A stretch of 64,000 bases of DNA, from the NCBI GenBank assembly GCA_050743265.1, contig JBOGEN010000203.1, positions 16,907-80,906 of the forward strand, in the 5' to 3' direction. The stretch is from Actinomycetes bacterium (lineage in GTDB: Bacteria; Actinomycetota; Actinomycetes; JBOGEN01). Position numbers and translations under genes: made by a program. Positions 1 through 64,000 of this stretch are shown here, piece after piece (positions within the stretch are counted from its first letter, which is position 1; every line of letters starts with the position of its first letter). Under the pieces are notes generated by a model, which was not told where the DNA came from, ran no database searches, and saw only the letters and a list, made by a program, of their open reading frames with translations.

Positions 1-1
1 G

Positions 2-1708
2 CCGTTCTTCGCCTACTTCTCGACCGGGTGCAGCCACGCGCCGCACCACGTGGCCAAGGCCTGGGCCGACAGGTACGAGGGCAAGTTCGACCGGGGCTGG
101 GACCGGCTGCGTGAGGAGACCTTTGCCCGCCAGCAGGAGCTCGGCGTGGTCCCGGCCGACGCGGTGCTCACCCCACGGAACGAGGCATTCCCCGCCTGGG
201 ACGACGTCCCGGACACGCTGAAGCCGTTCTACGCCCGCCAGATGGAGGTGTACGCCGGCTACTCGGAGAACGCCGACCACAACGTCGGTCGTGTCATCGA
301 CGCCATCGACGAGCTGGGCGAGCTCGACAACACTGTGATCGTCTGGATTTGGGGCGACAACGGCGCCAGCATGGAGGGCACCGTCACCGGGTCGTTCAAC
401 GAGCTGACGATGCAGAACGGCATCCCGCTCTCCGACGAGATGCAGCTCCAGCTCACCGAGCGCTACGGCGGCACGGACGCCTGGGGTGCCGAATCCATGG
501 CCCCGCACTACGCGGCTGCCTGGGCCTGGGCCGGCAACACACCGTTCCAGTGGGGCAAGCAGGTCGGCTCGCACCTGGGGGGCACGCGGAACCCGATGGT
601 CGTCCACTGGCCGGAGCGGATCGCCGAACGCGGCGCCCTGCGCCCGCACTGGACGCACGTCATCGACGTCGCCCCGACCATCCTCGAGGTCGCCGGCATC
701 CCCGCGCCGACCGCGGTCGACGGCATCGACCAGGAGCCGCTGCACGGGGTCACGTTCGCCGACTCGCTCACCGACGCTGGCGCACCCGAGCACCACACGC
801 AGCAGTACTTCGAGACCATCGGCAACCGGGCCATGTACAAGGACGGCTGGTGGCTCGCAATGAGGACACCACGGATCCCGTGGCTGCTCACCCCGGAGGC
901 GCTGAAGCCGTACGCGCCATGGGTCTGGGACCCCGACAAGGGCTCCGCCGAGCTGTACTACCTGCCCGACGACTTCACCCAGGCCCACGACCTCGCGGCC
1001 GCGCACCCAGAGAGGGTCGCCGAGCTGCGCGAGCTGTTCTGGGCCGAGGCCGAGAAGTACAAGGTGCTGCCTTTGCTGGCGACCCTCGGTGTCTTCTTCG
1101 GGATCACCCCGCCGCTGCCGGACGTCACGACCTTCGAGTTCCGCGGCGACGTGCAGAACGTGCTGTCCGGCATGATCCCACGCCTCTACAACCACTCGTA
1201 CACCATCAGCGCCGACCTGACCGTCCCCCCGGGGCGTACCGAGGGCGTGATCGTGGCTGAGGCCGACCACCTCGGAGGGTTCTCGCTGTTCGTCGAGAAC
1301 GGCAGGCTCACCCACACCTACTCGATGATGGGCGTGTTCCTCTACCGGCAGCAGGCCGACGAGCAGCTACCCCTCGGCGAGGTGAACGTGCGAATGGAGT
1401 TCAGAGCCGACGCACCCAAACCCGCCACCGGCGGAGACGTGACCCTGTTCGTCAACGACAAGCCCGTCGGCGGGGGACGCATGAACCACACGGTGCCCGT
1501 CCGGTTCTCCGGCTACGCAGGCATGGACATCGGCCGCGACAACGGCGCCGTGGTCGACCGCAGCTACGAACACCGCAAGCCGTTCCCCTTCACCGGCACC
1601 GTCAACAAGGTGGTGTTCGACATCAAGCCGCACTTCACGAGTGAGCACGAGCAGACCGTGCACCAAGCCGCACAGCACGGGCAAGCCGCGCACGTGCTCT
1701 CGGAGTAG
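2..1708 (+). CDS. arylsulfatase (sulfatase family), 5'-truncated by the window edge
   Basis: The reading frame is open from base 2 and translates as PFFAYFSTGCSHAPHH...WIWGDNGAS, which are sulfatase-family motifs. The gene continues upstream of the window, the ORF-track ATG at 50 is internal, and the stop is at 1706-1708. Confidence 0.8.
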   Translation, partial: PFFAYFSTGCSHAPHHVAKAWADRYEGKFDRGWDRLREETFARQQELGVVPADAVLTPRNEAFPAWDDVPDTLKPFYARQMEVYAGYSENADHNVGRVIDAIDELGELDNTVIVWIWGDNGASMEGTVTGSFNELTMQNGIPLSDEMQLQLTERYGGTDAWGAESMAPHYAAAWAWAGNTPFQWGKQVGSHLGGTRNPMVVHWPERIAERGALRPHWTHVIDVAPTILEVAGIPAPTAVDGIDQEPLHGVTFADSLTDAGAPEHHTQQYFETIGNRAMYKDGWWLAMRTPRIPWLLTPEALKPYAPWVWDPDKGSAELYYLPDDFTQAHDLAAAHPERVAELRELFWAEAEKYKVLPLLATLGVFFGITPPLPDVTTFEFRGDVQNVLSGMIPRLYNHSYTISADLTVPPGRTEGVIVAEADHLGGFSLFVENGRLTHTYSMMGVFLYRQQADEQLPLGEVNVRMEFRADAPKPATGGDVTLFVNDKPVGGGRMNHTVPVRFSGYAGMDIGRDNGAVVDRSYEHRKPFPFTGTVNKVVFDIKPHFTSEHEQTVHQAAQHGQAAHVLSE

Positions 1709-1736
1709 CCGCCGCGGGGCCCAAAGGAGGGAACGG

Positions 1737-2252
1737 ATGGCGTTCGATGACGAAACCACCGACGTCCTGATCGGCGGGTACATGTCGAAAGACGCCGCGG
1801 AACAGGACTACGAGTCCGTCCTGCGCAGCGGCGGCTACCTGCACGGCGCCGTCGTCGTGACCAAGGACCTCGACGGCAACCTGTCGGTCGAGCAAACCGA
1901 CCACATGGTTCGGGAAGGCGCGGCAGGCCTCGGGGCCGTAGGGTTCGCCATCGGACTGTTCGCACCGCCACTGCTCGCCGCCACCGCCGTCGGCGCAGCA
2001 ATGGGCGCAGGCGCGGGCAAACTGCTGCACCAGCGCACCAAGACCAAGCTCCAGCAGCAGGCCGGCGAAACCATCCCCCTCGGCGGAGCCGGCCTGATCC
2101 TCGCATACCCCAAGTCGGCGGCCGACAAGGTCGAACCCGCGGTCACCCGCGCGCTCGAACGCGCAGTAGGACAGGCCGAAGGACACCACGTCAAGGCCCT
2201 CAAGGGCGCGGTCGTGGACGCCCAACGGAAGATGGCCGAGGGGAACGCCTGA
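1737..2252 (+). CDS. small glycine-zipper membrane/stress protein (DUF1269-like)
   Basis: The ATG at 1737 is preceded by AAAGGAGGGAACGG. A Gly/Ala-rich hydrophobic core, GLGAVGFAIGLFAPPLLAATAVGAAMGAGAG, is flanked by charged segments. The 5' extension in the ORF track has no RBS. Confidence 0.55.
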   Translation: MAFDDETTDVLIGGYMSKDAAEQDYESVLRSGGYLHGAVVVTKDLDGNLSVEQTDHMVREGAAGLGAVGFAIGLFAPPLLAATAVGAAMGAGAGKLLHQRTKTKLQQQAGETIPLGGAGLILAYPKSAADKVEPAVTRALERAVGQAEGHHVKALKGAVVDAQRKMAEGNA

Positions 2253-2484
2253 CACCCCCGCACGCGAGTACCTCACACGGCGACGGCCGAAATGCGGACC
2301 TGGTCAGGACCTCCACGATCTCCGTCCTTTGCTGACAGCCACATTCGTATGCGGTCAGATCCCCGCCCCGGGGCTCGTTCAGGGTCGCTAGTGTCTCCGT
2401 GATAGCGGGTACCTCCCTCGTCCGAGCGGGCTTGCTCGCCATCGAAAACGGGTCCCGCAGGATCGGGAAGGCGGAGAAGCTCCG

Positions 2485-3267
2485 ATGCCCGTTGCCAGAA
2501 CCGACGACGGCGTCTCGCTCGCGTACTCCACGCGGGGGACGGGCCCAAGGAACCTGGTGTTCCTCCACGCCTGGGGTGCATCCGGCAGCTACTTCGACGA
2601 GACGATCACGAGCCTCGACGCGAGCGCCGCAGGGGCGGTACGCGCGATCAGCCTCGACCTCCGCGGACACGGCGACTCCGACAAGCAAGACACCGAGCTG
2701 AGCTGGGACCGTCTCGCGCGAGACGTACTGTCCGTAGCCGACGATGCCGCGGCAGACACCTTCGTCGTCGTCGGCCACAGCCTGGGCGGCAAGCTCGCCC
2801 AGTACCTGCCGCTGGTCGCTCCGTCCCGGGTGGAGGGCCTGGTACTGGTGGCGAGCCCCTCCGCCGGCGAACTGCCGATCCCGCCGGCCGTTGCGCAGTG
2901 GGTCGAGCTCGCGGGCGACCCGTCGGCGCTCGTCGAGGTGACCGTCATCCCATACCTTCGTCGACCGGTCGCCCAGCACGTACTGCGACGCTTCGGGGAG
3001 AACGCCGCGAAGATCCCGCGGGTCTACCTCGAGCGGACTCTGACCCTGGTGAGCGCCACGTCGTTCATCGAGCAACTAGGCCCCGTCCAGGTGCCCGCCC
3101 TGCTGGTGTCGACCCCGGACGACCCGGTGCACACGACGGAGAGCGACATCGCCGCCTCGCTACCACACGCACGAGTCGAGGTCCTCGACTGCGGACCCGA
3201 GATCCCTATGGAACTCCCAGCGCAGCTCGCACAACTCATCGAGCAGTTCGTCGCAGACTTGCCCTAA
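2485..3267 (+). CDS. alpha/beta-fold hydrolase
   Basis: It carries the nucleophile elbow GHSLGG and starts LVFLHAWGASGSYF. The RBS-like GGAGAAG lies upstream of the ATG. Confidence 0.75.
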   Translation: MPVARTDDGVSLAYSTRGTGPRNLVFLHAWGASGSYFDETITSLDASAAGAVRAISLDLRGHGDSDKQDTELSWDRLARDVLSVADDAAADTFVVVGHSLGGKLAQYLPLVAPSRVEGLVLVASPSAGELPIPPAVAQWVELAGDPSALVEVTVIPYLRRPVAQHVLRRFGENAAKIPRVYLERTLTLVSATSFIEQLGPVQVPALLVSTPDDPVHTTESDIAASLPHARVEVLDCGPEIPMELPAQLAQLIEQFVADLP

Positions 3268-3452
3268 CACGACAAGGGTTCATGGACGAGCCACGAGCGC
3301 TCACTCCACCGCCCGAAACCACGGAGATCCTGCTGTGGCGAGCCCGTCACACCTCTGTTCCATGTCCGCTGCAGCGAGGCCAGGTCCGTGGAATCCGCAT
3401 GCAAGGGTGACCGCCGCACCCGCCGGTGGGCGGATCTGAGACGGTGGCGCCC

Positions 3453-3926
3453 ATGGGTGATGACAGCGGTCTGAGGCATGAGGATTCGGTCGTCGTTGCC
3501 GCGGCGCCCGAGGTGCTGTTCGACCTGGTCACTGACATCGGCCGCACGGGCGAGTGGAGCCCCGTCTGCACGGGGTGTTGGTGGGACGACCCGGCCGAGG
3601 CCGGCCAGGTGGGTGCCTGGTTCACCGGTCGAAACGAGCTGCCCCATCGCACCTGGCAGACGCGGTCGCAGGTGGTGGTGGCCCAGCGCCCGAGCGAGTT
3701 CGCGTTCCTTGTCGGCGATGGCTTCGTCCGCTGGGGTTACACCTTCGAGCCGGTGAGGGAGGGGACCTTGCTCGCCGAGTCCTGGCACTTTCTTCCTGCG
3801 GGTATCGAGATGTTCCAGCGCAAGTACGGCGAGGAGTCCGCGGCGGAGATCGCCGAGCGAACTCGGGCCGCCCGCACCGGCATCCCAGCGACCCTGGCCG
3901 CGATCAAGGTCATCGCCGAGAAGTGA
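3453..3926 (+). CDS. SRPBCC (polyketide cyclase/dehydrase-like) family protein
   Basis: An internal ATG starts MGDDSGLRHEDSVVVAAAPEVLFDLVTDIGRTGEWSP, which matches the usual N-terminus of this family. The ORF-track start at 3426 is an upstream extension. Confidence 0.6.
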   Translation: MGDDSGLRHEDSVVVAAAPEVLFDLVTDIGRTGEWSPVCTGCWWDDPAEAGQVGAWFTGRNELPHRTWQTRSQVVVAQRPSEFAFLVGDGFVRWGYTFEPVREGTLLAESWHFLPAGIEMFQRKYGEESAAEIAERTRAARTGIPATLAAIKVIAEK

Positions 3927-4096
3927 CAGCAAGCGTCAACAAGCCGACGATCCTTGGCCGGACCAAGACGACGTTTCACCCCCGCACTGGAGATGACGGC
4001 TGAGTCGACGCCGTCGGCAGGCGGAGCCCTCGGTCGAGTCGCCGTCACGGGACCGTAAGGAGCGACGGCGGCCCTGTCCGCGCGGCTGTCCCTAGT

Positions 4097-5161
4097 GTGA
4101 GCGGGATGCGTGTCCTGGTCACCGGCGGCTGCGGGTTCATCGGCTCCGCCCTCGTCCGGCTGCTGCACGAGGCCGGCCACGACGTGCGCGTGCTCGACCG
4201 CGTCGAGGCCCTTCCCGGGCACCTTCCCGCGGCCGTCGAGGTGTTCTGCGGGGACGTCCGGGACGCCCCGGTCTGCGACCGTGCGCTCGCAGGCATGGAC
4301 GCGGTGTCCCACCTCGCGGCCGTCGTGGGCATGGACACCGACCTGCAGGACATGCCGCGCTACGCCGGCGTGAACGACCTGGGTACCGCCGTGCTCCTCG
4401 CTGCCGGTGACCGTGCGGGGATCCGCCGGGTGGTGCTCGCGTCGTCGATGGTCGTCTATGGTGAGGGCGCGTACGCCTGCGCGGCCGACGGACCCGTCGC
4501 GCCCCGTCCGCGGACCGCGGACGACCTGGCCGCCGGCCGGTTCGAGCCTGGATGCCCGCGCTGCGGGGCGCCGTTGGAGCGGCAGCTCGTGCATGAGGAT
4601 GCCCGCCTCGACCCCCGCAACGTCTACGCGACGACGAAGGTCGCCCAGGAGCACCTCGTGGGCGCCTGGGCCCGCACCGGCGGCGGCTGCGGGGTGCTGC
4701 TGCGCTACCACAACGTGTACGGGCCGGGACTGCCCCGCGACACCCCGTACGCCGGGGTGGCCGCGCTGTTCCGGTCGGCGCTCGTTCGGGGCGAGGCACC
4801 GCGGGTGTTCGAGGATGGCCGGCAGATGCGCGACTTCGTCCACGTCCAGGACGTGGCCCGCGCGACGATGGCCGCGCTCGAACGCGCGCCCGTCGGCCTC
4901 GGGGACGTACGCGCCTACAACGTCGGGTCGGGCGAGCCGCGGTCGGTGGGAGACATGGCCGACGCGCTCGCGGACGCCGTGGACGGCCCACGTCCGGTCG
5001 TGACCGGCGCGTACCGGCTCGGTGACGTGCGGCACGTCACCGCCGCCTCGCAGCGGGTCGGGGACGAGCTGGGCTGGGCGCCCGCGCAGTCGTTCGGCGC
5101 GGGGATGCGCGAGCTGGCGGACGACCTCGGAGAGGTCGCCCGATCCGTCAGAGCGCGGTAG
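4097..5161 (+). CDS. NAD-dependent epimerase/dehydratase (extended SDR)
   Basis: It has the Rossmann motif [12 protein letters not shown] and an active-site YATTK. The start is either GTG 4097 or ATG 4106. The 3' end overlaps the convergent histidine-kinase gene by 14 nt. Confidence 0.8.
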
Positions 5162-6272
5162 GCCGCTGAGGAAGCCGGACCTCGAAGCGGCAGCCGCCGT
5201 CTGCGTTGACCACGGACACGTCCCCCCGGTGGGCGCCGACGATGCCGCGCACGATCGCGAGCCCCAACCCGGCGCCCCCGTTCTGGCCCGGCGTGCGGGC
5301 GTGGGTGCCGCGCCAAGAGACGTCGAACACGCGGGGGAGGTCTGCGGCCGGGATGCCCCCGCAGCCGTCCTGGACGGACAGCACGGCGTGCCCGTCGCGC
5401 GCGGACGCCGACACGCACACCGCCCTCCCGGCCGGCGTGTGCCGGACCGCGTTCACCACGAGGTTGGACAGGGCCCGGGACAGCTCTCGCTCGTCCCCGG
5501 TGACGAGCACCCGCGGCTCGCTCTCTCCGGCAAGAAGCACCTCGCACGTGCGCGCGAGCGGGTCGACCGCGGCGAGCGTGTCGCTGACGAGGTCGACGAG
5601 GGCGACGGGCTCGTCGTTGAGGTGCAGGGAGCCGGAGTGCAGGCGGCTCAGCTCGAACAGGTCGTCCACCATCATGGCCAGGCGGTCGACCTCGACGCGG
5701 ATCTGCTTGTGGTAGCGGTCGACGTCGTCGACCACACCGTCCTCCAGGGCCTCGGCCATGGCGCGCAGTCCGGCCAACGGCGTACGCAGGTCGTGCGACA
5801 CCCACGCGACGAGCTCGCGCCGGGACGACTCGAGCGCGCGCTCCCGCTCGCGGGCGCGGGCAAGCCGCTCGCCCGTGGTCTGCAGCTCCTGGCTCACATC
5901 GGCGAGCTCCGCCGTCTTGGGGTGGACGTCGAGCAGGGGTGGGTACTCCTCGGCGAGGGCAGCGGCAGCCTCGCGTACCGCACGGCTGTCGCCGACGACG
6001 CGACGGGCGGCCAGCAGCCCGAACACCGTGGCCACCACCCCGGCGACCACGCACACCACGAGGACGACGTCGAGGTCGTGCGGTGAGATGAACATCGCCT
6101 TCGCGGCGCCGACCACCCCGGCGACCACCGCGAGCACCGTCGTGGCGGTGGCCACCGCGAGCGTCGCGCGCAGCGATGGCCGCGGGTGGAGGCGGAGCGC
6201 GAGTGCGCCGAGCACGCCTACGCCCGCCGCACACCCGGCGGCGAGCAGGACGACGAGCACCGTGTCGTTCAC
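5148..6272 (-). CDS. sensor histidine kinase with a short two-TM sensor
   Basis: HisKA is [18 protein letters not shown] and a C-terminal HATPase has [14 protein letters not shown]. The GTG start VNDTVLVV overlaps the response-regulator stop in a GTGA arrangement. The longer ORF-track N-terminus would overlap the regulator gene. Confidence 0.8.
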
Positions 6273-7042
6273 GCGCCCTCCCGATCGCACCGGTAGCCGA
6301 CGCCCCACACCGTGACGACGAGCCGCGGATCGGCGGGGTCGGCCTCGATCTTCTCCCGCAGCCGGCGGATGTGGACGGTGACCGTGGACCTGTCCCCGTA
6401 CGACCAGCCCCACACCCGCTGCATCAGGTCCTCACGGGAGAAGGCACGCCCGGCGTGGCGCATGAGGAACGCGAGCAGGTCGTACTCCCGCATGGTGAGC
6501 GGGACCTCCTGCCCGTCACGGGTCACCCGGTGCGCGTCCAGGTCGAGCTCGACCGGGCCGGTACGCAGCACCGCCGGTGGGGCAGTCGGGCTGGCCGGCC
6601 GGTCGTGCCGTCCGCTCTGGACAGGTGCCGCCCCGGACGGCATCCGGCGCAGGACCGACTCCACGCGCAGCACCAGCTCGCGCGGGCTGAAGGGTTTCGG
6701 CACGTAGTCGTCGGCCCCGATCTCGAGGCCGGTGACCCTGTCGTCCTCCTCGCCGAGCGCGGTCAGCATGATCACAGCGACGTCGGCCCGGCCGTCCTTC
6801 CGCGCACGCAGCCGGCGACACACCTCGATCCCGTCGGCGCCCGGCAGCATGAGGTCGAGCACGACGAGGTCGGGTCCCCAGGCATCGGCCACCCGGAGCG
6901 CCTCGTCTCCGTCCCCGGCGTGCGCGACCGCGTACCCGGCCCGCTCGAGGTAGCCCGTCACCACCTCAGCCACCGTGGGGTCGTCGTCCACGACGAGGAC
7001 GCGCCGCCGCGCGCCCGGCCGCTCCTCCGGCGCCAGGGCCAT
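6269..7042 (-). CDS. OmpR/PhoB-family response regulator
   Basis: The receiver domain reads [13 protein letters not shown]...[10 protein letters not shown]. The C-terminal winged helix is [28 protein letters not shown]...TVWGVGYR. Confidence 0.85.
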
Positions 7043-7153
7043 CCCCCCAGCGTACGGAGGGGTTGGGGGCCTGTCGGCCCGGCCGGGCCGGCTGCGGCGA
7101 CCTGTCCTGGGTTCGTAAGGTCCTGACCTCGGGGGGTGGGGGCACGGCCGCGG

Positions 7154-8536
7154 TCACCACGAGGAGACCATCAGGTGCTCGACCGCCAGCGCCGTGGCCA
7201 CCTGGACGGTGAGCCACCCGCGGTGGTGCCGTACGGGCAGGGCCGCGCAGGCCACGACGAACCAGGCGGTGAACGGGAGCCAGATCCGCTCGGTCTCGGC
7301 CTTGCTCATGCCGGACAGCGTGGCGGCGGCCACGACGACGAGCATGCCGGCGAGCAGGACGACCAGGCCGGGGGGAGCCTTGCCGCTCCCGCCGTGCCGA
7401 CCGGCCAGCATCCGCCGCAGGCCGGCGCACGCCGCGGGGCCGATGACCGCGACCTGGACGGCAAGGTTGGCCCACACCCAGTACGCGTACGGCCGGTCGC
7501 CGCCCCACCCGGCGTAGTACCGGGGGACGAGCGCCTGGTAGCCCTCCCACCAGACGAAGCCGTACGCCGCGAATACACCCACGACCGCGACCACGGGGAG
7601 CCCCGAGAGAACCAGGGTCCGCGGCCGCTGACGCAGCCACAGCAGCGCCAGCACCGGAAGTCCCAGCAGCACGACCCCGTACGACAGGAACAGCCCGAGG
7701 CCGAACAGCAGCCCCGCCCCGGCGGCCTGCACGTCGTGCCGGCGCCCCCGCGCACCCGTCGCCAGGGCGAGCAGGGCGAAACCCCAGGCGGTGACCGCGA
7801 GAAAGATCGCGTCGGCCGACACGGCGACGAACACCGCGCCGGGGAACAGGACGAGGAACGGGAGCGCGAGCCGTGCCCACGCCTCCCCGGCCAGGCTCCG
7901 GACGGCCAGCGCGATCGCAGGGACGGCGGCCACGCCGACGAGCACGTCCGTCGCGGCCGCCCAGGCCGGGCCGCCGAGGCCGACGCGGTCGAGACCGACG
8001 TAGGTAAGGTACGCGCCCGGGGGGTGACCGGCCACGTGGGTGATCCAGTTCTCGGGGTGGGAGCCCGCGATCCGCTCGGTGAAGGTGGCGAGGATCTCCG
8101 CCACCGGCGGGGCGTCCGGCACGTCGGTGAGGTAGTCCTCGTGGCGTCCGGGCGGCCCGACGATCCCGTACCAGTCTCGGGAGAGCGCGAGGCTGACCGC
8201 CCACGCCAGGGCCGTCAGGTAGGCGGCGCCGAGCAGACGGCCCCAGGCCATCCGGGCCGCGACCGGGGGGCCAGCGGTGACGACGCCGGCGGCGGCGAGC
8301 ACGGCCAGAGGCGTACCCCAGCCCACGTGGGGCTCCCAGTACGCGAGGAACGGCGCCGAGGCGGCGAGCACGGGGACGTCCCGCGCGTGCAGCTCCACGC
8401 CGACGACGAGCGCGGCTGCGAGGAACGCGAGAGCAGCACCGACCGTGACGAGGTCGGCCCGAAGCCCGGACGGGCGCGCCGGGGGAGACGCGTGACGGGG
8501 GCCGGGGGCGCCCGTCGCCGGGTCGGTGCGGGTCAC
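7154..8536 (-). CDS. polytopic integral membrane protein, putative GT-C-type (polyprenyl-phosphate-sugar dependent) glycosyltransferase
   Basis: The 460-aa protein has at least 10 predicted TM helices with conserved loop motifs HPPGAY and WWEGYQ. It is divergent from the GT2 gene. The fold assignment is inference only. Confidence 0.55.
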   Translation of the reverse strand: MTRTDPATGAPGPRHASPPARPSGLRADLVTVGAALAFLAAALVVGVELHARDVPVLAASAPFLAYWEPHVGWGTPLAVLAAAGVVTAGPPVAARMAWGRLLGAAYLTALAWAVSLALSRDWYGIVGPPGRHEDYLTDVPDAPPVAEILATFTERIAGSHPENWITHVAGHPPGAYLTYVGLDRVGLGGPAWAAATDVLVGVAAVPAIALAVRSLAGEAWARLALPFLVLFPGAVFVAVSADAIFLAVTAWGFALLALATGARGRRHDVQAAGAGLLFGLGLFLSYGVVLLGLPVLALLWLRQRPRTLVLSGLPVVAVVGVFAAYGFVWWEGYQALVPRYYAGWGGDRPYAYWVWANLAVQVAVIGPAACAGLRRMLAGRHGGSGKAPPGLVVLLAGMLVVVAAATLSGMSKAETERIWLPFTAWFVVACAALPVRHHRGWLTVQVATALAVEHLMVSSW

Positions 8537-8681
8537 GCGACCCGAGGCTAGGCACGCCTCGACGGCGACGGCTGCCCCGCGGCGGCGACCGTCAGCACCC
8601 CGTAACCCCGCTCACCCTCGTCAGCACCCTGTAACCCGTGGACGCGTTCCGGCGGGCGCCGCGCGGGGGCACCGTCCTGCC

Positions 8682-9347
8682 ATGGACACCGAAGAGGTCG
8701 TCGACGTCGTGCTTCCCTGCCGTGACGAGGCGGCCGCGCTGCCTGGCGTCCTCGCGCGCATCCCTGCCGGATTCTCGGCGCTCGTCGTCGACAACGGGTC
8801 GTCCGACGGGACGGCGGAGGTCGCGGCGTCCCTGGGCGCCCGCGTCGTGCGGGAGCCGCGCCCCGGGTACGGCGCCGCCGTCCACGCGGGGCTGCTCGCC
8901 GCACGGTCGGAGGTCGTCGCCGTCCTGGACGCGGACGGGTCGCTCGATCCCGCCCTGCTGCCGCTTCTCGTCGCGCCGGTGACGTCAGCGCAGGCGGACC
9001 TCGCCCTGGGGCGCCGGCGACACGTCGTACGAGGGGCCTGGCCGTGGCACGCCCGGGTGGGCAACGCTCTGCTCGCGCGGGTGCTGCGTCGACGGCTCCG
9101 CCTCCCCGTGCACGACATCGGGCCGATGCGGGTGGCGCGGCGTACGGCGCTGCTCGACCTCGGTGTCGTCGACCGGCGCTCGGGCTACCCGCTCGAGCTC
9201 CTCATACGCGCCGCGGCGGCGGGGTGGCGGGTGGTCGAGCTCAACGTCGACTACCGGCCGCGGGCGGAAGGCACCCGCTCGAAGGTCAGCGGGTCCCTGC
9301 GGGGGACGCTCACCGCGGTCCGGGACATGGCGATGGTGTTGCGGTGA
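8682..9347 (+). CDS. GT2 glycosyltransferase, polyprenyl-phosphate sugar synthase-like (Ppm/DPM1-like)
   Basis: The ATG MDTEEVVDVVLPCRDEAAAL is followed by VVDNGSSDGT and VLDADGS, which are the GT-A DxD region. The stop overlaps the next gene's start. Confidence 0.8.
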   Translation: MDTEEVVDVVLPCRDEAAALPGVLARIPAGFSALVVDNGSSDGTAEVAASLGARVVREPRPGYGAAVHAGLLAARSEVVAVLDADGSLDPALLPLLVAPVTSAQADLALGRRRHVVRGAWPWHARVGNALLARVLRRRLRLPVHDIGPMRVARRTALLDLGVVDRRSGYPLELLIRAAAAGWRVVELNVDYRPRAEGTRSKVSGSLRGTLTAVRDMAMVLR

Positions 9348-10102
9348 GCGGTCCACTCGCACCGACCCGGGGCACTGCCGCTCCCCCCACGCTCGTCGTC
9401 CTGGCGAAGGCGCCCGTTCCCGGCGCCGTGAAAACCCGGCTCACCCCGCCGCTGTCGCCTGCCCGGGCCGCGGACCTGGCCGCCGCAGCCCTGCTGGACA
9501 CGCTCGACGCGGTCGCGCGGGCCGCCCGCGCCCTCGGTGGCCCTCGTCCCGTTCTCGCCCTCGCCGGCGACCCGCGGGACGCGGTGCGCGCCGCGGCGCT
9601 TCGGCGCTCCCGGTGGTCGTTCACCGTCGTCCGCCAGCGGGGGACGGGCCTGGACGAGCGCATCGCCGCGGCGCACCGGGACGCCTCCGCACTGCACCCC
9701 GCCCACGGCACGCTCCAGGTGGGCATGGACACCCCCCAGGTCACCGCGGAGCGCCTGGTATGCGCCGCCGGAAGGCTGGCCTCCCCCGGAGTGGACGCGG
9801 TGCTGGGCCTCGCCGAGGACGGTGGCTGGTGGGCACTGGGCCTGCGCGACCCGCGGACGGGGGACGCGGTGCGTGGCGTACCCATGTCGCGGGAGGACAC
9901 CGGCGCCCTGACCCGCGCGAGCCTCACCGCGTGGGGCGCCGTTCCTGTCCTGCTCCCGACGGCGCGGGACGTGGACACCTGGGACGACGCGCGGGCCGTG
10001 GCCGCCGCGCACCCGTCCGGTCGGTTCGGCGCGACCGTCCGCGAGCTCGCCGCCCCCGTCACGCAGGCGCGCCCTCACACCCGGACAGGGGTGCTGTCGT
10101 GA
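9344..10102 (+). CDS. DUF2064 / TIGR04282-like putative glycosyltransferase
   Basis: It shares a GTGA start/stop overlap with the GT2 gene. LVVLAKAPVPGAVKTRLTPPL is characteristic of the DUF2064 family, which has a GT-A/MobA-like fold. Confidence 0.7.
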   Translation: MSGPLAPTRGTAAPPTLVVLAKAPVPGAVKTRLTPPLSPARAADLAAAALLDTLDAVARAARALGGPRPVLALAGDPRDAVRAAALRRSRWSFTVVRQRGTGLDERIAAAHRDASALHPAHGTLQVGMDTPQVTAERLVCAAGRLASPGVDAVLGLAEDGGWWALGLRDPRTGDAVRGVPMSREDTGALTRASLTAWGAVPVLLPTARDVDTWDDARAVAAAHPSGRFGATVRELAAPVTQARPHTRTGVLS

Positions 10103-10725
10103 CCGCCCTCACCCCGTACGACGTGGCGTTGCGGACCGGCGGTCCGTGCTGGGTACGCGGGTGCGACGGTGCCGCGCACCCGCTGCCGCTGAACCGCTGG
10201 CTCGCCGACGCCGACGAGGACGACCAGGCGATGCTGAGCCGCTGCGCGGGCGCGACGCTCGACGTGGGCTGCGGGCCGGGGCGGCTCACGGCAGCACTCG
10301 CCCAGCGGGGTGTCGTCGCGCTCGGCGTGGACGTGTCGGCCGAGGCGGTCCGTACGGCCCACGCCCGCGGCGCCCCGGCTCTGTGCCGGGACGTGTTCCG
10401 TGGTGTCCCCGGCGAACGCCGATGGGCGCACGTCCTGCTCGCGGACGGCAACATCGGCATCGGCGGTGACCCGGTGGCACTGCTCGCCCGCACGCGCGAC
10501 CTCCTCGCCCCCGGTGGCACGGTCGTCGCCGACGTGCGCGGCCGAAGCACTGGCGTGCAGCGGTTCACCCTGCGGCTCGAGGGCCCGCATGCCCCACCCG
10601 CGACCATCCCCTGGGCCGTCCTCGGGCGGGACGCCCTGCCCGGTGTCGCCGCCACGGCCGGCCTCACCGTGCGGGACGTCCGCCCCGTCGGGCGGCGGTG
10701 GGTCGCCGTCCTGGGGAAGGGCTGA
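10099..10725 (+). CDS. class I SAM-dependent methyltransferase
   Basis: It shares a GTGA overlap with the upstream gene. Motif I is LDVGCGPGRL and the post-I acidic residue lies in VALGVDVS. Confidence 0.75.
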   Translation: MTALTPYDVALRTGGPCWVRGCDGAAHPLPLNRWLADADEDDQAMLSRCAGATLDVGCGPGRLTAALAQRGVVALGVDVSAEAVRTAHARGAPALCRDVFRGVPGERRWAHVLLADGNIGIGGDPVALLARTRDLLAPGGTVVADVRGRSTGVQRFTLRLEGPHAPPATIPWAVLGRDALPGVAATAGLTVRDVRPVGRRWVAVLGKG

Positions 10726-11897
10726 GCGCCTTGGCGGCACGACTGCGTGTACCGCGCGAGGACGACTTCCGCTCGCGGCTGCGTGACGAGCGGGTCTCGG
10801 CACGCATCGGGCTGTGGCTCGGTCTCGCGTTCGCCGTCTGCTTCGCCAGCGGCCTGCTCAGCCACGGCGCGCAGCACCCGCCTGCCTGGTTCAGCTGGCC
10901 GACCCGCCCGGTCGGCCTGTACCGCGTGACCCAGGGTCTGCACGTCCTCACCGGCATCGCGGCGATCCCGCTGCTGCTCGCGAAGCTCTACAGCGTCTAC
11001 CCGCGGCTGTTCGTGTGGCCGCCCGTCCGCTCGCCCGTCCACGCGCTGGAGCGCCTCTCGGTCCTCGTGCTCATGGGGGCCGCGTTCTTCCAGCTCGTCA
11101 CCGGGGTGCTCAACGTCGCCCAGTGGTACGCGTTCGGCTTCCCGTTCCCGAGCACGCACTTCGCGGTCGCCTGGGTGGCCGTGGGCGCGATCGTCGTCCA
11201 CGTGGGGGTGAAGCTGCCCGTCATCCGACGCGCCCTCGGGACGCCGCTGGAGGTCGAACCGGTCGCGGACGGCAGACCGCCAGGCGTGCCCCGGGCCGGA
11301 GTGGTGTCCCGTCGGACCTTCCTCTCCGGCACCGGGCTCGCAGCAGGTGCGGCTGTCGTCGCCACCGCGGGGATGGCCGTGCCGTGGCTGCGAGACGTCT
11401 CCGTGCTCGCCGTCCGCTCGGGCGACGGCCCGCAAGGGCTGCCGGTGAACACGTCCGCGGCCGCGGCCGGGGTGACGCCGCGAGCCACTGGCCCGGCCTA
11501 CCGACTCGGCCTGTCCGGGCCGGACGGGGAGCGGCGGCTCACACTCGAGGACCTGCGGGCGATGCGTCAGCACCGGGTAACCCTGCCGATCTCCTGCGTC
11601 GAGGGGTGGAGCGCGTCCGGGGACTGGTCCGGGCTTCGGGTCGCCGACCTCGTCCGGCTCGTGGGCGGCAGTCCCGAGGCGGACGTCCGGTTCACCTCGC
11701 TCGAGCGGGGCGGTGCGTGGAGTCAGAGCGTGCTGCCCGCCGCGCACGCGCGTGACCCGCTGACCCTGCTCGCGCTGCGCCTCAACGGCGAGGTCCTGCA
11801 CCCCGACCACGGGTTCCCCTGCCGGCTCATCGCGCCCAGCCGTCCCGGCGTGCTGCAGACGAAATGGGTGCACCGGGTGGAGGTGCTGAAGGCATGA
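10698..11897 (+). CDS. membrane-anchored molybdopterin oxidoreductase (sulfite oxidase / MsrP family Moco domain fused to an N-terminal 4-TM His-rich domain)
   Basis: N-terminal TM helices carry conserved His residues and are followed by the Tat-like RRTFLSGTGLAAGAA. The Moco domain then shows the Cys ligand context ISCVEGWS. The true start may be the TTG near 10731, because 10698 overlaps the methyltransferase by 28 nt. Confidence 0.7.
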   Translation: MGRRPGEGLSALAARLRVPREDDFRSRLRDERVSARIGLWLGLAFAVCFASGLLSHGAQHPPAWFSWPTRPVGLYRVTQGLHVLTGIAAIPLLLAKLYSVYPRLFVWPPVRSPVHALERLSVLVLMGAAFFQLVTGVLNVAQWYAFGFPFPSTHFAVAWVAVGAIVVHVGVKLPVIRRALGTPLEVEPVADGRPPGVPRAGVVSRRTFLSGTGLAAGAAVVATAGMAVPWLRDVSVLAVRSGDGPQGLPVNTSAAAAGVTPRATGPAYRLGLSGPDGERRLTLEDLRAMRQHRVTLPISCVEGWSASGDWSGLRVADLVRLVGGSPEADVRFTSLERGGAWSQSVLPAAHARDPLTLLALRLNGEVLHPDHGFPCRLIAPSRPGVLQTKWVHRVEVLKA

Positions 11898-12304
11898 CTG
11901 CCGTTCGTGCGCTGCTCGTCCTCGCCGGAGCGGCGGCCATCGGGTACGGCATGCTGCACCTGCTCGACGACCCAGGGGGCCTGGCGCACGTCGCGCCCTG
12001 GTACGTCCTCCCCGTCCTCGTCCACGACGTGCTGCTCGCCCCCGCGGCTGCCGTCGTCGGGTGGCTGGGCGCGCGGCTGCTCCCGGCACGCGTACGCGGC
12101 GTGTTGGGGGTCGGCCTGCTCACGGTCGGTGCCCTGACTGCGCTGACGCTCGTGGCAGTACTCCGCCCCTCGCCGCGCCCGACCACCCTGCTCGACCGTG
12201 ACTATGTCACCGGGTACGCCGTCGCGGTCGCCGCCGTAGCCGCCGGCGTCCTGCTCGGCCTGACCGTCGGAGCGGGCCGACGCCGCCGAGCGCGGGACGG
12301 GTAG
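11894..12304 (+). CDS. small hydrophobic membrane protein (4 TM)
   Basis: Its ATG overlaps the stop of the Moco-enzyme gene in an ATGA arrangement. The sequence is Leu/Ala/Val-rich throughout. Confidence 0.45.
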   Translation: MTAVRALLVLAGAAAIGYGMLHLLDDPGGLAHVAPWYVLPVLVHDVLLAPAAAVVGWLGARLLPARVRGVLGVGLLTVGALTALTLVAVLRPSPRPTTLLDRDYVTGYAVAVAAVAAGVLLGLTVGAGRRRRARDG

Positions 12305-12482
12305 CAGGAGCGTCCCCCGCCTCCCGGTGACGGCGAACATCCTGAACCAGAGGCTCATGAGCGGACCCAGTAGCTGACCAGCGCGGCCAAGGGCCAGCGG
12401 CGGTGAGCGTCTACGGCGAGGCTGGTCCGCCGGCGCGGCGCGTTCATCCACCGTCTGGACCAGATGAAGAGGGTAGGTCTCG

Positions 12483-13550
12483 ATGCCTTCGGTGCTGCCA
12501 AGATGGCTTCTGGACTTTGAAGGGGGACCGGTGCGGGTCTTCGTGAGCTATCGACGCGCGGATGTGGGTGGCTACGCCGGCCGGCTCAGTGATGCCCTGG
12601 TGAGTCGGCTTGGTCCGGACAACGTCTTCTTTGACGTCGCGACGATTCCTGCCGGGCGGGACTACAGCGCCGAGATCGATAGTGCGCTGGCTGCCTCGGA
12701 CGCGACACTCGCCGTCGTCGGCCCGGGGTGGCTGACCGCCGGCGCGCCGGACGGCACCCGACGCCTGGACCAGCCCGGAGACGTGGTGCGCCGGGAGCTG
12801 GCCCGGGCCCTCGCGGCGAACATCCCGGTGGTGCCGGTCCTCCTCGGCGGGGCCACGCTGCCTTCGGAAGACCAGTTGCCCGGTGAGCTGGCCGAGCTGG
12901 CGCTTCGGCAGGCCTTCGTGATCCGCGACGACTCCTTCCACCGTGACGTCGATGGCTTGCTGAACTCGCTTCGCGGTAAGCGCACTGCACCCGTAGGGCG
13001 TCGCCGGCGCTGGCTTGTTGGTGCGGTCGCGGCGGCCCTGTTGGCCCTGCTTGTGGGCACCCTCTGGTTCGTGACCCGCCCCACAAGCAACAGCGACGGT
13101 GCCACCAGCGGAGACCTCACTGGCTGCCCCACGCCTGGATCGACGTGGACATCGGTCAAGCTGGCGGGAAAGCCGTCCCCGCGCATCAAGGACACCGATG
13201 GCTCAGTCGTCATCCAGGTCAACGCGGCACGCTGGCGTCCCTACGGTCCCGGCACCTGGCAGATCGTTCTCAACACTGCGATGGAGAATCACAACTCCAT
13301 CGACCGGCAGCACGGACCCTGGTACTACCGAGACTTCCAGGTAGCCCAGCGAGCGTTCGACGCCACCTGCTTCGACACTCCACGGGAAACCTACCCGGCT
13401 CCGGGGGAGATCGCCGACGGCCACGTCGGGTTCGAGGTCTCCTGCAAACCGACGGGTGCTATGGACCTCGTCTTCAACTCACCCGTCGACAACAGCAGGA
13501 CTCGGCTTCGCATCACGACGGCATCGCGTCCTAGCGATTGTGTGAGCTGA
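12483..13550 (+). CDS. TIR-domain protein with one TM helix and a C-terminal Cys-containing extracytoplasmic domain
   Basis: VRVFVSYRRADV...NVFFDV...VVRRELARAL is a TIR_2-type domain with a conserved Glu. It is followed by RRRWLVGAVAAALLALLVGTLWFV, which is a TM helix, and then about 160 aa containing 4 Cys. An alternative GTG start at 12528 has the RBS GAAGGGGGA. GC is lower than in the flanking genes. Confidence 0.75.
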   Translation: MPSVLPRWLLDFEGGPVRVFVSYRRADVGGYAGRLSDALVSRLGPDNVFFDVATIPAGRDYSAEIDSALAASDATLAVVGPGWLTAGAPDGTRRLDQPGDVVRRELARALAANIPVVPVLLGGATLPSEDQLPGELAELALRQAFVIRDDSFHRDVDGLLNSLRGKRTAPVGRRRRWLVGAVAAALLALLVGTLWFVTRPTSNSDGATSGDLTGCPTPGSTWTSVKLAGKPSPRIKDTDGSVVIQVNAARWRPYGPGTWQIVLNTAMENHNSIDRQHGPWYYRDFQVAQRAFDATCFDTPRETYPAPGEIADGHVGFEVSCKPTGAMDLVFNSPVDNSRTRLRITTASRPSDCVS

Positions 13551-13559
13551 TCCTCAACC

Positions 13560-13578
13560 CGGGCGTTTGAGACGCCCG
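13560..13578. terminator. candidate bidirectional terminator hairpin between the convergent TIR and giant-protein genes
   Basis: CGGGCGT-ttgag-ACGCCCG forms a 7-bp GC-rich stem with a 5-nt loop. It lies in the 83-bp gap between the two stop codons. Confidence 0.4.
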
Positions 13579-13633
13579 ACGAGTGCGATGAGTCGACCTG
13601 TGCGAGGTGTGCGGTCGACCGTCCAGGACGAGA

Positions 13634-16600
13634 CTAGGGAATCACCGTGATCTGGATCTGGTCGGTGGCCATGGCACCCTCCTGGTCGGTCACCGTCACC
13701 GTCGCGGTGTACGTACCGGCTGTCAGGTAGCGGTGGGTGGCCCGCGAGCCCGACCCGGTTCCGCCGTCCCCGAAGTCCCAGGCGTAGCGCAGTTGGGTCT
13801 CCGGACCGTTCGGATCGTCCGCGGTAGCGGCGAACCGCACCCGCAGTGGCGCGCTGCCTGAGGTGACGTTGGCGGTCGCGACCACCGTCGGCGGCGTCCC
13901 GGCGCCCACGGTGATCGTCATCGCGGCCGTTGCCTGCTCCCCCTCGTCGTCGGTGACGAACAGGGTCGCCGTGTAGGTGCCCGGCTCGGTGTAGACGTAC
14001 TTGGGGCTGCGCATTGTCGAGCTCGTGCCGTCGCCGAACCGCCAGTCGTAGGTCAAGGGCCCGCCGTCTGGGTCGATCGCCGTCGGCGTGAAGGTCACCT
14101 CGAGCGGCGCATCGCCCGTCGTCGGATCCGCGGACGCCTGCACGGTCGGGGCACCTGGACCGCTGGTCCGCTCGCCGCAGGTCGCCGACAGCGCCACTCC
14201 GGCGGTGGTCTCGAGGCCGCCGAGCAGCTGGGTGAGGAACTGCTCCTCGACGTAGGACTCCTCGACGTGTCCCATCGCGGTGTACCACGAGCGGCCGCCG
14301 TCGTAGCGGTGGCACCACGTGACCGGATGGTCGTCATCCGTGGTGTTGCCGTCGTCCTCGTCGTACGTCGACTCGTCGATGTTCGCGAGGACGTGGACGT
14401 TTCCGGAACCGCGTGGGCTGAAGTCGGCCTCGCCGACCTCGGCGAAGTCGGGCGACTTGAAGTTGTACCACTCGTCGAGTCGCTCGTAGCCTCTCGGCAG
14501 GTCGGCGACCGACGGGTGCGCGTCGTCCTCCACGCGCACCGACGCGGTCTGGTTCGCCGGGTGGTTGCGGAAGTAGGCACCCACCAGCTTCCCGTACCAC
14601 GTCCAGCTGTACTCCGTGTCGGAGGCCGCATGGATGCCGGTGTAGCCACCGCCGCCACGGATGTACGCCTCGAACGCCGTCTGCTGCTGCGAGTCGAGCA
14701 CGTCGCCCGTCGTCGACAGGAACACCACCGTGTCGTAGTGCGAGAGCACGTCGGACCGGAAGGCCGTCGCGTCCTCGGTGTGGTCGACCTGGAAGCCGTG
14801 TTCGTCGCCCAACTGTTCGATCGCCGCATGGCCCTCGTCGATCGACGAGTGCCGGAACCCTGCCGTCTTGGAGAACGCCAGCGTGCGGAACCTGGCCGCC
14901 TCGTCGTCGGGCTGGAGCACCTGCACGTCGATCGTCCGCGCCACCGTGTCCTCGCCGTCGGACACCCGCACGCGCGGCTCGTACTCCCCTGGCTCGGTGT
15001 AGGTGTGCGTCGGGTTCTGCTGCGTCGAGTCCTCGGTGCCGTCGCCATCGAAGTCCCAGCTGTAGGTCAGCTCGTCCTCGTCCGGGTCCGTCGCCTCGAC
15101 GGTGAAGTCGGCCTCGAGCGGCCCGAAACCTATCGTCGGGTCAGCGCTCGCGGCATCGACCACCGGCGCGCGGTTCTGCGGCCCCTGGCCCGGGCAGCCG
15201 GTGCTGCCGCCGACCGAGAAGTACTCGAAGTGGGCCGTTCCGCCGCCGCTGTTCACGCCGAGCGTGAACAGGCCGAACCGCGGCGCGGCCATCTCGTTCG
15301 GGACGGCTTCGCCGATCGAGGTCCACGTCGTCCCGTCGAAGGAGTACTCGCCGCTGTACGTGGTGCCCGCCTTCGTGAGGCGCAGCGACACGGTTTCGGT
15401 GCCCGCGGGCAACGGTGACAGCTGCGGCTGCGGGTCCTGGACGGCACCGTCCACCTCGGAGCGCAGCTCGATCCGGTTCAGGGCCGTCTGTCCGTCGTCG
15501 GAGATGACGTCGTACTTGACGTAGTTGTCGTCGTCGGCGTACGCGAGCAGGCCAGCCTGCTCGTAGCCACCGCTCAGCTCACCTGCGTCGACGCGGGTCT
15601 CGATCACCCAGTCCGCGCCCGCGTGGTCAGGCGTCTGGAGCAGGAAGTTGCGCGTCGTGGCCGGGTCGCTGTCGGTGTAGATGTCACCGTTGACAGTGGT
15701 GACGTCGAGCGCCCCGTTGGACACGTTGTAGAGGCTCTCGTCCTCACGCACGATCCCGTTCCAGCGCGTCGTGTCGAGGTTCGTGCCGTCGAACTCGTCA
15801 CCGGTGCACCCACACTCGCCGCCCGGCACCTCACCGTTGAGCACGAAGTGGTCGAACGACACCGTGTCGCCCTGCCCGTCGGCCTGCGGCCCGAACGCGA
15901 ACACCCCGAAGTCGGGCGGTGCCATCGGGTTCTCGACCGGTGCCGGGAACGCCGTCCATGTCGCGCCGTCGAACGAGTACTCGCCGGTGTAGCTGGTGCC
16001 GGACTTGGTCAGCCGCAGCCAGTAGTCGGACGTGCCCTCGGGGACATCGACGTTGTCCTGCGGGTTCGCGACCGCCCCGCCGACCTCGGACCGCAGCTCG
16101 ATGCGGTTGATCCGCGTGGAGCCGGCGTCCGAGATCGGATCGAGCTTCACGTAGTTGTCGCCGTCCTGGTAGGCGATCAGGCCGCCCTGGCCGTAGCCGC
16201 CGTTGATCGTGCCTGACATCTTCGTCTCGATCGTCCAGTCGTCATCGGCGTGGCTGGCGTCCTGGAGGACGAAGTTGTTCGGCGGCGGGGTGGTGTCGCC
16301 GGTGTAGATGTCCCCGGGCGATGTGGTGATCGTCAGCTGGCCGTTGGCGACCGTGTACTCGCTCGGGACGTCGCGGACGATCGCGTCCCAGCGCGTCGTG
16401 TCCAGGCTCGAACCGTCGAAGGCGTCGCTGAGGCCGCTGCCGCCACCGCCGCCGGCCGAGTCCGGGTTGAACCGGATCCAGTCGAAATGGGCCACCGGGA
16501 AGGTCGGGGCCTGGTCGGAGAGCGCCACCGGCCCGACCCGTGGGTTGTCGAGCGTTGCCAGCGACGCCGGCCTGCCGACCGGGAGGAACTCCTCGCCGTC

Positions 16601-19600
16601 GAACGAGTAGAAGGCGGTGAGCTGTTGCCCGTCGGAGACGAGCCGGACCCAGTAGGTGAGCGGCGACTGGTCGGGGATGCCGCCCAGCTTGTCCTCGGCC
16701 GCGTTGCGTGGGATGCCTCCGGACTCGTAGATGAACTCGAAGTCACGCGCGCCGCCGGCGTGGATCATGTGCACCGACGCCCAGTTGTCGTCGTCGGAGT
16801 ACACGCGCAGGCCTGCCTGCTGGTAGTTGTCGGTCAGCGGGTCGGTGGTGATCTTCGCGGTCACCTCGGCGGCACCGTCGGGCAGCGGTTGCACGACGAT
16901 GTTGCGGGCGCTCGTGCCCGGCCCGAAGATCGATCCGTTGTCGATCGGGAAGTTCAGGTTGCCGCCTGAGACCGTGGGCGGCCGCGTGTCGTCGGGCCTG
17001 ATCACCGTCCACCGGTTCAGGTCGAGCGCGTCCCCGTCGAACTCGTCGGAGCGCACGCCTGTCGGGCACGTGCCGCCACCGGCCCCGGTGACGCGCACCT
17101 CGGCCGTGGCGGTGCTCTCGCCGCCGTCCGGGTCGGTGACGGTCACGCGGGCCGTGTACGTGCCGGGCTGCTCGTAGGTGTACGTCGGGTTCTGCTCGGT
17201 CGACGTGTCGTCGCCGGTGCCCGCGACGCCGAAGTCCCAGGCGTACGTCAGCGCGCCGCCCTCGGGATCGGTCGCGTCGGCGGTGAGATGGACCGTCAAC
17301 GGCGCCTCACCCGTGGTCGGATCGGCGCTCGCGGTCACCTCGGGCGCGGCCGTGGTGGCAGCCCCCTTGCCGACGAACTGGATCCAGTTGAGGTTCATCA
17401 GCCCGCCCTGGTCCGTGGGGTGGCGGAACACGAAGAACAGCTCGTGCGTACCACCGGGCGGTGTGGTCAGCGGCAGCTCGACGTCGGCCCACGTCTGCCA
17501 GCCGCCGGTGGGCGCGATGGTCGGCGTCTCGGCCACCAGCGGCCCGTCGGGTGCGTCGGCGCGGACCTCGATGGTCCCGCCGGCACCCGCGGAGGCGACG
17601 CGGAACCGCATGCTCGTGATGTCCTTGAGGTTCATCGGGTCGAACGACACGTAGTCACCGTTCTCGATGAAGCCGATGTTCTGCCCTCCGCCGGTGTCCG
17701 TGGTGGTCTCGGTCTGCACACCGGCGTCGCCGCCGCCGACGGCGCCGGGCACGCGGCCGGTCGACGTGAAGAACTCGGCCTGCTGGCGCTTGCGCCGCAG
17801 CAGCGCCTCGGCGCGCCCGGTGATCGCCCCCGCGCCGCCGCCCTGCGCCTGGTCGGTGTAGACGGCCTCGATCACCGTGAACGTGTTCGCCGTCTCACCG
17901 TGGCCGCCCGCGTCGAGGGTCTCGAACGTCCCCGAGCAGCCGGTCTGCTCCGACACCTCGTGCGCGTGCTCGTCGTGACCGAGCGAGATGTTCAGCGTCA
18001 CATCGGCGCAGCTGATCGACCCGTCGGTGGTGCTGCCGTCCTCGGCGTCGGTGACCGTGATCTCGTACGGCACCTCGTCGCCGAACGCGGCGAACTGGCC
18101 GTGCTCCGGGATGTCGATCGTCACCTCGGGCGCGGTGTTGCCGACCACGATCTGCACGTTGTCCACGCCGGTCTGCCCAGCCTGGTCTGTCACGCGCAGC
18201 GACGCGGCGTACGTGCCGGCGGCCGTGTAGGTATGGGTCGGGTTGACCTCGTTCGAGGTCGGCGAGCCGTCGCCGAAGTCCCACTCGTAGGTGAGCGACG
18301 TGCCGTCAGGGTCGACCGAGCCCTCGCTGGAGAAGGTGACCTCGAGCGGCGCCTGCCCGCTCGTCGGCGTGGCCGCGGCGTGCGCGACCGGGCGCCGGCC
18401 GGCACCGACGTAGTCGATCCGGTAGACACCTGAGTCGGCGTTGTTGCCGCCGAAGCCCGAACCCCACTCGATCAGGTACAGGGAGCCGTCCGGACCGAAG
18501 TCGAGGTCCATCGGGCGCTTGTAACATCCGTTCGTGCCGGCGTTCTGCTGGCAGCCGGAAGCGCCCAGGTACGGGAACTGCCGCACGTCGGTGGCGTCAC
18601 CCTCGCCGTCGAGCGTGGCGTGCTTGATCCAGCCGTTGTTCCACTCGCCGAGGAACCACTCGTCGTCGTAGTACTCGGGGAACTGGCTCGGCGGGCCGCT
18701 GGGGTCGTAGTGGTACCGCGGGCCGCCGGTCGGCGCGCCGCCGGTTCCGAGCCCGGGGAACCGGGTGTCGACCTCGGAGTAGCCCATCCACATCGTCGCC
18801 GGGCGGGCGGCCGGGATGTTCGTCAGCCCAGTGCTGTTGGGCGACTCGTTGACCGGGTTGGCGCAGTCGAACGGCGCGCCGTAGGTGATCGGCGTCGTCG
18901 AGAAGTCCGCGTCGTGGTAGGGCGTGTTCTGGCGGACGCAGTACGGCCAGCCATAGTTGCCCGCACTGGTGACCGCGTTGAACTCGACGCTGCCCTGGGG
19001 TCCCTTGCCGGCAACTGTGGCGCCCGCGTCCGGGCCGTAGTCGCCCATCAGCACCCACCCCGTCGCGGGGTCGACGGTGAACCGGAACGGGTTGCGGAAG
19101 CCCATCGCAAAGATCTCCGGCCGGGTGGCCGCGGTCCCGGTCGGGAACAGGTTGCCCGCCGGGATCGTGTACGTCGTACCGGCGCCGGGCTGCGTGCCGG
19201 GCGCGATCGTCTCCATCGGCACGACCCGCAGGAACTTGCCGTTCAGGTTGTCGGTGTTGGCCGCAGTGCGCTGGGAGTCCCACGCCTCGCGCCCCGGGCG
19301 CTCGTCAAGCGGTGCGAAGCCGTCGGAGGCGAAGGGGTTGGTGTTGTCGCCGGTCGAGACGTAGAGGCTGCCATCAGGCCCGAAGTAGAGCGACCCGGAC
19401 GAGTGGCAGCACTCGTCGCGCTGGTGCGTCCAGGTGAGGATGACCTGCTCGGAGTCCATGTCGAGCGAGTTGCCGTTGACCCGGAAGCGCGACACCCGCT
19501 GCTCGAGCGACGACTCAGGCAGCGCGGAGTAGGCGAGGTAGATCCAGCCGCTCTGTTCGAAGTCCGGCGCGAGCTGCATGCCGATCAGGCCGTTCTCCTC

Positions 19601-20758
19601 GCCGGTGTAGACCGGGATGGTGCCTGCCGTGACCGTCTGCTCGGTGTCCGGCGACCAGATCCGCACGTCGCCGTTGCGCTCGGTGAAGAACACGCGCCCG
19701 TCCTCGGCGACGTCGAGCTCGAAGGGGTTCTGCGTGTCGTCGTCGATCGTGACCTTCTCGAAGTCCTCAGGACCCGGCGCTGCCTGGCGCGGCTCGCCGC
19801 AGTCGGCCGGCACGGCCCGCGTCGCGGTCTGGATCCCGCCGAGGACGTGCTGCGTGTACTCGGGCTCGCTGAACGAGGCGTCCGTGTGACCCATGCCCGT
19901 GTACCACATGCGGCCACCGTCGAAGTCCGAGCACCAGGCGATCGGGTGGTCGTCGTCGGTGGCGTTGCCGTCCTGCTCGTCATAGGTCGTCTCGTCGACC
20001 GTCGCGAGCACGTGGACCCCGCTGTCACGCGGGCTGACGTCGGTGCCTCCGCCGCCCACGCTCGGGTTGGCGGGTGACTGGTAGTTGTACCACTCGTCCG
20101 TGCGCGTCCAGCGGGCCGGCAGCCCGGTGGTGGACGGCTCGTCAGGGTCCTCGATGTCGACGGAGGCCGTCGGGGTTCCGGCGGGGTGGTTGCGGAAGTA
20201 GCCACCCAGCATCTGGCCGTACCAGCCCCACGAGTACTCGGTGTCGGCCGCGGCGTGGATGCCCACGAAGCCGCCGCCGGCCTGCATGTAGCGCTCGAAC
20301 GCGGCCTGCTGGGTCGCGTCGAGCACGTCGCCGGTCGTGGAGAGGAACACCACCGCGTCGTACTGCGCGAGGTTCGCGTCGGTGAACTGCGCGGCGTCCT
20401 CGGTGGCGTCGACGTTGAACCCGTTGTCGGCGCCCAGCTGCTGGATCGCGGTGACTCCGGACGGGATCGAGTCGTGCCGGAAGCCTGCGGTCTTCGAGAA
20501 CACGAGCACGTTCTCGAGCTGGAAGAGCTGCGCCGTCGCGCCCCCCGACTCGCCGTCGGCGGACGACCTGGCTGGCACAGACAGGTCCTCGACGGCCGAC
20601 GACTCCGCCTTCACTGACGAACCAGGCGCTGTGGACTCAGCCGGTGTCGACACCTGGCCGGGGGCCAGCGCGTACGCGGGCGCCAGGCCGAGCAAGCTCA
20701 CCACTAGTGCCATTGAGGCCACCACGGCCAGCCCCGCGACGCTCTTCGACGGCCTCAT
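13634..20758 (-). CDS. giant secreted multidomain protein: ThuA - PQQ-dependent sugar dehydrogenase (SGDH beta-propeller) - PKD - CBM6-like - PKD - 4x ConA-like lectin/glucanase - PKD - ThuA - 2x PKD
   Basis: The ATG at 20758 has GGAGGG 7 nt upstream, and a signal peptide MRPSKSVAGLAVVASMALVVSLLGLAPAYA follows. There are two ThuA blocks reading FSKTAGFRH...GGG(F/Y)(V/T)GIHAA. The propeller segment contains PFELDVAEDGRVFFTERNGDVRIW. Four DEFDG/DAFDG..LD..RW modules and several PKD modules of the type PLEVTF...YEWDFGDG are present. Confidence 0.85.
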   Translation of the reverse strand: MRPSKSVAGLAVVASMALVVSLLGLAPAYALAPGQVSTPAESTAPGSSVKAESSAVEDLSVPARSSADGESGGATAQLFQLENVLVFSKTAGFRHDSIPSGVTAIQQLGADNGFNVDATEDAAQFTDANLAQYDAVVFLSTTGDVLDATQQAAFERYMQAGGGFVGIHAAADTEYSWGWYGQMLGGYFRNHPAGTPTASVDIEDPDEPSTTGLPARWTRTDEWYNYQSPANPSVGGGGTDVSPRDSGVHVLATVDETTYDEQDGNATDDDHPIAWCSDFDGGRMWYTGMGHTDASFSEPEYTQHVLGGIQTATRAVPADCGEPRQAAPGPEDFEKVTIDDDTQNPFELDVAEDGRVFFTERNGDVRIWSPDTEQTVTAGTIPVYTGEENGLIGMQLAPDFEQSGWIYLAYSALPESSLEQRVSRFRVNGNSLDMDSEQVILTWTHQRDECCHSSGSLYFGPDGSLYVSTGDNTNPFASDGFAPLDERPGREAWDSQRTAANTDNLNGKFLRVVPMETIAPGTQPGAGTTYTIPAGNLFPTGTAATRPEIFAMGFRNPFRFTVDPATGWVLMGDYGPDAGATVAGKGPQGSVEFNAVTSAGNYGWPYCVRQNTPYHDADFSTTPITYGAPFDCANPVNESPNSTGLTNIPAARPATMWMGYSEVDTRFPGLGTGGAPTGGPRYHYDPSGPPSQFPEYYDDEWFLGEWNNGWIKHATLDGEGDATDVRQFPYLGASGCQQNAGTNGCYKRPMDLDFGPDGSLYLIEWGSGFGGNNADSGVYRIDYVGAGRRPVAHAAATPTSGQAPLEVTFSSEGSVDPDGTSLTYEWDFGDGSPTSNEVNPTHTYTAAGTYAASLRVTDQAGQTGVDNVQIVVGNTAPEVTIDIPEHGQFAAFGDEVPYEITVTDAEDGSTTDGSISCADVTLNISLGHDEHAHEVSEQTGCSGTFETLDAGGHGETANTFTVIEAVYTDQAQGGGAGAITGRAEALLRRKRQQAEFFTSTGRVPGAVGGGDAGVQTETTTDTGGGQNIGFIENGDYVSFDPMNLKDITSMRFRVASAGAGGTIEVRADAPDGPLVAETPTIAPTGGWQTWADVELPLTTPPGGTHELFFVFRHPTDQGGLMNLNWIQFVGKGAATTAAPEVTASADPTTGEAPLTVHLTADATDPEGGALTYAWDFGVAGTGDDTSTEQNPTYTYEQPGTYTARVTVTDPDGGESTATAEVRVTGAGGGTCPTGVRSDEFDGDALDLNRWTVIRPDDTRPPTVSGGNLNFPIDNGSIFGPGTSARNIVVQPLPDGAAEVTAKITTDPLTDNYQQAGLRVYSDDDNWASVHMIHAGGARDFEFIYESGGIPRNAAEDKLGGIPDQSPLTYWVRLVSDGQQLTAFYSFDGEEFLPVGRPASLATLDNPRVGPVALSDQAPTFPVAHFDWIRFNPDSAGGGGGSGLSDAFDGSSLDTTRWDAIVRDVPSEYTVANGQLTITTSPGDIYTGDTTPPPNNFVLQDASHADDDWTIETKMSGTINGGYGQGGLIAYQDGDNYVKLDPISDAGSTRINRIELRSEVGGAVANPQDNVDVPEGTSDYWLRLTKSGTSYTGEYSFDGATWTAFPAPVENPMAPPDFGVFAFGPQADGQGDTVSFDHFVLNGEVPGGECGCTGDEFDGTNLDTTRWNGIVREDESLYNVSNGALDVTTVNGDIYTDSDPATTRNFLLQTPDHAGADWVIETRVDAGELSGGYEQAGLLAYADDDNYVKYDVISDDGQTALNRIELRSEVDGAVQDPQPQLSPLPAGTETVSLRLTKAGTTYSGEYSFDGTTWTSIGEAVPNEMAAPRFGLFTLGVNSGGGTAHFEYFSVGGSTGCPGQGPQNRAPVVDAASADPTIGFGPLEADFTVEATDPDEDELTYSWDFDGDGTEDSTQQNPTHTYTEPGEYEPRVRVSDGEDTVARTIDVQVLQPDDEAARFRTLAFSKTAGFRHSSIDEGHAAIEQLGDEHGFQVDHTEDATAFRSDVLSHYDTVVFLSTTGDVLDSQQQTAFEAYIRGGGGYTGIHAASDTEYSWTWYGKLVGAYFRNHPANQTASVRVEDDAHPSVADLPRGYERLDEWYNFKSPDFAEVGEADFSPRGSGNVHVLANIDESTYDEDDGNTTDDDHPVTWCHRYDGGRSWYTAMGHVEESYVEEQFLTQLLGGLETTAGVALSATCGERTSGPGAPTVQASADPTTGDAPLEVTFTPTAIDPDGGPLTYDWRFGDGTSSTMRSPKYVYTEPGTYTATLFVTDDEGEQATAAMTITVGAGTPPTVVATANVTSGSAPLRVRFAATADDPNGPETQLRYAWDFGDGGTGSGSRATHRYLTAGTYTATVTVTDQEGAMATDQIQITVIP

Positions 20759-21583
20759 TGCGCCACCCTCCGGACCTCGAGACACGAGCCCCCCGCGAGG
20801 GACACACGCCGAGCGCAGGCCCCCAGAGCCTGAGAGTTTGTACTCCTTTACCGAACTTGGGCGCAATATCACTTTTCTCTAGTGTGAACCAAGTGAGAGT
20901 AAAATCCTCGCACAAGGGCCGCCGTCCAGAGGCGCGCGTGCGCCGAGTGCTCGTACGGCCACGCAACGCGACGATGCCGCTGCCAGCGTCAACTACCCGC
21001 AGCTTCGAGGGAAGATCGAGCTCCCTGCCCCCGGAAGACGATCAACGTCCCGCCTGCCTCGGTGAGGCCAACGAAGGCGAGCGCACGCCTGGCGGGCTTT
21101 GGCGGCCGTGCGAGTCGCCTCCCGATCCGCGGCGAGCACGTCATTGCCCATCTCCTGAGACCCTGGGACTCACGCGCTGGTTCGGATACGCCCGCTATCT
21201 AGGACTTGTCGTTTCATTCTTTCGTCTCAGGCATCACGGAGAAAGAGGACGAGCTGGCCCTGAGGGTGACCCCGTGCAAGGCTGTGCATGCAGAAAGTGG
21301 CAATGCGCTCGGGTGTCGCTGCCGCATCCAGCCCTGTTCTCGCGAAGCCGCACACGTCCCCTCTCTTGACTCACATACTTGCCGACGCGGCATGGCCGCC
21401 ATGGTCTGGCGTGCGCGGTTGGGGTCTGTGCACGAGGTGCTGAACCTGCACGGAGAATCTTCAAGAACGAAAAGGGGACCGCACCATGAGGCCCGGAAAT
21501 CTGATCTCTGCGAACCACACCCGCCCGGTACCGACCGTGGCCGAGCAAACGTTGAGCCACGTCGTCTCTGGAGGAGGGCGCAG

Positions 21584-22642
21584 ATGACTCACCGACGAGA
21601 GGTGGTCGTCGTCGGAGGCGGGCAGGCGGGGCTCGCGGTGGGGTACTACCTGGCACAACAAGGGCGCGACTTCACCATCCTCGAGGCTTCTGCCGAGCCC
21701 GCGACCGCGTGGCGTGCGCGCTGGGACTCGCTCCGTCTGTTCACACCGGCGCGCTACAGCGCGCTACCGGGCCTCGCATTTCCCGGTGCGCCAGACCATT
21801 ACCCGACCCGGGACGAGGTCGCCGACTATCTCACCGGCTACGCCGCCCGGTTCGGGCTGCCGGTCGAGCTGGACAGCACGGTTCGCTCGGTGCGCAAGAC
21901 CGACGGGACCTACCTGGTCGAGCTCGACGACCGATCGTATGAAGCCGACCAGGTGGTGGTCGCCACCGGACCGTTCCAGGTGCCCCACCTGCCGGCCATG
22001 GCCGAGCAGCTCGACGACACCGTCAGGCAGTTCCACAGTGTCGCCTACCGGTCGCCGCGTGATGTGGCAGGAGGGCCGGTCCTCGTCGTTGGCGGCGGGA
22101 ACACCGGTTTCCAGATCGCCCAGGAGCTCTCCGGCACCCACGCGGTCCACCTGGCAATCGGATCCCGGCAGACACCGCTTCCCCAGCGCCTGCTGGGTCG
22201 CGACCTGTTCTGGTACCTCGAGGCCGTCGGGTTGATGCGCAAGACGACGACGTCCCGGATCGGGCGCAGGATGTCGGGCAAGGACACGCTCATCGGCTCC
22301 TCACCCCGGGCTCTGCGCCGCCGACACGGAGTCGTGCTCCACGGACGAGCTGTCACCGCGGAGGGGTCGACCGTCAGCTTCAGCGACGAGACGACGCTCG
22401 ATGTCGGCACGGTGATCTGGGCCACCGGCTTCACACCCGATCACGCATGGGTCGATGTCCCGGTGTTCGACGAGAGGGGCCGCCTCGCGCACAAGCGGGG
22501 TGTGACCTCCTCACCCGGGCTCTACTTCCTCGGGATGAGCTGGCAGCACACCAGAGGCTCGGCCCTGCTCGGCTGGGTCACGGACGACGCCGAGTTCCTC
22601 GCAGAACAGATCAGCGCCTTCCGCGTCAGCGCCACCAGCTGA
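21584..22642 (+). CDS. CzcO-like FAD/NAD(P)-binding flavoprotein (putative K+/cation-transport-associated flavin monooxygenase)
   Basis: The ATG is preceded by GGAGGAGGG. The first dinucleotide motif is VVVVGGGQAGLAVGY and the second is VLVVGGGNTGFQIA. Confidence 0.75.
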   Translation: MTHRREVVVVGGGQAGLAVGYYLAQQGRDFTILEASAEPATAWRARWDSLRLFTPARYSALPGLAFPGAPDHYPTRDEVADYLTGYAARFGLPVELDSTVRSVRKTDGTYLVELDDRSYEADQVVVATGPFQVPHLPAMAEQLDDTVRQFHSVAYRSPRDVAGGPVLVVGGGNTGFQIAQELSGTHAVHLAIGSRQTPLPQRLLGRDLFWYLEAVGLMRKTTTSRIGRRMSGKDTLIGSSPRALRRRHGVVLHGRAVTAEGSTVSFSDETTLDVGTVIWATGFTPDHAWVDVPVFDERGRLAHKRGVTSSPGLYFLGMSWQHTRGSALLGWVTDDAEFLAEQISAFRVSATS

Positions 22643-22718
22643 ACGCCGACGATGCACAGCCGAACACCGTTGACCGAACGAGCGCACCGCTGCGCTCGGG
22701 ATCACACCTGGGGGTGAC

Positions 22719-24464
22719 ATGAGTACCACCGAGAACCACTTCGAGACCGACGTTGCCGGACTTCCCCTCGCACACCCCCATGAGCGGGTGGACCTGGCAG
22801 ACGGCGACGAGTTCGACATTCGCATCGCCCCGGTCGCCAAGCAGATCGGTGACACGACGGTCCGGATGCTGGCCTACAACGGATCGGTCCCCGGGCCCAT
22901 GCTGCGGGTGCGGGAAGGCTCGGAGCTCATCGTCAACGTCGAGAACCAGGGCGACCTGGAAGCGACTGTGCACTGGCACGGGCTACGCCTGGAAAACCGC
23001 TCCGACGGGACGCACCAGACCCAGGAGCCGATCAAGGTAGGCGGCCGCTTCTCCACCGTCGTGGCATTTCCCGACCCCGGGGTCTACTGGTACCACCCTC
23101 ACATCCGCGGCGACTACGGGCTGGAGATGGGTCTGTACGGCACCGTCCTGGTGGAGCCGGCCGAGGCCGAGTACTGGCCTCCGGCCCACCGTGAGGTGCT
23201 CCTCACCCTCGATGACCTGCTGCTCGAGGACGGCAAGGTGGCGCCGTTCAGCCGCGCAGAGACGACCCACGCGGCAATGGGCCGCTTCGGCGATGTCCTA
23301 CTCGTCAACGGCGACCCCGACCTGTCCTTGACCGCGCAGGTGGGCGAGGTCGTCCGCTTCTACCTGGTCAACACGGCCAACACCCGCGTCTTCAAGGTCA
23401 CCCTCCCAGGGGTCCGGATGAAGCTGGTCGGTGGCGACAGCGGACACGTCGAGCGAGAAGAGTTCGTCGACGACGCGGTACTGGCGCCCTCGGAGCGTGT
23501 CGTCCTCGACGTGCTGTTCGACAGCCCCGGCGAGATGCGGCTCGAGCACCACACGCCAGGGCAGGTGTACCCGCTCGCGTCCATCCACGTCGGCGGCGAG
23601 CCGGTTGAACCGCCCCTCCAGGAGCAGTTCCACGTCCTGCGCACGAACGCCGACATGGTGGCCGAGCGGGAACGCGTCGCGGAGTACGCGCAGGCTCCAC
23701 CGGACAAGACTCTGGCCTTCATCGCTGAGATGGACATGACCGGACCCGCGGGAGACGGTCCCGTCGCCTTCTCGTGTCCGATGCACCCCGAGGTGGTCAG
23801 GGACGTCCCCGGTCACTGCCCCACCTGCGGGATGAAGCTCCTCGCCGTCGAGGCTCCCGCCACCACCTACGTCTGCCCGATGCACCCCGAGGTGGTCAGC
23901 GACACCCCCGATCACTGCCCCACCTGCGGGATGAAGCTCCTGCCGGACGCGCTGGTGGCCGCGGCGGGGAACAGCCACGACCACGCTGACCACGAGGAGG
24001 GGCACGGGCGCCAGACCCACGACGAAGCCGACCACCAGGGCCACGGCCACGCCACGGCCGACGGCATCGAGTGGGAAGACGACATGGTCGAGGTCAACCG
24101 TCTGACGACCGCCGCCAACATGCGCTGGAAGCTGATCGACCGTGACACCTCGGCCGAGAACACCGCGATCGACTGGCGCTTCCGAGTCGGGGACCAGGTC
24201 AAGATCCGACTCCTCAACGAGATGGCCGGAGACCACCCGATGCATCACCCGTTCCACGTCCACGGGGCAGGGCGCTTCCTCGTCCTGCGCCGCGACGGAA
24301 ACGAGGAGTCCAACCTGGTCTGGAAAGACACCGTGCTGGTGCGCACCGGGGAGACGGTCGACATCCTGCTGGACGTCACCAACCCCGGTCTGTGGATGGC
24401 GCACTGTCACATCGCCGAACACCACGAGACCGGAATGATGTTCAGCTTCGAAGTGACGGAATGA
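22719..24464 (+). CDS. multicopper oxidase with a duplicated heavy-metal-binding insert and a His-rich tract, no signal peptide
   Basis: The copper-ligand motifs are HWHG, WYHPH, HPFHVHG and HCHIAEHH. Two CPMHPEVV..CPTCGMKLL repeats are followed by HDHADHEEGHGRQTHDEADHQGHGH. Confidence 0.85.
   Translation: MSTTENHFETDVAGLPLAHPHERVDLADGDEFDIRIAPVAKQIGDTTVRMLAYNGSVPGPMLRVREGSELIVNVENQGDLEATVHWHGLRLENRSDGTHQTQEPIKVGGRFSTVVAFPDPGVYWYHPHIRGDYGLEMGLYGTVLVEPAEAEYWPPAHREVLLTLDDLLLEDGKVAPFSRAETTHAAMGRFGDVLLVNGDPDLSLTAQVGEVVRFYLVNTANTRVFKVTLPGVRMKLVGGDSGHVEREEFVDDAVLAPSERVVLDVLFDSPGEMRLEHHTPGQVYPLASIHVGGEPVEPPLQEQFHVLRTNADMVAERERVAEYAQAPPDKTLAFIAEMDMTGPAGDGPVAFSCPMHPEVVRDVPGHCPTCGMKLLAVEAPATTYVCPMHPEVVSDTPDHCPTCGMKLLPDALVAAAGNSHDHADHEEGHGRQTHDEADHQGHGHATADGIEWEDDMVEVNRLTTAANMRWKLIDRDTSAENTAIDWRFRVGDQVKIRLLNEMAGDHPMHHPFHVHGAGRFLVLRRDGNEESNLVWKDTVLVRTGETVDILLDVTNPGLWMAHCHIAEHHETGMMFSFEVTE
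23775..23942. repeat. tandem direct repeat (two ~68-nt copies, period 99 nt) inside the multicopper oxidase gene
   Basis: tgtccgatgcaccccgaggtggtcag...cactgccccacctgcgggatgaagctcct recurs nearly identically 99 nt downstream. It encodes the duplicated CPMHPEVV-x8-HCPTCGMKLL module. Confidence 0.8.
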
Positions 24465-24679
24465 CGCGTGGCGTGACCAACCTCGTCGAACGCCTGCCGG
24501 TGCACGCGGCCGGGCAACGACGCGGTGAGGTCATGGGCCAATCATCCTCAACGTCACCGCGTCGGGGAGGTGAACGATCGGCTGCTGAGCTTGTCGAGCG
24601 CCCGGGGAAGCTTGGACACGTCCGACTGCGAGAAGACTGGTCGGGGAGGGGATGGTCGTCCGCCGGCGCCGTGTTGTTC

Positions 24680-25378
24680 TCAGTCCGCTCGGGATGGCGC
24701 GCCGCGGGCGGCTTCATGGTGTGCGCGGTCGACGTCGGGGCTGCGGTACATCCGCTCCGGGATCTTCCCCAGCTCTGAGGTGTGCAGCCTCTGCGGTGTC
24801 AGCCCGTAGAACTGCTGGAAGCTCATGATCAACGGCCGCCACCGGTCCGGGTCGATCCGGTCGGTGTCACCAGCCAGGAGCAGAGTCTCGTCCACGTGCA
24901 CGCGGCGGACACGCACCTCCACGACCAGGGTCCGCCCGCTCAGCTCTGGGTCGTTTTCGGCAAGGCCGTGGCTGGCCTCGACGACCGCCTCCAGCTGGAT
25001 CGGGCATTCCATGACCCGGGGCGGGGTGACCGTCTCCGACCGCGTCTGGGTCAGTCGCGCGGTCGCGAACTTGTCACGCTCGTGTCGGTACCCGCGGCGT
25101 TCCTTGCGCCGTGGTACAGGGTTCGACCCGGTCGTGCGCGCGATCCGGTCGACGGCGTCGACCATGTCCTCGGATGGCAGGTTGAGGACGCACTCGCCCG
25201 TACGCAACAGGTTCTCGGGCGTCTTCGAGGTCATGTCGAGGCCGAGGACACACCGCCAGCCGAGCCAGAACGCCGAGGACATCGGGCTCAGGTTCGCCGA
25301 GCCGTCCTCGTTCATGCTGCTGATCAGCACGACCGGAGTCCCGACGTAGAGGATGCCTGGCTCGGCATTCCGATGCAT
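24680..25378 (-). CDS. flavin reductase-like FMN-binding protein
   Basis: The internal ATG MHRNAEPGILYVGTPVVLISSMNEDGSANLSPMS has GGAGAAGGGAAG upstream. The flavin_reduct motif is GTPVVLISS..DG..N. The ORF-track N-terminal extension of 66 aa lacks support. Confidence 0.7.
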   Translation of the reverse strand: MHRNAEPGILYVGTPVVLISSMNEDGSANLSPMSSAFWLGWRCVLGLDMTSKTPENLLRTGECVLNLPSEDMVDAVDRIARTTGSNPVPRRKERRGYRHERDKFATARLTQTRSETVTPPRVMECPIQLEAVVEASHGLAENDPELSGRTLVVEVRVRRVHVDETLLLAGDTDRIDPDRWRPLIMSFQQFYGLTPQRLHTSELGKIPERMYRSPDVDRAHHEAARGAPSRAD

Positions 25379-25759
25379 GGGCGACTTCCCTTCTCCAGCA
25401 GTCCCGTCGTGGGAAGACGCGGCGGACCCGGAGAATGTGAGGTCTCCTGCAACTGATCCCATAAGTGGCTGGCCAGCGCGGCCCATGGAGCGATGGCGGC
25501 GGGTCAGCGGCCGTGACGGCTGCTCGTTGCCACGCTGCGCCCGACAGCCGGCCGTGGTCCTGCCGGACGGTGGCAAGACTTCGGGAACGGCTCTTGAAGA
25601 ACCCCTTGCCCATCAGGTCGGCCGAGATCGCTCGCTTCGCCCAGCCACAACTCATCGAAGCGGAGCAGCCCTGAAGCCTGGCGGCACAGACCATCTGCCG
25701 ACCGGCGATAAACGTCAGGTCGCGTGTATCACTCGTGCTCGATCACGACGGCACCCAAG

Positions 25760-26062
25760 TCACTGCTCGCAGGTGGCCTGCACCTGAGCACGGAAGATGT
25801 GGCCGAAGTTCGGGTCGTTGAGAGTCTCGAAGACCTGTGGTTCGCCCACGATCGTGCACGGGCCGAAGAAGCCCATGGACACTGCCGTCACCTGGGCGTC
25901 GTCGAGCGCGCTCTGGATCGCCACCTCCGGTGTCGGCCCACGGCCGCCGCCATCAACGAGCGGACTGGCGGCGGCTACCGAGGACAGCAGCCCGACCATG
26001 GCCATAGACCCCGCCGCGATCGCCATCCCGGCGCCGGCGCGCCGGCTCCAGTTCAGCTTCAT
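25760..26062 (-). CDS. small secreted protein of unknown function (signal peptide, 2 Cys)
   Basis: The signal peptide is MKLNWSRRAGAGMAIAAGSMAMVGLLSSVAAA and the mature part is about 70 aa. An inverted, decayed paralogue lies 290 bp away. Confidence 0.5.
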   Translation of the reverse strand: MKLNWSRRAGAGMAIAAGSMAMVGLLSSVAAASPLVDGGGRGPTPEVAIQSALDDAQVTAVSMGFFGPCTIVGEPQVFETLNDPNFGHIFRAQVQATCEQ

Positions 26063-26348
26063 CGGTCACTCCCTCCGGACAGGAACGTGTTCACAGGTCT
26101 TGACGTAGCCTCGGCCTGAACGGTTCAACACCAACCGGTCAACCGCCTGCCCATGCGTACCCGATCCGCCAGGGGCCGGGCGTCCAGGCGTCCTCGCACG
26201 TCAGACGTCTGTACGGATCTGGCGCAACCACGACTCGACCAGGACCAGTGCACCCCCGCGGCAGAGTCCGTCGAGGGGCTCGCCTGACATGAAGCCGGCG
26301 TAGCCCGGGCGCCTGCGGTCGTGGTCGTGACACTCGTCGGACCGACCA

Positions 26349-26606
26349 GTGAGGACGACGCCACTGCAGTCAACGGCGCTGTTCTCTTCGGCGGCCGTCG
26401 CCAGTCCTGTCTTCGATGGCGGTGGCCTTGGACCGACTGCTGAGGTGGCGATCCAGAGCGCGGTCGGCGACGCCCAGACCACGGCCCAGTCCGTGGGCTT
26501 CTACGGCCCGTGCACGATCGTGGGAGAACCACTTGTTTCGAGGTCTTCGACGACCCGAACCGGGGGCATACTTTTCACGCGCAGGTGCAGGCCCCTGCGA
26601 GCAGTG
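26349..26606 (+). pseudogene. frameshifted paralogue of the small secreted protein gene at 25760-26062
   Basis: Frame 1 gives AVASPVFDGGGLGPTAEVAIQSAVGDAQTTAQSVGFYGPCTIVGEP, matching the intact copy. The remaining VFDDPNRGHTFHAQVQA...CEQ* can only be recovered by switching frames twice. Confidence 0.4.
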
Positions 26607-26734
26607 ACCAGTGACCCGCACACCTTCGTTGAGCAAGGACACCGGATCGGCAGGTTCTTGGCGGTCGTCCTTGCTCACCTGTGCCTCCGACGGAGGCGTT
26701 GAACTGCGCAAAGTGATCCGTACGCGACGATGGG

Positions 26735-27229
26735 ATGAGCACGATGCCCCTCGAGGGCGAGTACGAGCCGAGTACGCGACAGTGGGTGCGCGAGCAGGTC
26801 GAGCTGTACGAGAGTTCGGGCGGCACGCAGGGGACGACGCTCCGGGACACGGGCCTGCCCGTCGTCATTGTCACGACGCGCGGCGCGAAGAGCGGCAAGA
26901 TCCGCAAGGTCCCGCTGATGCGCGTGGAACACGACGGGCGGTACGCGGCCGTGGCCTCGAAGGGCGGCTCCCCGCGACACCCGGTCTGGTACTTCAACCT
27001 CAAGTCCGACCCTCACGTGGAGGTCCAGGACGGGCCCGTACGCAAGGACATGACGGCCCGTGAGATCACGGGGGACGAGAAGGCCGCGTGGTGGAAGCGC
27101 GCGGTCGCCACGTATCCGCCCTACGCCGAATACCAGGAGAAGACCGACCGTGTGATCCCCGTCTTCGTGCTGGAGCTTGCGCCCGCGGCAGGATCGGTCG
27201 AGGCCCCACCGCGGTCAACAAGGACCTGA
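26735..27229 (+). CDS. nitroreductase-family deazaflavin (F420)-dependent oxidoreductase (DUF385, Ddn-like)
   Basis: Family-typical sequence is present: [54 protein letters not shown]...VIPVFVLE. Confidence 0.65.
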
Positions 27230-27483
27230 TCCGCGCGGCCCGCGCCGAGGGGGCAGTTGAGGCGACCGAGCACGGTCGGCGTGGACGTGTACGGCGAAGA
27301 CGCCGGACGTACCGACGAAGCGCGACGGGAGACCATCGATCCCGATCCGCGTGCGCGTGGAGCGGGCCACGTTTCGCGTGCCACGGACGTGCCGCTGGTT
27401 CGTCATCGAGGCTGTCTCGGACGGTAGATCACGGTCGGCCGATCATGGACTGATTTGCGAAGACGCTGGTCAGCCGTGGGGGT

Positions 27484-28860
27484 TTGCCGTATGTTTCCCT
27501 CTTCGTCACGGCTTGCCGCCTCTCTCACGGTCGGGGCGTGCCCGGTGCCGCATCCGTGCCGCGTCTGCTATTGCCGTTGGAGGCGAGGTTGAGGGCCGTG
27601 GGGCTGCGCATACGAACCCTGGCGTCGGTCTGTGTCGTGGTCGGGGTCACCGCCCCGGCGGCCCTCGCCTCGCCGGCCGCGGACCGGGTGGCGGCCGTCG
27701 CGGCGGAGGAGCCGCGGGCGGTGTACGTGTCCACCTCCGGGGTGCCGCACTGGGACATCGCCGACGTGAAGAGCATCCGTGCCGGGCGGGGCTGGCACAC
27801 CGGCGACCCGAACTCGATCACCAGCTCGTGGCGGTCGTCGCTGAACACGGTGATGGCGCAGATCGCCTCCGAGAACCCAGACGCGGTGTTCCACACCGGG
27901 GACCAGGTGCAGGGCCGGTGGGGCGTCGACGTTGACCACACGGGCATCTTCGGCCACGTGGGCACCGAGGCGGAGAAGAAGGATGCCGTGCTCGCCGCGG
28001 GCAACGCGTACTACGGGGAGATGAAACGGTTCTGGTCGGCGCACGGGTTCACCCACGGCACCAACCTGTTCCCGGCGATGGGCGACCACGAGATCGGCGA
28101 CATGGGCCCGGGCGTCGACCACGTCAAGGTTCTCCCGCCCAGCGACTTCCGCTACCGCGCGTTCAATGACTGGAAGTACGCCTGGGCGCGCAACTACACC
28201 GCCTCGGGCACCAAGTACGCCTCCCGCCCGGTCGGCGCGCAGCAGGAGAGCACCGCCTACTCGGTGCGCCTCGGCCCGTTGCTGCTGATCACGGTCAACC
28301 CGTTCTGGAAATGGGACGACGGCATCCACGCCCGCATCGGCGGAGCCCAGCTCGACTGGCTCGACCAACAGATCGCCACCGCCCGGGCGAACGGTGTCGA
28401 CCACGTCCTGGTCCAGTCCGAGATCCCCGTCCTGGACCCCAACCGGGTCTCCGGCTCCTCCGAGCTGCTGCTCGAGGGCCGCCGCGACTCGGCGTTCTGG
28501 AAGACGCTGGTCCGAGACCAGGTCGACGTGCTGCTCGCCGCCGAGTTCCACGACATGACCACCTACTCGAACTCCGCGACCACCCCGGTGCAGGTCGTCC
28601 ACGGCGCCAACATGGGCAGCGCCCGGGCGAACTACCTGGTGATCCGCGTCTACGCCGACCGGCTCGAGCTCGAGCTCAAGCAGATGAGCGGCACCGTGAC
28701 GGACACCAACCGCCTCTGGCAGACCAGCACCCAACGGCCGCCCCGCGGCGTGCGCATGAACACCGGCGCCACCACGGTGGGAACGATGACCATCGACAAG
28801 ACCACCAACCCACCCACCCTGGCCAACCGCACCGGCTTCCTCCGCGAAGGCATCGAGTAG
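27484..28860 (+). CDS. secreted metallophosphoesterase (calcineurin-like / purple-acid-phosphatase-like)
   Basis: The metal-binding motifs are GDQVQGRW, GDHEIGD and AEFHDM. The likely real start is the GTG at 27598, which has GGAGGCGAGG upstream and gives a signal peptide LASVCVVVGVTAPAALA. Confidence 0.75.
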   Translation: MPYVSLFVTACRLSHGRGVPGAASVPRLLLPLEARLRAVGLRIRTLASVCVVVGVTAPAALASPAADRVAAVAAEEPRAVYVSTSGVPHWDIADVKSIRAGRGWHTGDPNSITSSWRSSLNTVMAQIASENPDAVFHTGDQVQGRWGVDVDHTGIFGHVGTEAEKKDAVLAAGNAYYGEMKRFWSAHGFTHGTNLFPAMGDHEIGDMGPGVDHVKVLPPSDFRYRAFNDWKYAWARNYTASGTKYASRPVGAQQESTAYSVRLGPLLLITVNPFWKWDDGIHARIGGAQLDWLDQQIATARANGVDHVLVQSEIPVLDPNRVSGSSELLLEGRRDSAFWKTLVRDQVDVLLAAEFHDMTTYSNSATTPVQVVHGANMGSARANYLVIRVYADRLELELKQMSGTVTDTNRLWQTSTQRPPRGVRMNTGATTVGTMTIDKTTNPPTLANRTGFLREGIE

Positions 28861-28962
28861 CAGGACGGCGAGCAGGCACAGGCGCGGAAGCGGCGGCCAC
28901 CAGCAGGGCACAGCGACCCCTGACAGCGTGTGGCGGGTCCTCCCGGGGCGGCCCGAGCGCCC

Positions 28963-30126
28963 TCACGGTCCCGTGACGGCCTGGTCCAGCGCGAGCCGGT
29001 AACCCCGTTTGACGACGGTCTGGACGACACGACCCCCGACCGCGCGGCGCAGGCGGTTCACCGCCATCTCCGCTGCGTGTGCGTCGGCGCCCGCCTTGCC
29101 GGGCAGGACGCGGAGCAGGTCCCTCCGCGACACCACGTGACCGGGGCGGGCCGCCAGGGCGCGGAGCACGGCCATGGGAGCCGGTGCCAGCGGGACGAGC
29201 CTCCCGTCGAGCACCACGGCGTGACCGCGGATCTCCAGCCGGTGCGCGCCCGCGGTGAGCACGTGCGCGCGTCGGGGGACCACCGCGCCGATCTCGCGGA
29301 CGAGCGCGCCGAGCCGCGACCGGACGGGCCTCACACTGGGCACGTCGACCGCTTCCAGAGGTGCGGCCGTGATCGGCCCGACGCACGCGGCGACGACGCC
29401 GGAACGCAGCGCGTCGAGGAAGCCCGCGTACGCGCCGGAGTTCGCGGCGACCCGGAGCACGCTCGACACCGCGGGCGCGCTGGTGAAGGAGACGACGTCC
29501 ACCTGACGGCTCGCCGTGAGGTCGACGAGCCGGCGCACCGCGCCCAGGTCGTCCGGGGGCACGCACCGGTACACGGGAACCGCGACCACGTCCGCACCGG
29601 CGTCACGCAGCGCGTCGACGAACCACCCCAGCGGCTCCCCGTGCAGCTGGACGACGACACGGCGACCGGCGAGGGGCTCCCCCAGCAGGCGGTGGAGCAC
29701 CTCCTCGGACGACTCCGACTCCGGCGACCACGTGTCCGCGAGCCCCGCGGCCCGGACGGCACCGCGCGCCTTCGGCCCGCGCGTGAGAAGGGTGGCCTCG
29801 TCGAGACGGCGACGCAGCGCCTCACCGACGCCCCACCCGTCCGCCGCCTCCATCCAGCCGCGGAACCCGATGCCCGTCGTCGCGACCCCGAGGTCCACCG
29901 GGACCTCGAGGCAGCGGTACGTGGACCGGCGCAGCTCGGTGTCGTCCTCGAGCGGGACGACCCGGATGGCCGGCGCGCCCACGACCCGGGCACCGCGGCG
30001 CTCGAGCATCGTGGTGAGCTCCTCGTGCCGACGCGCCGCGGTCACGGCCACGGTGTAGCCGGCCAGCGGTGGCACGTCGCCGACGGAGGGTGCCTGTGGC
30101 GCCGCCGTGGTCGCGGCCCTCGTCAT
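28963..30126 (-). CDS. uroporphyrinogen-III synthase (HemD) fused to a C-terminal OmpR/PhoB-type winged-helix DNA-binding domain
   Basis: The ATG overlaps the nirD stop in an ATGA arrangement. The HemD-like body contains LAGRRVVVQLHGEPLGWFVDAL. The C-terminus, GHVVSRRDLLRVLPGKAGADAHAAEMAVNRLRRAVGGRVVQTVVKRGYRL, is a trans_reg_C domain. Confidence 0.75.
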   Translation of the reverse strand: MTRAATTAAPQAPSVGDVPPLAGYTVAVTAARRHEELTTMLERRGARVVGAPAIRVVPLEDDTELRRSTYRCLEVPVDLGVATTGIGFRGWMEAADGWGVGEALRRRLDEATLLTRGPKARGAVRAAGLADTWSPESESSEEVLHRLLGEPLAGRRVVVQLHGEPLGWFVDALRDAGADVVAVPVYRCVPPDDLGAVRRLVDLTASRQVDVVSFTSAPAVSSVLRVAANSGAYAGFLDALRSGVVAACVGPITAAPLEAVDVPSVRPVRSRLGALVREIGAVVPRRAHVLTAGAHRLEIRGHAVVLDGRLVPLAPAPMAVLRALAARPGHVVSRRDLLRVLPGKAGADAHAAEMAVNRLRRAVGGRVVQTVVKRGYRLALDQAVTGP

Positions 30127-30542
30127 GACGCCCCCACCTCGACCCGCCCGTCCCTGACGCGGACCGCCCAGACGGGGACGGCGACGGCCGGATCGTCGAG
30201 GCACGCACCGGTCCGCAGGTCGTACACCTGCTTGTGCAACGGCGAGGCCAGCGTGGGCGCGCCGTCCCTCGTGCCGACAAGGCCGCGCGAGAGGACGTAC
30301 GCCCCGCCGAGCGGGTCGTAGTTGGATACCGCGTGGACGACCCCCCCGTCCGTGCGGACGACGGCCACCTGGCGGCCGCCCACCAGCGCGCACACGCCAC
30401 GCCCGGGCAGCAGGTCGGCGTACGCGCAGACGTCGGTCCACTGCACGACGCCGGGCCCCTGCACGGCGCCGGCCCGGTGCGGGACGTCGGTCTCCCGCCC
30501 GACGCCCGTCGAGCTCTCCGCGACAGTCCCTGTCGGGGTCAC
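30123..30542 (-). CDS. nirD: nitrite reductase [NAD(P)H] small (Rieske) subunit
   Basis: It shares a GTGA overlap with the nirB stop and a Rieske-like fold. It sits immediately downstream of nirB. Confidence 0.8.
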   Translation of the reverse strand: MTPTGTVAESSTGVGRETDVPHRAGAVQGPGVVQWTDVCAYADLLPGRGVCALVGGRQVAVVRTDGGVVHAVSNYDPLGGAYVLSRGLVGTRDGAPTLASPLHKQVYDLRTGACLDDPAVAVPVWAVRVRDGRVEVGAS

Positions 30543-33097
30543 GACCGCACCACCTCCAGCGTCGCGCCGGCGATGAGGGGCGCCGCGTCGCCCTCGGGCC
30601 GCTCGTCCTCGCGGGCGGGCCGCTTCTGCCCGCGCTCGGGGACGAACACGATGCTGCGGTCCTCCTCGTCCGGCGCGTTGACGAAGGACACGAAGCGGGC
30701 ACGCTTCTCCGGGTCCTCGAGGACGTCCCGCCACTCGTCGGTGTACCCGGCCACGTGGCGCGCCATCGCCTCGTCCAGGTCTGCGCAGAGGCCGAGCGAG
30801 TCGTCGACGATCACCGCCCGGAGGTGGTCGAGGCCGCCCTCCATCTCCTCGATCCAGCCGGCCGTGCGCTGCAGCCGGTCCGCGGTCCTGACGTAGAACA
30901 TGAGGAACCGGTCGACGTAGCGGACCAGTGTCTCCGTGTCGAGGTCCTGCACGAACAGCTCGGCGTGCCGGGGGCGGAACCCGCCGTTCCCGCCGACGTA
31001 GAGGTTCCAGCCGCTCTCGGTCGCGATGATCCCGAAGTCCTTGCTGCGGGCCTCGGCGCACTCGCGTGCGCAGCCGGACACCGCCGCCTTGATCTTGTGC
31101 GGAGAGCGTAGGCCGCGGTAGCGCAGCTCGAGGTCGATGGCCAGCGTCGTCGAGTCCTGGACGCCGTAGCGGCACCAGGTCGAGCCGACGCAGGACTTCA
31201 CCGTCCGCACCGCCTTGCCGTACGCGTGTCCGGACTCCAGCCCCGCGTCGACGAGCCGGCGCCAGATCGCGGGGAGCTGGTCCACCCTCGCGCCGAACAG
31301 GTCGATGCGCTGGCCCCCGGTGATCTTCGTGTAGAGCCCGAAGTCGCGGGCGACCTCGCCGATCACGATGAGCCGTTCGGGTGTGACCTCGCCGCCCGGG
31401 ACCCGGGGCACGACGGAGTACGTGCCGTTCCGCTGCAGGTTCGCGAGGAAGTGGTCGTTGGTGTCCTGGAGCGCGGCGTGCTCGCCGTCGAGCACGTGGC
31501 CCGAGCCCAGGCTGGCGAAGATGGAGGCGACGGCCGGCTTGCAGATGTCGCAGCCCCGGCCGGTCCCGTGCGCCTCGACGAGCCCGGAGAACGTCCGGAT
31601 GCCGGTCACGCTGACGATCTCGAACAGCTCGGCCCGGCTCATCGCGAAGTGCTCGCACAGGGCCTTGCTCACCTCGACACCGGTCTCGGCGAGCAGCTGC
31701 TTGAGCAGGGGGACGCAGGACCCGCACCCGGTGCCCGCCTTCGTGCAGGCCTTGACGCCGCCCACGTCGGTGAGGTTCTCGGTCCGGACGGCTTCCACGA
31801 TCTCGCCCTTGGACACCGCGTGGCAGGCGCAGACCTGGGCCGAGGCGGGCAGCGCGCACGGCCCCACGGTCGTGCCCCCGGCCGACCCGACGAGCAGCTC
31901 GTCAGGAGGCGCGGGCAGCTGCTCACCGACGAGCGGCCTGAGCGTCCCGTAGGCGGACGCGTCCCCGAGGAGGACGCCTCCCAGGAGCCGGGAGGCGTCG
32001 TCGGTGACGACGAGCTTCTTGTACACGCCCGCCACCTGGTCGGCCCATGCCAGCTCGAGCGCGCCCGGCGTGCTCGCGTGCGCGTCGCCGAAGCTCGCCA
32101 CGTCGACGCCGAGCAGCTTGAGCTTCGTCGACGAGTCGGCACCGGGGAAGGTCGCGGAGCCGCCGACGAGCCGGTCCGCCACGACCTCGGCCATGGCGTA
32201 CCCCGGCGCGACGAGCCCGTGGACGCGCCCGTCGAGGCAGGCGCACTCGCCCACGGCCCAGACGGCGGGGTCCTCCGTCCGGCACGTCTCGTCGACGACG
32301 ACGCCGCCGCGCTCGCCCACCGTGAGGCCGCTCTCCCGTGCCAGGTCGTCGCGCGGTCGCACTCCGGCGGAGAAGACGACGAGGTCGACGTCGAGGGACC
32401 CGCCGTCGGCGAGGACCATGCGCCCGGCCGAGCCGTCCAGCGCCGGCTCGACGCGCTCGGTCGCCGTCGCCGTGTGCACCGCGACCCCGAGGCCCTCGAC
32501 GTGTCGCCGCAGCGCCACGCCGCCGGACTCGTCGACCTGGACGGGCATGAGGCGTGGGGCGAACTCGACGACGTGGGTCTCGACGCCGAGGCCGCGCAGG
32601 GCGTCGGCAGCCTCGAGCCCGAGCAGGCCGCCGCCGACCACTGCGCCTCTCCGTGCGCCCCGGGCCCGCTCGCGGATCGCGTCGAGGTCCTCGATCGTCC
32701 GGTACACGAAGCAACCCGCCAGGTCGTGACCCGGGACGGGAGGCACGAACGGGTACGAGCCGGTGGCCAGCACGAGCGCGTCGTAGGTGAGGATGCCGCC
32801 CGTGTGGGTGGTCACGGTGCGCGCGTCCCGGTCGACCGCGTCCACACGCTCGCCGACGCGCTGCACGACCCGGTCGCCGTCGAACAGCCCGTCGGGGACG
32901 AGCGAGAGGTCCTCGGCCGTGGCACCGGTGAGGTACGAGGTGAGCGCCACCCTGTCGTACGCCGGCCTCGGCTCCTCACCGACGACCGTGACCCGCCACG
33001 TCTCCTCCGGGTCACGGAACCTCAGCGCCTCGACGAGCCGCTGGCCGACCATGCCGTGGCCGACGACGACGAGATGCCTCGAGCGGGCTGCGGTCAT
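30539..33097 (-). CDS. nirB: nitrite reductase [NAD(P)H] large subunit
   Basis: The protein is about 850 aa, with LVVVGHGMVGQ (FAD/NAD), the BFD-like CACHAVSKGEI..GTGCGSC, and a sirohaem/Fe-S nitrite-sulfite reductase domain. The ATG MTAARSRH has AGGAAGGAA upstream. The ORF-track TTG at 33121 is an alternative start. Confidence 0.9.
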   Translation of the reverse strand: MTAARSRHLVVVGHGMVGQRLVEALRFRDPEETWRVTVVGEEPRPAYDRVALTSYLTGATAEDLSLVPDGLFDGDRVVQRVGERVDAVDRDARTVTTHTGGILTYDALVLATGSYPFVPPVPGHDLAGCFVYRTIEDLDAIRERARGARRGAVVGGGLLGLEAADALRGLGVETHVVEFAPRLMPVQVDESGGVALRRHVEGLGVAVHTATATERVEPALDGSAGRMVLADGGSLDVDLVVFSAGVRPRDDLARESGLTVGERGGVVVDETCRTEDPAVWAVGECACLDGRVHGLVAPGYAMAEVVADRLVGGSATFPGADSSTKLKLLGVDVASFGDAHASTPGALELAWADQVAGVYKKLVVTDDASRLLGGVLLGDASAYGTLRPLVGEQLPAPPDELLVGSAGGTTVGPCALPASAQVCACHAVSKGEIVEAVRTENLTDVGGVKACTKAGTGCGSCVPLLKQLLAETGVEVSKALCEHFAMSRAELFEIVSVTGIRTFSGLVEAHGTGRGCDICKPAVASIFASLGSGHVLDGEHAALQDTNDHFLANLQRNGTYSVVPRVPGGEVTPERLIVIGEVARDFGLYTKITGGQRIDLFGARVDQLPAIWRRLVDAGLESGHAYGKAVRTVKSCVGSTWCRYGVQDSTTLAIDLELRYRGLRSPHKIKAAVSGCARECAEARSKDFGIIATESGWNLYVGGNGGFRPRHAELFVQDLDTETLVRYVDRFLMFYVRTADRLQRTAGWIEEMEGGLDHLRAVIVDDSLGLCADLDEAMARHVAGYTDEWRDVLEDPEKRARFVSFVNAPDEEDRSIVFVPERGQKRPAREDERPEGDAAPLIAGATLEVVRS

Positions 33098-33124
33098 GAG
33101 CGGTTCCTTCCTGGGAGGCAACGG

Positions 33125-34606
33125 TCATGCCGAGACCGCCTCGGGCCGGGCGCGCTCGGCCGGGGGGTCGGGGTCGGCGGACTCCAGCCAGGTGACGACC
33201 CCCTCGACGGCGTCGCGGCAGCCACCGCACCCGGTCGTGGCGCGGGTCGCGGCGGCGACGTCGTCGACGGTGCGCGCGCCGGACAGCCAGGAGTCGCGGA
33301 CGTCGGCCTTCGTGACGCCGTTGCACTGGCAGATCCGGGCGTCGGACGGCAGGTGCGCGGGCGACTCCACCACCGGGGTGGACGCGAGCCGCGGGAAGAG
33401 CAGGGTCCGCCGGTCCGCGGGGACCGGGGCGCCCCGGTCGTAGAGCTGGGTGAGCGTACCGACCGTGCCGGTCTCCCCGAGCAGGATCGCCCCGACGAGC
33501 CGGTCGTCCCTGACGACGAGCTTCTGGTACTTCCCCCGCGCCGAGTCGACGAACTGGACGACCTCCGCCGCGTCGTCGCACGGGTCCCCCAGGGACGCCA
33601 CCTCGACGCCCGCGGCCTTGAGCCGGGCGACGTGCCGGGACCCGCGGTAGCACGCCGTCGCGTCCGCACCGGTGACACGGTCCGCGACGACGACGGCCTG
33701 CTCCCAGGCGGGGGCGACGAGCCCGTACACCTGCCCGTCGTGTTGGGCGCAGTCCCCGAGCGCGTACACGTCGGGGTCGGTGACCGAGCGCAGGGCGTCG
33801 TCGACCACGACGCCACGGTCGACGTGCAGGCCTGCCTGCTCCGCCAGGGCCGTGTCGGGCCGTACGCCGCAGGCGACGACGAGCACGTCCGCCTCGACGA
33901 CCGTGCCGTCGTCGAGCACGACGCCGCGGACCCGGGCGTCCCCGCGCACGGCGACCACGCGCGCCCCGACGTGGGTCGTGACGCCGAGGGACTCGAGCGT
34001 GGACGCGAGCATGCCCGCCGCGGACGCGTCGAGCTGGCGTTCCATCAGGTGCGGCGCGGCGTGCAGTACCTCGACGTCGAGACCGCGGGCGACGAGGCCA
34101 CGCGCCGCCTCCACTCCGAGGAGGCCGCCGCCCAGCACCACGGCGCGGCGCGCGCCCGCCGCGGCGGCGGTGATCGTGCGGCAGTCCTGGAGGGTGCGGA
34201 AGACCGTGACACCTGGCAGCAGCTCGTCGGGCCCGTCGGGGGGGAACAGCCCGCTCAGTGGGGGCACCACAGCCTTGCTGCCGGTGGCGAGGACGAGGGT
34301 GTCGTACGGCGCACGGCCGCCGTCCGCGGTCAGCACCTCGCGTGCGTCGCGGTCGACCCGGGTGACGCGGGTGCCGGGGCGGACGGTGACACCGTTGCCC
34401 GCCCGCCCCGGCGTCGGGAGGTACACGTCCTCGACGGCTGCGTCCCCCGCGAGGACGGAGGAGAGCAGCACGCGGTTGTACGCGGCGTCCTGCTCGTCCC
34501 CGAGGACGGTCACCGAAAGGTCTGCTGCGGCCCGGCGGGCGATCTCGTCCGCGACGCGGGAGCCCGCCATCCCGTTGCCCACGACGACGACCGGTCGCGC
34601 CGTCAT
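33125..34606 (-). CDS. FAD-dependent pyridine-nucleotide oxidoreductase with BFD-like [2Fe-2S] domain (NasB-type electron-transfer subunit for assimilatory nitrate reductase)
   Basis: VVVVGNGMAGSRV is followed by a second Rossmann fold and then CQCNGVTKADV...GCGGC. The ATG overlaps the nasC stop. Confidence 0.8.
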   Translation of the reverse strand: MTARPVVVVGNGMAGSRVADEIARRAAADLSVTVLGDEQDAAYNRVLLSSVLAGDAAVEDVYLPTPGRAGNGVTVRPGTRVTRVDRDAREVLTADGGRAPYDTLVLATGSKAVVPPLSGLFPPDGPDELLPGVTVFRTLQDCRTITAAAAGARRAVVLGGGLLGVEAARGLVARGLDVEVLHAAPHLMERQLDASAAGMLASTLESLGVTTHVGARVVAVRGDARVRGVVLDDGTVVEADVLVVACGVRPDTALAEQAGLHVDRGVVVDDALRSVTDPDVYALGDCAQHDGQVYGLVAPAWEQAVVVADRVTGADATACYRGSRHVARLKAAGVEVASLGDPCDDAAEVVQFVDSARGKYQKLVVRDDRLVGAILLGETGTVGTLTQLYDRGAPVPADRRTLLFPRLASTPVVESPAHLPSDARICQCNGVTKADVRDSWLSGARTVDDVAAATRATTGCGGCRDAVEGVVTWLESADPDPPAERARPEAVSA

Positions 34607-36726
34607 CACGCGACCCTTTCCAGGCGGACGGCGCACACCTTGAACTCGGGCATGCGGGAGATCGGGTCCAGTGCGCGGCTCGTCACGAGGTTCGCCCGCT
34701 CGTCGGCCGGCCAGTGGAAGGGCAGGAACACGGTGTCGGCGCGCAGCGTGTCCCGGAGCCTCGCCGTCGCGAGCGTCCGCCCCCGGCGGCTCACCACCTG
34801 GACCACCTCCCCGTCGCTCACACCGACCCGGGTGGCGAGGTCGGGGTGGACCTCGACGAACATCTCCGGCGCATCGGCGAGCAACGTCGGAACGTACCGG
34901 GTCTGCGCCCCGCTCTGGTAGTGCGTGAGCACCCGCCCCGTCGTCGCGTACACGGGGTACGCCTCGTCGAGGTCCTCCGCCGGAGCACGGTGCTCCACCG
35001 GGACGAACCGGGCCCGGCCGTCCGGCGTGGCGAAGCGGTCGAGGAACATCCGCGGCGTCCCGGGGTGCGGCACGTCTCCCGGCCTGTCGGGGCAGGGCCA
35101 GAACACGCCTCCCTCCGACTCGACCCGCTCCCAGGTGATGCCGGAGTAGTCCGCCGGCCCTCCCTCGCTGGCGCGCCTCAGCTCGTCGAAGACCTCTCTC
35201 GGGTCAGGCGAGAACCGCTCCCCGTGGCCGAGGCGTGCGGCGAGCGCAGCGAGTATCTCCAGGTCGGTCCGTACGCCCTCGGGAGCGTCGAGGGCGCGGC
35301 GCCGCCGGATCACCCGGCCCTCGAGGTTGGTCAGCGTGCCCTCCTCCTCCGCCCACTGCGTCGTCGGCAGGACGACGTCGGCGCGTCGCGCGGTCTCCGA
35401 GGGCACGAGGTCGCTCACCACGAGCAGGTCGAGGGCGTCAAGACCCGCCTCCACCCGTGCCGAGTCCGGTGCGGACACGACGGGGTTGGTGCCGACGACG
35501 AGCAGGGCGCGGGGGCCGCCGTCCGTGCCGAGGGCCTCGAGCAGCTCGACCGCCGAGAGGCCCGGCCCGGGGAGCGCGTCGGGGGCCACGCCCCACACGC
35601 CGGCGACGTGGCGGCGGGCGTCCGGATCGTCGATGCGGCGGTACCCCGGGAGCTGGTCGGCCTTCTGGCCGTGCTCTCGACCGCCCTGGCCGTTGCCCTG
35701 TCCGGTGACGCACCCGTACCCGGAGCCGGGGCGGCCCGGCAGGCCGAGGGCCAGCGCGAGGTTGAGGAACGCGGACACGGTGTCGGTGCCCTTGCTGTGC
35801 TGCTCCGCCCCACGGGCGGTGAGCACCATCCCGCGTCCCGCCCCACCGAGCAGCCGGACGGCCTCCCGCTGCTGCGCGACGGGGACGCCGGTGATCCGCT
35901 CTACCCGCTCCGGCCAGTACGCGGCCACGACCCGCCGAACGTCGTCGAACTCACGGGTGCGGGACGCCACGTACGCCTCGTCCACGAACCTCTCGACGAG
36001 GGCGAGGTGCAGCAGGCCGTTCGCGAGGGCGAGGTCGGTCCCCGGCGTGGCCTGGAGGTGCAGGTCCGCCACCCGGGCGGTGGCGGTCTCCCGCGGGTCG
36101 ACGACGACGAGGCGCCCGCCACGTCGACGCATCGCGGTGACGTGGCGCATGAGCGGCGGCATCGTCTCGGCGAGGTTGCCCCCGGCGAGCAGGACGGCGT
36201 CGGCCTCGACGAGGTCGTCGAGCGGGAACGGGAGACCCCGGTCGGTGCCCAGCGCGCGGAGGCCTGCCGCGGCCGCCGAGGACATGCAGAAGCGGCCGTT
36301 GTAGTCGATGTTCCTGGTGCCGAGGGCGACACGGGCGAACTTGCCGAGCTGGTACGCCTTCTCGTTGGTGAGGCCACCTCCGCCGAGGACGGCCACGGCG
36401 TCCCGGCCGCTCTCGTCCTGGACACGGCGTACCTCGGTGGCGACACGGTCGAGCGCGGCGTCCCACGAGACCGGCTCGAGCGGCCCGCCGCGCGCCGCCC
36501 GCATCAGCGGGGTCGTGAGCCGTGCAGGGGCCGTGAGCAGCTCCGCCGCCGTCCAGCCCTTCTGGCACAGCCCGCCGCGGTTCGTCGGGAAGTCCCGCGG
36601 GGCGACGTCCACGGACCCCTCGGACGTCGTCCGAAGCGCCATGCCGCACTGCAGCGCGCAGTACGGGCAGTGCGTGCTGACCGGGGTCGTCATACGCGTC
36701 AGCGTGGTGGAGGTCCGTTTCGGCAA
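34606..36726 (-). CDS. assimilatory nitrate reductase catalytic subunit (molybdopterin oxidoreductase, NasA/NasC type)
   Basis: The N-terminal 4Fe-4S motif is HCPYCALQCGM, and molybdopterin oxidoreductase and molydopterin-dinucleotide-binding domains follow. The TTG start has GGGAGA 6 nt upstream. An alternative ATG lies 11 codons in. Confidence 0.85.
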   Translation of the reverse strand: MPKRTSTTLTRMTTPVSTHCPYCALQCGMALRTTSEGSVDVAPRDFPTNRGGLCQKGWTAAELLTAPARLTTPLMRAARGGPLEPVSWDAALDRVATEVRRVQDESGRDAVAVLGGGGLTNEKAYQLGKFARVALGTRNIDYNGRFCMSSAAAAGLRALGTDRGLPFPLDDLVEADAVLLAGGNLAETMPPLMRHVTAMRRRGGRLVVVDPRETATARVADLHLQATPGTDLALANGLLHLALVERFVDEAYVASRTREFDDVRRVVAAYWPERVERITGVPVAQQREAVRLLGGAGRGMVLTARGAEQHSKGTDTVSAFLNLALALGLPGRPGSGYGCVTGQGNGQGGREHGQKADQLPGYRRIDDPDARRHVAGVWGVAPDALPGPGLSAVELLEALGTDGGPRALLVVGTNPVVSAPDSARVEAGLDALDLLVVSDLVPSETARRADVVLPTTQWAEEEGTLTNLEGRVIRRRRALDAPEGVRTDLEILAALAARLGHGERFSPDPREVFDELRRASEGGPADYSGITWERVESEGGVFWPCPDRPGDVPHPGTPRMFLDRFATPDGRARFVPVEHRAPAEDLDEAYPVYATTGRVLTHYQSGAQTRYVPTLLADAPEMFVEVHPDLATRVGVSDGEVVQVVSRRGRTLATARLRDTLRADTVFLPFHWPADERANLVTSRALDPISRMPEFKVCAVRLERVA

Positions 36727-36809
36727 GAGTTCTCCCGTGTTACGCCGCCGTCAACGACGGTTCATCGCCGCGGCGGGTGGGCGGTGAGACCGGAGCCGTC
36801 GGGCCGGGC

Positions 36810-38225
36810 TCAGACGCGAGCCGAGGCGAGCCCCGGCACGCGCGTGGCGAGCACGCGCGTCCTGAGGTAGCACCACCACGTCACGCCGAGGGACAGGACG
36901 TAGAAGGCGAGGAAGGCGGTGAGCGCGGCGGTCACCTCCCCGGTCTGGGCGATCGAGAACCCGAAGGCCCGGGGGATGAAGAACCCGCCGATCGCCCCGA
37001 TCGCGGACGTGAACCCGAGCACGGCCGCGCTCTCGCGGCGGCTCCGCGTCAGCGCCAGCTCGCGATCGACGCTGGACCCCGAGGGCACACCCTCGAGTGC
37101 CTGCGCGCGGAAGATGGCCGGGATCATCCGGAACGTGGACCCGTTCCCGATGCCCGTCGTTACGAACAGCAGCAGGAAAGCCCCGAGGAAGGCGGCGAAG
37201 CTGTCCGTCCGCAGGGCCCAGGACACGGCGAGCACGCCCAGGCCCATGACCGCGAAGTTCCAGAACGTCACGCGGCTCCCCCCGAGCCGGTCGGAAAGCC
37301 AGCCGCCGAACGGTCGTGCCACCGACCCGACGAGCGCGCCGAGGAAGGCGTACCGCGCGACCTCGATCGCGGGGAACTGGGTGCTGATGAGCAGTGGGAA
37401 CGCGGCCGAGTAGCCGATGAACGACCCGAACGTGCCGAGGTAGAGGAAGGACATGACCCAGGTGTGACGCCGCCGTGTCACGACGACCTGGTCGCGGAAC
37501 GACGACCTGGCGGTGCTGAGGTTGTCCATGAACAGCCATGCGCCGATCACGGCGACCGCGATGAGGGGCATCCACATCAGGCCGGCGTAGGCCAGGTGGA
37601 TGCCGGCGCCGATGGCGATGACCGCGGGGACCGCGAGCTGGACGATGCTCACCCCGATGTTGCCCCCCGCCGCGTTCAGCCCCAGGGCGAACCCCTTGCG
37701 TCCCTCCGGGTAGAAGAACGAGATGTTGGCCATGCTCGAGGCGAAGTTGCCGCCTCCGACCCCGGCCGTCACCGCGGCGACGAGGAACATCCAGTACGGC
37801 GTGTCCGGCCGGCTCACGCAGGCGACGAGGAGCCCGGTAGGCAGGAGCAGGAGGAACGCACTGACCATCGTCCAGTTGCGCCCGCCGAACCTCGGGACGG
37901 CGAATGTGTACGGAAAGCGCATGAACGCGCCCACGAGGTTCGGCAGGGCGACGAGCCAGAACAGCTGGTCGACGGAGAAGTCGAAGCCGGCCGCCGGCAG
38001 GCTCACCGCCACGACGCTCCACAGCAGCCAGACGGAGAACCCGAGGTTCTCCGCGAGGATCGAGAAGGCGAGGTTGCGCCCGGCCACGCGGCGTCCTGTG
38101 CTCTCCCAGAACGCGGGGTCCTCGGGCGTCCACCTGTCGATCCATCGGCCTGGACGTCGCCTCAGGACATCCGCCTCGGCCACCTCGCCGGGCTCGGAAC
38201 GGTCGGCGTGCGTGGTGACGGTCAT
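36810..38225 (-). CDS. narK: NarK/NasA-type nitrate/nitrite MFS transporter
   Basis: It is a 12-TM MFS protein with NNP-family Gly-rich motifs. The ATG MTVTTHADR is preceded by GGGAGGTGG. The ORF-track start lies inside that RBS. Confidence 0.85.
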   Translation of the reverse strand: MTVTTHADRSEPGEVAEADVLRRRPGRWIDRWTPEDPAFWESTGRRVAGRNLAFSILAENLGFSVWLLWSVVAVSLPAAGFDFSVDQLFWLVALPNLVGAFMRFPYTFAVPRFGGRNWTMVSAFLLLLPTGLLVACVSRPDTPYWMFLVAAVTAGVGGGNFASSMANISFFYPEGRKGFALGLNAAGGNIGVSIVQLAVPAVIAIGAGIHLAYAGLMWMPLIAVAVIGAWLFMDNLSTARSSFRDQVVVTRRRHTWVMSFLYLGTFGSFIGYSAAFPLLISTQFPAIEVARYAFLGALVGSVARPFGGWLSDRLGGSRVTFWNFAVMGLGVLAVSWALRTDSFAAFLGAFLLLFVTTGIGNGSTFRMIPAIFRAQALEGVPSGSSVDRELALTRSRRESAAVLGFTSAIGAIGGFFIPRAFGFSIAQTGEVTAALTAFLAFYVLSLGVTWWCYLRTRVLATRVPGLASARV

Positions 38226-38472
38226 AGCGTCCACCTCCCAAAGTCGAAAGGGACGCTAAGACGGGCGTGTTACCCCCAGGTCACATCCAGGCGCACCACG
38301 GAAAACTCCGTCGCACCGTGGCCACCCACGGGTGTGAGAACACACGGACGCCGCTGTGCAGCCGGGGGACCATCCGGATGGACGCGAGGAGCCCGCGAAG
38401 GACCGCACCTCATCCCACACCCGAGCCTCGACGTCGCCCGGCGCCGGTGCGAGAGGAGAAGGCGGAGGCGTC

Positions 38473-39210
38473 TTACAGAGTGCGGGCGTTGTCTTCTCCG
38501 GCGCGGAGGAACAGCTCGGAGCGACGGAGTCGGAACTCGGTCGGGAGGACCTGGATGTCCCTGATGCGGTCGATTCGGAAGGAGCGGATGTCGTCACGGA
38601 GGCGGTCCCAGGTGAGCGCGTACCAGATGGGGACGTTGTAGTAGAGGAACTGCAGCTCGATCTCGCGTTCGCTGAGGGTTCCGTGTTGGTCCTGGTACCG
38701 GATCAGGGCGAGCCGCTGGTTTGCGAAGGCGTCGAGCAGCGGTTTGGTCAGCCCCGCTGCCGGTGCGACGTAGGTTGCCAACACCCGATCCGAGGCCAGC
38801 TCACCGACGAGGACGCGGCGCCGCATGGCGAGGATTCGTCGCGCCTGGGTGGGCGCGAACGCTGCGCTGACCTTGCGTACGATCGAGCGTGAGTCCTCGA
38901 GCAGGAGTGGGGAACCCACCTTCTCGGCGATGGTCAGGCTGACCAGCAGCCCAACGGCTTCCGACTGGTTGAGGTGTACCCGGCCCAGGGACCAGCCCTG
39001 CTCCAGGCGAAGGCCCCCGCCCCTCCCGCGATCGGCATCGATCGGTGTGCCGAGATCGCGGAGGACCGCCAAGTCGCGATGCATGGTCCTCACGCTGACC
39101 CCGAGCTCGCCAGCCAGCTCCGCCGCGGTCGTGTAGTCGCGTTCGGCCAGCTGGATCTTCAGCGCCTCCAGCCGCTCGATCCGGCTTCGCCCGGCCCGCC
39201 CGCTGACCAC
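38473..39210 (-). CDS. YafY/PafBC-like HTH + WYL-domain transcriptional regulator
   Basis: The HTH is YTTAAELAGELGVSVRTMHRDLAVL. The WYL region is LIRYQDQHGTLSEREIELQFLYYNVPIWYALTWDRLRDDIRSFRIDRI. The long N-terminal ORF-track extension is antisense to the divergent ABM gene and is rejected. Confidence 0.7.
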   Translation of the reverse strand: MVSGRAGRSRIERLEALKIQLAERDYTTAAELAGELGVSVRTMHRDLAVLRDLGTPIDADRGRGGGLRLEQGWSLGRVHLNQSEAVGLLVSLTIAEKVGSPLLLEDSRSIVRKVSAAFAPTQARRILAMRRRVLVGELASDRVLATYVAPAAGLTKPLLDAFANQRLALIRYQDQHGTLSEREIELQFLYYNVPIWYALTWDRLRDDIRSFRIDRIRDIQVLPTEFRLRRSELFLRAGEDNARTL

Positions 39211-39279
39211 CCAACAAATATGACAGTGGGAGTCATGTTTGTCACTACCGTGGGGCCATCGACGGAAGGAGCACCCACC

Positions 39280-39576
39280 ATGCACATCGCGGTCGCGCCG
39301 TTCACGCTCAAGCCCGGCATCACACAGGAAGCACTGCTGCGCCGGTCGGACGACTTCGAGGAGAAGTTCGTCCAGAAGCAGGACGGCATCCTCAAGCGGA
39401 TCCTCGTCCAGGACGCCGAGGGCAGCTACGCCGACATTGTGTTCTTCGAGGACCAGGAAGCCATCGACCGCGTGGTCGAGGCCGAGCAGAACAGCGAGGT
39501 CTGCGCCGCGTTCTTCTCGATCATGGAAGACGACGGCTCTCACCGCGTCTACGAGGCCCTCAAGACCTACGAGTGA
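39280..39576 (+). CDS. ABM/Dabb-type antibiotic-biosynthesis-monooxygenase-like small protein
   Basis: The ATG MHIAVAPFTLKPG has GGAAGGAG 9 nt upstream. At 98 aa the size is right for a ferredoxin-like alpha+beta barrel. Confidence 0.55.
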   Translation: MHIAVAPFTLKPGITQEALLRRSDDFEEKFVQKQDGILKRILVQDAEGSYADIVFFEDQEAIDRVVEAEQNSEVCAAFFSIMEDDGSHRVYEALKTYE

Positions 39577-40720
39577 TGGCAGCGCCACGGGTTCCCCTCA
39601 AGGAGCAGCTGCTCAACCACGACAAGGTCTCGCTGATCGCGGCCGAGCTCAAGGGCGTGCATGCCGCGTTCAGAAAGGACGAGTTCGTCCACCACGTGCT
39701 GGACAAGTTCCCGGAACTCGAACTCAAGGCCCGCATCGCCTGGATCGCCACATGCCTGGAGGCACACCTGCCGGGCGACTACCGGCGGGCAGTGGGCATC
39801 ATCCTCCGCTCACTGCCCGCCCCCAACGATCCGTCGCTCTCCGACGGCGACTTCGGCGACTTCATCTATGCCCTCTACGCCGAGCTCGTCGCCCGGCAGG
39901 GATGCACTCAGGGCGACCTGGAGTTCTCGCTCAGCGCCCTCCGTGAACTCACCATGCGCTTCTCGGCGGAAGACGCGATCAGGCCGTTCATCAACGCGTT
40001 CCCCGACGACGTGCTGGCCGCGCTCAGCTCCTGGACCGGCGATGAGCACTACCACGTCCGCAGGCTCTGCAGCGAAGGCACGCGACCCAAGCTCCCCTGG
40101 TCGAAGGCGCTGGAGACCCCGCCGGAGGCCGCCATCCCCATTCTCGACAAGCTCTACTGCGACTCGACACGGTTCGTCACCCGGTCCGTCGCCAACCACA
40201 TCAACGACATCTCCAAACTCGACGCGGAACTCGCGGTCGACACCCTCGAACGATGGACGAAAGCCGGACGGCAGCACCAACACGAGATGGACTACCTCGT
40301 CCGACACGCAACGAGGTCACTGACCAAGGCGGGACACCCCCGAGCACTCGCGCTCATCGGCATCCCGCCGCACGCACCCGTCGCGGTATCGCGACTCGCA
40401 GTCGCCAAGCGCGTCGAACTCGACACCGCACTCGAGTTCTCGTTCGACATCCACGCGAGCGAGGACGCCGAGGTCATCGCCGACTACGCCATCTACTACC
40501 CGGGCAGCTCAGGCAAGCTGACCCGGCGCAAGATCTCAAGCTCAGACGGCTCTCCCTCGCCAAGGGCGAGCCGCACACGGTCAGCAAGCGCCACACGCTC
40601 CGTGGCGACATGACGACACAGGCCATTCGCCCCGGGCGGCACGAACTGGAACTGCTCATCAACGGCAACCCCAAGGGCAGGCGTGCCTTCCAGGTCCTTG
40701 AAGCCTCTACCAGCCCATGA
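39576..40720 (+). CDS. DNA alkylation repair protein (AlkD-like HEAT-repeat glycosylase family) with an apparent -1 frameshift near the 3' end (~40525)
   Basis: TGATG couples it to the ABM gene. The N-terminal 310 aa are in one frame. The expected C-terminus, KLRRLSLAKGEPHTVSKRHTLRGDMTTQAIRPGRHELELLINGNPKG...*, is in the +1 frame and ends at 40720. Confidence 0.6.
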
Positions 40721-41049
40721 CAGCCCCGAGTCAGCGACCCGCGCCCCTCAATCCACAGACACCGGCGAGACAGTCGACCCGGACCAACTGGCCGAGTACG
40801 AACGCCGGCTCGACGCGCTCGACCGCGGACGGCTCACCCGGCAACGCGAAGCCTGCAAGCAGCTTCAGGCCGAGCGCGTGGCGCCGACCCGGGCTACCGT
40901 CACCCGAGGGCCTGCCAGCTCCTCGACCATGGCTGGCGCGACTGGCCTGCTCAGAAGGGGGGAACGGCGGAGAGGCATGAGCACGACCCCCACCGTTCAA
41001 GGCGCACGCCCCACGTGGGAACTCCGCGCGTCACGCCGTGGCCTACCGG

Positions 41050-41991
41050 CTAGGTCAGATCGAACTCTGCCCACACTGGGCGGTGGTCCGACCCCGCCGC
41101 GTCCCTGCGCTCCCCAGGGTCCTCGGTGACCGATCCGACCTGGGTAGCCACGGTGCTCACGGTCTTCACCCGACCCACCAGCGCATGGCTGACCAACAGA
41201 TGATCGATGAGCTCACCACGGCCCTCGAAGACACGAGAGAACCGCTGCTCCACCGGGATCAGCGGCGCCAGGTTCCACAACCGCGACCCGTCGCCCCGGT
41301 CGGCCCGGTCGAACCCGCCCCCGCCCAGCTCCGAACCCGGAGGGCCCTGCAGCGACTGGGTCGTGGCCGCTTCCGGCTCGTCGTTGAGGTCCCCGGCCAC
41401 CACGACGGCGCGGCGACGCCCATCTGCGGCAAGGAGCCCCGTGACGTAGGCCCGTACGGCCGCCGCCTCACCCGCCCGCCGATGCAGCGCGTAGACGCCG
41501 CAGCGGACCCGCTCGTCCTCGTCGAGAGGGTGGAACCGACCACCCGGGAAGGTCAACAGCTTGCTCTTCAGATGGCTGCTGACCACGTCGATCCCGACCC
41601 CTTCGACCTCGGCGTGGACCCGCAGCGCCGGCCGGCCCATCGCTGCGATGGTGGAGCCGTCGTCACCGACCTGGATGGGCAGCAGCCGGTCCGGGAAGGC
41701 CACCACCTGCTCAACTTCGCTCAACGGGAACCGGGAAAGCACCCCGACCCGAATACCACGCCCATCCGGGCCGGCCAACGCCGTGTGCCAGGTGCCGCCA
41801 AGCCTGCCCACCAAGTCGCCCAAGGCTGCCGGCTGGCCCACCTCTTGCACCGCCAACACATCCGGCGCCAGCCCGGTGATGGTCTCGGCCAGCGAGTCCA
41901 GCTTGGCCTCGTAGGCCGCACCCGAGGACGGACCGGCCTCCACGCCCGGACGGAACAGGTTCTCCACATTCCATGTGGCGATGACGACCAT
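41050..41991 (-). CDS. endonuclease/exonuclease/phosphatase (EEP) family protein
   Basis: The ATG MVVIATWNVENLF is followed by LAVQEV, SDHRPVWAEF and other EEP catalytic motifs. Confidence 0.7.
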   Translation of the reverse strand: MVVIATWNVENLFRPGVEAGPSSGAAYEAKLDSLAETITGLAPDVLAVQEVGQPAALGDLVGRLGGTWHTALAGPDGRGIRVGVLSRFPLSEVEQVVAFPDRLLPIQVGDDGSTIAAMGRPALRVHAEVEGVGIDVVSSHLKSKLLTFPGGRFHPLDEDERVRCGVYALHRRAGEAAAVRAYVTGLLAADGRRRAVVVAGDLNDEPEAATTQSLQGPPGSELGGGGFDRADRGDGSRLWNLAPLIPVEQRFSRVFEGRGELIDHLLVSHALVGRVKTVSTVATQVGSVTEDPGERRDAAGSDHRPVWAEFDLT

Positions 41992-42275
41992 CACGCCCCC
42001 CAAGGTCAGCCGCTTCGCACCCCGCAGAGCCTAAGACCTCCGACCCAACCACCTCGCGACGTCGGCGGCGACAACCGGCGCGCCGCCGGCGGTCGCATCT
42101 GAGATGCGGTCGGCGAGGTCGGAGACGCCGGTGGCCCCCGGTGCGGCACGCTCGTCCCGTTGAACGCGCGGCACCCGGGCATCCGCTGACAAGAGGGCGT
42201 CCGCGAGGTCGACAGCCCAGAACACGGGAAGCACGCTCTTGATGGGCGAGGGCTCTGGCTGGTGCCGTCCGCGGT

Positions 42276-42500
42276 GTGGTCCCGGCCAGGCGTGGCGCTG
42301 CACTGGGAACAACCCGCCCTCACACGGACCGCAGGCAGGCCGTTCTCGGCGTCACGCGCTCCCGGATCATGAGGACGCTCGCAGAGCGGGCCCACACCAC
42401 TAGCAGCCTTTCCGCCTCGGTGGGGATCAGCCCCGCCTCGGCGTCCACCCACGCCGCTGCCCTGCCAGAAGACGGTGGCTATGACCGACACGCCACTTAA
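42276..42500 (+). pseudogene. ArsR-family HTH regulator fragment
   Basis: RIMRTLAERAHTTSSLSASVGISPASASTHAAAL resembles the ArsR recognition helix region LGLSQSTVSHHL. It is truncated to about 70 aa and has no proper start. Confidence 0.3.
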
Positions 42501-42786
42501 CGTCCTCCGTATTGAACTCAGTCATACAGTGCTGACTCTGTAGACCGCGCGGGGACGGTTTCTGACCCCCGTAGGTCGTTGCCGGGGCCGCCGTAGCCGA
42601 CGTCGCGTCCCACGTCCTGGAGTCGTGGCTCGTCGTTGTGGCCCGTTTGTGGCCAGGTTCGAGTCCGGCCTCAGAGTCTCGGATCGACGGGCTCGGACTC
42701 CAGGGCGAGGACGGCGAAGACCGCTTGGTGCACCTTCCAGAGTGCCTCGTGGTCAACAAAGGCCGTGAGTGCTTCGAGTCCCAGCT

Positions 42787-43975
42787 TCAGTCATCGTTGC
42801 CCTCCCTCCGGGTGAAGATCGCCATCTGCGTCGGGGCGCCGAGGGCTTCGTCCAGGTCCCAGATGCCTCGGCGCTCGACCTGGTAGCCGTAGGTCGTGGC
42901 GACGCGGTCGGACCACTCGGAGAACTCCGCGCGGGTCCACTCGAACCGGTGGTCGGGGTGCCGCCTGCCCACGAGCCCTTCGTAGAGCACGTTGTACTCG
43001 CTGTTGGGAGTGGTCACGATGACAGCGCCAGGCTTGGCCGTATCGAATACGACGCGTTCGAGGGCCTCCAGCCGCGGAAGGTCGACATGCTCGACGACTT
43101 CCATCAGCACGGCGGCGTCGAAGCCGGCGAACCGCTCGTCCTCGTAGGTGAGGGCGCTCTGGAACAGCTCGACACGCGCGGCTTGCCGCTCGCTCATCTG
43201 CTCGACGCGCAGACGTCGTGCGGCGTACTGCAGGGACCGGGCAGACACGTCGGATCCGACGATCCGAGTGAACGCTGGGGTCTTGACCAGTCCGTCGAGG
43301 AGCTGACCCGGGCCGCAGCCCAAATCGATGACGGACTTGGCCCCCAGTTCGAGCAGGACCTGGTGGACCGCTTGGTGCCGTTGGGTGTTGAGCGGCATCC
43401 GCTTCTCCTCCGGCTGCAGGACTTCCTCGTCCACGGCCGGCTCGAGGGCGGACTCGTCCTCGTCGCCGAGCTCGGCGAGCCGGGCGAGCGCGACGCGGGT
43501 CAGTCCGCCACGGCGGCCGAGGTAGCGGCGGGTGATGAGGTTCGCGTCCGGGTGGGTGGCGAGCCAGCCCACGCCCGACCGCATGAGCTTGTCGACCTCC
43601 TCGGGGCTTTGCCAGTAGTGCTTGGACTCATCCAGCACCGGCAACAAGACGTACAACTGGTTCAGCGCATCGGCGAGCCGCACCGTGCCACTCCGCCATG
43701 GCCACTCCCAGCAGGGACGAGGCGGCGTAGGACCGGTCGTTGACGTACTGGGCGAGGCTGAAGTCCGGGGCGTTCTTGGCGCGGGACCTCGCAAGGCGGA
43801 TCGGGTCGACGTCGAGCATGAGCGCGACGGTGCAGCGCTCCTCGGTCGCTTCCGGGTAGAAGACCGTCGCCGTGCCGAACGACTGCTTGAAATCCTGCAC
43901 GCGATCGGGGTGCTTGTGCAGGAGGTAGCCGAGGTCGGTCGCCGGCTGGTGGGTCGTCGACACGGTCAGAAGCAC
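42787..43975 (-). pseudogene. hen1: hen1 (bacterial RNA 3'-terminal 2'-O-methyltransferase) remnant with an internal deletion and frameshift; no adjacent pnkp
   Basis: The N-frame reads LLTVSTTHQPATDLGYLLHKHPDRVQDF...YVNDRSYAASSLLGVA and stops at 43628. The C-frame from 43794 reads RLADALNQLYVLLPVLDESKHYW...VIDLGCGPG...VEHV. The two frames are joined by only about 10 codons, where intact Hen1 has about 100 aa. Confidence 0.55.
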
Positions 43976-44070
43976 GCGCTCAGTCTGCCCGAATAGGGCG
44001 ACCCCCTTTCGGTCTGTAGCCGATAGTCCCGATCCCGGGGAATCAGTCCGTCGACTCGAAGGCTGAAGGA

Positions 44071-44274
44071 ATGCCGCCGCCAAGTCACGCCAGCCCTCAG
44101 ACCGGTCCTGGTGATCGTCGGCGCTCAGGACGCGATGCTCGACTCGCTCGACACCGCTCGGCGGCTGGACCAGTGCTTCCCCAGGCGACCGTCCGCCTCC
44201 TCCCCGATGTCGGGCACTCCGTCGTCGGCCAGACAGCCCCGATCCTCGACTTCCTGCACGATCGCCAGACCTGA
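44071..44274 (+). pseudogene. C-terminal fragment of an alpha/beta hydrolase
   Basis: PVLVIVGAQDAMLDSLDTARRLDQCFP and LLPDVGHSVVGQTAPILDFLH sit in two different frames. They match the catalytic-His tail of alpha/beta hydrolases. There is no upstream body. Confidence 0.3.
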
Positions 44275-44282
44275 CTCGTTCG

Positions 44283-45248
44283 TCAGCTGCCCTCCGGCAT
44301 CCGGATGCCCGAGGCGGCCGCCGGACGATGTGTGAACCGTGCGGTGACCACCGCCTTCTCGCGCACGGACAGCGTCACCTCGGTGAACCCGGCACGCCGC
44401 CCACGTCGCAGTGACCGGGCCTGCACGCCCATCTCGCGACCGTCGGCCGGGCGAAGGTACTGCGCGTACCCGTCGGACAGGGCCCACTCCGGCCCCATCA
44501 CGGCCTCTGCCGCAGCCGCCGCGATGCCGTACAACGCGCCTCCTTGCACGTGGCCGACCCGGTTGCCCACCGCACGCGTCACGGGGACCACGCCGCACAG
44601 CGCACCGTCCTCGCGCTCCTCGAGCGCCCGGGGCTCGGTCAGCAGTGCCGCGACGGAGCACGTCCGTGCCCGGGCCTGGGTCTCGAGGCTCTGGACCTCC
44701 GCCACGGCCTCCCGCTCCTGCGCGTCCAGGTCGTCGGGGACCAGGACAGGAAGCGCGACGTCCGCATCGGACTCCCACGGCAAGGGCGCGAGCACACGTC
44801 CGTCGGGGGACGGCAGGACGACGAACCACCCGTGCGCAGCGAGCACGGGCTGCCCACCGGAGTCCTCGACCGTGCAGTGTGTGTGCCCATCCCCCGGATC
44901 GCCGGTGGACCAGAGAACCCGCGCGGTCGCGGTGAGCCGTCCCGGCGCGGGCTCCCGGAGATGGTGCAGGCTCAGCGACGTCGTCCCCAGCCGCAGGCCG
45001 GCGCCGAGCGCACTGCGTACCGCCGAGCCCATCGCCAGGTCCGCCAGGCTCGCCAGCTCTCCCGGGGAGCCGGCGCACCCGGTGCCCGGGGAGGTCTGCG
45101 GGTCGAGGACCAGCCGCTCGCCCGCGCCTCCCGGGGCACCGATTCCCAGGAAGTGTCCGTAGAAGTGCATGCCGAGCGCTCGGGTGCGGGCGACTGCGAC
45201 GAGTGCCCGGTCGCGGACGGCGAGGCTTGGGTCCACTGACGTGTGCAT
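44283..45248 (-). CDS. tandem hotdog-fold (PaaI/4HBT-type) thioesterase family protein
   Basis: The second domain carries HVQGGALYGIAAAAAE and the first has a similar fold. The start was chosen at the ATG MHTSVD. The ORF-track 5' extension is unsupported. Confidence 0.6.
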   Translation of the reverse strand: MHTSVDPSLAVRDRALVAVARTRALGMHFYGHFLGIGAPGGAGERLVLDPQTSPGTGCAGSPGELASLADLAMGSAVRSALGAGLRLGTTSLSLHHLREPAPGRLTATARVLWSTGDPGDGHTHCTVEDSGGQPVLAAHGWFVVLPSPDGRVLAPLPWESDADVALPVLVPDDLDAQEREAVAEVQSLETQARARTCSVAALLTEPRALEEREDGALCGVVPVTRAVGNRVGHVQGGALYGIAAAAAEAVMGPEWALSDGYAQYLRPADGREMGVQARSLRRGRRAGFTEVTLSVREKAVVTARFTHRPAAASGIRMPEGS

Positions 45249-45295
45249 GCTGATCCTCATCTGGTGAAGGGGCTGCCGGTTCTGCGCGGGCAGCG

Positions 45296-46156
45296 TCAGA
45301 TGCGGTACGGCGATGCTGTGCCGCAGTACGACTGCACCATCTCGTCCGTCGCGCCGAGCGCCTCGGAGACGGCCCACGCGGTGTCGCGTAGGCGTGGTCC
45401 GAGTGTGCGCATCCGCTCGACGGGCATCCGTATCTCGGGTCCGCTGACGCTGAGGCAGCCCACCACGAAGCCCCGGTGGTCGAAGATCGCGGCTGCGACG
45501 GTGTGGATGCCGGGGGTCCGCTCGGCGAACGACGTCGTGTACCCGGCGCGTCTGGCCTGCGCCATCTCGTCCCGAAGCGCCTCGCTGTCGGTCACGGTCG
45601 CGGGGGTCACATGCCGGATCGGACGCTGCAGCACAGCCTCTGCACGGTCCTGGGGCAGAAAGGCCAGCAGGACCTTCCCCGGCGCGCCGTAGGGCAGGGG
45701 GATGGGGACGCCGAGCTCGGTGTAGGTCCTTCGCAGGGGTTGATGGCTCTCGGCCTGGTCGACGACGACGCGCTCGTCGGTGGGGAGCAGCGCGTGCAGG
45801 CCGACCGTCTCGTCGACGTCGTCGCGTAGTGCGGTCATCGGCGGCATCGCGGCCTTGCGCAGCGTCGTGGTCACGGTGTCGCCGCGTACGAGCTGGGCGA
45901 GCAGCGGGCCGGGCGCGTAGCGGCGGTCTGGAGCCTGCCGGACGATCATGTTGTGCTGCATCGCGGCGAGGAGCCGGTGGGCGGTGCTCGTCGTGAGCCC
46001 GGTGGTACGGGCGATCTCGGAGAGAGTCAGGTCCCCGTGCCGGTCCACGAAGCAGCGGAGGATCGCTGCCGCCCTGTCGATGGACTGGACGCGGCCCGCG
46101 GGCCCGCTCCCGGGGGTGTCCGGGCCCGGTGACCGCTCCTGCGCCTGGTCGCTCAT
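45296..46156 (-). CDS. IclR-family transcriptional regulator
   Basis: The HTH is LTLSEIARTTGLTTSTAHRLLAAM and an IclR effector domain follows. The ATG MSDQAQ was chosen as the start. Confidence 0.8.
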   Translation of the reverse strand: MSDQAQERSPGPDTPGSGPAGRVQSIDRAAAILRCFVDRHGDLTLSEIARTTGLTTSTAHRLLAAMQHNMIVRQAPDRRYAPGPLLAQLVRGDTVTTTLRKAAMPPMTALRDDVDETVGLHALLPTDERVVVDQAESHQPLRRTYTELGVPIPLPYGAPGKVLLAFLPQDRAEAVLQRPIRHVTPATVTDSEALRDEMAQARRAGYTTSFAERTPGIHTVAAAIFDHRGFVVGCLSVSGPEIRMPVERMRTLGPRLRDTAWAVSEALGATDEMVQSYCGTASPYRI

Positions 46157-46230
46157 GTCGGGTTGGTGCACGGAGCTGGCATCCCCAATGTCGGCTTCAT
46201 CCCTTGACGGGTGTGGTCGAGAGGCGTAAT

Positions 46231-46270
46231 TTTCCCGAATCGCAACAACAGTATCCCACATAGCGGGAAA
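46231..46270. promoter_or_regulatory. inverted repeat TTTCCCGA-N24-CGGGAAA in the IclR/CoA-transferase divergent promoter region; candidate IclR operator
   Basis: tttcccgaatcgcaacaacagtatcccacatagcgggaaa lies between the divergent start codons at 46156 and 46270. Confidence 0.35.
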
Positions 46271-47502
46271 TGGTGAGGATGGCCGTGCTCCCTCTGGATG
46301 GCTTCCGGGTGCTGGATCTGACTCGGTTCCTCTCCGGGCCGTATGCCTCGATGGTGCTCGCGGAGCTGGGTGCGGATGTGGTGAAGGTGGAGCGGTTCCC
46401 GGAGGGGGATGACTCGCGTCGGTTGGCTCCGAAGGTGAACGGGGAGTCGTATCCGTTCGGCATGCCGAACCGGTCCAAGCGCAGTATCGCGGTGGATCTG
46501 AAGGCGGCGGCGGGGCGGGAGCTGTTCTTGCGGTTGGCGGCGGGTTCGGATCTGGTGATGGAGAACTTCCGCCCGGGGGTGGCTGCCCGGCTGGGGGTGG
46601 ACTATGCGGCGGTGAAGGCTGTCCGGCCGGATGTGATCTATGTGTCGATCAGTGGGTTCGGGCAGACGGGTCCGTATCGGGACCGGCCGGGCTTCGACAT
46701 CATGGCGCAGGGGTTGGGCGGGTTCTTGCGGATGACCGGGCAGCCGGATGGGCGTCCGGCGAAGGTGGGGATCGCGGTCAATGACATCGCCGCGGGGGCG
46801 ACGGCGATCTATTCGGTGTTGGGCGCGCAGTTGCTGCGTCAGCGCACGGGTGAGGGCCAGTACATCGACATCTCGCTGGTGGATGCGGGGCTGGCCTGGA
46901 CGGTGTGGGAGTCCGGGGCCTTTTTCGGTAGTGGGGAGTCTCCGGCGCCGACCGGGACGCGGCATCGGCGTTCGACGCCGTATCAGGCGTACCGGACCTC
47001 GGATGGGTTCGTCACGATCGGCGCGGCGAACGACCGGCTGTGGGAGCGGTTGTGCCGCGACGCGCTGCACCGCCCGCAGTGGCTAAGCGACGAGCGGTTC
47101 GTGACGTTGGCGGACCGGATGGCGCACATCGACGAGCTCGAGGCCGAGATCGAGGCGATCACCACCACCCGGAGCACGGATGAGTGGATCGAGGTGCTGG
47201 ACAAGGCCGGCATCCCGGGTGGGCCGGTGCTGACCTATGAGGAGACGTTGGCCGACCCGCATGTGCAGGCCCGCGACATGCTAGTCGACCTGGACCATCC
47301 GATCATCGGCCCGATGCGCACGATCGGCCCGGGGGCGAAGTTCTCCGACCTGGACTACGCGGTGCGCGGGCCTGCCCCGTGGCTGGGCCAGCACACCGCG
47401 CAGGTGCTGGCCGAGCGGGGGCTGGGCGAGGACGAGATCGCCCGGCTCTTCGACGACGGTGTCGTCTTCGACGCGCACCCCGACCTGCAGCCAGAGCGGT
47501 AG
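46270..47502 (+). CDS. family III CoA-transferase (CaiB/BaiF)
   Basis: RVLDLTRFLSGPYASMVLAELGADVVKVE is followed by ISGFGQTGPY. Alternative starts are 46279 and 46285. Confidence 0.85.
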   Translation: MVRMAVLPLDGFRVLDLTRFLSGPYASMVLAELGADVVKVERFPEGDDSRRLAPKVNGESYPFGMPNRSKRSIAVDLKAAAGRELFLRLAAGSDLVMENFRPGVAARLGVDYAAVKAVRPDVIYVSISGFGQTGPYRDRPGFDIMAQGLGGFLRMTGQPDGRPAKVGIAVNDIAAGATAIYSVLGAQLLRQRTGEGQYIDISLVDAGLAWTVWESGAFFGSGESPAPTGTRHRRSTPYQAYRTSDGFVTIGAANDRLWERLCRDALHRPQWLSDERFVTLADRMAHIDELEAEIEAITTTRSTDEWIEVLDKAGIPGGPVLTYEETLADPHVQARDMLVDLDHPIIGPMRTIGPGAKFSDLDYAVRGPAPWLGQHTAQVLAERGLGEDEIARLFDDGVVFDAHPDLQPER

Positions 47503-47506
47503 CCCT

Positions 47507-47863
47507 GTGTCCACCGATCTGCTTGTCGAGCGCGCCGGACCCGACGGCTCGGTCCCCACGCTGGTGCTGAACCGGCCGGACAGCCACAACGCGATCAACC
47601 TGGGCATGTACCGGGCGCTGCCCGGCCTGCTCGGCCGGATCGAGCACGACTCGAGCGTCAAGGTGCTGGTCGTGCGCGGCGCGGGTGAGAAGGCGTTCGC
47701 CTCCGGCGCGGACATCAGCGAGTTCGGCCAGGTGCGGGCGAACGCGCAGACCGCGACGGACTACAACGAGGCGGTCGCCGCCGCCGCGCGGGCGCTGGCC
47801 CTGGGCCTGGCCGACGAGATGGCGCCCGGTGAGGACCTGGACAAGCTCACCTACGAGTCGTAA
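47507..47863 (+). CDS. enoyl-CoA hydratase/isomerase (crotonase) N-terminal fragment, truncated at ~118 aa
   Basis: The GTG start reads VSTDLLVERAGPDGSVPTLVLNRPDSHNAIN...VVRGAGEKAFASGADISEF. The stop comes about 140 aa before the normal crotonase C-terminus. Confidence 0.5.
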   Translation: MSTDLLVERAGPDGSVPTLVLNRPDSHNAINLGMYRALPGLLGRIEHDSSVKVLVVRGAGEKAFASGADISEFGQVRANAQTATDYNEAVAAAARALALGLADEMAPGEDLDKLTYES

Positions 47864-47978
47864 GGGAGGGCGAACTCGCGATGTCGCTCACCGGCACCAC
47901 CTCGGGCACGATCGGCCTCCCGCGCGTCGACGCGTCGGGCAAGCGCACCTCGCCGTACGCGAGGCGAGGTGGTACGCC

Positions 47979-48452
47979 ATGAGACGAGTGACCTTCCGAG
48001 AGATCGACATCGCCTGCGGCGCACTCCTCGCCGTGCTCGGCGGCGTCGTCCTGGTTCAGAGTCGTCAACTCGACTTCTACCTGGAGGGCATACCCGGGCC
48101 GGGCTTCTTCCCCAGCATCCTCGCGGTCGTGTTGACCGGCCTGGGCGTGGTGCTCGTCGTGACCCGGGTGCGGGCACCCCGGGAGAGCGCACGCGAGTTC
48201 CCGCTCCCGAGCCGACCGCAGGCCACGCGGTCGCTCGCGCTGTGGGCCGCCGTGCTGGGGGCGACGCTCCTGGCGGGCGTCCTGGGCTTTCCCCTCGCGA
48301 TGCTCCTGCTCGTCGCGGTGATCCTGTTCGTCATCGAGGGCCGGCGTGGGATCGGGGCCGTCGCGACGACCATCGCGATTCCCCTGCTCGCGTGGCTGCT
48401 CTTCGCGTCGCTGCTGCAGGTCCCGCTCCCGACCGGCCCGTTCGGGTCCTGA
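47979..48452 (+). CDS. tctB: tripartite tricarboxylate transporter small membrane subunit
   Basis: The ATG has GAGGCGAGGTGG upstream. The 4-TM protein contains GPGFFPSILAVVLTGLG. Confidence 0.7.
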   Translation: MRRVTFREIDIACGALLAVLGGVVLVQSRQLDFYLEGIPGPGFFPSILAVVLTGLGVVLVVTRVRAPRESAREFPLPSRPQATRSLALWAAVLGATLLAGVLGFPLAMLLLVAVILFVIEGRRGIGAVATTIAIPLLAWLLFASLLQVPLPTGPFGS

Positions 48453-48512
48453 CCGTGGTGGGAGGTTGGTCACGGTGACGAACACGGTCCGGACGAATCG
48501 GGGGCGAGGGTC

Positions 48513-50114
48513 GTGACCGACGCGGTGATGGGTCTCATGGACGGGTTCGCCGCGGCGTTCTCGCTCACGAACCTCTTCTGGGTGATCTTCGGTGTGACGG
48601 CGGGAACCCTTGTGGGCGTCCTTCCCGGACTGGGCCCGCCCGCCACCATCGCGCTCCTGCTCCCGCTCTCGGTCAACCTGGAGCCGGCGACCGGGCTGAT
48701 CATGATGGCCGGCATCTACTACGGAGCGAAGTACGGAGGCTCGACCACGTCGATCCTCCTGAACATCCCGGGCGAGGACGCCTCGGTGGTCACCACCTTC
48801 GACGGCTACCAGATGGCCCGGCAAGGACGCGCGGGCCCCGCGCTCGGCATCGCGGCGATCGGCTCGTTCATCGCCGGGACCCTCGGGTTGGTCGGCTTGA
48901 CCTTCCTGGCGCCGGCGGTGGCGGCGATCGCCGTCATCTTCGGCCCCCCGGAGTACACCGCCATCATGGCGCTCGGCCTCAGCATGGTGGTGCTCCTGGG
49001 CGGGAGCTCCCAGGTCAAGGCCTTCGTCTCCGCGGTGGCCGGGTTCCTGCTGTCCACCATCGGCATCGACCTGTTCTCGGGCTCGACGCGGTTCACCTTC
49101 GGCAGGATCGAGCTCGCCAACGGCGTCGAGTTCGTCGCACTGTGCATCGGGCTCTTCGCCATCTCCGAGGTCTTGATCAATGCCGAGGAGAAGACCGGCC
49201 GCTCGTTCTTCAAGGTCCCCCGCCGGCTCAGAGAGCTCTTCCCGAGCAAGAAGGACCTAGCGGAGTCCTCCGGGGCCATCGGCCAGGGTTCGGTCGTCGG
49301 CTTCTTCATCGGGGCGCTCCCGGGGGCCGGCTCGACGGTCGCCTCGTTCGTCAGCTACACGATCGCCAAGCGGCTCTCGCGGCACCCCGAGCGCTTCGGC
49401 AAGGGAGCCATCGCCGGAGTCGCCGCGCCGGAGGCGGCCAACAACTCCGCGACCGCCGGCTCCTTCGTACCGCTCCTCACGCTCGGGATCCCCGGGTCGG
49501 CGAGCACCGCCATCATGCTCGGTGCCCTCTTCCTGTACGGGCTGCAGCCGGGGCCGTTGTTCTTCAACGAGAACCCCGACGTCGTCTGGCCGATCATCGC
49601 GAGCATGTTCATCGGCAACCTCGTGCTGGTGATGCTGAACCTGCCGCTCATCCCGGTGTTCGCGAGCATCCTGCGCATCCCGTACCACGTGCTGTACCCG
49701 GGCATCATCGTCATCTCGATCGTCGGCGTGTACAGCATCAACAACTCGATGTTCGACGTGTGGGTGCTCGCCGTCTTCGGCCTCCTGGGCTACGTCATGC
49801 GCAAGACAGACTTCCCGACCGCACCGTTGGTGCTGGCGTTCGTGCTGGGTCCGCTCTTCGAGCAGTCCATGCGCCGGTCCCTCGTCATCTCCCAGGGCGA
49901 CCCGACGATCTTTCTCACCCGCCCGTGGGCTGTCGTCTTCCTCGTGCTCACGGCGCTTCTCTTCGTCGGTCCGGTGATCACCCGCAGGAGGGCACCGAGG
50001 GAGGCCGAACCTGCGCTGCAGACGTCGCCGGACTCGCCACCGGGGCCGGAGTCGCCACCCGAGGGAAGGGAGGCGGGCTCCGTGCATGCCACCGATCGAC
50101 GAGATGAGCGCTGA
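48513..50114 (+). CDS. tctA: tripartite tricarboxylate transporter large permease
   Basis: LVGVLPGLGPPATIALLLPLS, GAKYGGSTTSILLNIPGE and a duplicated DUF112 topology are present. Confidence 0.85.
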   Translation: MTDAVMGLMDGFAAAFSLTNLFWVIFGVTAGTLVGVLPGLGPPATIALLLPLSVNLEPATGLIMMAGIYYGAKYGGSTTSILLNIPGEDASVVTTFDGYQMARQGRAGPALGIAAIGSFIAGTLGLVGLTFLAPAVAAIAVIFGPPEYTAIMALGLSMVVLLGGSSQVKAFVSAVAGFLLSTIGIDLFSGSTRFTFGRIELANGVEFVALCIGLFAISEVLINAEEKTGRSFFKVPRRLRELFPSKKDLAESSGAIGQGSVVGFFIGALPGAGSTVASFVSYTIAKRLSRHPERFGKGAIAGVAAPEAANNSATAGSFVPLLTLGIPGSASTAIMLGALFLYGLQPGPLFFNENPDVVWPIIASMFIGNLVLVMLNLPLIPVFASILRIPYHVLYPGIIVISIVGVYSINNSMFDVWVLAVFGLLGYVMRKTDFPTAPLVLAFVLGPLFEQSMRRSLVISQGDPTIFLTRPWAVVFLVLTALLFVGPVITRRRAPREAEPALQTSPDSPPGPESPPEGREAGSVHATDRRDER

Positions 50115-50145
50115 CCCACCCGGAGACGCCAGGAGGTCTTGGTCC

Positions 50146-51159
50146 ATGTCGAACTTTCGAATAGCGCGCGCGCTCGCGTCGTGCGCCCTTGTGACAGTGC
50201 TCGCCTCCGCCTGCGGCCTGCAGACGGACTCGGCCAGCTCGGGGAGCGAAGGCGAGGACTTCGAGCCCGCCAAGCCGGAGTTCCTCGTGCACACGGGGCC
50301 GGGCGGCGGCAGTGACATCTTCGTCCGCGATGTCATCGCGATGATGAAGAAGGAGGGGATCATCTCGTCGAACTGGCCGGTCCGGAACGAAGAGGCCGGC
50401 GAAGGGGCCGGCGCGATGAGCTACCTGCTGTCGAAGCGGGGCGAGACCGACAACATCTCGGCGATGACGACGACGTGGCTCACCACCCCCCTGACGATCG
50501 AGGGAGCGTCCGTGACCGTGGACGATCTGACCCCGATCGCCGGCATGATCGTCGAACCCGAGGTCATCGCGGTCGCGCCGGACTCGCCGTACAAGTCGCT
50601 CAGGGACTTCGTCGAGGCCGCCAAGAAGAAGCCGGGGGCCCTCGTGCAGACCGGCGGCTCGACGACCGAGGTGTCGGCGCTCAACGGAGAGACGATCCAG
50701 TCCGAGACCGGCACCGACTGGAAGTTCCTGTCCTTCGAGGAAGTCGGCCAGCGCATCACGGCACTGCTCAACGGCGACGCAGACATCATGATGGGCAGTG
50801 CCCAGGACTTCGCCGCCCAGGTGAAGGCGGGCAAGCTGAAGGTCATAGGCGCCATCGGGACAGAGCCGCACCCGATCTACAGTGACGTGCCGACGACCCG
50901 CGACGAGGGATTCAAGTCCCCCCTCGTCCCTCAGGTACGGGGCGTCATGGGCCCGCCGGACATGCCGGCGGAGGCACTCGAGTACTACCAGGACATCTTC
51001 ACGAAGCTCGTGAAGACGGACTCGTGGAAGGCGTACGCGAAGAAGAACGGGCTCGTCACCCAGCTTCGTGTCGGTGAGGAGTGGAAGACCTACCTCGACG
51101 AGCACGAGCAGCGGGTCAAGGAGGCACTCAAGGGTTCCGACCTGCTGAAGAACGGTTGA
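50146..51159 (+). CDS. tctC: tripartite tricarboxylate transporter substrate-binding protein (Bug family), lipoprotein
   Basis: The ATG has AGGAGG upstream. The lipobox is LASACG, and the Bug/TctC fold contains SGSEGEDFEP...GGGSD. Confidence 0.8.
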   Translation: MSNFRIARALASCALVTVLASACGLQTDSASSGSEGEDFEPAKPEFLVHTGPGGGSDIFVRDVIAMMKKEGIISSNWPVRNEEAGEGAGAMSYLLSKRGETDNISAMTTTWLTTPLTIEGASVTVDDLTPIAGMIVEPEVIAVAPDSPYKSLRDFVEAAKKKPGALVQTGGSTTEVSALNGETIQSETGTDWKFLSFEEVGQRITALLNGDADIMMGSAQDFAAQVKAGKLKVIGAIGTEPHPIYSDVPTTRDEGFKSPLVPQVRGVMGPPDMPAEALEYYQDIFTKLVKTDSWKAYAKKNGLVTQLRVGEEWKTYLDEHEQRVKEALKGSDLLKNG

Positions 51160-51167
51160 CGAAACCG

Positions 51168-52574
51168 ATGGATCCGCGATCGGCCGACCCGACGGGAGCA
51201 CCCGCCCCTGGCGACGTCCTCGAGAAGGGCCCGACCGGCGAGCTCGCCCAGTTCATCGCGAGCCTGTCCTGGTCGGACATCCCCGAGGACGTGACACACC
51301 AGGCCAAGCGATGCTTCATCGACTGGCTCGGGGTCACCCTTGCCGGGTCGGCCGATCCGTCCGCCGAGATCGTGCTGTCCCTCGCCGACGAGATGGGATC
51401 CGACGAGTCCGCCACCGTGGTCGGGTCCGGCCGGCGGGTCCCGCTGGGCGCCGCGGCCCTCGCCAACGGCTTCCTGGCCCACGTCCAGGACTATGACGAC
51501 ACCTACAACCCGGCGCGTACCACCGTCCACGGGAGCGCTCCGGTGTGGCCGGTCGTCCTCGCGCTCGGTGAACGGAGCCGTCTCGACGGATGCCGGGCCC
51601 TGGCAGCGTTCGTCGCCGGGTTCGAGACACAGATCAGGGTCGCGCTCGCCGCCGGGCCGTCACACTACGAGGCCGGCTGGCACGTCACGGGTACGGTCGG
51701 CCATCTCGGGGCGGCAGCGGCGGCAGCGAGCGTCCTCTCACTTCCTCCGGCCGAGGTGGCCCACGCGCTCGGTGCCGCGGCCACACAGGCGGCCGGCCTC
51801 AAGGGCGTGTACGGGACCATGGGCAAGGCGCTGCACCCGGGCAAGGCCGCCATGGACGGGCTCCTGGCCGCGCTCCTGGCCCGGCGCGGGTTCACCGCGA
51901 CCACGTCGATCCTGGAACGTCCGCGGGGGTTCCTCGAGGTGATGTCCCCCGACCCGCAGCCCGAGCTCGCCGCCACGGGTCTCGGAGAGACGTGGACGCT
52001 GCGCGACAACGGCTTCAAGCCCTACCCGTGCGGCTCCCTGACCCACCCGACGATCGAGGCGGTCCTCGGGCTCCGGCGCGAGCACGGGCTCGAACCGGAG
52101 CAGATCGAGTCGATCTCCGCCGTCGTCAACGACTACGTGTCGTGGGTGACGGGCAAACCGGAGCCCGAGACCGGCCTGGAGGCGAAGTTCAGCATCTTCC
52201 ACTGCGCCGCCGTCGCAGCAGTCGACGGTGTCGCGAGCATCCACCAGTTCGAGGACGTGCGGGTCAACGACCCCGCTGTCGTCAGCATGCGCGGCAAGGT
52301 ACGCATCGCCGTCGACGACGCCCTGCCGAAGGATGCCGCCTCGGTCATCCTGACGCTCACCGACGGGCGCCAGCTGACCTCGACGGTCGTGCACAACAAG
52401 GGGACCCCGGACAAGCCCATGCCCGACGCCGAGGTCGAAGAGAAGTTCCTGACCCTCGCCTCACCGCTCCTCGGCAGCGACACCGCCCGGCGAGTCGCCG
52501 AGCTGTCCTGGAATCTCGAGGAGTGCGCGGAGATCGCCGAGGTCGCCGAGCTCTGCCGTGGACAGGCGCGATGA
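51168..52574 (+). CDS. MmgE/PrpD-family protein (2-methylcitrate-dehydratase-like)
   Basis: FIDWLGVTLAGS, HGSAPVWPVVLAL and HVTGTVGHLGAAAAAA are MmgE/PrpD signature regions. Confidence 0.8.
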   Translation: MDPRSADPTGAPAPGDVLEKGPTGELAQFIASLSWSDIPEDVTHQAKRCFIDWLGVTLAGSADPSAEIVLSLADEMGSDESATVVGSGRRVPLGAAALANGFLAHVQDYDDTYNPARTTVHGSAPVWPVVLALGERSRLDGCRALAAFVAGFETQIRVALAAGPSHYEAGWHVTGTVGHLGAAAAAASVLSLPPAEVAHALGAAATQAAGLKGVYGTMGKALHPGKAAMDGLLAALLARRGFTATTSILERPRGFLEVMSPDPQPELAATGLGETWTLRDNGFKPYPCGSLTHPTIEAVLGLRREHGLEPEQIESISAVVNDYVSWVTGKPEPETGLEAKFSIFHCAAVAAVDGVASIHQFEDVRVNDPAVVSMRGKVRIAVDDALPKDAASVILTLTDGRQLTSTVVHNKGTPDKPMPDAEVEEKFLTLASPLLGSDTARRVAELSWNLEECAEIAEVAELCRGQAR

Positions 52575-53326
52575 CCTCGTCGAGCGCACACGGCTCACCC
52601 CCGGGCGGTCCCGTTGCCGTCGTCACCGGCGCGGGTCGGAACATCGGCCGCGCCATCGCCCTCGAGCTCGCCTCCTCCGGTGCACACGTCGTGGTCGTCG
52701 TACGCCGAAACACGGAGGAGGCGGAGGCTGTCGCCGCGGAGGTCCGAGAACGCGGTCGCGACGCGGTGGCCTGTACGGCGGACGTCCGATCCGCGGACGC
52801 GATCGCCGACGTCGTCGCGGAAGCCACCCGTCTCGGCCCGCCGACGATCCTGGTGAACAACGCGGCGCTCCGGCCCGAAGCCCCGTTTCTCGACCTGACC
52901 AGCGACAAGTGGCACGAGGTGATCAGCGTCATCCTGGACGGCGCGTTCGTCTGCGCCCAGGCCGTCCTCCCTCACATGCTCCAGGCCGGATGGGGGCGCG
53001 TCATCAACATCGCCGGTGTCACCGGACAGACGGGGGCCCCCGAACGGGCGCACGTCGTGACGGCGAAGGCCGGGCTCATCGGGTTCACCAAGGCGCTCGC
53101 GCACGAGTACGCCCCGTACAACATCACCGTCAACGCCGTGTCCCCCGGAACCATCGACACCACCCGGACCTTCCGCCAGCCGCTGCACCACGCCCTGCGA
53201 ACGGTGCCCGTCGGGCGACCGGGCCGCCCGGACGAGGTGGCCGCGATGGTGCGGTACCTGACGTCAGCGCAGGCCGCGTACGTCACCGGACAGACTCTGA
53301 ACGTCAACGGAGGCCTTCTCACCTGA
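52571..53326 (+). CDS. short-chain dehydrogenase/reductase (SDR)
   Basis: It shares an ATGA overlap with the upstream gene. The motifs are VAVVTGAGRNIGRAIA and NNAA, and the catalytic triad is S...Y..AK (HVVTAKAG). Confidence 0.85.
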   Translation: MTSSSAHGSPPGGPVAVVTGAGRNIGRAIALELASSGAHVVVVVRRNTEEAEAVAAEVRERGRDAVACTADVRSADAIADVVAEATRLGPPTILVNNAALRPEAPFLDLTSDKWHEVISVILDGAFVCAQAVLPHMLQAGWGRVINIAGVTGQTGAPERAHVVTAKAGLIGFTKALAHEYAPYNITVNAVSPGTIDTTRTFRQPLHHALRTVPVGRPGRPDEVAAMVRYLTSAQAAYVTGQTLNVNGGLLT

Positions 53327-53442
53327 CCCGGACGAGCGACCCGGGGCGGTCGCACGGGCGTCGCCCTGCTTCGGCCGCCGTCCGTACCCGTTCCCGCACG
53401 CAGAAGCACTGCTCGAACCGCCAGACCGGAAGGGACACCCGG

Positions 53443-53835
53443 ATGCGCATCCGACACCTCGGCGTCGTGGTCGCTGACCTGGAGAAGACCGCAGAGTTCT
53501 ACGAGAACGTGCTCGGGTTCACGCGGCTGGGCAGCGTCCGTACGCCGGGACACTTTCCCGGCCTGGCCCTGGACCTCAGTGACGGTGAGGTCAACTTCTC
53601 GCTCCTGCAGCCCCGGGAGGAGATCCCCCGGCAGCCCTGGTCCCAGGGGACGAGGGGCCCGAACCACATCGGGGTGACGGTGGAGAACACGGCCACGGTC
53701 GTGGCGGCGCTGCAGGAGCGTGGTGTCGAGGTCTACGGTGCCGAGGATGCAGACCCGCCGCGGTTCTTCAAGTTCCGCGATCCCGACGGCGTGGAGGTGG
53801 ACGTCTCGACGCCGGACCGCGGCTGGAGGCACTAG
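53443..53835 (+). CDS. VOC-family (glyoxalase/bleomycin-resistance/dioxygenase) protein
   Basis: MRIRHLGVVVADLEKTAEFYENVLGF...GPNHIGVTVE. Confidence 0.7.
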   Translation: MRIRHLGVVVADLEKTAEFYENVLGFTRLGSVRTPGHFPGLALDLSDGEVNFSLLQPREEIPRQPWSQGTRGPNHIGVTVENTATVVAALQERGVEVYGAEDADPPRFFKFRDPDGVEVDVSTPDRGWRH

Positions 53836-53876
53836 TCGAACGAAAACTCGGCGGCGACTCCCCGGACGCTGATCGG

Positions 53877-55148
53877 GTGAGATCGCGAGCCTGGCTGCCG
53901 CATCGGCTCACGCCCGCACGGCTTCATCGACGCCTCCCGCAACGGCCTGGGTGGCTCGTGGGCACCCTCGGGGTGTCGTTCCTGGTCCAGCTGGCCGTGT
54001 ACGCCACTCGGCCGACGGTCTCCTATCGCGCACTGCAGCTCGGAGCGGACGGGCACACGCTGGGAGTCGTCGTCGCCGCGTACGCCGTGCTGTCCCTGGT
54101 GCTCGCGATACCCGTCGGCACATGGATCGACCGGTGGGGACACCGGCCGTTCCTGTTCGTCGGCGTCGCGTCGGTGTTCCTCGTCACCCTGGCGCTGCCC
54201 CGAGTGGACAGTCTCGTGGTGCTCGCCACGAGCCTCGCGCTGGTGGGCCTCGGCCACCTGCTCGTGACGGTCAGCGCACAGACACTGATCGCGGCCAAGG
54301 CCGGCAGGCAGGGCTCGCTCTCCGCGTTCAGCCTCTTCACCGTCGTCGTCTCGCTCGGCCAGCTCGCCGGGCCTCTCCTGTTGGGCGTCCTCGGTGGCTC
54401 GGGATCGGTCGACCAACGCGCACCCGCAGCGGCCGACGTCCAGGTGACCCCCGTCTTCCTGGCCGCCTCCGGGGCCGCGGGCGTGGCCCTGGCGGTGGTC
54501 TTCTGGCTGCCCAAGGAGCGCGCAGCCAGACGAGATCCCGACGCTCGGCAGGAGCGCCCCACCGGGATCGTGCGAGGCGGCCTGCGCGTGCTCCGGTCGC
54601 CCAACATGACGCGAGCCATGTTCATCAGCCTGTCGGTACTCGCCAGCGTCGACGTCCTCATCGCGTACCTGCCGGCCTACGGCGAGAGTTCCGGCCTCTC
54701 CGTGCGCACCGTCGGGCTACTGCTCGCGACGCTGTCGGGGGCGGGGCTGGCGTCACGGCTCCTCATGTGGCCGGCGGCACGGAGGATGGGGATCGGCAGC
54801 GTCCTCGTCGTGTCCACGACGGTCGCCTGCGCGTCCGTGGCGCTGTTCCCGGCTCTGGTCTCGACGCCGTGGGCCCTGTTCCTGGTGATCGGCGGGGCTG
54901 GTCTCGGGCTCGGTCTCGGACAGCCCCTCACCCTCACCTGGGTTGCGCGTACCGCTCCGACCGAGATCCGGGGCACTGCACTCGGCGTTCGGCTTGCCGG
55001 CAACCGCCTGGGCCAGGTCGCCGTCCCGGCAGCCGTCGGGGCGCTCACCGGGGCCGCCGGTCTGGTGGCAGTCTTCTGGGCGGTCACCGCGATGCTGGGC
55101 ACCAGCGCACTCGTTGCCGTACGCGGACGCGCGTTCTTCGACGACTGA
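53877..55148 (+). CDS. MFS transporter
   Basis: It has 12 predicted TM helices and the MFS motif GTWIDRWGHRP. The GTG start is uncertain. Confidence 0.7.
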   Translation: MRSRAWLPHRLTPARLHRRLPQRPGWLVGTLGVSFLVQLAVYATRPTVSYRALQLGADGHTLGVVVAAYAVLSLVLAIPVGTWIDRWGHRPFLFVGVASVFLVTLALPRVDSLVVLATSLALVGLGHLLVTVSAQTLIAAKAGRQGSLSAFSLFTVVVSLGQLAGPLLLGVLGGSGSVDQRAPAAADVQVTPVFLAASGAAGVALAVVFWLPKERAARRDPDARQERPTGIVRGGLRVLRSPNMTRAMFISLSVLASVDVLIAYLPAYGESSGLSVRTVGLLLATLSGAGLASRLLMWPAARRMGIGSVLVVSTTVACASVALFPALVSTPWALFLVIGGAGLGLGLGQPLTLTWVARTAPTEIRGTALGVRLAGNRLGQVAVPAAVGALTGAAGLVAVFWAVTAMLGTSALVAVRGRAFFDD

Positions 55149-55514
55149 GGTCTCCTGACCGCGGGAGGAGCGGGCGCGTCGCGGTGACCGTGGACGGCGC
55201 ACGTCGGCGCGAGCGTGACCCGGCCGAACTCGGTCAGAACTGGACAAGCAGCACCGCCCGCCGGTGGCTGCAGGCGGTGAGACCGCCCAGGGGGGACCGT
55301 TTCAGTCCGACGCCCCGTGTCCTCTTCCGTACCGACCCGGACTCCGACAACCGCCGCGGCGAGTGCCACGAAGCAGCCCCGGACCAGGTGAGGCGGGTGT
55401 CAGGGCTCGCACGCCGCCTGGCTCTGACATCCCAAATACGGAGGTGTCACACCCGGCCCTGGCTGTCTCGTCTCAGGCCTGTCAGCGACATCTCAGGGGT
55501 AGAGAGGCAGTGAC

Positions 55515-56495
55515 ATGCGAGTCTTTGTGGCAGGAGCGGCCGGTGCGATCGGGACGCGGCTGGTGCCGCAGCTGGTCTCACGGGGACATCAGGTGACGGC
55601 GTCGACGCGCAGCCCGGCCAAGGTCGACCGGCTGCGTGCCCTCGGGGCCGAGCCGGTCGTGGTGGACGGGCTGGATGCGGCGGCGGTGGGTGAGGCCGTG
55701 GCGCGCGCAGAGCCGGACGCGGTGGTGCACCAGATGACGGCGCTGGCCGGCAAGCCCAACCTGCGCCGGTTCGACAGCTGGTTCGCGCTCACCAACAGGC
55801 TGCGGACAGAGGGCACGGAACACCTGGTCGCAGCGGCCGAGGCCGCAGGCGTCGGCCGTTTCGTCGCCCAGAGCTACACCGGGTGGTCGAACTCGCGTAC
55901 GGGTGGCCCGGTCAAGACCGAGGACGACCCGCTGGACCCGCACCCAGCCAAGGCTCAGGCAGAGTCGATGGCAGGGCTGCAGTTCCTGGACCGGGTGGTT
56001 CCGGCAGCCCGATCCGTCGTAGGGATCGTGCTCCGTTACGGCAACTTCTACGGGCCGGGCGCGTCGGAGTCGCTCGTCGAGCTGATTCGCAAACGCCAGA
56101 TGCCGATCGTCGGTGACGGTGCCGGGGTGTGGTCGTGGACCCATCTCGACGATGCGGCGGCGGCAACGGTGGCCGGGGTGGAGCACGGTCGCAGGGGCAT
56201 CTACAACGTCGTCGACGACGAGCCGGCCCCGGTCTCGGAGTGGCTGCCCTACCTGGCGGAGGCGGTCGGGGCCAGGCCGCCGATGCGGGTGCCGGTGTGG
56301 CTGGGTCGGTTGGCAGCCGGCCAGGTCACGGTCCAGTGGATGACGGAGGCCCGGGGTTCGTCGAACGACAAGGCGAAGCGGGAGCTCGACTGGCGGCCCA
56401 CGTGGTCGACGTGGCGGGACGGTTTTCGCCTCGGCCTGACCGACTCCGCCGAGGCTGCGGCCGGCAACCACGTACGGAAGCGACCGGCACCATGA
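55515..56495 (+). CDS. NAD(P)-dependent epimerase/dehydratase-family (atypical SDR) protein
   Basis: MRVFVAGAAGAIGTRLV has GAGAGG upstream. Its stop overlaps the start of the sigma-factor gene. Confidence 0.7.
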   Translation: MRVFVAGAAGAIGTRLVPQLVSRGHQVTASTRSPAKVDRLRALGAEPVVVDGLDAAAVGEAVARAEPDAVVHQMTALAGKPNLRRFDSWFALTNRLRTEGTEHLVAAAEAAGVGRFVAQSYTGWSNSRTGGPVKTEDDPLDPHPAKAQAESMAGLQFLDRVVPAARSVVGIVLRYGNFYGPGASESLVELIRKRQMPIVGDGAGVWSWTHLDDAAAATVAGVEHGRRGIYNVVDDEPAPVSEWLPYLAEAVGARPPMRVPVWLGRLAAGQVTVQWMTEARGSSNDKAKRELDWRPTWSTWRDGFRLGLTDSAEAAAGNHVRKRPAP

Positions 56496-57529
56496 CAGGG
56501 ACAGAACGCGGCCCTGGCGCCCACTCGGCGACGGGCGGGCGCTCCGGCCGCGGCCGGCGTTCCGACGCTCCCTCCGCAGAGGAGTCCGCGGCGTTCGTTG
56601 ATCTGCGCCCGCTGCTGTTCTCCATCGCGTACCGGATGCTTGCCAGCGTGAGCGAGGCGGAGGACATGGTGCAGGAGACCTTCATCCGTTACCAGCAGTC
56701 GCTCCGCGACGGCGTCACCATCGGGTCGCCCAAGGCGTACCTGTCTGCCGTGATCACGCGACTGTGCATCGACCACGTTCGGTCGGCTCCGAAGCGGCGC
56801 GAGGCATACGTCGGCCAGTGGTTGCCCGAGCCGTTGATCACCGACGCCGAGGCGTCCGATCCGGCGGCTCACGCGGAGCAGGCAGACTCCCTGTCGATGG
56901 CGTTCCTGCTCGTGCTGGAGAGGCTGAACCCGGTCGAGCGTGCGGTCTTCCTGCTCCACGACGTGTTCGGCTACGGCTTCGGGGAGATCGCGGCCATCGT
57001 CGACAAGAGCGAGGCGAACTGCAGGCAGCTGGCCGCCCGGGCCCGTCGTCACATCACGGCGGAGAAGCCACGCTTCGAAGCGTCGCGCGAGCGGCGCGAC
57101 CGGTTGGCCGAGCGTTTCCTCGCGGCGTTCCGCGAGGGCGACCTCGACGGTCTTGTCGACATGCTCGCCGACGACGTCGTCGCCTACGGTGACGGTGGTG
57201 GCAAGGCGCCGCAGTGGGTCATGCCGATCCTCGGCGCCGATCGCGTCGCCCGGCTGTTCGTCGGGATGAGTCGCGAGATGCGCGAGCACGAGATCGTGAT
57301 CGAGCCGCACCAGGTGAACGGCCAGCCAGGCGCCGCGCTACGCACCCCGGACGGTCGGCTGATCAACGTCTTCTCCCTCGACATCGTCGACGGTGTGGTC
57401 CAGACCGTGCGGTCGGTGATCAACCCCGACAAGCTGAGCCACATCGGCCCGGTCGCCGACGCTCACGCCATGCGGAGAGAGCGCCGCGCGGAGCGGTCGC
57501 GTGATGCTGAACGGGAGGACGGTCGCTGA
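56492..57529 (+). CDS. ECF sigma factor with C-terminal SnoaL-like extension (ECF41/SigJ type)
   Basis: It shares an ATGA overlap with the epimerase. Sigma region 2 is LLFSIAYRMLASVSEAEDMVQETFI. Region 4 is NPVERAVFLLHDVFGYGFGEIAAIV. It is followed by an NTF2-like tail of about 120 aa. Confidence 0.8.
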   Translation: MTGTERGPGAHSATGGRSGRGRRSDAPSAEESAAFVDLRPLLFSIAYRMLASVSEAEDMVQETFIRYQQSLRDGVTIGSPKAYLSAVITRLCIDHVRSAPKRREAYVGQWLPEPLITDAEASDPAAHAEQADSLSMAFLLVLERLNPVERAVFLLHDVFGYGFGEIAAIVDKSEANCRQLAARARRHITAEKPRFEASRERRDRLAERFLAAFREGDLDGLVDMLADDVVAYGDGGGKAPQWVMPILGADRVARLFVGMSREMREHEIVIEPHQVNGQPGAALRTPDGRLINVFSLDIVDGVVQTVRSVINPDKLSHIGPVADAHAMRRERRAERSRDAEREDGR

Positions 57530-57785
57530 GGAGAGTCATCGGTGAGCGAACCGGCCACACCACACTTAGTGGAGCCGAGCTCGGACGCCGACTCGGGCGT
57601 CTCCACCCGCCGCGGCCGCCGACTCCTGCACAGCCTCGACCAGAAGACACGCACGCCGCGGCCAAGGACCGACAAGTGCACGCCGATCCGTGGCAACAGT
57701 CAGCCGACCGCAGCCAACGCTCCGAGAACACAGGATCGACGTCTGTGCACATGCGGACGCGCAGTTAGTCTGATATCGTACTACC

Positions 57786-58220
57786 ATGCAGACAGCGGCA
57801 CCACAGGTGGAGAACCTGGGCTACCTGTTGGCCAAGGCCTCGCAGCGCTGGAACGAACTGCTCGTCGAGGCCTTCACTCGTGCCGGGTACGAGCAGGTGC
57901 GCGCCTCGTACGGTTCGGTCCTGCTTCCGCTCTGGGAACAGGACGGATTGCGGATGGGTGAGCTCGCTCAGCGGGCCCGTCTGAGCAAGCAGACCATGAC
58001 CACCCTCGTACGCCTGGCCGAACGAGACGGCCTGGTCGCGCGCCACGCCGACCCGACGGACGGTCGCGCCACCCGGGTACGGCTCACCGAGACCGCGATC
58101 GAGTTCGCTCCGGTCGCCGCCCACGAGATCAACCGGCTTCACCGGCGCATCAGGACCCATCTCGGGCGACAGGCCACCCATGCCTTCGCCGACGCCCTGC
58201 ACACCGTGAGTGACCTCTGA
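57786..58220 (+). CDS. MarR-family transcriptional regulator
   Basis: The winged HTH is LRMGELAQRARLSKQTMTTLVRLAERDGLVARHADPTDGRATRVRLT. Confidence 0.8.
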   Translation: MQTAAPQVENLGYLLAKASQRWNELLVEAFTRAGYEQVRASYGSVLLPLWEQDGLRMGELAQRARLSKQTMTTLVRLAERDGLVARHADPTDGRATRVRLTETAIEFAPVAAHEINRLHRRIRTHLGRQATHAFADALHTVSDL

Positions 58221-58236
58221 CGTGAGGGAGACCGCA

Positions 58237-58638
58237 ATGCCCGCCACCGCCCACGCACCGGAAGACGTCGTCGCGCTGTTCGCCGCTGCCCTGCATGAGG
58301 GAGACGTCGACGACGCCCTGTCCCTGTTCGAGTCCGACGCCGTCTTCGTCGCCCAACCGGACGGACCGCCACTCACCGGCCACGACGCGATCCGGGACGC
58401 CCTGACGCAGTTCACGGCGATGAAACCCACGATGACGTCCCACATTCACAAGGTCGTCTCCACCGGGGACGTCGCCACGGTGCTCAACACCTGGCGACTC
58501 AAAGGGAGCACACCCTCAGGCGAGCTGATCGACATGGCCGGCACCAGCGCAGACGTCATGCGCCGACGGGCAGACGGCACCTGGGCCATCCTCATCGACG
58601 ACCCCTGGGGAGCGTTCCAGCCCGCGACACCCAGCTAG
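58237..58638 (+). CDS. NTF2-like / SnoaL-like (DUF4440-type) small protein
   Basis: The ATG MPATAHAPEDVVALFAAAL has GAGGGAG upstream. The chosen start overlaps the MarR stop minimally. Confidence 0.5.
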   Translation: MPATAHAPEDVVALFAAALHEGDVDDALSLFESDAVFVAQPDGPPLTGHDAIRDALTQFTAMKPTMTSHIHKVVSTGDVATVLNTWRLKGSTPSGELIDMAGTSADVMRRRADGTWAILIDDPWGAFQPATPS

Positions 58639-58897
58639 TAGACGAGGCGCTTGTTCGCCACGACCTCGCGGTACTCGCCGCTGAACCACATCTGCATCGT
58701 GCCGCTGGGGGGGTCTGCATCTCCATGCACACCAGACGGTTCCCGCCCACGCGCACGTCCATCCTCGCCACGGGGATGGCGGCACCGGCAGGGCCGTACC
58801 ACGCGGCGAAGTGTTCCGGCTCGGTCCACATCCGCCAGACCAGGCCCGCCGGAGCGTCGAAGGCCGTCCGGATGTGGCCGGATCGGAGCGGCGGCAC
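58635..58897 (-). pseudogene. SRPBCC/AHSA1-like gene remnant: G7 homopolymer frameshift and 3' truncation
   Basis: IRTAFDAPAGLVWRMWTEPEHFAAWYGPAG...VRVGGNRLVCMEMQTP and then a frame change at the ccccccc run to ...MQMWFSGEYREVVANKRLVY*. It ends about 60 aa short of a full domain, where the convergent gene begins. Confidence 0.4.
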
Positions 58898-59003
58898 CTA
58901 CGGGCTCCCATCTCACTCAGACCGTTGACGGCCGTTAGCGAAGTGAGTAACTTCGCCCCACAACGCAGGGAGGGACGCTTCAAGCCCTCGTGAGAGGAAG
59001 ACC

Positions 59004-60700
<1,697 letters not shown>

Positions 60701-60704
<4 letters not shown>

Positions 60705-61591
60705 GTCAGCTGATCGGCCTTGTCGTCAACGGGCTCTCCCTCGGCTGCATCTACGGGCTGATCGCGCTCGGCTTCGTGATCGTCTTCAAGTCCACGCGCG
60801 TCCTCAACTTCGCCCACGGGTCCGTGCTCCTGCTCGGCGCGTACGTCGTGGGTCGCACCCACGAGAGGGTCGGCTTTCCCTTGGCCGCCCTCATCGGGGT
60901 GGTCGTCGCCGCAGGCGCGGCGATGCTCGTCGAGTTCGTCGTGATGCGGCGTGTCCGTGGCGCCGACCTGGGGACGCTCGCGATTCTCACGATCGGCGTC
61001 GATGTCCTCATGCTCACCGAGCTCACCCGCCGAATCGGCACCGACGTGCTGACCACCGGCGCGCCGTGGGGCACCGACGTCGTCCAGGTGGCCGGTTCCC
61101 CTGTTCCGTTGTCACGTCTCGTCGCTGCCGCAACGACGGTCGTCCTCGTCGCGGCGTTTGCGCTTGCCATGAAGTTCTCCGTGTGGGGGGTCGCGATGCG
61201 TTCGGCCGCCGAGGACGGCGAGACCGCCTCGCTCATGGGGGTCCGGCTGGGTCGGGTCGCACTGGCGGCCTGGGGATTGGCCGGTGCGCTCGCGGCGGTC
61301 GCCGGGATCTTCCTCACCTCGTTCCCCTCGCCCGGCATCAGCACCACGGCAGGGCTCACGGCGCTCGCGGCCATACCGGCGTGGGTCCTGGGCGGATTCG
61401 ACTCGATCCCGGGCGCCCTCGTCGGCGGACTGATCACCGGGGTCGTGTCCTCGCTGGCCGCCGGGTACCAGAGCGAGCTCGCGTTCCTCGGACGCGACCT
61501 CGGGGACGTGGCGCCCTACGCGGTGATGCTGCTGGTCCTCATGATCCGGCCGTCCGGGCTCTTCGGCACACGCGAGGTGAGCCGTGTCTGA
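60701..61591 (+). CDS. livH: branched-chain amino-acid ABC transporter permease (LivH-like)
   Basis: It shares an ATGA overlap with the ATPase gene. YGLIALGFVIVFKSTRVLNFAHGS is typical of LivH. Confidence 0.8.
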
Positions 61592-62732
61592 CCGGCACGT
61601 CCCCCGTGTCCCCGTCGTGCTGGCGTGGCTCGGCCTCGTGGTCGCGGCGGCCGCCATGCCTTTCCTCCTGGACAGCTTCTGGCTGCAGACCGGGCTGTTC
61701 TGCATGGCGGCGATCATCGGGGCGATCGGACTGACCCTCCTCGTCGGGGTCGCCGGGCAGCTGTCGCTCGGACACGCGTTCTTCGTGGCCGTCGGGGCGT
61801 ATGGCTACTCCTACCTCGCCGGCCAGCCGCCGCCGGGCAGCATCGAGGGGCCGTCGGGACTCGGCCTTCCCCCGGCGGTGGCCGTGTGTGGCGCGGTGCT
61901 CGCCGCGGGTCTGGCCGGGGCGCTCTTCAGCCCGATCTCCGGACGCCTGCGCGGCATCTACCTCGGCTTGGCCTCGCTCGGCCTCGTCTTCCTCGGTCAG
62001 CACGTCCTGCTCAACGCCACCTCGCTGACCGGCGGCTTCGACGGGCGGGATGCCGAACCGTTCAGCCTGTTCGGCTTCAGTTTCAGCGACACGGACCCGG
62101 AGGGGCTGCAGGTCCTGGGCGTCCCGTTCGGGATCCTCGAGCGCCTCTGGTACGTCGGGCTCGTCCTCGTCGCGGCGGCCTGGCTGTTCGCCCGCAACGT
62201 GCTCAGGAGCCGGTCGGGTCGGGCGCTTGCCACGGTGCGCGACAGCGAGGTGGCGGCCGGGTCCCTCGGCGTGAACGTCACCCGCTACAAGGGCGCGGCG
62301 TTCGTCGTGTCCTCGATGTACGCCGGGTTGGCAGGGGTGCTCATGGCACTCACGTTCGGCCGCATCGTCCCCGACTCCTTCGGTCTGGTGCTGTCCGTCG
62401 ACTTCCTCGTGATGATCGTCATCGGCGGTCTCGGATCGGTGGGGGGGGCAGCAGTGGGTGCCGTATTCGTCACCGCTCTGCCACTGCTGCTCAACCGCTA
62501 CAGCGACGTGCTGCCGTTCCTGGCCGAGGCGGGTTCCGGCGGCATCAGCGCCGTCGAGCTCAGCCGATTCCTCTACGGCCTGGCGATCGTCGCCGTCCTG
62601 CTCTTCGCCCGGGAGGGCGTCGTCGGGCTCCTCCACACGCTCCGTCCGAAGCCTCCCGGTGGGGACCGCCCGGGACGACGACCGACAGCCACATCGACCA
62701 CGCCCCCCGACGCCCAGGAGACCGTCACATGA
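61584..62732 (+). CDS. livM: branched-chain amino-acid ABC transporter permease (LivM-like)
   Basis: The GTG overlaps the livH 3' end. GLTLLVGVAGQLSLGHAFFVAVGAYG is typical of LivM. Confidence 0.8.
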   Translation: MSDRHVPRVPVVLAWLGLVVAAAAMPFLLDSFWLQTGLFCMAAIIGAIGLTLLVGVAGQLSLGHAFFVAVGAYGYSYLAGQPPPGSIEGPSGLGLPPAVAVCGAVLAAGLAGALFSPISGRLRGIYLGLASLGLVFLGQHVLLNATSLTGGFDGRDAEPFSLFGFSFSDTDPEGLQVLGVPFGILERLWYVGLVLVAAAWLFARNVLRSRSGRALATVRDSEVAAGSLGVNVTRYKGAAFVVSSMYAGLAGVLMALTFGRIVPDSFGLVLSVDFLVMIVIGGLGSVGGAAVGAVFVTALPLLLNRYSDVLPFLAEAGSGGISAVELSRFLYGLAIVAVLLFAREGVVGLLHTLRPKPPGGDRPGRRPTATSTTPPDAQETVT

Positions 62733-63985
62733 GCAGAACGCTGACAAGCACAGTTCTCGCACTCGCGCTGGCCTTGGCCGCCTGCACCACGGCAGAGGAC
62801 CGCCGTGGGGACGGCGGCGGCGACAAGGGCGGCGTTGCCACCGGGCCCGGCGTCACCGGCGACACCATCTCGCTCGGTGCGCTCGTGGACCTGACCGCCG
62901 TCTTCGCTCCCAACAGCAAGTCGATCCTGCAGGGCAGCCGGCTGTACTGGGAGGAGCGCAACAGCGAGGGCGGTGTCTGCGGCCGCGACGTCGAGCTCGA
63001 GGTCGAGGACCACGGCTACGACCCGCAGCAGGCCGTCTCGCTGTACCGGCAGATGTCCTCCGAGGTGCTCGCCCTCTCCCCGGTCCTGGGCTCGCCGGTC
63101 ATCACCGCGCTCCTGCCCAGCTTCGAGCAGGACGACATGACCGTGGGGATGGCCGCGTGGACCTCGGCCGTCCTGCCCAACGACAACATCCAGATCACCG
63201 GCGCGACGTACGACCTCGAGATGATCAACGGGATCGACTACCTCATGCGTGAGGAGGGTCTCCAGAGGGGCGACACCGTCGGGCACATCTACTTCGAAGG
63301 CGACTTCGGCGAGAACGCGCTCGAGGGCACGCAGTTCGCCGCTGAGAAGTACGACCTCGACGTCGTCGAGCAGCGGATCGTGCCCACCGACACGGACCTG
63401 TCTACTCAGGTGAACGAGCTGCGCCGGCGTGGTGCCAAAGCGATCCTGCTCTCCGTCGGCTCACCGCAGACGGCGTCGGTCGCGAGCGTCGCGGCTGCCT
63501 CCGGCCTCGATGTGCCGATCATCGGCAACGGCCCCATCTTCACTCCGCAACTCCTGGGCACCCCTGCCGCCGAGGCGCTGGAGGCCAACGTACTGACAGT
63601 CAGCTCGGTCGCCCCACCGTCCCTGCAGCAGTCGAGCGTGGACGAGTTCCTCACCGAGTTCGAGCAGGCACACCCTGACGCCGAGCCGACGCAGAACGGA
63701 TCCATGTACGGCTACGCGTCCGGGCAGATCATGGGCGCCGCCCTCGAGCGTGCCTGTGAGAACGGCGACCTCACGCGAGCGGGAGTGCGCGAGGCGCTCC
63801 ACTCGCTGTCGAACTACGACAGCGGCGGCAGCGTCGCAGGGCCCTTGGACTACAGCAACCCCGCGGAGGCACCCACGCGGATGGTCTACGTGTCGCGGGT
63901 GAACGGGGACGTCCCCGGGGGCCTCGAGGCAGTCGGCGACCCGTTCGTCTCCCCAGTCGCCGAGGAGTACGGGTTCGGCGGCTGA
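62729..63985 (+). CDS. ABC transporter substrate-binding lipoprotein (LivJ/amide-urea-branched-chain type)
   Basis: It shares an ATGA overlap with livM and has AGGAGA upstream. The lipobox is LALAACTT. A periplasmic binding protein type-1 fold follows. Confidence 0.75.
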   Translation: MSRTLTSTVLALALALAACTTAEDRRGDGGGDKGGVATGPGVTGDTISLGALVDLTAVFAPNSKSILQGSRLYWEERNSEGGVCGRDVELEVEDHGYDPQQAVSLYRQMSSEVLALSPVLGSPVITALLPSFEQDDMTVGMAAWTSAVLPNDNIQITGATYDLEMINGIDYLMREEGLQRGDTVGHIYFEGDFGENALEGTQFAAEKYDLDVVEQRIVPTDTDLSTQVNELRRRGAKAILLSVGSPQTASVASVAAASGLDVPIIGNGPIFTPQLLGTPAAEALEANVLTVSSVAPPSLQQSSVDEFLTEFEQAHPDAEPTQNGSMYGYASGQIMGAALERACENGDLTRAGVREALHSLSNYDSGGSVAGPLDYSNPAEAPTRMVYVSRVNGDVPGGLEAVGDPFVSPVAEEYGFGG

Positions 63986-64000
63986 GTCTCAGGCGCCGTC

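Follow-up and report, generated by a model that had tools for sequence, protein, structure and literature searches.

A giant secreted actinomycete protein joining two ThuA domains to an sGDH-type propeller: a candidate polysaccharide-tethered glycoside-breakdown enzyme

Introduction

What could a secreted protein do that joins two ThuA domains, a dehydrogenase-like propeller and an array of putative glycan-binding modules in one chain? Such a protein is encoded in a 64,000-nucleotide stretch of contig JBOGEN010000203.1 from an actinomycete, the whole of which is referred to here as the window. A first-pass annotation had suggested that it links extracellular sugar oxidation or 3-keto-sugar chemistry to a polysaccharide-binding scaffold, and had considered its architecture uncharacterised. 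Here, we assess the soundness of the gene, its domains, its relatives and its genomic surroundings, and weigh the functions that may be assigned to it.

Results

Gene, reading frame and export

The protein is encoded by a single unbroken reading frame on the minus strand, which covers 13634-20872 if counted from the first GTG. The ATG at 20758 has the ribosome-binding site GGAGGGTGG upstream and yields a product of 2,374 aa; the orthologue P0001 has the same kind of start. An exact-sequence lookup of this protein in public assemblies gave no match. Arrays of similar PKD, ConA-like and ThuA modules are a potential source of assembly errors, and the first-pass annotation had named misassembled repeats as a possible refutation, but an artefact of collapsed or chimeric repeats is excluded by the low identity of the internal DNA repeats (at most 84%; the longest is 191 nt at 79%) and by the same collinear ~2,370-aa gene in six independent loci (L001-L005 and L007; 83-86% identity to the window gene in five, 79% in L004), and GC3 is 0.93 over the whole frame.

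The N-terminus, MRPSKSVAGLAVVASMALVVSLLGLAPAYA followed by LAP, as read from the sequence, resembles a Sec signal peptide. The proposed secreted protein of about 2374 aa, including its ATG, holds up. A sortase anchor had been raised as an alternative to free secretion. The protein ends in a PKD domain without an anchor motif, and LPxTG, LAxTG and LPx[AS]G are all absent from it. We read the product as Sec-exported and non-anchored.

Domain anatomy

Domains were called by Pfam profile search at gathering-score cutoffs, and fold matches were obtained with Foldseek and by profile search against the PDB. Internal protein repeats were taken from a chunked search, as whole-protein BLASTP against itself gave only the trivial full-length match. 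The features are as follows, all on the minus strand:

13634..20758 (-): complete CDS, 2,374 aa plus stop; monocistronic, flanked by one convergent and one divergent gene
20669..20758 (-): Sec-type signal peptide, aa 1-30, AYA/LAP, as read from the sequence
20513..20668 (-): low-complexity linker, aa 31-82; many relatives carry a cupredoxin domain at this place
19769..20512 (-): ThuA domain 1, aa 83-330 (Pfam PF06283; PDB 4JQS, E 1.5e-19; Foldseek 4JQS/4PXY, TMt 0.73-0.77)
18404..19747 (-): sGDH-type six-bladed propeller, aa 338-785 (Pfam PF07995, profile against PDB, Foldseek)
18143..18394 (-): PKD domain 1, aa 789-872 (Pfam and chunked search)
17759..18133 (-): Ig-like beta-sandwich without a Pfam family, aa 876-1000 (LGHDxHxH...GC...GH cluster, Cys917/Cys941 pair)
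17372..17728 (-): CBM6, aa 1011-1129 (PF03422)
17084..17338 (-): PKD domain 2, aa 1141-1225 (Pfam and chunked search)
16445..17047 (-): ConA-like module 1, GH43_C2/DUF1349 type, aa 1238-1438 (46.2 and 37.7 bits)
15809..16426 (-): ConA-like module 2, aa 1445-1650 (55.8 and 37 bits)
15194..15799 (-): ConA-like module 3, aa 1654-1855 (57.5 and 48.5 bits)
14924..15172 (-): PKD domain 3, aa 1863-1945 (Pfam and chunked search)
14147..14887 (-): ThuA domain 2, aa 1958-2204 (Pfam; 56.7% identical to domain 1)
13643..14149 (-): PKD domains 4 and 5, aa 2204-2285 and 2290-2372 (Pfam and chunked search)

Profile and fold searches agree with the ThuA, sGDH-type propeller, CBM6, ConA-like and PKD assignments of the first-pass annotation. 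The module noted there as CBM6/35-like is a CBM_6 (PF03422, 100 bits against a cutoff of 28.9, profile positions 8-124 of 125), and where at least five PKD domains had been expected, five stretches were found with each of PF18911 and PF00801. The count of four ConA-like modules, in contrast, has to be corrected to three, both by the D-x-F-D-G...RW motif (aa 1238, 1445 and 1654) and by Pfam stretches. Each copy exceeds the gathering scores of both GH43_C2 and DUF1349, modules 2 and 3 are about 58% identical, and in the PDB module 3 weakly matches the domains found at the C-terminus of GH43 beta-xylosidases. We also considered these modules as DUF1080 3-keto-glycoside lyases and rejected this, as no DUF1080 match appeared even at E values up to 5; the weak matches to GH43 C-terminal domains likewise speak against it.

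A conserved feature that had escaped the first pass is the Ig-like domain of 125 aa between PKD domain 1 and CBM6, in which C917, C941, H928, H931, H933 and H953 are invariant.

ThuA domains

Two stretches match PF06283 (478.9 bits against a cutoff of 33.4, profile positions 1-207 of 209), with fold matches to 4JQS, 4E5V and 1T0B. They had been placed near 20.6-19.9 and 15.0-14.3 kb and described as paralogous, which agrees with the coordinates found and with the identity between the copies. All of the family-conserved residues, which are polar or aromatic and invariant across lineages, are kept in both copies (23/23). The N-terminal copy is on average 71% identical to the N-terminal copies of other proteins and 61% to their C-terminal copies; dated by this alignment, the duplication is old. 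In the literature found, a biochemical function has been established for no ThuA domain, and papers naming one assign oxidase activity by analogy only.

The propeller and its cofactor

For the SGDH-type propeller the first pass had quoted the peptide PFELDVAEDGRVFFTERNGDVRIW, which lies at aa 345-368. The assignment is supported by PF07995 (GSDH, 123.6 bits against a cutoff of 25), by profile matches to 2ISM (3.6e-34) and 1C9U (2.4e-22) and by a Foldseek match to 1CQ1 (1.2e-21). H452 aligns with the catalytic base of sGDH, His144, and does not vary in a set of 27 homologues (27 of 27), nor in at least 97% of a set of 114; it sits in an invariant C450-C451-H452 (CCH) motif. Among the sGDH residues that bind PQQ and Ca (Arg228, Asn229, Gln231, Gly247-Pro248, Lys377, Arg406 and Arg408), the equivalents of Arg228/Asn229 (R555-N556), of Arg406 (R749) and the GP motif are all kept, but Gln231 is replaced by Phe558, Lys377 by Asn and Arg408 by Met751. 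The sGDH fold, the His and the Arg-Asn pair speak for the label "PQQ-type", the three replacements against PQQ dependence. The protein also scores only 55.4 bits with NCBIfam TIGR03606 (glucose/sorbosone family PQQ-dependent dehydrogenase), far under the cutoff of 434.55, and no pqq genes lie within the 64-kb window.

Family and gene neighbourhood

More than 1,300 homologues are annotated as "ThuA domain-containing protein". They share a core of ThuA, sGDH-type propeller, PKD, His-cluster Ig domain, CBM6, PKD and ConA-like repeats. Among the best 120, about 45 have the two-ThuA layout and 40 carry an N-terminal fused type-1-copper cupredoxin (H..C..H..M) that is absent from the window protein. 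Judged by its sequence, the window protein is an ordinary member of a large, annotated actinobacterial family of ThuA giants. Being another copy of a common family, the gene in itself brings nothing new.

Next to the reading frame, the window encodes a TIR protein, an FAD oxidoreductase, a multicopper oxidase and a flavin reductase, and no carbohydrate genes turned up when these surroundings were scanned. XylA, Gfo or TIM-barrel neighbours are missing both from the window and from the orthologous Nocardioidaceae-type loci. In L001 (83% identical), the corresponding position, taken without alignment, holds only a divergent Pyr_redox_2-type oxidoreductase gene. In about 30 of 81 related loci, in contrast, genes for Gfo/Idh/MocA proteins, xylose isomerase or sugar-phosphate-isomerase-like TIM barrels are directly adjacent. 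AP_endonuc_2 TIM-barrel genes are nearby in 34 of the 81, with a bona fide XylA in 12 of these 34 (TIGR02631, 611 and 541 bits against a cutoff of 447), and a Gfo/Idh/MocA gene with levoglucosan dehydrogenase as best match occurs in 14 of the 81. In both Actinomycetota and Bacteroidota, most of these sugar-gene neighbours lie right next to the family gene and share its strand. The second-largest neighbour cluster was set aside, as its members were antisense pseudo-ORFs lying within the big gene itself. For the window gene and its orthologous loci, the sugar-gene context of the family is an extrapolation, because they have neither XylA, Gfo or TIM-barrel neighbours nor a cupredoxin.

A purified homologue

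The one experimentally handled ThuA giant that we found in the literature is M768_06655 of Cellulosimicrobium cellulans F16, which Dou et al. (2015, Sci Rep 5:13768; PMC4562250) purified from a secreted complex and identified as its beta-xylosidase/beta-glucosidase subunit. It was active on a bulky taxane xyloside, its activity was measured solely on natively purified material, and the authors could assign no catalytic domain (PMC4562250). It has no GH domain. It was the most abundant subunit of this "cellulosome-like" complex, of which an isolated truncated subunit was still active (PMC4562250). The other secreted members include GSDH-PKD-CBM6-AP_endonuc_2, ThuA+CBM6 and DUF1080 proteins. Given this purified collinear member and the annotated family, the architecture cannot be called uncharacterised. 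The 2015 paper is the only one found that combines ThuA with PQQ, sorbosone dehydrogenase or GSDH.

Discussion

Proposed function

Starting from the reading frame, domain anatomy, residue conservation, family distribution, neighbourhoods of relatives and homology to the purified C. cellulans subunit described above, we tentatively posit, with a probability of roughly 45%, that the gene product is an extracellular, polysaccharide-tethered enzyme for hemicellulose or glycoside breakdown, which would act on xylo- and glucosides by redox or 3-keto-type sugar chemistry, with glycosides derived from hemicellulose as substrates. It may dock on plant or microbial glycans via CBM6 and the three GH43_C2-like lectin modules, with the PKD and Ig domains as spacers. 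The catalytic unit would be a rigid pair of ThuA domain 1 and propeller. To oxidise a sugar hydroxyl or hemiacetal, the propeller may rely on His452 as base, on Arg555/Asn556 and on a bound cofactor, either a metal or of quinone type, possibly PQQ, and electrons would pass to an external acceptor; in the relatives with a fused blue-copper domain, that domain could serve in this step. Both ThuA domains might act on or with the sugar once it is oxidised, in the way that ThuA works together with the Gfo-type ThuB in forming 3-keto-disaccharides. Released or modified sugars could then feed the xylose and 3-keto-sugar catabolic genes that adjoin family genes in many other genomes. The link to sugar oxidation or 3-keto chemistry suggested in the first pass gains indirect support from the relatives, in their adjacent sugar genes and copper domains, and not from the window or its orthologous loci.

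Alternative readings

The protein could also be a glycosidase without a GH domain, cleaving beta-xylosides and beta-glucosides by oxidation and elimination via 3-keto sugars and not by Koshland hydrolysis, either alone or with secreted partners. We regard this as unlikely, even though M768_06655 cleaves its taxane substrate without a GH domain and co-purified with secreted AP_endonuc_2 and DUF1080 proteins (PMC4562250). In the alternative pathway, these two families supply the 3-keto-glycoside lyases and hydratases, and Gfo and TIM-barrel genes adjoin the genes of ThuA giants. The window protein itself, however, has no lyase-type domain (AP_endonuc_2 or DUF1080), and the window holds no 3-keto-glycoside breakdown cluster (Gfo plus TIM-barrel/DUF1080). 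In relatives, the adjacent Gfo and TIM-barrel proteins carry no signal peptide and appear to be cytoplasmic, sGDH-type enzymes characteristically oxidise at C1, and a recombinant reproduction of the 2015 activity was not found in the literature searched.

Less probable still is a role without catalysis, as an adhesin or as a scaffold at the surface or in the matrix, in which propeller, ThuA, CBM6 and ConA-like domains would bind glycans or proteins and arrange secreted enzymes on polysaccharide. In favour of this, the propeller has lost about half of the canonical PQQ ligands, HHIP-type propellers share its fold and bind without being enzymes, a carbohydrate-binding role has been tested for the ThuA-like fold in Agd3, the window gene is solitary, and the abundance of M768_06655 in its complex would suit a scaffold. 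A pure binder is nevertheless hard to square with the repeated fusion to a type-1-copper electron carrier, with the invariance of the catalytic His, the CCH motif, the Arg-Asn pair and the 23 ThuA residues, and with the activity retained by the isolated truncated subunit.

A bolder version of the breakdown-enzyme reading, which we hold to be improbable as it stands, is that ThuA-propeller giants form the core of an extracellular, CBM-tethered and NAD-independent 3-keto-type glycoside cleavage, the propeller with its vicinal-disulfide CCH oxidising the ring, and ThuA, ConA-like and/or secreted TIM-barrel/DUF1080 partners performing elimination and hydration. If true, such oxidative cleavage would explain the beta-xylosidase/beta-glucosidase activity of a protein without a GH domain and would give ThuA a first biochemical role.

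What the present analysis contributes is a connection of this family, whose only purified member is a glycosidase without a glycoside-hydrolase domain, to three features. The first is genes for xylose isomerase and for levoglucosan-dehydrogenase-like or eliminase-like proteins, the second the fused blue-copper domains, and the third secreted partners of the AP_endonuc_2 and DUF1080 families. In combination they yield a concrete, testable hypothesis, namely that soil Actinomycetota break down hemicellulose or glycosides outside the cell by a non-Koshland route.

Comparison with known systems

The fungal AA12 pyranose dehydrogenase (CcPDH) and the GSDH-cytochrome c-CBM proteins of Teredinibacter turnerae, which are secreted on cellulose, likewise combine an sGDH-fold propeller with a CBM, and the electron-carrier domain that they possess has a counterpart in relatives of the window protein. 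The likeness to AA12 does not go beyond the fold (Foldseek E 7e-11 to 8e-10, 11-12% identity), CAZy AA12 entries (CcPDH/TrAA12) being absent among the sequence matches of the propeller. The window protein has no cytochrome domain, and AA12 enzymes have neither ThuA nor ConA-like modules.

With the soluble PQQ glucose/aldose dehydrogenases (A. calcoaceticus sGDH 1C9U/1CQ1, E. coli Asd 2G8S, T. thermophilus 2ISM) the window protein has in common the six-bladed propeller, the catalytic His, the Arg-Asn pair, a GP motif and one C-terminal Arg. Peculiar to the propeller of the giants are the vicinal Cys-Cys that precedes the His and an insertion with the conserved pattern DER..R...D.QR, and the propeller of the window protein is embedded in a 2,374-aa multidomain chain with the three ligand replacements given above.

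The ThuA of the rhizobial thuEFGKAB system (trehalose/sucrose 3-keto pathway), together with 4JQS, 4E5V and 1T0B, shares the GATase1-like fold and a full-length PF06283 match with the window ThuA domains, which are in contrast duplicated, extracellular and fused to a propeller. A ThuB-like Gfo/Idh/MocA gene, as in a functional ThuAB-type system, adjoins ThuA giants in 14 more distant relatives, but none is present in the window or in loci L001-L005 and L007.

Nearer are the "ThuA domain-containing proteins" of Solirubrobacterales/Thermoleophilia (e.g., P0006 and P0048; Solirubrobacter spp.), which are 55-71% identical to the window protein and have the same order of ThuA, GSDH, PKD, X, CBM6, PKD, ConA repeats, PKD, ThuA and PKD repeats. 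They differ in having mostly four ConA-like modules where the window protein has three, an N-terminal type-1-copper cupredoxin, often an additional basic C-terminal domain, and xylA immediately downstream. M768_06655 is shorter (1,642 aa, with no second ThuA in the readable parts of its sequence). Its identity to the window protein is 54.8% where ThuA and the beginning of the propeller align and 41.9% across aa 837-1491, and its core is the same: Sec-secreted, with collinear ThuA, GSDH, PKD, His-cluster Ig, CBM6, PKD and ConA-like domains.

Architecture of the ThuA/propeller protein

A single unbroken open reading frame spans 13634-20872 on the minus strand of the window. The ATG at 20758, with GGAGGGTGG 5' of it, gives a product of 2,374 residues; the N-terminus of the nearest orthologue resembles this start, and GC3 is 0.93 throughout the frame. 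Read by eye, the N-terminus (MRPSKSVAGLAVVASMALVVSLLGLAPAYA/LAP) shows the n, h and c regions of a putative Sec signal peptide, and inspection of this region found neither a lipobox Cys nor a twin-Arg. Sortase anchoring had been set against free secretion in the first-pass annotation; a motif search found no LPXTG-type motif in the protein, whose C-terminal end is a PKD domain. Pfam assigned two ThuA domains (478.9 bits), GSDH (123.6 bits), CBM_6 (100 bits), five PKD stretches and three DUF1349/GH43_C2 stretches, and boundaries were set by chunked self-comparison and motif search.

Domains of the ThuA/propeller protein (window 13634-20758, minus strand)
aa 1-30: putative signal peptide
aa 31-82: linker
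aa 83-330: ThuA1, the N-terminal ThuA copy
aa 338-785: propeller
aa 789-872: PKD1
aa 876-1000 (window 17759-18133, minus strand): X domain, outside Pfam families
aa 1011-1129: CBM6
aa 1141-1225: PKD2
aa 1238-1438, 1445-1650 and 1654-1855: ConA-like modules 1, 2 and 3
aa 1863-1945: PKD3
aa 1958-2204: ThuA2, the C-terminal ThuA copy
aa 2204-2372: PKD4 and PKD5

Pfam, self-comparison and motifs bear out the coordinates and almost every domain call of the first-pass annotation. It had counted four ConA-like modules, where the Pfam stretches and the domain map give three.

Propeller, X domain and ThuA copies

A profile of 27 propeller sequences matched Thermus thermophilus 2ISM (3.6e-34), Escherichia coli Asd 2G8S (1.1e-25) and Acinetobacter calcoaceticus sGDH 1C9U (2.4e-22). 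The top PDB matches of a predicted AlphaFold structure of ThuA1 plus propeller (mean pLDDT 78.5, pTM 0.72, shallow alignment) were sGDH (E 1.2e-21) and then other PQQ sugar dehydrogenases, while AA12 enzymes were similar at the fold level only. In the alignment, sGDH His144 corresponds to H452, within an invariant Cys-Cys-His motif, and Arg228/Asn229 to R555/N556 in MGFRNPFR; the GP motif and Arg406 (R749) are retained, whereas Gln231, Lys377 and Arg408 have given way to Phe, Asn and Met. We take the functional roles of these residues, including His144 as the catalytic one, to be those of the sGDH structural literature. A conserved propeller insertion (P.DER.gR...D.QR) is particular to the family, and the protein scores far under the cutoff of the NCBIfam PQQ-dehydrogenase model. 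Propeller fold and catalytic base are established, a claim that does not extend to PQQ dependence. Directly before the catalytic His lies an invariant vicinal Cys-Cys (CCH, aa 450-452; window 19403-19411, minus strand), which is missing in the solved sGDH and Asd sequences aligned. Methanol dehydrogenase has a vicinal disulfide beside PQQ.

The conserved, Ig-like X domain, which the first-pass annotation had missed, is located between PKD1 and CBM6 in essentially all family members. Its invariant residues C917, C941, H928, H931, H933 and H953, with the motif LGHDxHxH...GC...GH, may form a disulfide-stabilised metal site.

The two ThuA domains are paralogous, with 56.7% identity. Compared with other proteins, ThuA1 shares more identity with N-terminal copies (mean 70.8%, maximum 81%) than with C-terminal ones (mean 61%), and ThuA2 reaches 80% with C-terminal but 62% with N-terminal copies. 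Each copy is nearest to same-position copies elsewhere, which places the duplication, proposed for dating by such an alignment in the first-pass annotation, before these lineages diverged. By sequence the domains match the ThuA-like crystal structure 4JQS (E 1.5e-19), and by fold 4JQS/4PXY (TMt 0.73-0.77), 4E5V and 1T0B. ThuAB is cited in the literature as a dehydrogenase forming 3-keto-disaccharide and some papers assume a ThuA oxidase activity by analogy; no biochemical mechanism of ThuA was found in the papers located.

Distribution of the family

Among 8,000 scored candidates, 1,327 homologues were found at E <=1e-20, and those with a name are annotated 'ThuA domain-containing protein'. 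The six domain types were re-mapped onto the best 120 homologues, nearly all of which have the core of ThuA, GSDH, PKD, X, CBM6, PKD and ConA repeats; about 45 have the complete two-ThuA layout. Versions from Solirubrobacterales/Thermoleophilia mostly contain four ConA-like modules, compared with three here. Forty of the 120, falling within P0006-P0099, have before ThuA1 an extra N-terminal domain of ~125 aa with a type-1-copper H...C..H...M signature, labelled PF00127/PF13473 by precomputed Pfam (for example homologue P0006, aa 30-125). These relatives, among them most Solirubrobacterales/Thermoleophilia versions, carry an N-terminal cupredoxin where our protein has a ~50-aa low-complexity linker. 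The core extends to remoter relatives in Micromonosporaceae, Streptomyces, Kribbella, Georgenia, Rhodothermales, Balneolaceae, Chitinophagaceae, Pirellulaceae and Calditrichia. The protein is a further member of a known, broadly distributed and annotated family. The architecture had been called uncharacterised, which is true only in part of a family that is widespread and annotated in databases.

Genomic context

Features surrounding the ThuA/propeller gene in the window
12483-13550, plus strand, convergent with the gene: TIR-domain gene (PF13676, E 4e-11)
21206-25576: redox-rich stretch, including a FAD/NAD(P) oxidoreductase gene divergent from the ThuA/propeller gene
22719-24464: multicopper oxidase with two HMBD heavy-metal-binding repeats
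24680-25576, minus strand: flavin reductase
30539-38255, minus strand: assimilatory nitrate/nitrite reduction-like cluster (NirB-like, molybdopterin oxidoreductase, MFS transporter)
42787-43965, minus strand: Hen1-type RNA-repair methyltransferase (Hen1_L plus methyltransferase domain)

The TIR-domain protein has a weak PADLOC ThsB-like match (E 1.5e-6) and its gene may be a defence gene. The redox-rich stretch lies upstream of the ThuA/propeller gene; locus L001 (83% identical) has only a divergent Pyr_redox_2-type oxidoreductase gene at the matching position, a correspondence judged by position. The remaining window is ordinary chromosome, with sulfatase, two-component system, Hen1, Tct transporter, PrpD and nitrate/nitrite assimilation genes. 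GC content is 67-77%, with 75-77% at 4001-12000 versus 67-70% in the flanks, including the ThuA/propeller gene.

In a census of ORF families in 8-kb flanks at 81 loci, xylose-isomerase-like TIM-barrel genes were present at 34 loci and a Gfo/Idh/MocA gene at 14. At about 30 of the 81, a gene of either type immediately adjoins the ThuA/propeller gene, mostly on the same strand and a few hundred bases away or overlapping, in apparent operons such as that of L020; further examples are L006:15805-16956 and L050:4316-6696.

Apparent operon at locus L020
5418-6584: Gfo
6584-7744: XylA
7785-13265: ThuA/propeller gene
13277-14494: TIM barrel

Authentic xylose isomerase makes up one of the TIM-barrel groups (TIGR02631, 611 and 541 bits versus a cutoff of 447), the others being like inosose dehydratase or sugar-phosphate isomerases, and the Gfo protein is nearest to levoglucosan dehydrogenase (388 bits, under the cutoff of 650). 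No signal peptides were found in the adjoining Gfo, XylA and TIM-barrel proteins of relatives. At L022, L074 and L080, a TIM-barrel gene lies between two convergent family genes on opposite strands. Since the adjoining pattern recurs in Solirubrobacteraceae, Kribbella, Actinophytocola, Micromonosporaceae, Rhodothermales and Chitinophagaceae/Sphingobacterium, it reflects more than shared ancestry. At the family level, association with genes of xylose and 3-keto-type catabolism, and with copper electron carriers, is directly observed. Gfo, XylA and TIM-barrel genes are absent from the window and from the six closest orthologous loci; without a cupredoxin and without informative neighbours, the present gene adds nothing unusual to its family.

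Proposed function and comparison with the C. cellulans complex

Of the readings considered, the best supported, which we tentatively put at roughly 0.45, is that the protein is a secreted, glycan-docked enzyme that degrades hemicellulose or glycosides as its presumed substrates. Redox reactions on sugars would fall to the ThuA-propeller pair, with a putative cofactor, electron acceptor and role for ThuA, and the other modules would provide targeting and spacing. A GH-less oxidative glycosidase, self-contained or with partners, appears unlikely. Less probable again is a scaffold or adhesin without catalysis. ThuA-like folds have been described elsewhere as structural or carbohydrate-binding domains; here, all 23 residues that are at least 97% conserved across 171 family ThuA domains (including FRH, GIH.A.DTEY.W, HP, DEWY, DE, DHP..W and GH) occur in both ThuA1 and ThuA2, and this full retention argues for two candidate working sites rather than one decaying copy. 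An assembly artefact, raised in the first-pass annotation, is highly improbable: direct DNA repeats within the gene are too short and diverged for repeat collapse (reaching no more than 84% identity, across 32 nt; the longest 191 nt at 79%), protein clusters P0001-P0005 are 83-86% identical across 100% of the length with unchanged module order, and six independently assembled loci (L001-L005 and L007; three from Nocardioidaceae MAGs, L002 and L004 with labels at phylum or class level, L001 a metagenome contig) contain collinear orthologues, five at 83-86% and L004 at 79%. The labels of these loci hint at the taxonomic placement of the window.

With the context evidence assembled, the mechanism of the family becomes testable. 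In the literature searched, the sole paper naming ThuA together with GSDH describes a secreted C. cellulans complex (Dou et al., 2015; PMC4562250). Its active isolated subunit M768_06655, a hypothetical protein of 1,642 aa with a Sec signal and Pfam domains ThuA, GSDH, PKD, CBM_6 and PKD, showed beta-xylosidase/beta-glucosidase activity without a GH family, and its catalytic domain was not assignable by its authors; most of the sequence is shown in the supplement. Residues 31-333 align with 83-407 of our protein (54.8% identity, E 2e-113) and 752-1392 with 837-1491 (41.9%, E 3e-126), collinearly and covering ConA-like modules as well as the His cluster of the X domain; like the anatomy and conservation of our protein, its homology to this purified subunit is directly observed. 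The complex also holds a secreted GSDH-PKD-CBM6-AP_endonuc_2 fusion (M768_15610; supplement, Table 4), a ThuA+CBM6 protein, a second ThuA-GSDH-PKD-CBM6 protein, two DUF1080 proteins, an AP_endonuc_2+F5/8C protein and a laccase (PMC4562250). AP_endonuc_2-type 'sugar phosphate isomerases' and DUF1080 proteins were later shown to be 3-keto-glycoside lyases/hydratases, which partner Gfo-type 3-dehydrogenases in a non-Koshland glycan pathway, and the C. cellulans fusion and DUF1080 proteins are extracellular versions of these families.

Follow-up and report, generated by a model that had tools for sequence, protein, structure and literature searches.

The locus at 42671-44073 is very probably what remains of a canonical hen1-pnkp RNA-repair cassette that no longer functions, about 65% of the cassette having been lost via two separate internal deletions. 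It was found in the window, by which we mean the whole 64-kb stretch (64,000 nucleotides) of DNA analyzed here. Intact cassettes are ~4.0 kb long, consisting of a leader of ~100 nt followed by hen1 (1413 nt) and pnkp (2523 nt), and the two genes are co-oriented with an 8-nt overlap in 6/6 intact loci fetched. Nucleotide comparison of the window with five intact cassettes (L001, L002, L027, L028, and L029) resolved three colinear blocks, at cassette positions 1-284, 516-1416, and 3815-3928. The features of the locus and its flanks are as follows.

42276..42500, plus strand: fragment of an ArsR/SmtB-type helix-turn-helix protein, a 74-codon ORF (Pfam HTH_5 positions 3-42 of 47, E = 4e-6, 27 bits against a cut-off of 22)
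42501..42670, no strand: unassigned spacer of 170 nt, GC 0.64 versus 0.70 for the window, containing part of the sequence that had been called palindromic
42671..42784, minus strand: what is left of the pnkp 3' end, namely its final 37 codons (LGLEALTAFVDHEALWKVHQAVFAVLALESEPVDPRL) and TGA 42673-42671, which close the C-terminal module of the ligase
42784..42794, minus strand: pnkp 5' remnant, ATGACTGAAGC, 11 nt from ATG 42794, by DNA alignment to L001, L002, L027, L028, and L029
42787..43684, minus strand: hen1 3' block, the last third of Hen1_L and the whole methyltransferase domain, ending in TGA 42789-42787 (blastn to cassette 516-1416, 81-83%)
43685..43692, minus strand: hen1 deletion junction, cassette ~285-515 (~231 nt) replaced by at most 7 nt
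43692..43975, minus strand: hen1 5' block, GTG start 43975 and the first 94 codons, ligase-activating N-terminal domain (blastn to cassette 1-284, 83-87%)
43976..44073, minus strand: non-coding leader upstream of the cassette, homologous to sequence upstream of hen1 in L027, to position -96
44099..44274, plus strand: C-terminal ~57 codons of an alpha/beta hydrolase, including the catalytic-His region DVGH (parent ~290 aa)

On the minus strand, hen1 runs from the GTG at 43975 to the stop at 42787, a length of 1189 nt versus 1413 nt in every close intact homologue. It lacks a single uninterrupted frame of about 465-480 codons; the frameshift lies at 43685-43692, and the upstream frame ends at a stop at 43628. 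The ORF at 43628-44083 (minus) matches Pfam Hen1_L at positions 1-101 of 242 (E = 1e-45) and TIGR04074 at positions 1-98 of 462. Matches to the ORF at 42787-43794 (minus) comprise Hen1_L 171-242, methyltransferase models, and TIGR04074 positions 169-462 (E = 1e-120), the last at 403 bits against a cut-off of 340. The N-terminal domain is thus incomplete, with profile positions 1-101 and 171-242 left in different frames. The methyltransferase domain is complete: Methyltransf_12, -23, and -25 were matched, the VIDLGCGPG SAM motif is intact, and no stops occur over 300 codons. A GC3 frame plot changes phase at about 43690, inside hen1, and together with the Pfam and TIGR04074 matches it bears out the original prediction that both domains are recognizable in different frames. 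That prediction had the two parts joined by ~10 codons in place of ~100, which is not what we found; the parts abut directly, with the breakpoint inside 43685-43692, and 74-76 codons of the N domain have been lost. The predicted internal deletion, measured against intact genes, amounts to a net loss of 224 nt, which is not a multiple of 3 and shifts the frame.

Protein comparisons give the same picture. Homologues were drawn from a search with at least 8000 matches at E ≤ 1e-20, of which the best 120 were used. Identity to intact 470-aa homologues is 84-87% on either side of one 74-76-residue gap, and the alignment with 120 Hen1 homologues places a 76-column gap in the window sequence. The missing residues, ~95-170, fall within the solved N-domain (4DQZ, 4DRF, and 4E6N, aligning to residues 1-229). 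Colinearity with a full-length but naturally short Hen1 variant, of ~395 aa for this junction, would have countered the deletion, and no such variant was found, the best 120 of at least 8000 homologues all being 465-529 aa. On the basis of these lengths and of the deletion in pnkp, we rejected both a short natural variant and a programmed frameshift.

The earlier view that no pnkp lies nearby proved wrong. Both tblastn and DNA alignment place 125 nt of pnkp at 42794-42671 (minus), in the canonical position directly downstream of hen1. This remnant is made up of the first 11 nt and the last 114 nt of the gene, and its start and the hen1 stop share the conserved ATGACTGA overlap, just as they do where the cassette is intact. 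An internal, frameshifting deletion of 2398 nt has taken the kinase, the phosphatase, and all of the ligase but the last 37 codons. A tblastn search with intact Pnkp (L001/L002) returned the remnant at E = 2e-17, with 33-34 of the last 34 residues identical; the alignment nominally covers 760-840, its first part being spurious. By blastn, 42784-42671 aligns to cassette 3815-3928 at 79-84% identity in 4/5 loci, and the L028 alignment is shorter (42753-42681). The kinase (AAA_33), metallophosphoesterase, and PNKP_ligase domains are absent, tblastn with the 840-aa Pnkp recovering only the last ~36 residues. Beyond the remnant, this search found nothing at E < 0.1 in the 64-kb window, nor does the window hold a second hen1 or pnkp.

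At the other end of the cassette, the blastn alignment of the hen1 5' block to L027 also covers upstream sequence, and immediately 5' to the hen1 GTG there is a GGCAGACTG(R)GCG motif, conserved in 6/6 loci. The spacer at 42501-42670 has no homology to the flanks of the five intact cassettes and returned no terminator or promoter pattern and no tRNA or Rfam match. Of the AT-richer palindromic sequence previously described at 42490-42560, the dip in GC stands (0.63-0.64) but the palindrome does not, since only short imperfect inverted repeats are present (fold z-score, -0.59). We rejected a palindrome or terminator there because structure is not above chance and a terminator-like site was not found. 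Also considered was a tRNA island boundary, given that the 13-mer GGTTCGAGTCCGG by the pnkp stop resembles a T-arm; we judged this likeness to be chance because neither ARAGORN nor Rfam returned a match anywhere in the window and hen1 itself contains a near copy. No target-site duplications or terminal repeats were found around 42671 and 44073, PLSDB gave no meaningful match indicating plasmid origin over 36000-50000, and PADLOC returned a generic methyltransferase match only.

The flanking fragments, predicted as a truncated ArsR and the tail of an alpha/beta hydrolase, were both upheld, the former by an HTH_5 score above its cut-off and the latter once one base was restored. The ArsR fragment ends 8 codons past the recognition helix, so that the wing and C-terminal dimerization helix are missing. 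Its match to NCBIfam HTH_metalloreg (positions 12-51 of 77) is below the model cut-off, and phmmer found no PDB match. The hydrolase fragment carries a 1-nt frameshift in a C-run at 44179-44182. Its first ~228 codons are gone, and with them the core beta-sheet and the nucleophile elbow (G-x-S-x-G); what is left aligns to residues ~229-285 of relatives ~290 aa long, and the sequence upstream is hen1 leader. The frame-repaired peptide matches Pfam Abhydrolase_1 at 201-240 of 245 (E = 1e-4, below cut-off). A word-index protein search with this tail found no match, whereas an exhaustive HMMER search of 1.84 billion representatives returned 200 at E ≤ 1e-3 (best, 6.6e-14), in which the tail aligns across the frameshift to the C-terminal ~55 residues, at ~220-290, of 270-297-aa proteins. 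Five matches of 277-297 aa were scanned, and 3/5 carry Abhydrolase_1 or Abhydrolase_6, with no Pfam match in the other 2/5.

Rarity of Pnkp/Hen1 in Actinobacteria, also part of the original prediction, is contradicted by the homologue search. Those of the best 120 matches that carry a name nearly all belong to actinomycetes (Nocardioides, Mycobacterium, Actinopolymorpha, Mumia, Pimelobacter, Occultella, and Jiangellaceae), and Actinobacteria are one of 10 phyla listed as carrying the Pnkp-Hen1 cassette (PMC3675462). The Hen1 remnant is 84-87% identical at the protein level to cassettes of Nocardioides, Mycobacterium, and metagenomic actinomycetes, while the best identity of the host genes flanking it is no higher than 50-72%. 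Intact cassettes have a different neighborhood in each of five distinct contexts, some beside integrases or IS110. Given this difference in identity and these variable neighborhoods, horizontal acquisition of the cassette is plausible. The proposed eroding remnant of a horizontally acquired RNA-repair island thus holds as far as a cluster of remnants around a broken canonical hen1 is concerned, with horizontal acquisition remaining at the level of plausibility. When synteny was scanned with the neighboring endonuclease/exonuclease/phosphatase gene, 23 loci were recovered (51-72% identity), among them Actinopolymorpha and Pseudonocardiaceae, and 0/23 share another window neighbor. No close relative was present in the collections searched, so that the ancestral locus cannot be reconstructed.

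Two events account for the present form of the cassette. One deletion removed the net 224 nt from hen1 (residues ~95-170 of a 230-residue N-terminal domain), and another the 2398 nt from pnkp, each shifting the frame. Neither junction has a long repeat, with microhomology of a few bases at most, and illegitimate recombination or end-joining is therefore likely to have been the route. The genes on either side of the remnant are broken as well, the ArsR-type regulator being truncated at its 3' end and the alpha/beta hydrolase both truncated at its 5' end and frameshifted, which suggests that the locus underwent repeated deletions. We infer that the cassette was probably inserted between or into the ArsR and hydrolase genes, and that this preceded the deletions. 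In the intact system, the Hen1 N-terminal domain binds and activates the Pnkp ligase (PMC3675462). Since Pnkp supplies all of the healing and sealing chemistry, RNA repair from this locus is impossible. Between the window and intact genes dN/dS is 0.11-0.20, versus 0.08-0.15 for intact pairs, and the window has 3 private changes at columns conserved at ≥97% (homologues: mean, 1.6; maximum, 5). Because the surviving codons are well conserved with almost no extra decay, inactivation was probably recent.

That the 300-codon methyltransferase frame has decayed so little further is also compatible with selection still acting on it. The 3' hen1 frame might still yield a stand-alone RNA 3'-terminal 2'-O-methyltransferase, uncoupled from repair, via an internal start codon, for instance if ribosomes re-initiate, once the truncated N-peptide has ended at 43628, at the in-frame ATG within KLMRSG some 60 nt further downstream. 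In vitro, the C-terminal half of Hen1 works on its own as a Mn-dependent methyltransferase (PMC3675462), and here the domain and its SAM motif are whole without a stop, the cassette leader and start are kept, and there is no excess of private substitutions. However, there is no sign of a ribosome-binding site or start from which it could be translated, dN/dS is slightly above that of intact pairs, a recent deletion explains the lack of decay equally well, the best 120 of at least 8000 matches include no short stand-alone Hen1 relatives, and the only known partner has been destroyed. We consider such a product very unlikely, and we give slightly less credence again to the idea that the internally initiated frame is a free-standing RNA 3'-end 2'-O-methyltransferase representing a domestication intermediate rather than a dead gene. 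If true, a free-standing methyltransferase could, for example, shield the ends of RNA against ribotoxins or exonucleases with no repair involved.

Least probable of all is that metagenome assembly or binning falsely created one or both deletions, through a mis-join or a collapsed minority haplotype, and that the real genome has an intact cassette. The source is indeed a contig of a metagenome-assembled actinomycete genome, from which the neighboring thioesterase, 100% identical to MGH8869913.1, derives, and the junctions are known from the assembly alone. Yet assemblers mis-join at repeats and no junction repeat here exceeds a few bases, and one error could hardly have produced, within 2.3 kb, a pair of independent deletions, truncations on both flanks, and a frameshift. 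Elsewhere the window contains long uninterrupted ORFs (e.g., 2414 codons), which makes a generally error-ridden assembly unlikely.

The preferred reading, a dead hen1-pnkp remnant, can be set against three known situations. Compared with the Pnkp-Hen1 cassette of the Clostridium thermocellum and Anabaena variabilis type (TIGR04074/TIGR04075), gene order, orientation, and stop/start overlap are the same, but hen1 lacks 224 nt and pnkp 2398 nt, with a frameshift in each, which leaves Hen1 with a broken ligase-activating domain and Pnkp without any catalytic domain. In the Pnkp1-Rnl-Hen1 system of Capnocytophaga, hen1 lies apart from its partner genes, with separate Pnkp1 and Rnl encoded elsewhere, and its Hen1 is only ~20% identical to canonical Hen1/AvaHen1 (PMC4411300). 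This system is an exception to the premise that bacterial Hen1 is known only beside Pnkp (PMC4411300), although its distant Hen1 type does not apply here. The locus here resembles it in that hen1 does not adjoin a full pnkp; it differs in that its Hen1 is canonical and still joined to a remnant of pnkp, and no ligase-like or kinase-like match was found elsewhere in the 64-kb window. Adjacent fragments, internal deletions without long repeats, a GC content of 0.67 versus 0.70 in the surroundings, and a cargo module whose context varies among other genomes are all shared with ordinary pseudogene clusters, which show deletion bias after horizontal acquisition, and no feature distinguishes the window locus from them. 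The locus is thus an ordinary pseudogene cluster of an already-known kind and not a new system, and it has no bearing on the open question of Pnkp-Hen1 repair targets in vivo. It does carry a warning for annotation, as the 335-codon "methyltransferase" ORF is a pseudogene fragment and a 125-nt pnkp remnant escapes ORF-based annotation. At most, it shows cleanly, and in a way that can be dated, how an RNA-repair cassette that spreads horizontally is lost by two repeat-independent internal deletions before decay by point mutation.

The Hen1 sequence is carried on two overlapping minus-strand ORFs. The ORF at 43628-44083 aligns to positions 1-101 of the 242 in Pfam Hen1_L (E 1e-45) and to positions 1-98 of the 462 in TIGR04074, the NCBIfam equivalog for bacterial Hen1. 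The ORF at 42787-43794 covers positions 171-242 of Hen1_L and 169-462 of TIGR04074 (E 1e-120), where its 403 bits alone exceed the 340-bit cut-off, and also matches several SAM-methyltransferase models. In a three-phase GC plot, the minus-strand third-position signal is strong and switches phase at ~43690. These domain matches and the phase switch therefore bear out, far beyond chance, the original prediction of two Hen1 pieces in different frames.

A search of 5.8 billion proteins (E ≤ 1e-20) returned at least 8,000 Hen1 matches, the best 120 of which are 465 to 529 aa long, mostly 470. The window's conceptual Hen1 product is 84 to 87% identical to seven of those homologues, both before and after one gap, 76 columns wide in an alignment of 121 sequences. 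DNA comparison with five intact hen1-pnkp loci from other genomes (L001, L002, L027, L028, and L029 from Actinopolymorpha rutila), numbered from the hen1 start, equates window 43975-43692 with cassette positions 1-284 and window 43684-42784 with positions 516-1416. The gene is 1,189 nt long here versus 1,413 nt when intact, and the frame changes because the net loss of 224 nt is not a multiple of 3. The junction reads ...GCCATGGCGGA, GTGGCAC, GGTGCGGCTC..., with no long repeat and possible microhomology of a few bases at most. Rather than the predicted linker of about 10 codons in place of about 100, 0 to 2 codons replace about 76. The missing residues (~95-170) fall within the 230-residue N-terminal domain of solved structure (4DQZ/4DRF/4E6N), which aligns 1:1 to residues 1-229 of an intact homologue and which binds and activates the Pnkp ligase (PMC3675462).

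In every intact locus fetched, pnkp lies 3′ of hen1 on the same strand, starts 8 nt ahead of the hen1 stop, and has 839 to 840 codons encoding AAA_33 kinase, Metallophos, and PNKP_ligase domains. A tblastn search of the whole window with two Pnkp proteins from intact loci gave a single significant match (E 2e-17) directly past the hen1 stop, LGLEALTAFVDHEALWKVHQAVFAVLALESEPVDPRL and then a stop codon, with 33 to 34 of the 34 terminal residues identical to intact Pnkp. By blastn, window 42784-42671 corresponds to cassette positions 3815-3928. Also kept are the stop/start overlap conserved in intact cassettes, ATGACTGA, and, at 42794-42784, the 11 nt that open pnkp (ATGACTGAAGC). Given this retained start and terminal block, 2,398 nt of pnkp have been removed, a frameshifting deletion whose junction is without repeat. 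No other Pnkp- or Hen1-like sequence was found anywhere in the 64-kb window. The predicted absence of pnkp thus holds for a functional gene; what lies just outside the hen1 frames is a degenerate stub, and the cassette was once complete.

Homology to L027 upstream of the hen1 GTG reaches position -96 (window 44073), and downstream homology to every intact cassette ends at the pnkp stop (42669-42671). These limits therefore define a remnant of 1,403 nt, against ~4.0 kb originally. Ending 1 to 2 nt 5′ of the GTG, the motif GGCAGACTG(R)GCG (43976-43995, minus strand) is kept in 6/6 loci (the window and the five intact cassettes), while the remaining upstream sequence is not conserved; the motif may be a -10-like element of a leaderless transcript. 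The remnant and its neighbors are as follows.

41050-42003, minus strand: endonuclease/exonuclease/phosphatase-family (EEP) gene, apparently intact
42276-42500, plus strand: ArsR-family HTH fragment, a 74-codon ORF matching HTH_5 positions 3-42 of 47 (27 bits; cut-off, 22)
42671-44073, minus strand: hen1-pnkp remnant
44099-44274, plus strand: alpha/beta-hydrolase tail in two frames, PVLVIVGAQDAMLDSLDTARRLDQCFP and QATVRLLPDVGHSVVGQTAPILDFLHDRQT
44283-45248, minus strand: double-hotdog thioesterase, apparently intact

Both flanking fragments had been correctly recognized. The ArsR fragment terminates 8 codons past the recognition helix, without the wing and last helix. Adding one C in the C-run at 44179-44182 unites the hydrolase-tail frames, and the repaired peptide has a sub-threshold Abhydrolase_1 match (positions 201-240 of 245, E 1e-4). 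An exhaustive HMMER search across 1.84 billion representatives yielded 200 matches at E ≤ 1e-3 (best, 6.6e-14), which cross the frameshift and are located at residues ~220-290 of 270- to 297-aa proteins; of five matched proteins scanned (277 to 297 aa), three contain Abhydrolase_1/6 and two have no Pfam match. Since only C-terminal residues align, ~80% of this gene is missing and the remainder is frameshifted.

The 170-nt spacer separating the ArsR fragment from the pnkp stop (42501-42670) matched nothing. Of the AT-richer palindrome proposed at 42490-42560, the GC dip survives (0.64 in the spacer versus 0.70 in the window); the palindrome amounts to short imperfect inverted repeats, and this region is no more stably folded than shuffled sequence (z, -0.59) and contains no terminator-like site. 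A tRNA T-arm-like 13-mer, GGTTCGAGTCCGG, lies just beyond the pnkp stop (42656-42668, plus strand). It is probably a chance occurrence and not an att-site relic, since no tRNA was found in the window (ARAGORN, Rfam) and hen1 itself contains a near-identical 14-mer (43538-43551). Directly upstream of the EEP gene, and in its frame with a single stop codon between, is a 93-codon ORF (42031-42312, minus strand) whose GC3 coding signal is weak; neither Pfam nor the EEP loci of other genomes gave a match to it, and it may be another gene remnant.

Genes further out encode an IclR regulator, a CoA-transferase, and a Tct transporter, with nitrate/nitrite assimilation genes on the opposite side; no integrase or transposase was found among the window genes scanned. 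The thioesterase is 100% identical to MGH8869913.1, from a MAG, and its next best homologue reaches only 50%. In a species-level genome scan, nothing exceeded 72% identity to the EEP gene, and EEP-bearing loci of other genomes shared no neighbors with the window. The organism is therefore poorly sampled, and what the locus looked like before insertion or deletion can only be inferred. Elsewhere in the window, an uninterrupted 2,414-codon ORF (13634-20878, minus strand) encodes an unusually large multidomain carbohydrate-related protein with two ThuA, a glucose/sorbosone dehydrogenase, five PKD, a CBM6, and three DUF1349/GH43_C2 lectin-like domains. A multicopper oxidase (22674-24464, plus strand) contains two inserted heavy-metal-binding (HMBD) repeats. 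Two plus-strand ORFs have no Pfam match, one of 468 codons with good coding signal (27454-28860) and one of 346 codons that failed the GC3 screen (39573-40613).

Over the codons that remain, comparison of the window with intact genes gives a dN/dS of 0.11 to 0.20, versus 0.08 to 0.15 for intact pairs at comparable dS. At columns ≥97% conserved among the 120 homologues, the window has 3 private substitutions (homologue mean, 1.6; maximum, 5), and its 394 retained codons contain no additional stops or indels. These patterns suggest that divergence mostly accrued under purifying selection and that the deletions happened recently by comparison. Because the surviving codons carry this pattern, the methyltransferase frame could, with low probability, still be in use; in vitro, the C-terminal half of Hen1 is active on its own (PMC3675462), but nothing at the locus shows a start site or product for this frame.

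Horizontal acquisition of the cassette is plausible. The hen1 remnant is 84 to 87% identical to cassettes of Nocardioides, Mycobacterium, and actinomycete metagenome contigs, whereas adjacent host genes reach only 50 to 72% identity to their homologues, and the GC content of the remnant is 0.67 versus 0.70 for the window. The intact cassettes fetched lie in five distinct contexts, no two alike: two integrases, an IS110 transposase, an RlaP nucleotidyltransferase, and Schlafen/AlbA_2 in L001 (5008-9880, 14607-15641); an integrase in L027 (2353-2901); a Ro60/TROVE+vWA gene in L028 (4067-5662); and TIR_2 and PLDc_2 in L002 (573-1088, 6389-7699). These flanking genes are a varied mix, whether RNA-quality-control, defence-like, or mobile.

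Altogether, we are highly confident that the feature is real but ordinary: a recently inactivated and probably horizontally acquired hen1-pnkp lying between two other gene fragments and disrupted by two repeat-independent internal deletions, with junctions known from a MAG contig. This kind of cassette is already described: the canonical Pnkp-Hen1 cassette occurs in about 250 species of 10 phyla, including Actinobacteria (PMC4411300, PMC3675462), which, together with the named matches among the best 120 of the at least 8,000 homologues, nearly all from actinomycetes, contradicts its predicted rarity in that phylum. The Pnkp1-Rnl-Hen1 system, with a distant Hen1 whose gene is unlinked from its partners (PMC4411300), is not applicable, since the window locus is a canonical cassette. 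Unlike intact Pnkp-Hen1, it has neither a complete N domain nor one continuous frame, and the catalytic domains of Pnkp are gone; the locus is a pseudogenised member of the family and not a variant of it.
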